The notes under the pieces are model-generated. The model saw nothing but the letters and a program-made list of their open reading frames with translations. It did not search any database and was not told the origin of the DNA. This document shows, one piece after another, positions 1-64,000 of a stretch of DNA of 64,000 nt; the stretch's first letter is position 1, and the number at the start of each line of letters is the position of its first letter. This stretch comes from Macrostomum lignano (taxonomy: Eukaryota), in assembly GCA_002269645.1 (NCBI GenBank), contig NIVC01000061.1, forward strand, positions 558,001 to 622,000, given 5' to 3'. The position numbers and the translations under genes are program-made.

Positions 1-25
1 ATGCTGACCCCACATAACCTTGCAG

Positions 26-1465
26 GCCCAGCAGGGCACGCCCAGCCTGAGCCAGGAGGAACTGGTTGAGCAGCTCCGCAGGGCCGAGCAGAGCTGCCAG
101 TCTCAACTGGCGCTGGGCCGCCTGACGAGCCTCGCCACCTCCGGCGCCGCCGCTGCTGCCAGCAACTGCTCCGGGCAATTCGACGGCTTCCTATGCTGGC
201 CACCGGCGCCCGCGAGCTCCGACGCGTCCCTGCCCTGTCCCGGCCAGGTGTTCGGCAATGAAGGCCGAGTGCGCTTCGCCAAACGACGCTGCCAGGCCGA
301 TGGTCGATGGCGGAGCAGCGGCAGCGATGGTGGCGAGTTTCACCCGCTCACTGCCTACTCCGACTGCTCAGAGCGCAATGCCAGTCTGGCAAGAAGCCTG
401 TACGAGTTGGTAAGCGGCTAAAAGTTCTTGAGAATTTACTACAGACTATTGGCATTTTTTTCTGGATTTTTTGTCATAGGTGTCCTCACTAGGTGTTTCA
501 CAGGTGTCTCAGGCGTGTCATAGGTGTATCATAGGGTGTGAATAGGGGAGTCATAGGTGTATCATAGGTGTATCATAGGCGTGTCACAGGTGTGTCACAG
601 GTGTGTCTAAACACAGGTGTCTCTAAACAGGTGTCATAGATGTATCATAGGTATGTCATAGATGTATCATAGGTGTGTCATAGATGTATCATAGGTGTGT
701 CATAGATGTGTCACAGTTGTATCATACGTGTGTCATAGATGTGTCATATGCTGCGTCGAAAAAGGTGTGCGATGGCATTCCAATTGGCTGTTCGAGCGAG
801 TCTGACAAAGCCTACTTGTCGGCATGGTCTCAAACACCGCCTGGAACACCGCCTGGAACAGCGCCTGGAACAGCGCCGCTCTCTGCGGTTAGGCGGGCCC
901 CAGACTGCACAAAATCGCAGCCATAAATGTAATTATTATACTCATTTCGGTTCCTCGCCATCAAAAACAGGTGCGCCTGACACAGGTGAGCAACGAGACC
1001 CAGCAGCTTCGACTCAGGCTGGAGAGGCACCTCTGCGCCCAAGTAAAAAAAGCGCACGGTGCGTCGCAGAGTCAGTCGGATGCCGCCGGCTGCCGTCCAG
1101 CCTTTGACGGTGTTCTGTGCTGGCCGACGGTGCCGGCTGGCACTTTCGGGCGCCAGCTCTGCCCGGACTACTTGAATGAAGTGCAGCGGGACAGGTACGC
1201 AACCAGGATGTGCCACGCTAACGGCACCTGGCACCTGGGCGGCTGGACCAACTTCTCCGACTGCCTGGCCGTGGAATCCTCTTCATCAAGTTTTGATGCT
1301 GCCGCTGCCGATGAAAGAGCTGTTGCGAAGGTTTGTCTGTCTGTCTGTCTGCCTGTCTGTCTTAGTGCCTGTCTATCTGTCTGTCTTAGTATCTGTCTGT
1401 CTGTCTGTCTCAGTGTCTTAGTGTCTGTCTGTCTGTCTGTCTGTCTGGCTGCCTGTCTGTCTGCC

Positions 1466-1522
<57 letters not shown>

Positions 1523-1601
1523 TAGTGTCTGTCTGTCTTAGTGTCTGTCTGTCTGTCTCAGTGTCTTAGTGTCTTAGTGTCTGTCTGTCTGGCTGCCTGC
1601 C

Positions 1602-1668
<67 letters not shown>

Positions 1669-1737
1669 GTGTCCGTCTTAGTGTCTGCCTGTCTGTGTGT
1701 CTGTCTTAGTGTCTGCCTGTCTGTGTGTCTGTCTTAG

Positions 1738-1830
<93 letters not shown>

Positions 1831-4800
1831 GCATGTCTGTCTGTCTGTCTTATTGCCTGTCTCAGTGTCTGCTTGTCTGTCATGATGTAACTCGATGTTG
1901 ATGTGCGTCATAGCAAGTGTCTGCTAAGTTGTTTCCAACCTAACAAATTGCAGAGACACCTGGCCATCATGAGCATGATTGGGCTGGTCGGGCACAGCCT
2001 CTCTCTATCCACTCTGCTGATTGGCATCGTTATTTTGACGAGCTTTCGGTAAAATATTTTTCCGTCTCAAAGGGTGAAAAAACTCATTTCCTGTCGTGTT
2101 CGAAGCCAGGGGATTTAGTCAAGTAGCTCTAAGAGGTGAAAGCATATTTATAAACTAAATGAGTATTTTGTTCTAACTGTCAGGCATTCTGAAGGTTTAA
2201 ATGTACAAATTTTCGGTTGTCGGAGAATACCAAACTTTTATTGCATCTTCTTGAATAAGTAAAAAGGGCTGTTGTCTATGGTCCTACCTGGCATCCTATT
2301 AGCTAGCAAAATTTTCACTGTAGAATATCTCTGCCTGTACATGCTCCACTGTTGGAAAATGTACTCTTTCCATTCCTTTTCTGGCTCCCAACTGCACATG
2401 CTTATCGTGCCATCACCTCCTTTCCTTTCTACAGGCGCCTTCACTGCCGTCGCAACTTCATCCACATCAATTTGTACTTGGCATTCACGCTGCGAGCAGT
2501 CAGCCATTTTGTTAACAGGGCCTTGTCTGAGAACGATCAGGTAAGCCGAGCGTCTTTAAAGCGTAAAGCAGTTTCTAAAGATTTTTGGAAAAATGAAGTT
2601 GATACTACTAGCGCTGAGTGTTTGTCAGTAGCAAGTAAAGAGCTATATAGGTATCATTTTTCGCCATAAAAATTTCAGACAACTCTGTGTCGGCTTAACC
2701 AAACGTTAATGACCTTCACAGTGATTGGGAGTTTCACCTGGGTCTTTGTCGAGGCCCTGCACCTGTACATACTGATCTTTGTCAGCGGCATGGGCAACGA
2801 ACGACTGTCAACGCCCGGCTACCTTGCCATTGGCTGGGGTTAGTGTCTGACTCGGGCAGTTTGCGATTATTTAAAGTACACGCAGGACTTAGAACTTAGG
2901 CGCCATAATATGGATACAAAATGAGCCATAATTTTAATCACAAACTTAACAAAACAGATCACAAATGAGTCACAAGATAGATCTCAAATGTGTTACAAGA
3001 TAGATCTCTAATGAGTCTCAGGATAGGACTCAAATAAGTCACAAGATAGATCTCAAATGAGTCACTTGAGTCACAAGATGGATCTCAAATAAGTCACAAG
3101 ATAGATCTTAAATGAGTCACAAAATGAATCTCAAATGAGTCACAAGATAGATCTCAAATAAGCCTCAGGACAGATCTCAAATGAGTCACAAGATAGATCT
3201 TAAATAAGTCATCAGACATAACTCAAATAAGTCATCAGACATAACTCAAATAAGTCATCAGACATAACTCAAATAAGTCATCAGACATAACTCAAATAAG
3301 TCATCAGACATAACTCAAATAAGTCATCAGACATAACTCAAATAAGTCATCAGATATAACTCAAATAAGTCATCAGACATAACTCAAATAAGTCATCAGA
3401 CATAACTCAAATAAGTCATCAGACATAACTCAAATAAGTCATCAGACATAACTCAAATAAGTCATCAGACATAACTCAAATAAGTCATCAGACATAACTC
3501 AAATAAGTCATCAGACATAACTCAAATAAGTCATCAGATATAACTCAAATAAGTCACAGGATAGATCTCAAATGAGTCACAAGGTACATCTCAAAAATGA
3601 GTCATCAGATATAACTCAAATAAGTCACAAGATAGGACTCAAATAAGTCACAAGGTACATCTCAAAAATGAGTCACAAGATAGATCTCAAATGAGTCACA
3701 AGATAGGACTCAAATGAGTCACAGGATAGATCTCAAATGAGTCATCAGATAGAACTCAAATAAGTCACAATTTTATCTATTTATTTACATTTTAGGCCTG
3801 AGCAGTCTAGTCACGATGGTCTGGGTGCTGCTCAGACTGCTGTTTGACAACACGAACTGCTGGCGCGAGTTCAAGCCGCTTGGCCCCGACATCTGGCTGC
3901 TCAACGTCTACTTGGCGCTGCTAGTGCTGGTGAGCACTGCTGGCCCAATGGCCGGCACACTCTCGAGTCTTTTCGGGGACTTCAGTAAAATTGCATTTCG
4001 CCACTGTCACTGCATGGGTGTCACTTTTTTCAGAATGATTTATTAATGAGTTCAGACTTAGCATTGCACGACCACTTTGAAATCATATTTTTGTCTGTCT
4101 ACATGTATGGGAGACGTTCACAGGGACATAATAAGTAGTTGAACCATCTAGCTACTCGCAGTACAGAAAGATTAATCATCACAAGCAGCAGAAAACTTCA
4201 ACCAGTCGACCACAAACTCTGCATCCGTGCACACAAACAAAAAAATTTCTCCGCAGCTGAACGCCATTCTGTTCGCGAAAATTGTGCGCGAGCTCTTCAT
4301 CAAGCTGAGACGGCAGGCGCCAGCCGATGCACCGACAGTTCAGCCCTATTTGTGAGTCCTGATGATGTTCAATAAGCGTCAATAATAATATTATATAATA
4401 AATTGCCGGCACCCTGGCACAACGCTTTTGGCGACAACTTCGTCCTGAGATCCCCGAGATGCTGAGGCAATTCTCCCAACTCCCTTGACACCTGAGCACA
4501 TGCAAGCGCGCCAATACTGTACACAGACAGGCACTCATGCACTCGCTCACACAGGGTGTAGTGCAGCCCTGACTTTCTAATTATCAGACATGTACACTCT
4601 GTGCCCTGGGGGTTGGCCCTCGTGGACATGAATTGCACGACAAGACCTCAGCCAATTTTCGCCCAGAAGCCCCGAATGCATTTGGCTTTCTACGTGTTGT
4701 TAACTACATACGAGTTTGTTCACTAAAGAGTAGCAAGAAGAGAATATGAGGCGTATCTCTCAAGGTATAAAGTTTCGAATTTCGATACTTCAAAGAGGCA

Positions 4801-6524
4801 CCAAAATCTGTCCGACATTCCCAGGAAGCTGTGGAAGTCTACCTGCCTCCTCATCCTGGTGTTCGGCATTTACTATCTCATCTTTCTACCCGTCACCATG
4901 GTGCCCAAGGACAAGCTGGGCAAAACGCTAACTATTGTGCACCTCTATTATGAGCACTTCTTTAACTCATTCCAGGTAAGTCAAAGGTTGATATTGATTG
5001 GGAACAATTCGATATAAAGACCTATGGAGCACTCGTACGCAGCAATTTGTACGTTTCTTGGTGTAGGCCTCTGTCTCTTGTCTTGGTACATGTAGACATG
5101 TATGAGCTCCTGCAATGCATCGAGCTTGTTTAGCCTCAATTACGCTTTTTTCTTGGAGGAACACTATCTTCATCTCCGACAATCCACAGGGCTTTTTCGC
5201 CGCCCTGCTGTTCTGTTTTATCAACTCCGAGGTCCGGAACGAGTTGCGACGCCAGGCCAGGAAGCTGCACTTGGCAGCCTGGCTGGATGCTGGAAACCGG
5301 CCGCGAATGGCCTTCAGAGGCAGCAGGGACAACACGGCTAGCAATGGCATCAACAACAACAACAGCGCCAGTCCACCTCAGCTAGCAGACTACAGGTCTC
5401 AGCAAAGGTCGGCACGTAGGAGCAGGAGGGATCTCAATGAGCGACTGACGGCAGGGAGAACCCGCGGAGGGAGCCAACGCCTGCGGGACGATCGGGAGAC
5501 AATGGAAGTGAGATGCTATTTTTGCTTTCACAGAACCCCCCCCCCCCAGCTTCTTACAGAAGAAACCCACAGAAAACCCAGAAGTTAGTCGTGCCTCTCG
5601 CTTCCCAAAGTCCTTTGTGTGTCCCTTCCTTCCCAGAACCCCCTAGTGTGTCTCTTCTTTCCCAGAACCCACTAGTGTGTCTCTTCTTTCCCAGAACCCA
5701 CTAGTGTGTCTCTTCTTTCCCAGAACCCCCTAGTGTGTCTCTTCTTTCCCAGAACCCACTAGTGTGTCTCTTCTTTCCCAGAACCCCCTAGTGTGTCTCT
5801 TCCTTCCCAGAACCCCCTAGTGTGTCTCTTCTTTCCCAGAACCCACTAGTGTGTCTCTTCCTTCCCAGAACCCCCTAGTGTGTCTCTTCCTTCCCAGAAC
5901 CCACTAGTGTGTCTCTTCTTTCCCAGAACCCACTAGTGTGTCTCTTCTTTCCCAGAACCCACTAGTGTGTCTCTTCTTTCCCAGAACCCACTAGTGTGTC
6001 TCTTCCTTCCCAGAAGTCCCTAGTGTGTCTCTTCCTTCCCAGAAGTCCCTAGTGTGTCTCTTCCTTCCCAGAAGTCCCTAGTGTGTCTCTTCCTTCCCAG
6101 AAGTCCCTAGTGTGTCTCTTCCTTCCCAGAAGTCCCTAGTGTCTCTGCCTTCCCAGAAGTCCCCAGTGTGTCCGTTCCTTCCAGAAGTCCCTAGTGTCTC
6201 TGCCTTCCCAGAAGTCCCACAGTGTGTCCGTTCCTTTCCAGAAGTCCCTATATAGTGTTTCTTCCTTCCCAGAACCCACTAGTGTGTCTCTTCTTTTCCA
6301 GAACCCCCTAGTGTGTCTCTTCTTCCTAGTGTGTCCCAGAAGTCCCTAGCGTGTCGTTTTCTTAATTCTTAGACCCACCTAATGTACTCATTCCCCCACT
6401 GTAAGTCTCAGCGAGTCGACATGAATAAGCTAGTAGAAAAATCTGAAACAAATTTCAGGCCTGCGAGAGCATACCGCTGCAGAGCATGGGTCGGCCTGCA
6501 TATTTTGAGGAAGTCAGCGAATAA
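26..6524 (+). CDS. Class B1 (secretin-like) GPCR with two tandem extracellular hormone-binding domains; 5' end outside window
   Basis: Hand-spliced exons 26-409, 971-1330, 1954-2048, 2435-2540, 2679-2838, 3796-3929, 4257-4351, 4825-4975, 5190-5507, 6459-6524; all GT-AG with consistent phases. Class B motifs: FDGxLCWP (twice), [67 protein letters not shown] overlaps the stop at 6520-6525. The last exon is the least certain. Confidence 0.93.
478..725. repeat. ~10-bp minisatellite (cataggtgt/catagatgt) in GPCR intron
   Basis: Direct tandem copies; explains ORF 684..926. Confidence 0.85.
1331..1880. repeat. (TGTC)n microsatellite starting at the GPCR donor site
   Basis: Direct; gives the spurious VCLS/TDRQ ORFs. 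Confidence 0.95.
2945..3770. repeat. ~23-bp minisatellite (aataagtcatcagacataactca and variants) in GPCR intron
   Basis: Unit period 23 measured at 3203/3226. Confidence 0.9.
5600..6330. repeat. 29-bp minisatellite (ctagtgtgtctcttctttcccagaaccca) in last GPCR intron
   Basis: Period 29 measured at 5643/5672. Confidence 0.9.
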
Positions 6525-7224
6525 AAACTTAGCTGTCTAATTGCCTATCGTTTACTGCCGCGGTCACAGAGTACTCCAAGAAACGTTGACACCATCATGT
6601 TGTTCCACTACTTTACTGTTAGTGACCTATATTTGTAGGGACATCTCAGCAAAACATGTTAACCGATTTACAAAATTTTATGCGCACAAACAGCTGGCAA
6701 CAGTGGGCAGGTTAGCTATTGATGAGGTCGGGCACTTACAAAATGAAGTTGTGTGTGTGTGTGCAAATTTACCAATGATCAGAATTTTTCGCTGTGTAAA
6801 TTTCCCAACGAATTGAAGTCGTATTTCCGCATCTTGCAAAACCCTCATAATGCATGAACAAACAATTTGCACTTGTACGCATGGCAGATGCAGGTGTTCC
6901 AAACAATGCCACGCATTCCACTGATACAATGTCAACCTTGACATTAATCCCAGTTGGAGAATTTAACTTCAGCTTTAGCAAAAATAGTCCACAGAACTTT
7001 TTTTCTGCAATAAACTCGCCTCTGAAATTCTCAAAGTTTTAACATATGCAATCTCATGGACTTAGCCCGTAAGCTGAGAACTTGTTCTGCCTTCCTTATT
7101 GAAACTGCATTCAACCTCCGGAAAGATCCTCAAGGGTGAAACAGGAAATTGAAATCCCGGAATTGCTCCAAATCGGCTGAAACCGTTGCGGACCAGGTGC
7201 AGGAAGTGGACAGCTCAAGGCGGT

Positions 7225-7231
7225 TATAAAA
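7225..7231 (+). promoter_or_regulatory. TATA box of the secreted mucin-like gene
   Basis: TATAAAA 85 nt upstream of ATG 7310. Confidence 0.6.
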
Positions 7232-7309
7232 GCTCCGATTTATGAGAAAAAGCTGCTCGAGTTCTGACTGGTTTCTTCAGTAAAATAAGACTACACTTGA
7301 AGGTAAAAT

Positions 7310-8296
7310 ATGATTTTTTGTCTGTCCACCTTGCTGCTTCTAGCAGCGACGGCTGCTCCACTGGCGACCGCCGCAACGGACGTTCGAACCTGCATCGCCA
7401 GCAGCACTTGCAACGCGTGCATGAGCTGCCTGCGACTCTACAGCTTGGAGCGGGTGAACGCCTTCTGCAACCAGATGTCCACCAGCGCCACTTGCACGAG
7501 CGAAACTGGCAGAGCGGCCTACCGGGCCAACCTGGAGAAAAGTCTCAAGTCCAACTGCGAGGCAAAGGGCTCCTGTGGCGTAGCAGCAGCAACAACCACT
7601 GAGGCACAGACAACAACCACTAAGGCGCCGCCAACAACCACCGAAGCGCTAACAACAACCACTGAAGCGCCGACAACAACCACTGAGGCGCCGACAACCA
7701 CTGAGGCGCCGACAACAACCACTGAGGCGCCGACAACAACCACCGAAGCGCCGACAACAACCTCCGAAGCGCCGACAACCACCGAAGCGCCGACAACAAC
7801 CACCGAAGCGCCGACAACAACCTCCGAAGCGCCGACAACAACCACCGAAGCGCCGACAACAACCACCGAAGCGCCGACAACAACCTCCGAAGCGCCGACA
7901 ACAACCACCGAAGCGCCGACAACAACCTCCGAAGCGCCGACAACAACCACTGAAGCGCCGACAACAACCACCGAAGCGACCACAACAACCACCGAAGTGA
8001 CAACAGGCGCTACAACCACTGAGGCGCCGGAGCCGCCAAAATGCAACTGGGACTGCCCGCGTGGTCGCCGTGGCCGCAGATGCCGACGCCGCCGACGCCG
8101 CTGCCGACGCCGTCATTGGCAGCAGCGGCCGGTAGAACCGCCGGTGGAGCCGCCGGTGGACGACATCATCCAGAAGTTGCTGGCCAAGCTGGACAGGTGG
8201 CTGCAGAGGCAAGGCCTCAACCTGGACGATCTGAAGCTGCTTCTCGAGATGGAATACAGCTTGCATTTCGGCAACGGCATCGGCCAAGACTGGTGA
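7310..8296 (+). CDS. Intronless secreted protein: signal peptide, 8-Cys domain, (TTTEAP)n mucin stalk, Arg/Cys-rich segment, helical C-terminus
   Basis: 328-aa ORF with ATG, hydrophobic leader (MIFCLSTLLLLAATAAPLATA), upstream TATA and downstream AATAAA. Confidence 0.88.
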   Translation: MIFCLSTLLLLAATAAPLATAATDVRTCIASSTCNACMSCLRLYSLERVNAFCNQMSTSATCTSETGRAAYRANLEKSLKSNCEAKGSCGVAAATTTEAQTTTTKAPPTTTEALTTTTEAPTTTTEAPTTTEAPTTTTEAPTTTTEAPTTTSEAPTTTEAPTTTTEAPTTTSEAPTTTTEAPTTTTEAPTTTSEAPTTTTEAPTTTSEAPTTTTEAPTTTTEATTTTTEVTTGATTTEAPEPPKCNWDCPRGRRGRRCRRRRRRCRRRHWQQRPVEPPVEPPVDDIIQKLLAKLDRWLQRQGLNLDDLKLLLEMEYSLHFGNGIGQDW

Positions 8297-8328
8297 TGAC
8301 GACAGATGACCAGCAGACTCCCAACTCG

Positions 8329-8334
8329 AATAAA
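8329..8334 (+). promoter_or_regulatory. Polyadenylation signal
   Basis: AATAAA 33 nt after the stop of 7310-8296. Confidence 0.6.
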
Positions 8335-8726
8335 ACCAACCAAACTGTTTTGGACAGTTTAGTGAGACTGGTGAATGGCGCGGTTTGGTGATAGAAAATT
8401 AAAACGGCTTCAAATTATTAACAGAACAGGCACAACTGCCCTGACTTATCAGTTTTGTTCTTTCTTTGAAAATCTAAACTCAGAAAGCAAAAAGGCGTTA
8501 GTAAACCAAGTCGAAGAGAAACGATTTGAATGCCTCAGAAAGCACATGCTTCAGAGGCTAATTAAACACAAACTACTATCAATAGTCAGAAGCAATCAAT
8601 TAGTTTACTACGAGCGTAGAAGGCGAAATAAGTTAGCTCGCACAAAATGCACTCTGAAGTACATGCTCTTTAACGAATTACGCGAATAATTTTGTAGTCT
8701 GGAAGGCGCCAGAGGGGGAAAGTTCA

Positions 8727-9520
8727 TCAGGTTTTATCTCTGCTGACAGCTGAGGCGATCAGCTCCTGGCGGATCTCCGCCCGCAACTGCTCGTACAGCC
8801 GCTGCCGTTCGGGACTCTCGGCCGCCTCCTCCAGCTGAAGCTGCCGTTCGATTTGCTTGCGCTTGAATATTTTGTCTGCGAAGGCCACGTTTGGCTGTTC
8901 TTTTAGGGCAAAGCTTTGCTTTAGGTTACTTATGAGGGTTCGCGGTAGTGTACATTGGGGGCAGAGTTTAGTGTGGGGTGAGGGGTTCGCAAGTGTGTAC
9001 ATTGGGGGCAGAGTTTACTGTGGGGTGAGGGGTTCGCAAGTGTGTACATTGGGGGTAGAGTTTAGTGTGGGGTGAGGGGTTCGCAAGTGTGTACATTGGG
9101 GGCAGAGTTTACTGTGGGGTGAGGGGTTCGCAAGTGTGTACATTGGGGGCAGAGTTTACTGTGGGGTGAGGGGGTTCACGAGTTGTGTACATTGGGGGCA
9201 GAGTTTACTGTGGGGTGAGGGGGTTCACGAGTTGTGTACATTGGGGGTAGAGTTTAGTGTGGGGTGATGAGATTCGCAAGTGTGTACACTAGGCTAAGTA
9301 CGTGTACAGTTTCGTGTAAGCAGAGTGAACTAAGCCAGTTGAACTCACAGAAAGTGATATCCCTCGGGCTCCAGACATTCATAAAAAACTCAAGTCCGGC
9401 ACCGCAGAACAGGCCGCCAAGCAGGGCTGTGCCAAATTGATAACGCAGCATCAGGCGCACCACCTGCGTAGCCAGGAGCCGGCGAGAGACTCTATCAATA
9501 AAACCCGACCAGGGGGCCAT
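8727..9520 (-). CDS. SMIM4: SMIM4/UQCC5-like mitochondrial complex III assembly microprotein (106 aa)
   Basis: Exons 9520-9349 and 8875-8727 (donor T|gtgagt, acceptor cgcag|AC, phase 1). LGGLFCGAGLEFFMNVWSPRDITFYKIFKRKQIERQ resembles, from recall, human SMIM4 FFVLGGTMEWIMIKVRVGQETFYDVYRRKASERQ. Confidence 0.75.
8945..9290. repeat. 47-bp minisatellite (~7 copies) in SMIM4 intron
   Basis: tacatt recurs at 8951/8998/9045. Confidence 0.9.
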
Positions 9521-10124
9521 GGCCGTCGGGTCGGCTCAGTCAACAGGCAGCGGACAGGTGAATTAATTAACTATCAAACTTTGCTTGCTACTGACCTGCG
9601 CAAAACAAGCGCACTGAAGGAAAGAAACTGACTATCATTAAAAACGGTCCTCAAAGGACACAGTTGGAAAATTATGTTTATAAGTGCAAATAAAACTTAC
9701 AAAATATATACTAAAGCAAGTGCTCTGAAATTCTATAAAAGTTAAACGTGTATTTTATTATATGACAGTAAACTCTACACGGAACCAAAATAGGAGCTAC
9801 AAAGAAAAAAAGTTAATCTAAAATCAGGACTGTAATTTTCCAATATGTAAAAGAGCGCATAACCAACAGTGCACACATCAGCTGATGAGAGAATTAACAC
9901 GGTGGAAGCAGTCACTGATCATTTTGATTCGGCATGATGCAACAAAAGCGTGGGCGATGAAATCGGTGGGCAAAAGCAGCACAGAATTCAGATATTGCAC
10001 CTTTGGCAGGGACAGACAGACAGGTGCAGAAACGATAAATAAATAAAATCTCAAACATGGACAAGCAAGACGCATGGCATGTAAATCTAACATTATCTCG
10101 TGTAAATTCGTCTGCTTTCTGCAT

Positions 10125-12601
10125 GCATCAATGAAGTGGGATGCATCAAGTTATCAATGAGCTGGGATGCATCAAGTTATCAATGAACTGGGATGCATCA
10201 AGTTATCAATGAGCTGGGATGCATCAAGTTATCAATGAACTGGGATGCATCAAGTTATCAATGAACTGAGATGCATCAAGTTATCAATGAGCTGGGATGC
10301 ATCAAGTTATCAATGAAGAGGGATGCATCAAGTTATCAATGAACTGGGATGCATCAAGTTATCAATGAACTGGGATGCATCAAGTTATCAAGGAACTGAG
10401 ATTTATTAAGTTATCAATGAGCTGGGATGCATCAAGTTATCAATGAACAGGGATGCATCAAGTTATCAATGAGCTGGGATGCATCAAGTTATCAATGAAC
10501 TGGGATTTATCAAGTTATCAAGGAACTGAGATTTATTAAGTTATCAAGGAACTGGGATGCATCAAGTTATCAATGAACTGGGATGCATCAAGTTATCAAT
10601 GAACTGGGATGCATCAAGTTATCAATGAACTGGGATGCATCAAGTTATCAATGAGCTGGGATGCATCAAGTTATCAATGAACTGGGATGCATCAAGTTAT
10701 CAATGAACTGGGATGCATCAAGTTATCAATGAACTGGGATGCATCAAGTTATCAAGGAACTGAGATTTATTAAGTTATCAATGAGCTGGGATGCATCAAG
10801 TTATCAATGAACAGGGATGCATCAAGTTATCAATGAACAGGGATGCATCAAGTTATCAATGAACTGGGATGCATCAAGTTATCAATGAGCTGGGATGCAT
10901 CAAGTTATCAATGAACTGGGATGCATCAAGTTATCAATGAGCTGGGATGCATCAAGTTATCAATGAACTGGGATGCATCAAGTTATCAATGAACTGGGAT
11001 GCATCAAGTTATCAATGAACTGGGATGCATCAAGTTATCAATGAACTGGGATGCATCAAGTTATCAATGAACTGGGATGCATCAAGTTATCAATGAACTG
11101 GGATGCATCAAGTTATCAATGAGCTGGGATTTATCAAGTTATCAAGGAACTGAGATTTATTAAGTTATCAAGGAACTGGGATGCATCAAGTTATCAATGA
11201 ACTGGGATGCATCAAGTTATCAATGAACTGGGATGCATCAAGTTATCAATGAACTGGGATGCATCAAGTTATCAATGAGCTGGGATGCATCAAGTTATCA
11301 ATGAACTGGGATTTATCAAGTTATCAATGAAGTGGGATGCATCAAGTTATCAATGAACTGGGATGCATCAAGTTATCAATGAGCTGGGATGCATCAAGTT
11401 ATCAATGAACTGGGATTTATCAAGTTATCAAGGAACTGAGATTTATTAAGTTATCAAGGAACTGAGATTTATTAAGTTATCAATGAGCTGGGATGCATCA
11501 AGTTATCAATGAGCTGGGATGCATCAAGTTATCAATGAACTGGGATGCATCAAGTTATCAATGAACTGGGATGCATCAAGTTATCAAGGAACTGGGATGC
11601 ATCAAGTTATCAAGGAACTGGGATGCATCAAGTTATCAATGAACTGGGATGCATCAAGTTATCAATGAACTGGGATGCATCAAGTTATCAATGAACTGGG
11701 ATGCATCAAGTTATCAATGAGCTGGGATGCATCAAGTTATCAATGAACTGGGATTTATCAAGTTATCAATGAAGTGGGATGCATCAAGTTATCAATGAAC
11801 TGGGATGCATCAAGTTATCAATGAGCTGGGATGCATCAAGTTATCAATGAACTGGGATTTATCAAGTTATCAAGGAACTGAGATTTATTAAGTTATCAAG
11901 GAACTGAGATTTATTAAGTTATCAAGGAACTGGGATGCATCAAGTTATCAATGAGCTGGGATGCATCAAGTTATCAATGAACTGGGATGCATCAAGTTAT
12001 CAATGAGCTGGGATGCATCAAGTTATCAATGAGCTGGGATTTATCAAGTTATCAAGGAACTGAGATTTATTAAGTTATCAAGGAACTGAGATTTATTAAG
12101 TTATCAATGAGCTGGGATGCATCAAGTTATCAATGAGCTGGGATGCATCAAGTTATCAATGAACTGGGATGCATCAAGTTATCAATGAACTGGGATGCAT
12201 CAAGTTATCAAGGAACTGGGATGCATCAAGTTATCAACGAACTGGGATGCATCAAGTTATCAATGAGCTGGGATGCATCAAGTTATCAATGAAGTGGGAT
12301 GCATCAAGTTATCAATGAAGTGGGATGCATCAAGTTATCAATGAGCTGGGATGCATCAAGTTATCAATGAAGTGGGATGCATCAAGTTATCAATGAACTG
12401 GGATGCATCAAGTTATCAATGAACTGAGATGCATCAAATTATCAATGAAGTGAGATGCATCAAGTTATCAATGAGCTGGGATGCATCAAGTTATCAATGA
12501 GCTGGGATGCATCAAGTTATCAATGAGCTGGGATGCATCAAGTTATCAATGAGCTGGGATGCATCAAGTTATCAATGAGCTGGGATGCATCAAGTTATCA
12601 A
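10125..12601. repeat. 26-bp satellite (gaactgggatgcatcaagttatcaat), ~95 copies
   Basis: Period 26 at 10141/10167; homogeneous, no spacers. Confidence 0.97.
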
Positions 12602-13599
12602 ATAACAACATGCTGTGCACAGAAGTTTTAATAAATACAGCAAAAGTAAACAATGAGAACAATATACGACAGAATGAGGACCGGGATGACCAGTGAATTT
12701 CCGCTCAATGCCATTCGAATATTAATATAATTAATAAACCATTGAAGCAGGAGAGCAGAGTGGCATAGAAGGCTGCAGGTGAAACTGTGGATATTCTACT
12801 ATACACTAAGAAACAATCCACTCTAAAAAAAGCCTCGTAACAAGTTCATAGATTCGATTCAGTTGTCGGCATGTGAGCAATGAGAAAGTGAAGCTCACAT
12901 ACAATTATTCACAGAAATAATGCAAGTCGTGCGTGCGCAGATAATGTAAACAAATTAAAAGCTAATACATGGTTAGCAGCAGAGCGCGGTGCCTTTAAAG
13001 AGTAAATTAATATTCCTTAGTCACTGCAGTGTTTAAACTGGAGTGAAAATCATTTCACAATAGGCATAGCGAAACAAATGAGCACTTGCAGACTGTACAA
13101 ATTGCTAATACATAACCTCATTCTACTGAGATATTAGCACTATTAAGTAGTGTCTAACGCAAGTTTTAGTTCAATAGGCTTCATTGCTCATTAGCACCTT
13201 TGCACAGATAAATTTGATTAAAAAGCATTTTTAAAGGGATGCCCACTTTGAGAGTGACTGAGGCCGAGGCCAGACTAGAAACACGGGGAAAAGAAATGTT
13301 TACCGTAGAACTGCAATGAAGGTAAACAAGCTGCGCCCACAAAATACATTGCATTGTTTTAGACAACGGCAACTCTTCAAAACTAAACTACGGTTTCTTA
13401 GAAACTATTTGAAGGCCGAGTTCTAAGCAAGGAACTTTGCACTTTAGATCAAAGGCACTAATATCATTGTTAACATCTCCGCAGTGCCAACTTTGCGTTA
13501 AAGCCAACCAGCCGGCCTTCAAATAGTTTCTAAGAAATGAATTGCGTCAAAGTCGCCGTCAAGTCTCGCATGAGCATCTTGAATGCTACGAGACTGAAC

Positions 13600-15260
13600 T
13601 CAGAAGCAGGACTCAATACCGACAGGCCAGCCGTGGCGGTTGAGCAGCAGCAGGTAGGGCTGGCAGTTGACAAAGTGCACATTCTGGCCGACAGTTCGCA
13701 GCACAAACGAGTGAAAGACACCGCCATGGCCGACCCAAAGCACCCGGCGGCCGGCCAGCACCTGCGGCGCGATGGCCTTGGCAAAGTAGCCGCGCACCCG
13801 GTCGAAGGCCTCCAGGCAGGTCTCGGACTCGGGCAGCAGGTCCCGCGGCACGCCGTCATATTTGGCCTCGTGGCCCGGCCACAGGGGGTCGCTGCGGGCC
13901 AGCGGCGGCGGCCGGTCGTTCCAGGCCGACAGGACGCCGCGGCGGTTGGCCTGGCCGACCAGGGTGCCGTACATCTGCTCGTTGAGCTGCCAGGAGGTCT
14001 GAATTGGGCACACTGGGCTCTGCGGTGCGCAGCGGGGCGGTTCGCGGTTTAACGAATTAATTCGCATGATATGACAGCACTCTCATCACTCACCCTGCCA
14101 ATCTCATCACTCACCCTGCCAATCTCATCACTCACCCTGCCAATCTCATCACTCACCCTGCCAATCTCATCACTCACCCTGCCAATCTCATCACTCACCC
14201 TGCCAATCTCATCACTCACCCTGCCAGTCCAATTTCACTCATCCCAGCCATCAGCCAGTCCAAATCTCACCAATCCCAGCCAGTCCAATCTCATTCATCC
14301 CACCCAGCCAGTCCAAATCTCACCCATCCCAGCCAGTCCAATCTCACCCATCCCATCCAGTCCAATCTCACCCATCCCAGCCAGTCCAATCTCACCAATC
14401 CCAGCCAGTCCAATCTCATTCATCCCAGCCAGTCCAATCTCACCAATCCCAGCCAGTCCAATCTCACCAATCCCAGTCAGTCCAATCTCACCAATCCCAG
14501 CAAGTCCAATCTCACCAATCCCAGCCAGTCCAATCTCATTCATCCCAGCCAGTCCAATTTCATTCATCCCACCCAGCCAGTCCAAATCTCACCCATCATA
14601 GCCAGTCCAATCTCACCAATCCCAGCCAGTCCAATCTCACCCATCCCATTCCCAGCCAGTCCAATCTCACCCATCCCATTCCCAGCCAGTCCAATCTCAC
14701 CCATCCCATTCCCAGCCAGTCCAATTTCATTCATCCCACCCAGCCAGTCCAAATCTCACCCATCATAGCCAGTCCAATCTCACCAATCCCAGCCAGTCCA
14801 ATCTCACCCATCCCATTCCCAGCCAGTCCAATCTCACCAATCCCAGCCAGTCCAATCTCACCAATCCCAGTCAGTCCAATCTCACCTCCCGGCCCTCAAA
14901 GCCGGCAGTGGCGGCAGGGCTCAGCTGGCAGCAGATGATCTGACAGGTCCTCCTGGCCCGCTGCAGGACGCTGCAGAAGGCCAGCTCAGGCGACCAGTTG
15001 GCCTCGCGCAGTTGCCTAGCAACGCAGAGTGCCTGCGCCTCGCCCTGGCTGGTCAACGCTGAGTCCTGCCAGCCGCTCAGCTCCCTGTTGGCGTTGGCAA
15101 CTGACTCCCCGTGCCGCACCAGCACCAGCTGACCGGCGGCTAGCGGCGTCCCAGCCGCGGCTGGTTGGCATGGCAACAAGGCCGGCTGGATCGGTTCATT
15201 CGTGCCCTGCGGCTGCGGCGGCGACTGCTGCCCGTCTCGCGGCTCTTTTTCGCTTGCCAT
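13600..15260 (-). CDS. Histidine phosphatase superfamily, dPGM/phosphoglycerate mutase-like protein
   Basis: Exons 15260-14886 and ~14019-13600 (phase 0; alternative acceptor 13998). Motifs LVLVRHGES, SGWQDSALT, LQRA, SWQLNEQMYG, PESETC, VLWVGHGG. Confidence 0.88.
14085..14885. repeat. Two adjoining minisatellites (21-bp ctcatcactcaccctgccaat; ~24-bp cccagccagtccaatctcaccaat) filling the PGAM-like intron
   Basis: Direct; explains ORFs 14071..14601, 14295..14585, 14564..14752. Confidence 0.92.
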
Positions 15261-15409
15261 CTGGACGGGATGGCTGAAGGACAAACAGACAGCAGAGGGA
15301 CGGATGAACACGAGCTGATGACTGTCGGATTGGGGAGGATTTTAGGATATAGGAGATGAGAAAAGATTAATAGAGATTCAAAATGGGATAATAATAAGAC
15401 AATAAAAAT

Positions 15410-15720
15410 GAGATGAGATGTGACAAGACAAGATGAAATGAGACTAGAGGATATGAGACGAGATAAAATAAGATTTGATGAGATAAGACGAGATGAAATG
15501 AGATTACATGAGATGAGACGAGATGAAATAAGATTAGATGAGATAAGACGAGATGAAATGAGATTAGATGAGATAAGACGAGATTACATGAGATTACATG
15601 AGATGAGACGAGATTACATGAGATTACATGAGATGAGACGAGATTACATGAGATTACATGAGATGAGACGAGATTACATGAGATTACATGAGATAAGACA
15701 GTATGAAATGAGACAAAATG
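15410..15720. repeat. (GAGAT)n-derived pentamer array
   Basis: Direct. Confidence 0.9.
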
Positions 15721-16089
15721 AGTTAACTGTAGAAAAACATAATACAAATTAAGTTTAAAGGCAACACGAAAGCCGATTAAAAAATTGATATCCCTCATTT
15801 ACAAGCGGGAAAAACATGTATAATTGTATTACTTTAGAATCAGACAATAGGACTGATACAATATTCAATATAGCTAAGAGTACTTCAAGTAATTGAAACT
15901 GGTGATAGATTAGCATCGGGACTGAGAAGTAGGTCTAGAAATCCGGGATACTGACAATGAGTGACAATCCGTTGACAGCTAGCTAGCTCATGTCGCTCCA
16001 CTATGCGGGCCTGTATAGGATGGTAATGAACAGAGGAGAAAGGTGAGGAAAATAGGAAGCAGAGGGTGACAGATGACTGCAGGAGGGGA

Positions 16090-16420
16090 AGGGCAAAAGG
16101 GTAGGAGAGGAGGGTAGGAGGGGTAGGAGAGGAGGGTAGGAGGGGTAGGAGAAGAGGGTAGGAGGGGTAGGAGGAGGGTTGGAGGGGTAGGAGAAGAGGG
16201 TAGGAGGGGTAGGAGGAGGGTAGGAGGGGTAGGAGAAGAGGGTAGGAGGGGTAGGAGGAGGAGGGGTAGGAGGGGTAGGAGGGGTAGGAGAAGAGGGTAG
16301 GAGGGGTAGGAGAAGAGGGCAGGAGGGTAGGAGGGAAGGGTAGGAGGGTAGGAGGGAAGGGTAGGAGGGTAGGAGGGAAGGGTAGGAGGGTAGGAGGGAA
16401 GGGTAGGAGGGTAGGAGAGG
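16090..16420. repeat. G-rich (ggaggggtagga)-type array
   Basis: Direct. Confidence 0.9.
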
Positions 16421-16466
16421 TCAGGGAGAGGACAGAATCAGACGAGGGAAAGAGCGCAACAAAGAC

Positions 16467-17045
16467 TCAGTGGTTCTCCACAAAGCCGATGGTGGCGCTG
16501 AGTTTCTGAATAGCTTCAAAGGTGTCCATCAGCGGGGCATCGGCGGCGGTGGCGGCGGGCTCAGGCGGGGCCAGGAAGCCGCTGTCGCCCTGGTCGGGGC
16601 CGACTCGCCAGTTGGGCAGGGCTTCGGCGACGCCGCTGGGCGACACGCCGACCTCCTTGGCGAGGCGGGCGCGGCCGATGCAGGAGTAGGCGGCGGCCAG
16701 GGCGGCGGCGCGATCCCGCCGGGTCTTCGTCACCAGCCTTGCCAGCAGGTCGGCCAGATCCGGTGGCATCGGCGCCGCTGTCGAGGCAGCCGCGTCCGCC
16801 GCAGCTGTGTAGAATGTTGAATAGTCGCGCGAGAACAGCGCGGCGCCGCAGCGCCAGATATTAGCCAGAGGCTGGCTGGCGCCGGAGCGCAGCGCCTGAG
16901 GAGTCCGGCGCCATAACAGGCGCGCATTGCACAGGTCGCCGCTAAGCAGGTAGAGCAGCAGCAGGCGGCCTGCTTGCTGATTGTCTAGCGGCGGGCTGGC
17001 GAGCTCCTGGCGCTCCAGGGCTGCGATTTGGGAAGCCTCCGATTC
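16467..17045 (-). CDS. COPS8: COP9 signalosome subunit 8; start codon not present in this exon
   Basis: LERQEL..LLLLYLLSGDLCNARLLWRRTPQAL..IWRCG..RDY..AYSCI..IGFVENH matches recalled human CSN8 ([44 protein letters not shown]). Acceptor atatttccag|GAA at 17045. Confidence 0.9.
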   Translation of the reverse strand, partial: ESEASQIAALERQELASPPLDNQQAGRLLLLYLLSGDLCNARLLWRRTPQALRSGASQPLANIWRCGAALFSRDYSTFYTAAADAAASTAAPMPPDLADLLARLVTKTRRDRAAALAAAYSCIGRARLAKEVGVSPSGVAEALPNWRVGPDQGDSGFLAPPEPAATAADAPLMDTFEAIQKLSATIGFVENH

Positions 17046-17885
17046 CTGGAAATATGCGGGGATGAAGTGGCTGCAGACTCCTACTGATTTATTACAAGGA
17101 TGAACCAAAAGTTCGTGCACTTTTTACGATCAGTTTTTTTTTTGTGGAGGGGGCTTGCCGTCTCGCATGCACAACATGCTGCACATGAGCAAGTCAAGGA
17201 CCACTTTAGTATAACACTAGGACCAGTCTGAATACCAGTCTGAAGCAGCCTGGGAAACGAATGCATAGAATACACGAGCAGACCAGTTCAGCTTGGAATG
17301 AAATCATAGCGAGACAAGTTTTGTCTCTTATATACATGTTTTACAGTGTATATTTAAAACTTGCAGCACTGTCAAATGGCACATCAAGTCCCTTTTAGAC
17401 GCAATTTCGTGAAAAGCTTACATTAAGAAAATAGATCAAATACTGTCGTGGTTAGGCGGCATAAGAAACCAGGAATGAAATTATTCAACGACAGACAGGG
17501 GAGACGATTATTACACAAAAACATCTAAAACTAAGTTAGATACGCATCTACAAAAACTTTTATCAAACTCTGCAACGATAAATAAGCAATATATTATATT
17601 AGCTTATCAAGAGGTCCGACTGGCGTTCATCAGAGATTTGAAAGGGCAATAACGTTAGGCACATGCTGTAATGTTGAGTAAATCTAACACGCAATGAGAG
17701 GCGACTTCCATGACAGATGATAGATTGATGCGATAGTCAACTTTTAGAATTGAACAACAAAAAACTGCTCAAAGCCTGCTCACTCCAACATGCTCAAGAG
17801 AGACGCTATTAATCCTGCGTTTTGTCTTCTTCAAGTTTGCATATCGAGCCAGTCTTCTTCAAGTCAAGGACATGTCGCTAAGGAG

Positions 17886-18815
17886 TCACTGGCAGGCGAT
17901 GCCCAGACCCATCCTAAAGGTTGACCGCACAACATCGCGTCGGATTCGCACCAGCCGATCCAGCAGGCAGCTGGGTGGCAGCGACTGGCGTTCAGGTCGG
18001 CGAGGTCGCCAGATCGGACGCTGCCAGTACCACTCCCTACGCTGCAGTTCCTGCTGCAGCCTCTTCTGCTGCTCCCGTTGCTGCTGCTGCTGCTGCTCCT
18101 GAAGCTCTTCAACACTGCGTCGAAGCTCCACGCTGTCCGCCAGCAAGCGACGCGCTTCGATGCCTCGACTGCCGAATCGTTCGGCCGCTTCCAGAACTCG
18201 CTGGGCCGCGTTGACTCTGTCGCGGAGGGCGCGAATTCTGGTCCAAGACAAGTCCGTATTGCCCGACACCGGGTCGGAGCGGGCTGAGTGAACAGATCTT
18301 GACGACTGCGGAATCGGAGCTCTAGCCGATATCAGCGGACGCGATCGCATCCAGCGACGACACTGCCATCGAGGACTGCACGGTAGCGACCAGCAGTGGC
18401 CCTCGGAAGTGCTTTTTCCGGTTTCATCCATGGCCAGCGCCATCGCTGTGCGCAGCTTCCTGGCTAGCCAGGCGGGCAGGGCCGGTCGGAGCCCGCCTGC
18501 CGTGCTGGCCCAACTGCGGCCAGTGCTGACCAGAGGCTCCAGAGCGTCTGCACCAACTGGCGGCTCGTCTGAGCCAAGCAGCAGCGACGGCACAAAGTCT
18601 GGCTTCTGTGGAAGCTGCGGCGGATTAGAATCTAGCACTTCATCAATATTAGTCTCCTGCGCTTGAGTCGAGTCCGGCTCCGACTGTTCGTTAAGCGAAA
18701 CGCATTGCTCGAGACTATCTGCCAGCGACTTCTCAGCCACCGTGTCCGCCTTCTCGACTTGTTCAGCTTCATCAACTGAGGCTGGATTTGACTCCGGAAG
18801 CGATTGAATCTCCAT
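17886..18815 (-). CDS. Orphan single-exon protein (~309 aa): acidic disordered N-terminus, C-terminal coiled coil with poly-Gln
   Basis: Long non-repetitive ORF with ATG at 18815 and an AG acceptor 9 nt upstream; no family recognised. Confidence 0.6.
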   Translation of the reverse strand: MEIQSLPESNPASVDEAEQVEKADTVAEKSLADSLEQCVSLNEQSEPDSTQAQETNIDEVLDSNPPQLPQKPDFVPSLLLGSDEPPVGADALEPLVSTGRSWASTAGGLRPALPAWLARKLRTAMALAMDETGKSTSEGHCWSLPCSPRWQCRRWMRSRPLISARAPIPQSSRSVHSARSDPVSGNTDLSWTRIRALRDRVNAAQRVLEAAERFGSRGIEARRLLADSVELRRSVEELQEQQQQQQREQQKRLQQELQRREWYWQRPIWRPRRPERQSLPPSCLLDRLVRIRRDVVRSTFRMGLGIACQ

Positions 18816-18855
18816 GCGCTTCGACTGCGCGAACAAATTACTATTTCGAGGACGA

Positions 18856-19507
18856 ATGCTTGCCGCTCGCTCTCTGGCTAGCTGGGTTGCCAGCTCAAAT
18901 AAAGATCTCGGGTGAGAGCTATGAAGAGAGAGCAGAGCAGCTCAAAGACAACACAAATTTTATAAGCCCCCCCCCACCCGAGAACTTAAAGAAAAATAAG
19001 CGAGCGACGACCTTCGTTAGCGCACTAAGAATGGTACAGCAGCGCAGTAAGCGGGGCGGGGCGGGTCACACGCCACTCAAAGTAGAAACTGTTGCTGCGC
19101 TAAGCACCCACAACCCCCCTCCCCCAGTGCTCAGCAACTCTATGCGTCCAACTTGAGTTCCTTACCAGCGTAAGTTCGACGCCGCGCTCTGCTAGTACTT
19201 AAATGGCCCGTGCTGAAACAAAGCTTCTATTTGGCAACCCCCGCTGTCAACCAGTATAATAGAAATTAATGGATAGTCCAAAACTCTTCCATTAGATTAA
19301 CAATGCCGAATGCGTGCCAAAATGCCAAATAAAATATTTTTCCAAAGAAAGATGACGCCGGTCCAAGCTATAGAGTTTCAAGTGGAGCACTGCTGGATCC
19401 AGGGGCCTTTTGTCCTTCATCCCATTCTAATTCGGGATCATGTGACAGGCCTGTTTTTTATTAGCAATGAAAATAGAAGAGAGCAGCATTGGCAACAGCA
19501 ACAATAG
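18856..19507 (+). CDS. Putative small spliced gene (~90 aa) with a presequence-like N-terminus
   Basis: Candidate exons 18856-18911 (GG|gtgaga), 19128-19169 (cccccag|..GC|gtaagt), 19348-19507; frame stays open. No homology recognised. Confidence 0.3.
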
Positions 19508-20204
19508 CGTGACCCCAGCAGGGGTCTGACCTGCTGTGTAGAATTAGTCTCTCATTCTCTCGCGGGGCTATTTGCCAGGCTTTAATTTAATTATTATTAG
19601 TGCCCAGCGAGACATCATTAAGATGCCAATTATCTGTGTCGATAGAAAACGCGCCGCCTTCCCAGCTATTCAGCAATGTTTACATTGGAGACGAGACGAA
19701 ACAGTCACAGAAAAAGCAATTGGCAACGCTACACTCACTCGCAGTAAAATGCTGGCCCCAATGAAAACCGATTTTTTGTCAAGTTCCCACATGCCACCAC
19801 CATCCAAGTAAGGCTAAGGCCTGTCTCATTTTATCAGCCTAGTTTGGCACCCGTGTTGCACTGGAACTAATAGAGCGCAGAGCTGTACTTGGGAGAGGCA
19901 TTCAGACAACAGGCATTTTCTCTCGATTCCAAGGCTCTTTCATCGCCGCATTCCCACGATTATAATAAATACTTCTGCAAGCAGTCCTAACATTACCAAA
20001 AAAGAAATAGAACTCTTTTAGGACAGTTATTTTATTATAGACCACCTAATTATGCACATATGTAACGCAATAACATAAAAAACTGTAAAACTTTGTTGAA
20101 ACAACCGTGCCTTTCTAGAAGACCATATTAGATATCAACTCATTAAATACTTCTGACACTCGAATGCCATCGGCAGTTAATTAATTTGAATGACACTAGC
20201 AGGT

Positions 20205-20830
20205 AGCAGTCAAATGTCACTGGCAGTCAAATGTCACAAACAGTCAAATGTCACTGATAGTCAAATGACACTGGCAGTCAAATGTCACTGGCAGTCAAAT
20301 GACACTGGCAGTCAAATGACACTGGCAGTCAAATGTCACTGACAGTCAAATGTCAAAAACAGTCAAATGTCACTGATAGTCAAATGTCAGCTGACAGTCA
20401 AATGACACTGGCAGTCAAATGTCACTGGCAGTCAAATGACACTGGCAGTCAAATGACACTGGCAGTCAAATGTCACTGACAGTCAAATGTCAAAAACAGT
20501 CAAATGTCACTGATAGTCAAATGTCAGCTGACAGTCAAATGACACTGGCAGTCAAATGTCACTGGCAGTCAAATGACACTGGCAGTCAAATGACAATGGC
20601 AGTAAAATGTCACTGGCAGTCAAATGACACTGGCAGTCAAGTGTCACTGACAGTCAAATGTCACTGGCAGTCAAATGACACTGGCAGTCAAATGTCACAG
20701 GCAGTCAAATGTCACTGACAGTCAAATGTCACTGACAGTCAAGTGTCACTCAGTCAAATGTCACTGACAGTCAAAAGTCCCTGACAGCAAATATCACTGA
20801 CAATAAAATGTCACTGCTAGTCAAATTTTA
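20205..20830 (+). repeat. 17-bp minisatellite (cagtcaaatgtcactgg)
   Basis: Period 17 at 20207/20224. Confidence 0.92.
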
Positions 20831-23115
20831 CTCACAGTCGAATGTTACTAGTTATATAGTCTAATCCAAGGGTTAAAAAGCCAGGACCAAATAGCCAAGA
20901 TTTTCTAAAGCTCAGAGGCCAAAAACATAAAGAAGTGAAAAACCACAGTTATAGCATGTCAGTCTGGAGACCATTTTTTTCAATTGATGATGATCAAAAC
21001 CTGAATCTCATCACAACCATTAAGATTCTGTCCCCAAAAACTGCCATGTTCTTATTCTTTTTCCAACCTAAATAATTACCCCTTCTCAAAACATTTAGAC
21101 CTACAGCCAATCTTCCTTCTACAGAAGCTCAGCATAGGATAGGGATGAGAAAGGTGAATGCGAGAGAGAAAGAGAGAAAGTGGAATGAAAGTCCAAGGGG
21201 CCAGATATAATGATAGATCATCAAGGGCCTTGGGGGCCAGATGAGAAGAATTGGGGGCCAGGTTTGGCCAGAGATTGCTAACCCCAAGTCTAATTATTTG
21301 CTTTATTTTTTAATTGGCTATATACAACTATAGACAAAAAAGTAAGATTCACTTTGTCTAAATATATAATAAAAATCACATCAAAACAAATTATCATTGG
21401 AATAATAGAATACATAAAAATTATAAATATTTTGTCCTAAGTTACTATTTAGACTTTTCAGGAAAAAATAATTATTCAAAAACAAAAAATTCTTGAAGAT
21501 AGGTAGGCCTTAGGAAATAAGAAAGTTGAACTAGAAAAAAACTTGCAATTAGAAATTTCAAACAGACTATAGATATAATATTTGCTTTATTAGTAGGCCC
21601 TTAGCCTATTAGTAATAACTAATTTGTTATGATTATTGCTTTTTTGATTTATAGACAATTTATACTTTTTAAGATTGAATTAAGAATTAATTTTTTAATA
21701 TATAAAAAGAATAATATACCCATTGGTGCCAGACACTGGTGCTAATTACTTTATGGTATCAAGTGACTTTGGTAGCTGGTTGTAGGCCTATTAGATTTTG
21801 GAGTGTTAGTGATTATGATTTATTTACTTTGATGCTTTTTGTGAGTGGGGATTAATAGGGATTAATAATTATTTGATTACCAACTATACAATAATTGTAT
21901 TATAAAAAGAAATATAGTATACTATTTTTTAATTATACTGTTTTTTAAGTTTAAGCAAATGGTTAGTTTTTTTAAACAAGTTTTTGTATTAAGGTTTAGA
22001 AAATAGAAGAAAAAAGTCTATATTTCTAGTATCTAGGATAGTCTTTTTTGTTAATAAAACATAAACAAAATATTTAATATCAGTATAAATATTGCCATAC
22101 TTAGGCAAGTGCATGCTAGAATAAGAAAGTTGGTTATAGTTGGTTATATATAGCATATACTAAAAAACTAAAATTTTATATTAGAATTCTCCTTAAAATT
22201 TAATTGAGTAAAATATTAGACACCTAAGGTTCTTTAAAAAGCCATTTAAGAAAATACTAATGTTCTTTAGGGCCTTTTAATTGATTTTGATTGAAACATT
22301 TTCCTTAAACATAGACTAGGGCCTATTTGACTCTATTGTATTATGATTTCTACAAAAAAAGGTTTATTTTAAAATGTAAGCTTATGTGATCTTACTCAAT
22401 TTATTAGTAGTTAATGGCTAAAATAAATGTATTAGTTTAATTAGCCATGGCCTTGCATTCTTACACTATACTTTTGAAGGTATAAGACCAAGACCATCAT
22501 ATACTAAGACTACCATATATACTAAGACTGCCACACTTGAGAAGCTGGGAGAGGAATTTGACTCAATGTGTTATTGGATAATGCTAAAGAACCATAGTCT
22601 GGAAGGTGGCCTTTACACTGGAATTTTCTAGCACATTTTTGCTCTTGCTGATAATCTTGGCATACACTTGGCATATAGATTTTTTAGGTTTAACATGAAG
22701 TATACATAGTCGACATACAAAAAATAGCCAAGTTCAAGGCTAATATAATTGTGTAGTTAAATATCAACCAATGTCAAAAGCTCTTTAAAAATAAGCAAAA
22801 ACTAAAATAGAAATAATAATGCAATCACAAGAAAATAAAAATTAAAACAAAGAATAGCTGTTTTTAGCGAAAAACAGCCAGTTTAAAGTTTAATAAAGGT
22901 TTTGAATTCCTAAAAATATATATTCTTTAAAAAAGGCATATAAACAATTATAGTCTTAGTATAAAAAAACATTTATTTTATGTTGGCGTAAAATTAAAAA
23001 ACATGAATTTTCATTCTAGCATATTTGCCTACCATGATCTAGACTATGGCTAAAGAAGAGGTAAATAGGTAGGAGCCAATAGGACAAGGCTGCAAGAGAG
23101 GAACCATAAGAGGAA

Positions 23116-23575
23116 GGCAATTGTTATTTGTCCAGTGACCAGACGAATAGCCTTTTTTCTATTTGTCCGGTTAAATTGCTAACACAAATATCTTATTTGT
23201 TTCGTGATGAATATTCTAGATTTTTAAGACCTTTTCTTGTATACTGATTAACATTTTCTTATATTACTTGAGTGTAAGCAAAGCAGTGTATTTAATTTGG
23301 CATAATTTGGTGTAGGCCCTATAAGACACACACTAGTATAACAATATAATAATCAAGACATGAGTAAGAAGTCTTTGAAGTCTAGGAATATTTACCCTTG
23401 TGGTTTTTATAGGCTTAAACTAGATATTTTAGCATTATCAATTTAACCGGACAAATAACAAAATGTCTATTTGTCTGGTATTAACCGGATGAATAGGAAA
23501 GCATGGTCAGGATCCAGTAACCGGACAAATAACCACATCGTTATTCGTCCGGTCACCAGACAAATAACAACTGCC
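23116..23575. mobile_element. 460-bp non-autonomous TIR element (Mutator-like MITE)
   Basis: 36-bp TIRs (23116-23151 and 23540-23575, 31/36 identical) flanked by a perfect 9-bp TSD TAAGAGGAA (23107-23115, 23576-23584); internal subrepeats tttgtccgg/ccggacaaat. Confidence 0.88.
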
Positions 23576-24749
23576 TAAGAGGAATAGCAATGCTAGAAGA
23601 TTAATAGCTCCCCTTTAATATCAGTAGCCACTAGCCAGTAATAGCTGTGGTAGTCTTTGTGTGTGGTGGTCTTAGTCATGTGCCATTTTGAATGAATAGG
23701 CCCTAAGCAACATGAAGCTAAGCTTTTCTATATAAAAATTATTTGGCTAAAGCAAAATTTTTAAAGCTATATAACAAAAGCTGTCATTTGACATTTTATG
23801 TTAAAATATATTTAAGTTAAATGCTTGGTTAGAAAGTAAATAAATTGTATAAGGCCTAGTATCAAAAATACTAAAACATTTTAAAATTTTTATATATAAT
23901 AACAAGATAAGTTTTATATTTTCTTTAAAAACTCATAAATATATTATAACTTTCAAAATTACTAAGACCTAAGATTAAATTCTAAAAGCAACAAACAACA
24001 TATTAAACAGCAATGAAATATATTCTGGAAATATAGATGAATTAAACAGTTCATGGTAAATGAATTAAATTTCATGATGCATGTCAGAATCCTAACAGAG
24101 AACAGTGAGTGACTCAAGTGCGTAGGTTAGGAGGCAGGTCTAAGCCCTCAGGTAGGCCTAGACACACTTCTGCCAAACCTTTTTACTGTTCAAGTCAGCG
24201 AATGGCAAGTCAAATGACTTAAGATAGGCGCGGCATAATTCTAGTTTGCTGCGTTAAATTATTTTAAACATTTTTGGCTTATATGCTGTACAGCTGATCT
24301 GGCCTGCTGCCGCTATTACTGACAGAAGTAACGGCTCAATCAGCCACGAAAATTATAAACACGATTACACAAACACATTAATGACTTGCAATGAGAATGA
24401 GCACACCAAAAAAAAGCTCTAGACAAATTGAACAGAACTGTAAAGAAATTTGAATAGCATTAGAATTTCTACGAATTCGACGAAGCCTTCGACGGTTAAA
24501 CAAATCTTGATAGGATTAAGACAGGATTTAGGATGAGCGGTCTAAGTTAAGGCCAATTTAAATAAACTTAAAGCTCAAATCAAAGTTTATTGACCCTAAT
24601 GTACTAATCCAAATGAGCTCGTAATTTGGGAATTTAATGTACTAGGGCGACGCGTTTCTTTTTGCTGCAGCGACGCCTGGGTAGACTCCAACGCGATTGC
24701 TACTACGCCGCACCGATGACAGCCGGACAGGCTGCAGATTTTGACTGTC

Positions 24750-24810
24750 CAGTGTATTGCTGTCAGTGACATTTGACTATCGGTGCCATTTGACTGCTAG
24801 TGACATTTTG
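24750..24810 (-). repeat. Short inverted copy of the 17-bp repeat family of 20205-20830
   Basis: ctgtcagtgacatttgact is the reverse complement of the unit. Confidence 0.75.
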
Positions 24811-25760
24811 CTGTCAGTGATGTTTGGCTGTAGACTGAATTTGCGGCGAGCTTCGCTCAACATGAGGAATATCGAAAACGAAACTCTAATCATCTGTAGC
24901 TACATTTTGCATATGTACAATGTGCATTTCCCCAGCAGTCAGGGACCCGACGTTTTTTTGCTGGTTAACGTGTTCTTGTGGGCTATGCCTACGTTCTGTT
25001 TCATTTGTGTCTGTTTTTGAGTAAATGATGTATCTATATATTAATCGAAGGATTTTGCAATATCTATTATTTTCTTGCTTTTTTAATTAATCACACAGAA
25101 AATACCCTCATGCAAAAATCATTTAAACATATACACTGTAGTAGGGCATATATTTTGGTGTAAAGTCAAGATGCTTCGATCCTATTGTATTTTATCTTTA
25201 AAAATGGTTTTTACATCAAAATAATCACGATTTCAAGCAAAAATTGAAACATTAAATGTAGTAGCAATCTAGCCTATAGCAATACAATTATATCGCTTGA
25301 TTTTTACATTCGTTGACACTTCCACTGTCAGACTATCAGTAGTGGCATTGCGATGCTTATAATTTCAAACACAAATTTTGAATGGAATGACCAAACTATA
25401 CAAGATTAGATTTATTAGAAAGAATAAATGTGCCGCTATGAAGTAACAGCAAATTTGTGTTTGTAGCTCTTTATAGAGTCAATATGGAGGCTGAGTGCAC
25501 CCTGGAGCACTTTAAGCGACATTGTCGCACAACCGGCGAGGGGTTGGCTCTTAAGGGCGTTAATTGCACGAACAGACCCAAGCCGAAATTCCAATTCAGC
25601 CCCAAATTAATGCGACTGCACTTGGAATCGAACCTGGGCCACTGGCACATCAGAGCGCCGCGCCAGACAACTGGGCACCGGTCTCCCCGTGTTTGTAGCT
25701 GCTTTGGGATTAAAAGTGTCAGATTTGCATGATGCAGTGCCGATAAAACACACGAGTCCT

Positions 25761-28700
25761 TCACCTGGCCGCAGTCCCACTGAGCCGAGCGGGCCGGGAT
25801 TCGGGCCCAGCGCAGTCCAGCGGCTGCTCGCCCAGAAACATGGCCAGCCCGCAGCGGTAGAAGTGCCGGCAGTAGCGCCGGTAGAGAGTCTCCAAGCTGG
25901 CCAACTGCGGCCGGCCAGCGGGAGGCGCCGCGCAGCAGACCAGGCGGAGGCTCGGCACCCGGGCCATTTTGTCCAGGACATCCTCGGACAGGCCGGCCGG
26001 ACAGGCGAGGCATCGCAGCCTCGTGGCGGACTGCATCAGACAGCGGAAAAGGCGGTCCACCGCCTGCGCGTTGTACGGTGCCTGACCGCCCAGCCAGCTG
26101 AGGTTCAGCACGCGAAGATCCGGCAGCCGCCTGACCATGTCGGACAGAGCCAGGTCGCCGGCCTCGTCCATGAGCAAGTCGATGCCCGGCAAGGCCAACG
26201 ACTCGAGCCGGGGGAACAGGTCGCAGATGCGACCGATGCTGGCGGCCCTCAGCCTTGGACAGTTGATCAGCTCCAGGCAGCGAAGGCCGCTGGCCGAACT
26301 GAGCAGCTCAAGCAGGGACTGAGTGGCCGACACGGCCCAGTAGATTGACAGGCGGCGCAGCTGGCCAAGGCGGACCGACTGTTGCTCCTGGTGCAGCGGC
26401 GTCGGCAGGACAACCGGCACCAGGCAGCTGACCAGAGTGATCTGGCGGGAAGGGTGATGGGATGGTATGGGCATGGCGTCAAACTCAAAGCTGGTGGCAG
26501 CTACTGGGATTGAAATTAAAATGATTAAACATAGCTGGCGATCTCGAGGGTGCGGTTTGGGATAGAGAGGGTGCGGTTTGTGATAGAGAGGGTGCGGTTT
26601 GGGATAGAGAGGGTGCGGTTTGTGATAGAGAGGGTGCGGTTTGGGATTCAGAGGGTGCGGTTTGGGATCTAGAGGGTGCGGTTTGGGATTCAGAGGGTGC
26701 CGTTTGGGATAGAGAGGGTGCGGTTTGGGGATCTAGAGGGTGCGGTTTGGGGATCTACATGTATAGAGGGTGCGGTTTGGGGATCTACATGTATAGAGGG
26801 TGCGGTTTGGGGATCTACATGTATAGAGGGTGCGGTTTGGGGATCTACATGTATAGAGGGTGCGGTTTGGGGATCTGCATGTATAGAGGGTGCGGTTTGG
26901 GATAGAGAGGGTGCGGTTTAGATCTAGAGGGTGTGCTTTAGATCTAGAGGGTGCAGTTTAGATCTATAGGGTGCGATTTGGGGATCTAGATGTGCGGTTT
27001 GGGATCTAGAGGGTGCGGTTTGGGGATTAGAGGGTGCGGTTTGGGGATCTAGAGTCAGAGTGTGCGATTTGGGGATCTAGAGGGTGCGGTTTGGGATCTA
27101 GAGGGTGCGGTTTGGGATCTAGAGGGTGCGGTTTGGGATCTAGAGGGTGCGGTTTGGGATCTAGAGGGTGCAGTTTGGGATTCAGAGGGTGCGGTTTTGG
27201 GATCTAGAAGATGCACTACTCAATCTCTAGCCACTCCGACTCAAACCCAGATTAAACTAAAAACCCATGAGCGTCTTGCCTCAGTCAGCGTCTCCGGCAG
27301 GTGCTGCGGGAAGGAGCGGCCGAGATCGCAGTAGGCCAGGCCCAGCTCAGTCAGGTGAGGGCAGGAGGTCGCTAAGAGACGCATCACGTCGGGGGTGATG
27401 CTCAGACGGAGACGGGGTAGCGGCTTTGACGCGCCGTTTTCTGATGCTGATTGGTCGATGGAGCATGACGCAATTGAAGGGTAAAGCAGAATAGACTGCA
27501 TGTAGAGTAGAGTAGAGTATACTGCATGTAGAGTAGAGTATACTGCATGTAGAGTAGAGTAGAGTATACTGCATGTAGAGTAGAGTATACTGCATGTAGA
27601 GTAGAGTATACTGCATGTAGAGTAGAGTATACTGCATGTAGCTCGTAGAGTAGAGTATACTGCATGTAGAGTAGAGTAGACTGCATGTAGAGTAGAGTAG
27701 ACGGTATGTAGAGTGTAGAGTAGACTGCATGTAGAGTAAAGTAGACGGCATGTAGAGTGTAGAGTAGACTACATGTAGAGTAGAGTATACTGCATGTAGA
27801 GTAGAGTAGACTGCAAGTAGAGTAGAGTAGACGTCATGTAGAGTGTAGAGTAGACTGCATGTAGATTAAAGTAGACGGCATGTAGAGTAGAGTAGACTGC
27901 ATGTAGAGTAGAGTAGACGGCATGTAGAGTGTAGAGTTGACTAAATGTAGAGTAGAGTAGATTGCACGTAGAGTAAATTGTATGTAGTGTAGAGTTGACT
28001 ACATGTAGTGTAGAGTAAAGCCGAGTAAAGTGGAGTAGAATATAGTAAACACATTTTACACAGTGCAGACTCACTTTGCCTATAAGAACCAAGGTGTAGA
28101 ACAGTAATGCCATGGGTAAATGTTCCTAGCTTGCTGCGAATCAGCTTTTTCAATTGTGCATTATGAGATATCCGATTGTACATCTTGACATAGGCCCATA
28201 GAGTAGGATCTGAACAGAGGTTGCGCCATCGCTTGCAGACTCTGTTTAAAATTTTAGAATCAGATAAAATGAGAGGATTTAGTGATTTAAAAATTAAAGA
28301 AATTATATAACATTATAAAAATCTGATTAATATTTAACTAATAAGTATCCTCCACTATACTAAAAAGGATTAGTCTTTATATAGGCCAAAGTGTCTCGAG
28401 CAATATTATTCATTAAAATAAAGACATTCAAGTTGCTAATTTTGATTGTTTGTTAAAATTAAATTGACCAATTGAACCTACGATTTGATAGCCAAGCAGC
28501 CTTACAGGCCCTTTGCCACACCACCTCAAACTCCCAGACAGTCGCCAACTGCGCCTGGAAGCTCAACCTCCTGGCCAGTAGCAGTACTGTCAGGCTGAAG
28601 TGGATCCCAAGGCACGCAGGGTTTCTGGGGAATGAGTTGGCAGACATCCTCACCAAGAGGGGTGGCTCTGGCTCTCTTCCTCCCTTTAGTGGTCATCAAT

Positions 28701-30049
28701 TGTCAGATGGATGACTGGGCTGACTCCCTCCAGAGGGACAGATGGGTGGGAACCCAAAACTGCTAGCAATCTTATGCTGCAGTTCCGTGCCCCTCTCGCA
28801 GGCTCAGAAACGTTCTTCTGAACCAAAATCGGAAGGATATTCGAGCCTTTGTCATGACCTTTACTGGCCATGGCTACCTTGCCAGGCACTGCTTCCTCCG
28901 AGGCAACCTCGACAGTTAACTTTGCCCTTTTTGCAAGTACAACAATGAAGATGCACAGTACTTTGTTTGTCACTGCTTTTTCTTTACCAGAGTCCAGAGA
29001 CTAGCTACGCTACCTTGGGCCAAACCCATCCATTGATGAGGTCTGCCAGCCCAACAGCATCCCAGGGCTCATCCAGTTCTTTTAGGCAACAAGATGAGGC
29101 ACTTTCTTCTCTAGAGAAGATCACACTGCAAGATGGACTGGCAGACCACCTGACCAACCCCATGCCTCTGCCTGTGTGTGGGCCTTCAAGGGCTAGCAAA
29201 ATGGACAACCCTCACCTCCCCACCACCCTGCAGCTAAGTCAAATAAGCTTGTTTGGTATTACAAATGCTACTTATTTAGGTACTAACCATTTTTAATTGT
29301 GACTATCACAAAAAGACAAGAATAGTTACCTTTAAATGAACATTAATTTAAGAATTAAATATATTGGGGAGAAATCCCATTGTTAGGAATTTAGTTAGGA
29401 TTATCTTAGCTTTTTTCTTATTAAGAATAATAAAACATAGGGCCTACAATATAATAGAAGATTTAGAGAGTGCAGAACCTCTCAGGCCAAAATACACTAA
29501 CTGTGTTTTATTATAATTAAACCAATAATTCCTAGAAAAAGTGCACAACTATTATTATATTAAATAACCCCTTATTACAACTTGGTAGTTAATGGTAAAG
29601 GTAGGTGGGATAGAAATATCAGAGCTATTACAACTTGGTGACAGCTGTGAAATTATCTTAAAAGGTAGAATCAAACCCCTATTACAAATTTGGTGGCAGC
29701 AGCAGCAGAATATTTATAAAAGACAAGAGAAAGCCCTAGGCCTAGGACAAAATACTCTTTAAATTTTGTAATAGTATATACATAATTTTCTATTTCATTA
29801 TTACAAAAGTAAATTATTCTTACTTATTTTTGCTTCTTGAAAAATACTGTCTATATTACTTAACCCACATCAGTTATTATCAGGAATATGCATTAATGCA
29901 TATTACTATCAGTATCACATTTGTTTGTTTAAAGCAATAAGCCTGAGCTGAGAGACAAAATGAAAAACATACTTTGATATTTTCGAAATCTCTTGGCACT
30001 CAAGAAGTTGAAATATTCTAAGTAGTAACTCGTCTGGCAGTTTATTCAT
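25761..30049 (-). CDS. FBXL12: F-box/LRR protein, FBXL12-like (~363 aa)
   Basis: Exons 30049-29973, 28241-28075, 27446-27280, 26441-25761 (phases 2,1,0; third intron GC-AG). F-box MNKLPDELLLRIFQLL..KVCKRWRNLCSDPTLW. LHLGSY..ITPDVMRLLATSCPHLTELGLAYCDL..LPETLTEITLVSC parallels recalled FBXL12 LRMGGY..LSPALLRALGQKCPNLKRLCL..LPSTLRTLELHSC. Orthology not tested. Confidence 0.82.
26545..27205. repeat. ~21-bp minisatellite (gagggtgcggtttgggatcta) in F-box gene intron 3
   Basis: Direct. Confidence 0.9.
27495..28010. repeat. Minisatellite (tagagtagagtatactgcatg) in F-box gene intron 2
   Basis: Direct. Confidence 0.9.
28470..29250 (+). mobile_element. 5'-truncated degenerate non-LTR retrotransposon (RNase H plus C-terminal Cys/His knuckle) in F-box gene intron 1, antisense to host
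   Basis: LKWIPRHAGFLGNELADILTKRG (RNase H, WIPGHxGxxGNExAD) then, frameshifted, FTGHGYLARHC..*LCPFC..EDAQYFVCHC with an in-frame stop. Confidence 0.85.
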
Positions 30050-32654
30050 ATCAGTAACTGTCGACTGTCAGTAAGACTCAGACTCAAGACTACTAAGCTG
30101 AACTAAATTTAATTTAAGACTATACTGTATGTCCAGATTACTAAAATAAATGTTATAATATTTACAGGTAGACAAGTACTACACCTAGATATTAGAATAA
30201 ATAAAATTTGATTTTATTGGTAAAGTCATTTACAAAAACATATTAGACAGGTCTTAAAAATGACTCCATTAGTCGGAAATATTTTATTAAAAAATCTTCA
30301 AGTGTTGTTTATTTCTTTTCGCGCCAGCGTCACCAATCACATATTGTACTTGCAGTTTATTTACACTATATAAGGGAAAAAAGAGCGTACATACAGTTAT
30401 TTACGTTTGATTATTTACTTCTACTGATAAATGTTTTGAAAGTTTGCTTGTGTTATAGCGCGCTCGATAAACATCGTGTTATTTATTTGAAAATCGCCGA
30501 GTTGCATTTTGAGTCGGGAAGCCCACGTGCAAGGGTCTGAAGGATTGTGTTAAGAATAACAGAGCGGTATCTGTTACATTTTATTGCAGCCACGACGTAC
30601 CCAAAAAACTTCCACGTACCCATATTTCATTTTAATTTGAAATGAAACTTTTTATAACATTTTCTTTAGTGTATAACTAAGACGATTAGCTACTTTATCG
30701 AATCAGGTTTTTCGAAGCTCTCATAAAATTTTTGCGTGTATTTAGATGATTTTTAAATAGTTTATAAATATAATGATTAGGACTCAATATAGTCACTTTG
30801 CTTTTTTTATTATTCAAGATGAACCGGTAGGTACAAGAAAATAATGCCTAAAATTAGCTATAAAAATATGGACAGTAGGAACTGTAAATTTTTATTTTAC
30901 AGGCTAACTGTATTGCTAAATGTGTAAATATGAAGATTATACCGTTTAAACTTCATTAAAATTTATTATGGCGCTTAAACGTTTCATTTAAGAAAACTTT
31001 TAAAAAAAGGAATTAAGTTTCTATGTACATGTTTATTAGGGTTGCAATGTTGCATCACATATGACATTTAGAAACTTCGTCTGTTTCGTTTGTCAGTTCA
31101 GAATTTTTCAATGCACATAGACACACGATTTTTAATGTTTAATAAATATTTCTATTTAGTAATAATGCTTCCATTTTTTAATAAATGATTTGATGATATA
31201 AAAGAGAAGCTAGCTACTGGCACTCTGAGTTGGCAACTGTAGTTGATGTAGTTGAGTATTTTGTCGCGATTGATTGAGTTGGTGCGCATATCTGAGGATT
31301 TTTCATATCATACGAAAATGCTCAAATCTATATATCAGCTCAAGAAATAAATAAATTGGTATCTTGCTGTGATTATATTATAATTTTTGGTATGATAGCT
31401 TCATGAACGAGTCTATTTAATTCCCTGAATTTAAGTTACCAAATAATATGGCGCAAATTTATCCTGCATCTCTAGGCATTTACGTATCTTAATATTCTTC
31501 TATAGCAAATTAGGAACGGGGGTCTTTATGCGATAACCCGAATTTTACTTGACTTCCATACTGTACAGTCTTCCCCCAAAGAAGTTCTATAGGTGTCAAC
31601 AGTAAATGTACTTTTGAGGGGAGCGAATTCTCTCATCATCTCTTTCAGTGTCTTACCACCAGAAATTCGAGCATCGGGCCAAGTTTTTTACCGGGTTTAA
31701 ACTATCCGTTATCATTTCCTTCCCTCCTGAAGTGCAGGGCCGCACGTTTCTCTTCCTCATTTCTATTGCAATTTCGGCACATCCTGTCCGCTTCTGAATG
31801 CCCTGCCCTCCCTGTATATCCGCCTGACGTAATGCCGCTGCATCGAGTTATCCCCCGGGGAATTCGGGCTGATCCGCGGATCGGAGTGCGTTTTATTGCA
31901 AGAGAAAGGGGGAGCGGGGCGGATGGCCGGCCGGGCGAGTCAGGGAAGGGCAGGGCGGAAACCTGCCCTGTCCTTTGGTAGCAAGCGACCATTGAAGAGA
32001 GAGAGGGAAGGGAAGAAAAGCAGGCACAGGATTTTGGGAAAAGTGACCCCGAGGATCTACGAGAAGCCGCCCCCCCCCCTGCCCAGATTTCTTCGTAGCC
32101 CCGCAGTTGTTATTTTCTCCCAGCCCCAGTGCCGGTGACTCGGAATGCGTTCGGTTTGGCCGCGCCTAGCAAAAAGTACTTTTTGGGGAAAAGCGGCCCA
32201 AATGATGACGCGCAAAGGTGGCAGCATCGCCGATCGGGCGTGAACGCGGAGGGGTGGGGTGTTGGGAGCGGCTGAGTACACCTGCTAGGAGCGCGCTGGC
32301 GATGGCCTAGAGTCAATATCGATTCTTCCCGCTTGGGGATTTCCCTCCTATATAATATAGATCGGCGTGGGAGATTCTTTCTCCGACCGAGGGTGAAACG
32401 GTTCTTAGGCCGTGAGCAGCAAAATAGACAGCTTATAATACACTGCGGGCATTGGGGAGAGCGGGGGACAGAGGGGGATAGAGTTAATGATGCCTGAGCA
32501 GCTATTTGAGCGGCCAGCTGCCATGCATCATTGATCAAGGCAGCCGGCTCCCCACCGCTGGGTATTCCAAGTCAGCATTGGGGCCTTGAAAAGGTGTGCA
32601 CCGTTCTAGTGACAGATCGGTCAAATTAAATTGATGTCTGGAGATTTGCCCAGA

Positions 32655-33090
32655 ATCAAGACCCCAATTGTAGCGCTAATCAAGACCCTATTGTAGCTCC
32701 AATCAAGACCCCATTGTACCTCCAATAAAGACCCCATTGTAGCTCCAGTCAAGACCCCATTGTACCTCCAGTCAAGACCCCATTGTAGCTCCAATTAAGA
32801 CCCCATTGTAGCTCCAATCAAGACCCCATTGTACCTCCAATCACGACCCCATTGTACCTACAATAAAGACCCCATTGTAGCGCTAATCAAGACCACATTG
32901 TAGCGCTAATCAAGACAGCATTGTAGCGCTAATCAAGACCACATTGTAGCGCTAATCAAGACAGCATTGTAGCGCTAATCAAGACCACATTGTAGCGCTA
33001 ATCAAGACAGCATTGTAGCGCTAATCAAGACAGCATTGTAGCGCTAATCAAGACCCCCATTGTAGTGACAATCAAAACCCAATTGTAGCT
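32655..33090. repeat. 23-bp minisatellite (aatcaagaccccattgtagctcc), left block
   Basis: Direct. Confidence 0.9.
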
Positions 33091-33095
33091 CGAAT

Positions 33096-33612
33096 TAGGG
33101 GTGTTCGGGTTTCCATTTTTCCGGGTTCGGGGTAAACCCCGATCAATATCAACTTTCGGGGTAAACCCCGAACCCGAAACACTGACCCCGAACCCGAAAC
33201 CCAACCCGGACTCTGTACCCCGAACTCGAAACCCGACCCGGACCGAAACCCGACCCGACCCGACCCTGAACTTTCCCTGAAAGGAGAACGCTTCATCTCA
33301 GGCTTTCTGTGGTGATCTTTTTTCCAAGTGTGACAGCTGGAGAGAGTTACTCGTCCTGAGGTACCTATAGTAGTCTTCTTCTCGTTCTCATTTGCAGTCC
33401 TGGCTTTTTAACTCCTATTTCTAGTCATCAGCTAGCAAAGTCTTCACAATTCTCTCCTCCCTATAATTTGACTCCTCATTCTTAAGATCTTAGCATTGAC
33501 TTTAACATCCACTTATCCAAATGTTTGCCAACTTGGGTTTAAGTTGTCATTGTTAGCGCAGCACTCGAGTGGGAGCTTAATGAAGAATTCAAAAAAAGGT
33601 TGAACACCCTTA
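33096..33612. mobile_element. Possible short TIR-type insertion between two blocks of the 23-bp array
   Basis: taggggtgttc ... gaacaccctta (10/11 inverted match) with aacccg subrepeats; no convincing TSD. Confidence 0.35.
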
Positions 33613-33659
33613 AATTTTTAATTAAAAACTTCTGCATGTACCGTAAAAAACAGAAAACT

Positions 33660-33890
33660 AATTGTAGCTCCAATCAAGATCCAATTGCAGCTCCAATCAA
33701 GACCCAATTGCAGCTCCAATCAAGACCCAATTGTAGCTCCAATCAAGACCCAATTGCAGCTCCAATCAAGACCCAATTGTAGCTCCAATCAAGACCCAAT
33801 TGTAGCTCCAATCAAGACCCAATTGTAGCTCCAATCAAGACCCAATTGTAGCTCCAATCAAAACCCAATTTTAGCTCCAATCAAGACCAC
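33660..33890. repeat. 23-bp minisatellite, right block (aatcaagacccaattgtagctcc)
   Basis: Same family as 32655-33090. Confidence 0.9.
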
Positions 33891-34202
33891 AAAAATATTT
33901 GTGCTCGCTAAGTCAACTGAGCAGTCAGTCACAAGATTTCTGCGCATGAAAGATAAGTATAACTATTTTGGCTGTCAGTATCTCAGCCAGTGCGTCAATA
34001 TCAATTGAAATACGCGTCACCTGTTGCGTTTACCGACTTCCTTCATGCTGAGCAGCCTTGGCAATCGCTACATAACCGTACGTACGCTTCGTGCACCTCT
34101 AAATATATAAGCTCTTCGTCACGAAGCCGCCTGCCTTAAAATCTGCTTCTGCTTGCCCAACTGTCTTGACTGTCTTATCTGATCGAAAAACTGCTGGAAG
34201 CT

Positions 34203-34309
<107 letters not shown>

Positions 34310-34539
34310 TCTGCAGCGAGTTTCCAGCCAGTCATTAGCATATTTTCATTGCCGTAGGAACAGTGAGACACTGCTATTCGATCCGATTGAATTTCACCCC
34401 CACAGCTTGTTCTGTTTCAGCTTTGCGCCTCTCCGCTTTAATCCGCCGCTTAATCTGCAGTCGGTATAAAGTCATACAACAGTCATAAAGTATTTAACTG
34501 GTGCGAGCCAACCACTGACTGACAGCTGGCCGGCTAGTA

Positions 34540-62931
<28,392 letters not shown>

Positions 62932-63044
62932 GTGAGCAGCGCTTTGCGCTCAAATTTGCTGAAAACAATCAACTTTTATGTTTTAAGGTCGACTTTTATT
63001 TTTTCTGCATCTTTTATTTCGTTACTTGTGGCATGAATCAGTAG

Positions 63045-63420
63045 CGTCAGCTGGGTGTCAGGAGAAGTGTCAGAAGCGTCACTTGGGTGTCAGGAGAAGT
63101 GTCAGAAGCGTCAGCTGGGTGTCAGGAGAAGTGTCAGAAGCGTCAGCTGGGTGTCAGGAGAAGTGTCAAAAGCGTCAGCTGGGTGTCAGGAGAAGTGTCA
63201 GAAGCGCCACTTGGGTGTCAGGAGAAGTATCAGAGGCGCCAGTTGGGTGTCGTGAGGTGTCATGAGCGCCAGTTAGGTGTCAGGAGGTGTCAAAAGCGCC
63301 AATTGGGTGTCAGGAAGTGTCAAAAGCATCAATTGGATGACAGGAGATGTCAGAGGCACCAGTTGGGTGTCAGGGGGTGTCAGAAGCACCATTTTGGTGT
63401 CAGCAAGTTGGGTATCAAAG
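63045..63420. repeat. 32-bp minisatellite (gtcagctgggtgtcaggagaagtgtcagaagc), decaying to the right
   Basis: Direct. Confidence 0.88.
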
Positions 63421-63899
63421 GGGCACCCGGGTGAGCGACTTTTGACATTCTAACTGACACTTCTGACACCTCCTCTTAACACCCATTCGCACTCTCTACG
63501 TTCTTGCCTGCAAATTTGACAACTCAGATACATGAAGATATTTAAGACTATTGTTTGCACCTTGTCAAAACGAGCACCTGGCACTAACTTGATTAACCCG
63601 AAGCCATCTAACCTCCGCTATTTTTTATCACAAGAGCTGAGAGCTTAATTCCAAATTGAATTCAATTTTGTACTGAATTTTTATTTTATTTTTAATAGTA
63701 GCTCAGACCTCACTTTACCTATTTATAAGTTTGTAATAAATGTAAAAGCAAGAACTTGTGTTTTCACAGCAGAAATTTTTTTAATTAGCTTTCTCGAATT
63801 GTTCTACATATTATTGTGTGTAGAACGCGGTAAAGTACGCTCGTACTCGTAGGATCCCTTGTACACCCTGCCTATGGATCAGAAAACCCAATTCTAAGA

Positions 63900-63990
63900 G
63901 TGGACACCCCGAATCTTAGAGTGGACACCCCAAATCTTAGAATGGACACCCCAATCTTAGAGTGGACGCCCCCAATCTCTAAATGGACAC
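63900..63990. repeat. ~21-bp repeat (tggacaccccaaatcttagag)
   Basis: 4-5 copies at the window end. Confidence 0.8.
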
Positions 63991-64000
63991 CCAGCAATAA

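Follow-up and report, generated by a model that had tools for sequence, protein, structure and literature searches.

Textbooks picture class B1 receptors as one ectodomain joined to one 7TM core. The first gene in the window analyzed here (the whole 64 kb stretch NIVC01000061.1:558001-622000, gene on the plus strand, from Macrostomum lignano) raises the question of what two complete ectodomain exons are doing in front of a single core: are they translated in series, exchanged for one another by splicing, or in part no longer used? We consider it fairly probable, taking all parts of the answer together, that the gene is intact and unannotated, that it encodes a PTH-receptor-like protein, and that its mRNA includes both HRM exons, giving serial ectodomains of which the membrane-proximal one (domain B) is canonical and the distal one (domain A) accessory. 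The NIVC00000000 sequences constitute Mlig_3_7, the genome assembly of M. lignano DV1 (PMC5730564, PMC11641670).

According to the original prediction, the locus holds a class B GPCR gene in which two separate exons each encode a full six-Cys ectodomain, and our profile searches confirmed this. Taken alone, exon A matched Pfam HRM (PF02793) with 49.9 bits (E 4.3e-13, profile positions 2 to 65 of 66) and exon B with 60.8 bits (E 1.6e-16, nearly end to end); against a gathering cutoff of 26.2 bits, both matches are far beyond chance. The HMM scan of the spliced protein, one of the checks that had been suggested, returned HRM twice, followed by 7tm_2 (PF00002) with an E value of 6.5e-54 over profile positions 4 to 249 of 250. 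A 7tm_2 seven-helix core with an HRM ectodomain before TM1, here present twice, is the makeup of a class B1 (secretin-type) receptor. Pfam assigned only HRM and 7tm_2 to the protein from exon A onward, with no GAIN/GPS autoproteolysis module, by which adhesion-type (B2) receptors differ from B1, and tblastn detected no further HRM copies in the 64 kb window.

The two translations include the motifs that had been quoted in the original prediction. Both domains begin with an N-terminal amphipathic helix bearing Cys1, after which comes the ectodomain core C..FDG..CWP...CP...R.C..(D/N)G.W...(S)DC. The cysteines lie at residues 24, 48, 57, 71, 89, and 114 of exon A and at residues 22, 41, 50, 64, 81, and 98 of exon B, the latter also carrying a WTNFSDC motif. 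Domain A has retained all of the invariant ectodomain residues (C48, D53, C57, W58, C71, C89, G93, W95, and C114), and P59 and P72 are likewise retained. The two domains share 30% identity, which bears out the earlier statement that they are strongly diverged from each other.

An AF2 model of the first 532 residues, from which the distal C-terminal tail was omitted, reached a mean pLDDT of 78. It predicts the helix-plus-beta-hairpin ECD fold for both A and B, a helical connector (residues 119 to 130 and 136 to 160), a stalk that runs on into TM1 without a break, and a membrane part of seven TM helices followed by helix 8. When domain A was modeled alone (pLDDT 71), it matched class B ectodomain structures only, with the PTH1R ECD in first place, although this model is biased towards the HRM fold by its input alignment of HRM homologs.

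As had also been proposed, exons A (384 nt, 128 codons, acceptor ttgcAG, donor GTaagc) and B (360 nt, 120 codons, acceptor aaacAG, donor GTttgt) lie at positions 26 to 409 and 971 to 1330, are both phase 0-0, and have lengths divisible by 3. They are in the sole open frame and GT-AG bounded. All seven exons downstream are GT-AG bounded and frame consistent as well, and they encode an intact 7tm_2 core (Table 1). The introns of the gene are packed with tandem repeats, the one between A and B containing an 11-nt tandem array (positions 472 to 748) and a 12-nt array (positions 833 to 877). In exon 9, the predicted stop codon occupies positions 5586 to 5588, unless the GT at 5509 serves as a donor.

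Table 1. Features of the receptor gene, in coordinates of the window
Feature	Position	Strand	Evidence or remark
Splice acceptor TTGCAG before exon A	20..25	+	Sequence; candidate cis or spliced-leader trans acceptor
Exon A, distal ectodomain (N-terminal helix and HRM, six Cys)	26..409	+	HRM 49.9 bits
Intron A/B, 561 nt	410..970	+	GTaagc donor, aaacAG acceptor
Exon B, membrane-proximal ectodomain (N-terminal helix and HRM, six Cys) and stalk	971..1330	+	HRM 60.8 bits
Intron, nearly all (TGTC)n-type tandem repeat (1334-1881)	1331..1953	+	
Exon 3, stalk end and TM1	1954..2048	+	Gene model, Pfam, AF2
Exon 4, RRLHC motif, TM2	2435..2540	+	Gene model, PDB alignment, AF2
Exon 5, TM3, ICL2, TM4 start	2679..2838	+	Gene model, AF2
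Exon 6, TM4, short ECL2, TM5 start	3796..3929	+	Gene model, AF2
Exon 7, TM5 and ICL3	4257..4351	+	Gene model, AF2
Exon 8, TM6, ECL3, TM7 start, ends ...FFNSFQ	4825..4975	+	Gene model, AF2
Exon 9, remaining TM7, helix 8, C-terminal tail	5190..5588	+	Predicted 3' end

The region exists in a second genomic copy on NIVC01001134.1 (L003), which is 98.6% identical across 12 kb, and the CSN8-type gene that neighbors the receptor in the window has an identical protein encoded on two contigs of GCA_002269645.1. Such a duplicate contig copy fits the known redundancy of the neopolyploid M. lignano genome. Between the two copies, the receptor coding sequence differs at two positions only (A43T and N47K), both nonsynonymous, both in exon A, and both in a low-complexity Ala/Ser loop outside the fold; because the differences number just two, dN/dS between the copies is uninformative.

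How the two exons are joined can be read from a related protein. When 1.84 billion representative proteins were scanned exhaustively, a single match fell below E 1e-30, namely P0001, a 583-aa M. lignano protein (UniRef "G_PROTEIN_RECEP_F2_4 domain-containing protein") that is 39% identical to the window receptor and has the same A-B-7TM order. An interpretation of P0001 as an ortholog from another species was rejected, since the window is 100% identical to the M. lignano contig NIVC01000061.1, which makes P0001 a paralog; the flatworm origin implied in the original prediction was thereby borne out. Domain A aligned with A of P0001 at 68 bits and domain B with B of P0001 at 86 bits, compared with 44 to 50 bits crosswise. 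As each domain is most similar to its namesake in the other paralog, the A/B duplication is older than the paralog split. With 30% identity between the domains and the same arrangement on the second contig and in the paralog, a recent duplication or an assembly artifact, which the original prediction had already argued against, is ruled out.

The joint between A and B falls at the homologous residue in the receptor and in P0001, with no insertion (...YEL/VRLTQVS versus ...AKR/LQVTKVS, the slash marking the joint). Because the M. lignano proteins in the databases are TransDecoder ORFs of transcripts assembled from RNA-seq reads, the A-B junction of P0001 is most likely an observed splice, assuming that an intron lies between its A and B domains. 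The P0001 model is imperfect: it is 5' partial, has no Met, is missing TM1 and TM4-5, and contains 33 inserted in-frame residues, a retained intron, exactly where the receptor has the intron at positions 4976 to 5189. Its ORF begins 23 residues before Cys1, the same distance that separates Cys1 from the first residue of exon A in the receptor. The tandem ectodomain arrangement is old and conserved and, as far as these sequences can tell, is probably present in the mRNA.

In a phmmer comparison with the sequences in the PDB, human PTH1R was the best match of the receptor (222 bits, E 8e-65), followed by VIPR1 with 199 bits and PTH2R with 184 bits, while the calcitonin receptor (CALCR) scored 141 bits and came only 59th to 60th. 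These alignments take in only domain B and the 7TM core, domain B aligning with the PTH1R ECD. With the receptor model as a query, Foldseek returned PTH1R or PTH2R in all of places 1 to 13. Next after P0001 in the databases come fish PTH2R and proteins of molluscs, annelids, and nemerteans named "PTH/PTHrP receptor-like / secretin receptor-like". By these data, the 7TM core is closer to PTHR than to CALCR, CRHR, PDFR, or the glucagon/secretin groups, and the class B1 receptor belongs with the PTHR-like ones ("cluster B") and not with the calcitonin-like ones, a placement that is approximate, as it comes from similarity scores and not from a tree. Cluster B comprises the protostome class B1 receptors related to PTHR/GCGR/SCTR (Cardoso et al. 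2014; PMC3961327). It is to these proteins and to vertebrate PTH1R and PTH2R that the 7TM core and domain B of the M. lignano receptor are most similar; a six-Cys ECD beside TM1 is shared, as are the motifs RLHC and FNSFQGF, whereas ECL1 is much shorter in the M. lignano receptor. The cluster B and PTH1R/PTH2R proteins that were retrieved have one HRM each, whereas the M. lignano receptor and P0001 have two. A search of related proteomes for the same architecture, as had been suggested, thus found it in the M. lignano paralog but not in the mollusc, annelid, and nemertean PTHR-like relatives that were retrieved.

The novelty of a receptor with two ectodomains had to be narrowed, since multi-HRM class B1 receptors occur in teleosts and arthropods; what stands is that those are calcitonin-type and not PTH-receptor-type. 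Our census of such receptors combined the exhaustive protein scan with a local HRM profile. It recovered a CGRP/calcitonin-type receptor of a teleost in which four HRMs precede a single 7tm_2 core (Stegastes partitus XP_008287491; P0016/P0165). This protein presumably corresponds to the fish receptor of Nag et al. 2007 (Gen Comp Endocrinol 154:48), who reportedly described a pufferfish calcitonin receptor with four hormone-binding domains. Two HRMs are found in arthropod RefSeq proteins named "CGRP type 1 receptor-like" (Ischnura, Hetaerina, Centruroides, Nymphon, Cloeon, and Penaeus), which span five orders (Odonata, Ephemeroptera, Decapoda, Scorpiones, and Pycnogonida), and one dipteran PDF-receptor model has two HRMs as well. 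Two other candidates, Tachypleus P0017 and Haliotis rubra P0020, were rejected as HRM-7TM-HRM-7TM fusions of neighboring genes. In the genuine cases, all HRMs are present in every isoform retrieved, and the distal HRM scores below the proximal one, as it does in the M. lignano receptor (49.9 versus 60.8 bits).

The teleost receptor resembles the M. lignano receptor in having several complete HRMs in series before one 7tm_2 core, with lower scores for the distal ones, but it belongs to the calcitonin-type family and to another phylum and has another number of HRM copies, which makes its duplication an independent one. The arthropod receptors have the same HRM-HRM-7tm_2 order, with about 30 to 90 residues between the domains and both domains in the listed isoforms; unlike the M. 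lignano receptor, they have a calcitonin-type core, and their ectodomains carry the calcitonin-type signature FDGW.CW (P0018, P0022, and P0058), which is absent from domains A and B. Judged by sequence, then, the M. lignano receptor shares with the calcitonin-type receptors its multi-HRM architecture, not its family membership. Since the other multi-HRM receptors are calcitonin-type and the flatworm genes PTHR-type, the architecture arose independently. We found no paper in the open-access full-text literature that deals with PTHR-like receptors bearing two HRMs or with the arthropod receptors that bear two. Although multi-HRM class B1 receptors as such are already known, the present gene appears to be the first PTHR-lineage and the first flatworm example that we found. 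The tandem arrangement is real, moderately unusual, and not unprecedented.

The original prediction had offered two possibilities, a tandem receptor or an exchange of ectodomains by alternative splicing. The former gained support from the A-B-7TM order and the seamless junction of P0001, and no positive evidence emerged for the latter. If the A and B exons were alternatives, either mutually exclusive or as cassettes, the gene would encode single-ectodomain receptors, with one 7TM core serving two ligand specificities. Homologous neighboring exons that agree in phase and are similar in length are a classic substrate for mutually exclusive splicing; moreover, the frame survives the skipping of either exon, and domain A has a 14-residue tail after Cys6 that could act as a stalk to TM1. 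However, no sequence feature forces the two exons to be used exclusively: the frame is likewise kept when both are included, the introns are GT-AG, and the 561-nt intron between them is long enough and of the same U2 type. At 30% identity, A and B have drifted apart much further than the members of a typical mutually exclusive pair, both domains are present in the transcript-derived P0001, and the arthropod and teleost multi-HRM receptors keep every HRM in all isoforms retrieved. We consider alternative use of the two exons unlikely.

The tandem receptor also needs a start. Since exon A contains no Met and its frame is closed 21 nt upstream, by an in-frame stop at positions 5 to 7, the start codon must come from elsewhere. 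The 2.7 kb of upstream sequence on the sister contig (L003 1-2721) is mostly tandem repeat and contains no convincing Met or signal-peptide exon with a phase-0 donor, only weak candidates. The spliced leader of M. lignano ends in ...TTGCATG and is joined to acceptors with the motif [T/C]TNCAG (PMC8629364); about 30% of M. lignano genes are trans-spliced, and polycistronic units exist (PMC5730564, PMC8629364). The TTGCAG acceptor of exon A matches this motif, and from the ATG of the leader the reading frame would run straight on into the phase-0 exon. As the ORF of P0001 starts at a position homologous to the start of exon A, its assembled transcript begins at the homologous exon boundary, and spliced-leader sequences were trimmed before the M. 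lignano transcripts were assembled (PMC5730564). The 5' boundary of P0001 and the TTGCAG acceptor would fit trans-splicing at exon A, and they fit an unassembled upstream exon equally well.

A more specific scenario can be built on the former option, in which the spliced leader is joined to exon A and supplies the start AUG, and the two ectodomains bind different determinants, so that the receptor integrates signals. As a combination, we regard it as improbable. In this scenario, the receptor would be limited to exactly two ectodomains and would lack a classical signal peptide, and the determinants bound by A and B would be two peptides or the two ends of one long peptide. It would then be an independently evolved, PTHR-lineage version of a multi-ectodomain design that is poorly understood. 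The lack of a classical signal peptide is a puzzle in its own right for a disulfide-rich N terminus of 250 residues.

The missing start also bears on whether the gene is in use at all. The locus might be a duplicate that is silent or in decay, or exon A might survive as a relic that splicing now leaves out, and the double HRM would in that case have no present function. In keeping with this, neither exon A nor the 2.7 kb upstream yielded a start codon or signal peptide, both differences between the genomic copies are nonsynonymous and lie in exon A, and no matching protein was found in large collections. Specifically, the transcript-based GenBank annotation has no gene called at the locus on either contig (NIVC01000061.1 and NIVC01001134.1), and an exhaustive phmmer search with the receptor ectodomain, through 1.84 billion representatives of a 15-billion-protein collection, found nothing that reached 50% identity; for these two reasons, we call the gene unannotated. 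That annotation consists of TransDecoder ORFs from transcripts assembled out of RNA-seq reads and then filtered, a step that dropped any transcript overlapping annotated repeats and any novel one below 0.5 RPKM (PMC5730564). Because the filter removed transcripts that are weakly expressed or overlap repeats, and the introns of the receptor are full of tandem repeats, the missing annotation does not show that the locus is silent. Against decay, furthermore, stand nine open exons with canonical splice sites, a full-length 7tm_2 core, and the invariant ECD residues in both domains, and the two substitutions affect the Ala/Ser loop, not the fold. Such intactness after long divergence (39% identity to the paralog) is unlikely unless selection has acted, and we rate a locus without present function as quite unlikely.

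Very improbable, finally, is a split of the locus into two transcripts, in which exon A ends a separate soluble-HRM transcript and the receptor mRNA starts at exon B through spliced-leader trans-splicing, leaving a single ectodomain: frequent trans-splicing and polycistronic units in M. lignano, a terminal leader ATG whose frame a phase-0 exon would continue, and a stop after only three codons (VSG*) on read-through past the exon A donor would all allow it, but the AAACAG acceptor of exon B misfits the [T/C]TNCAG motif that the acceptor of exon A fits, the GTAAGC donor of exon A is strong, and P0001 joins A to B in one ORF.

Returning to the tandem receptor, we propose the following model. A single ectodomain exon would have been duplicated in tandem in a macrostomid ancestor, before the paralog lineages parted, and both HRM exons would now be spliced constitutively. 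The resulting receptor would read, from the outside inward, distal domain A, a short helical connector, proximal domain B, the stalk, and the 7TM core. The established activation of class B1 receptors follows a two-domain model, comprising the ectodomain and the 7TM core. Domain B, which lies beside TM1 and is nearest to the ectodomains of the single-ectodomain relatives, would fill the conventional role in this model, taking hold of the peptide by its C-terminal part and presenting its N terminus to the 7TM core. Domain A, with its structural core kept and its surface motifs drifted, may be an accessory module, a role that we purely infer: it could offer a longer or bivalent ligand an additional point of contact, serve as a site for a coreceptor or partner, or form a lid that regulates how accessible domain B is.

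The picture of one ectodomain per receptor underlies the two-domain activation model as well as drug design against PTH1R, GLP-1R, and CALCR. Serial ectodomains have appeared three times independently, in the teleost calcitonin-type, arthropod calcitonin-type, and macrostomid PTHR-like lineages, and each time the distal copy has conserved its fold while its sequence drifted. This recurrence suggests a functional advantage, which to our knowledge nobody has explained. For M. lignano, the reference gene set has left out an entire neuropeptide receptor gene, probably on account of the repeats that fill the introns of this gene. As this flatworm is transgenic and RNAi amenable, the gene offers a convenient locus for probing the role of an extra ectodomain.

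A complete gene for a PTH-receptor-like class B1 GPCR, with two HRM ectodomain exons and a 7tm_2 core, is present in the window and was left uncalled in the transcript-based GenBank annotation of both contigs that carry it. The missing call is likely due to low expression or to a filter that removes repeat-overlapping transcripts. Short-period tandem arrays, with units of 11, 8/28, 23/46, and 29 nt, occupy nearly all introns and flanks of the gene, and the array with the 29-nt unit begins about 30 nt downstream of the stop codon. Much of the remaining window is dominated by large arrays.

The assembly holds a second copy of the entire region (window 1-64000, NIVC01000061.1:558001-622000) on the sister contig NIVC01001134.1 (stretches L003 and L001), at 96 to 98.6% identity (98.6% over window 1-12133 and about 96% over 10595-20000). 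Indels between the two copies are located in the repeat arrays, and their receptor coding sequences differ solely by A43T and N47K, both in exon A, which encodes the distal HRM ectodomain. A duplicate of this kind is anticipated in Mlig_3_7, a redundant assembly of a neopolyploid genome.

Positions of the receptor gene, tandem arrays, and neighboring genes
Feature	Position	Strand	Annotation
Class B1 receptor gene	window 26-5588	+	uncalled, both contigs
Arrays in/around receptor gene	window 472-748, 1334-1881, 2949-3768, 5617-6326		
Arrays in receptor upstream flank, sister copy	L003 1-360, 720-1430, 2080-2715		
Large arrays elsewhere (examples)	window 42.7-43.5 kb, 45-47 kb, 47.8-49.9 kb, 55.9-56.9 kb		
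Mucin-like gene	window 7310-8296	+	called on sister contig
CSN8/PSMD8-type protein (PF10075), 192 aa	window 16467-17045	-	annotated
Histidine phosphatase (His_Phos_1), 268 aa	L001-L003	opposite receptor	annotated
Small UPF0640-like protein	L001-L003	opposite receptor	annotated
309-aa protein without Pfam family	L001-L003	opposite receptor	annotated
237-aa ORF	window 25761-26474	-	

The CSN8/PSMD8-type, His_Phos_1, UPF0640-like, and 309-aa neighbors all lie on the strand opposite the receptor. The mucin-like gene consists of a single exon and encodes a secreted protein of 328 aa that has a signal peptide, a head rich in Cys, about 25 repeats of the TTTEAP type, and a basic tail with Cys/Arg; the protein has no Pfam match. 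The 237-aa ORF looks like a putative leucine-rich repeat protein of the F-box/LRR type.

The M. lignano paralog P0001, a transcript-derived protein 39% identical to the receptor, carries 33 additional in-frame residues (about residues 470 to 505, preceded by FFNSFQ and followed by GFF) at the exact position of the phase-0 intron 4976-5189 of the window gene. TM1 and TM4-5 are also missing from P0001, whose transcript model seems to be either mis-assembled or intron-retaining.

Among database proteins with more than one HRM, the unnamed P0100 (Logan assembly, 352 aa) has a Thr/Glu-rich linker between its two HRM domains and only one hydrophobic segment, at the C terminus, without 7tm_2; it may be a non-GPCR HRM membrane protein. 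The RefSeq models P0017 (Tachypleus tridentatus XP_076330114) and P0020 (Haliotis rubra XP_046553576) show the order HRM-7TM-HRM-7TM and are probably fusions of class B1 genes arranged in tandem, models at risk of being confused with multi-ectodomain receptors.
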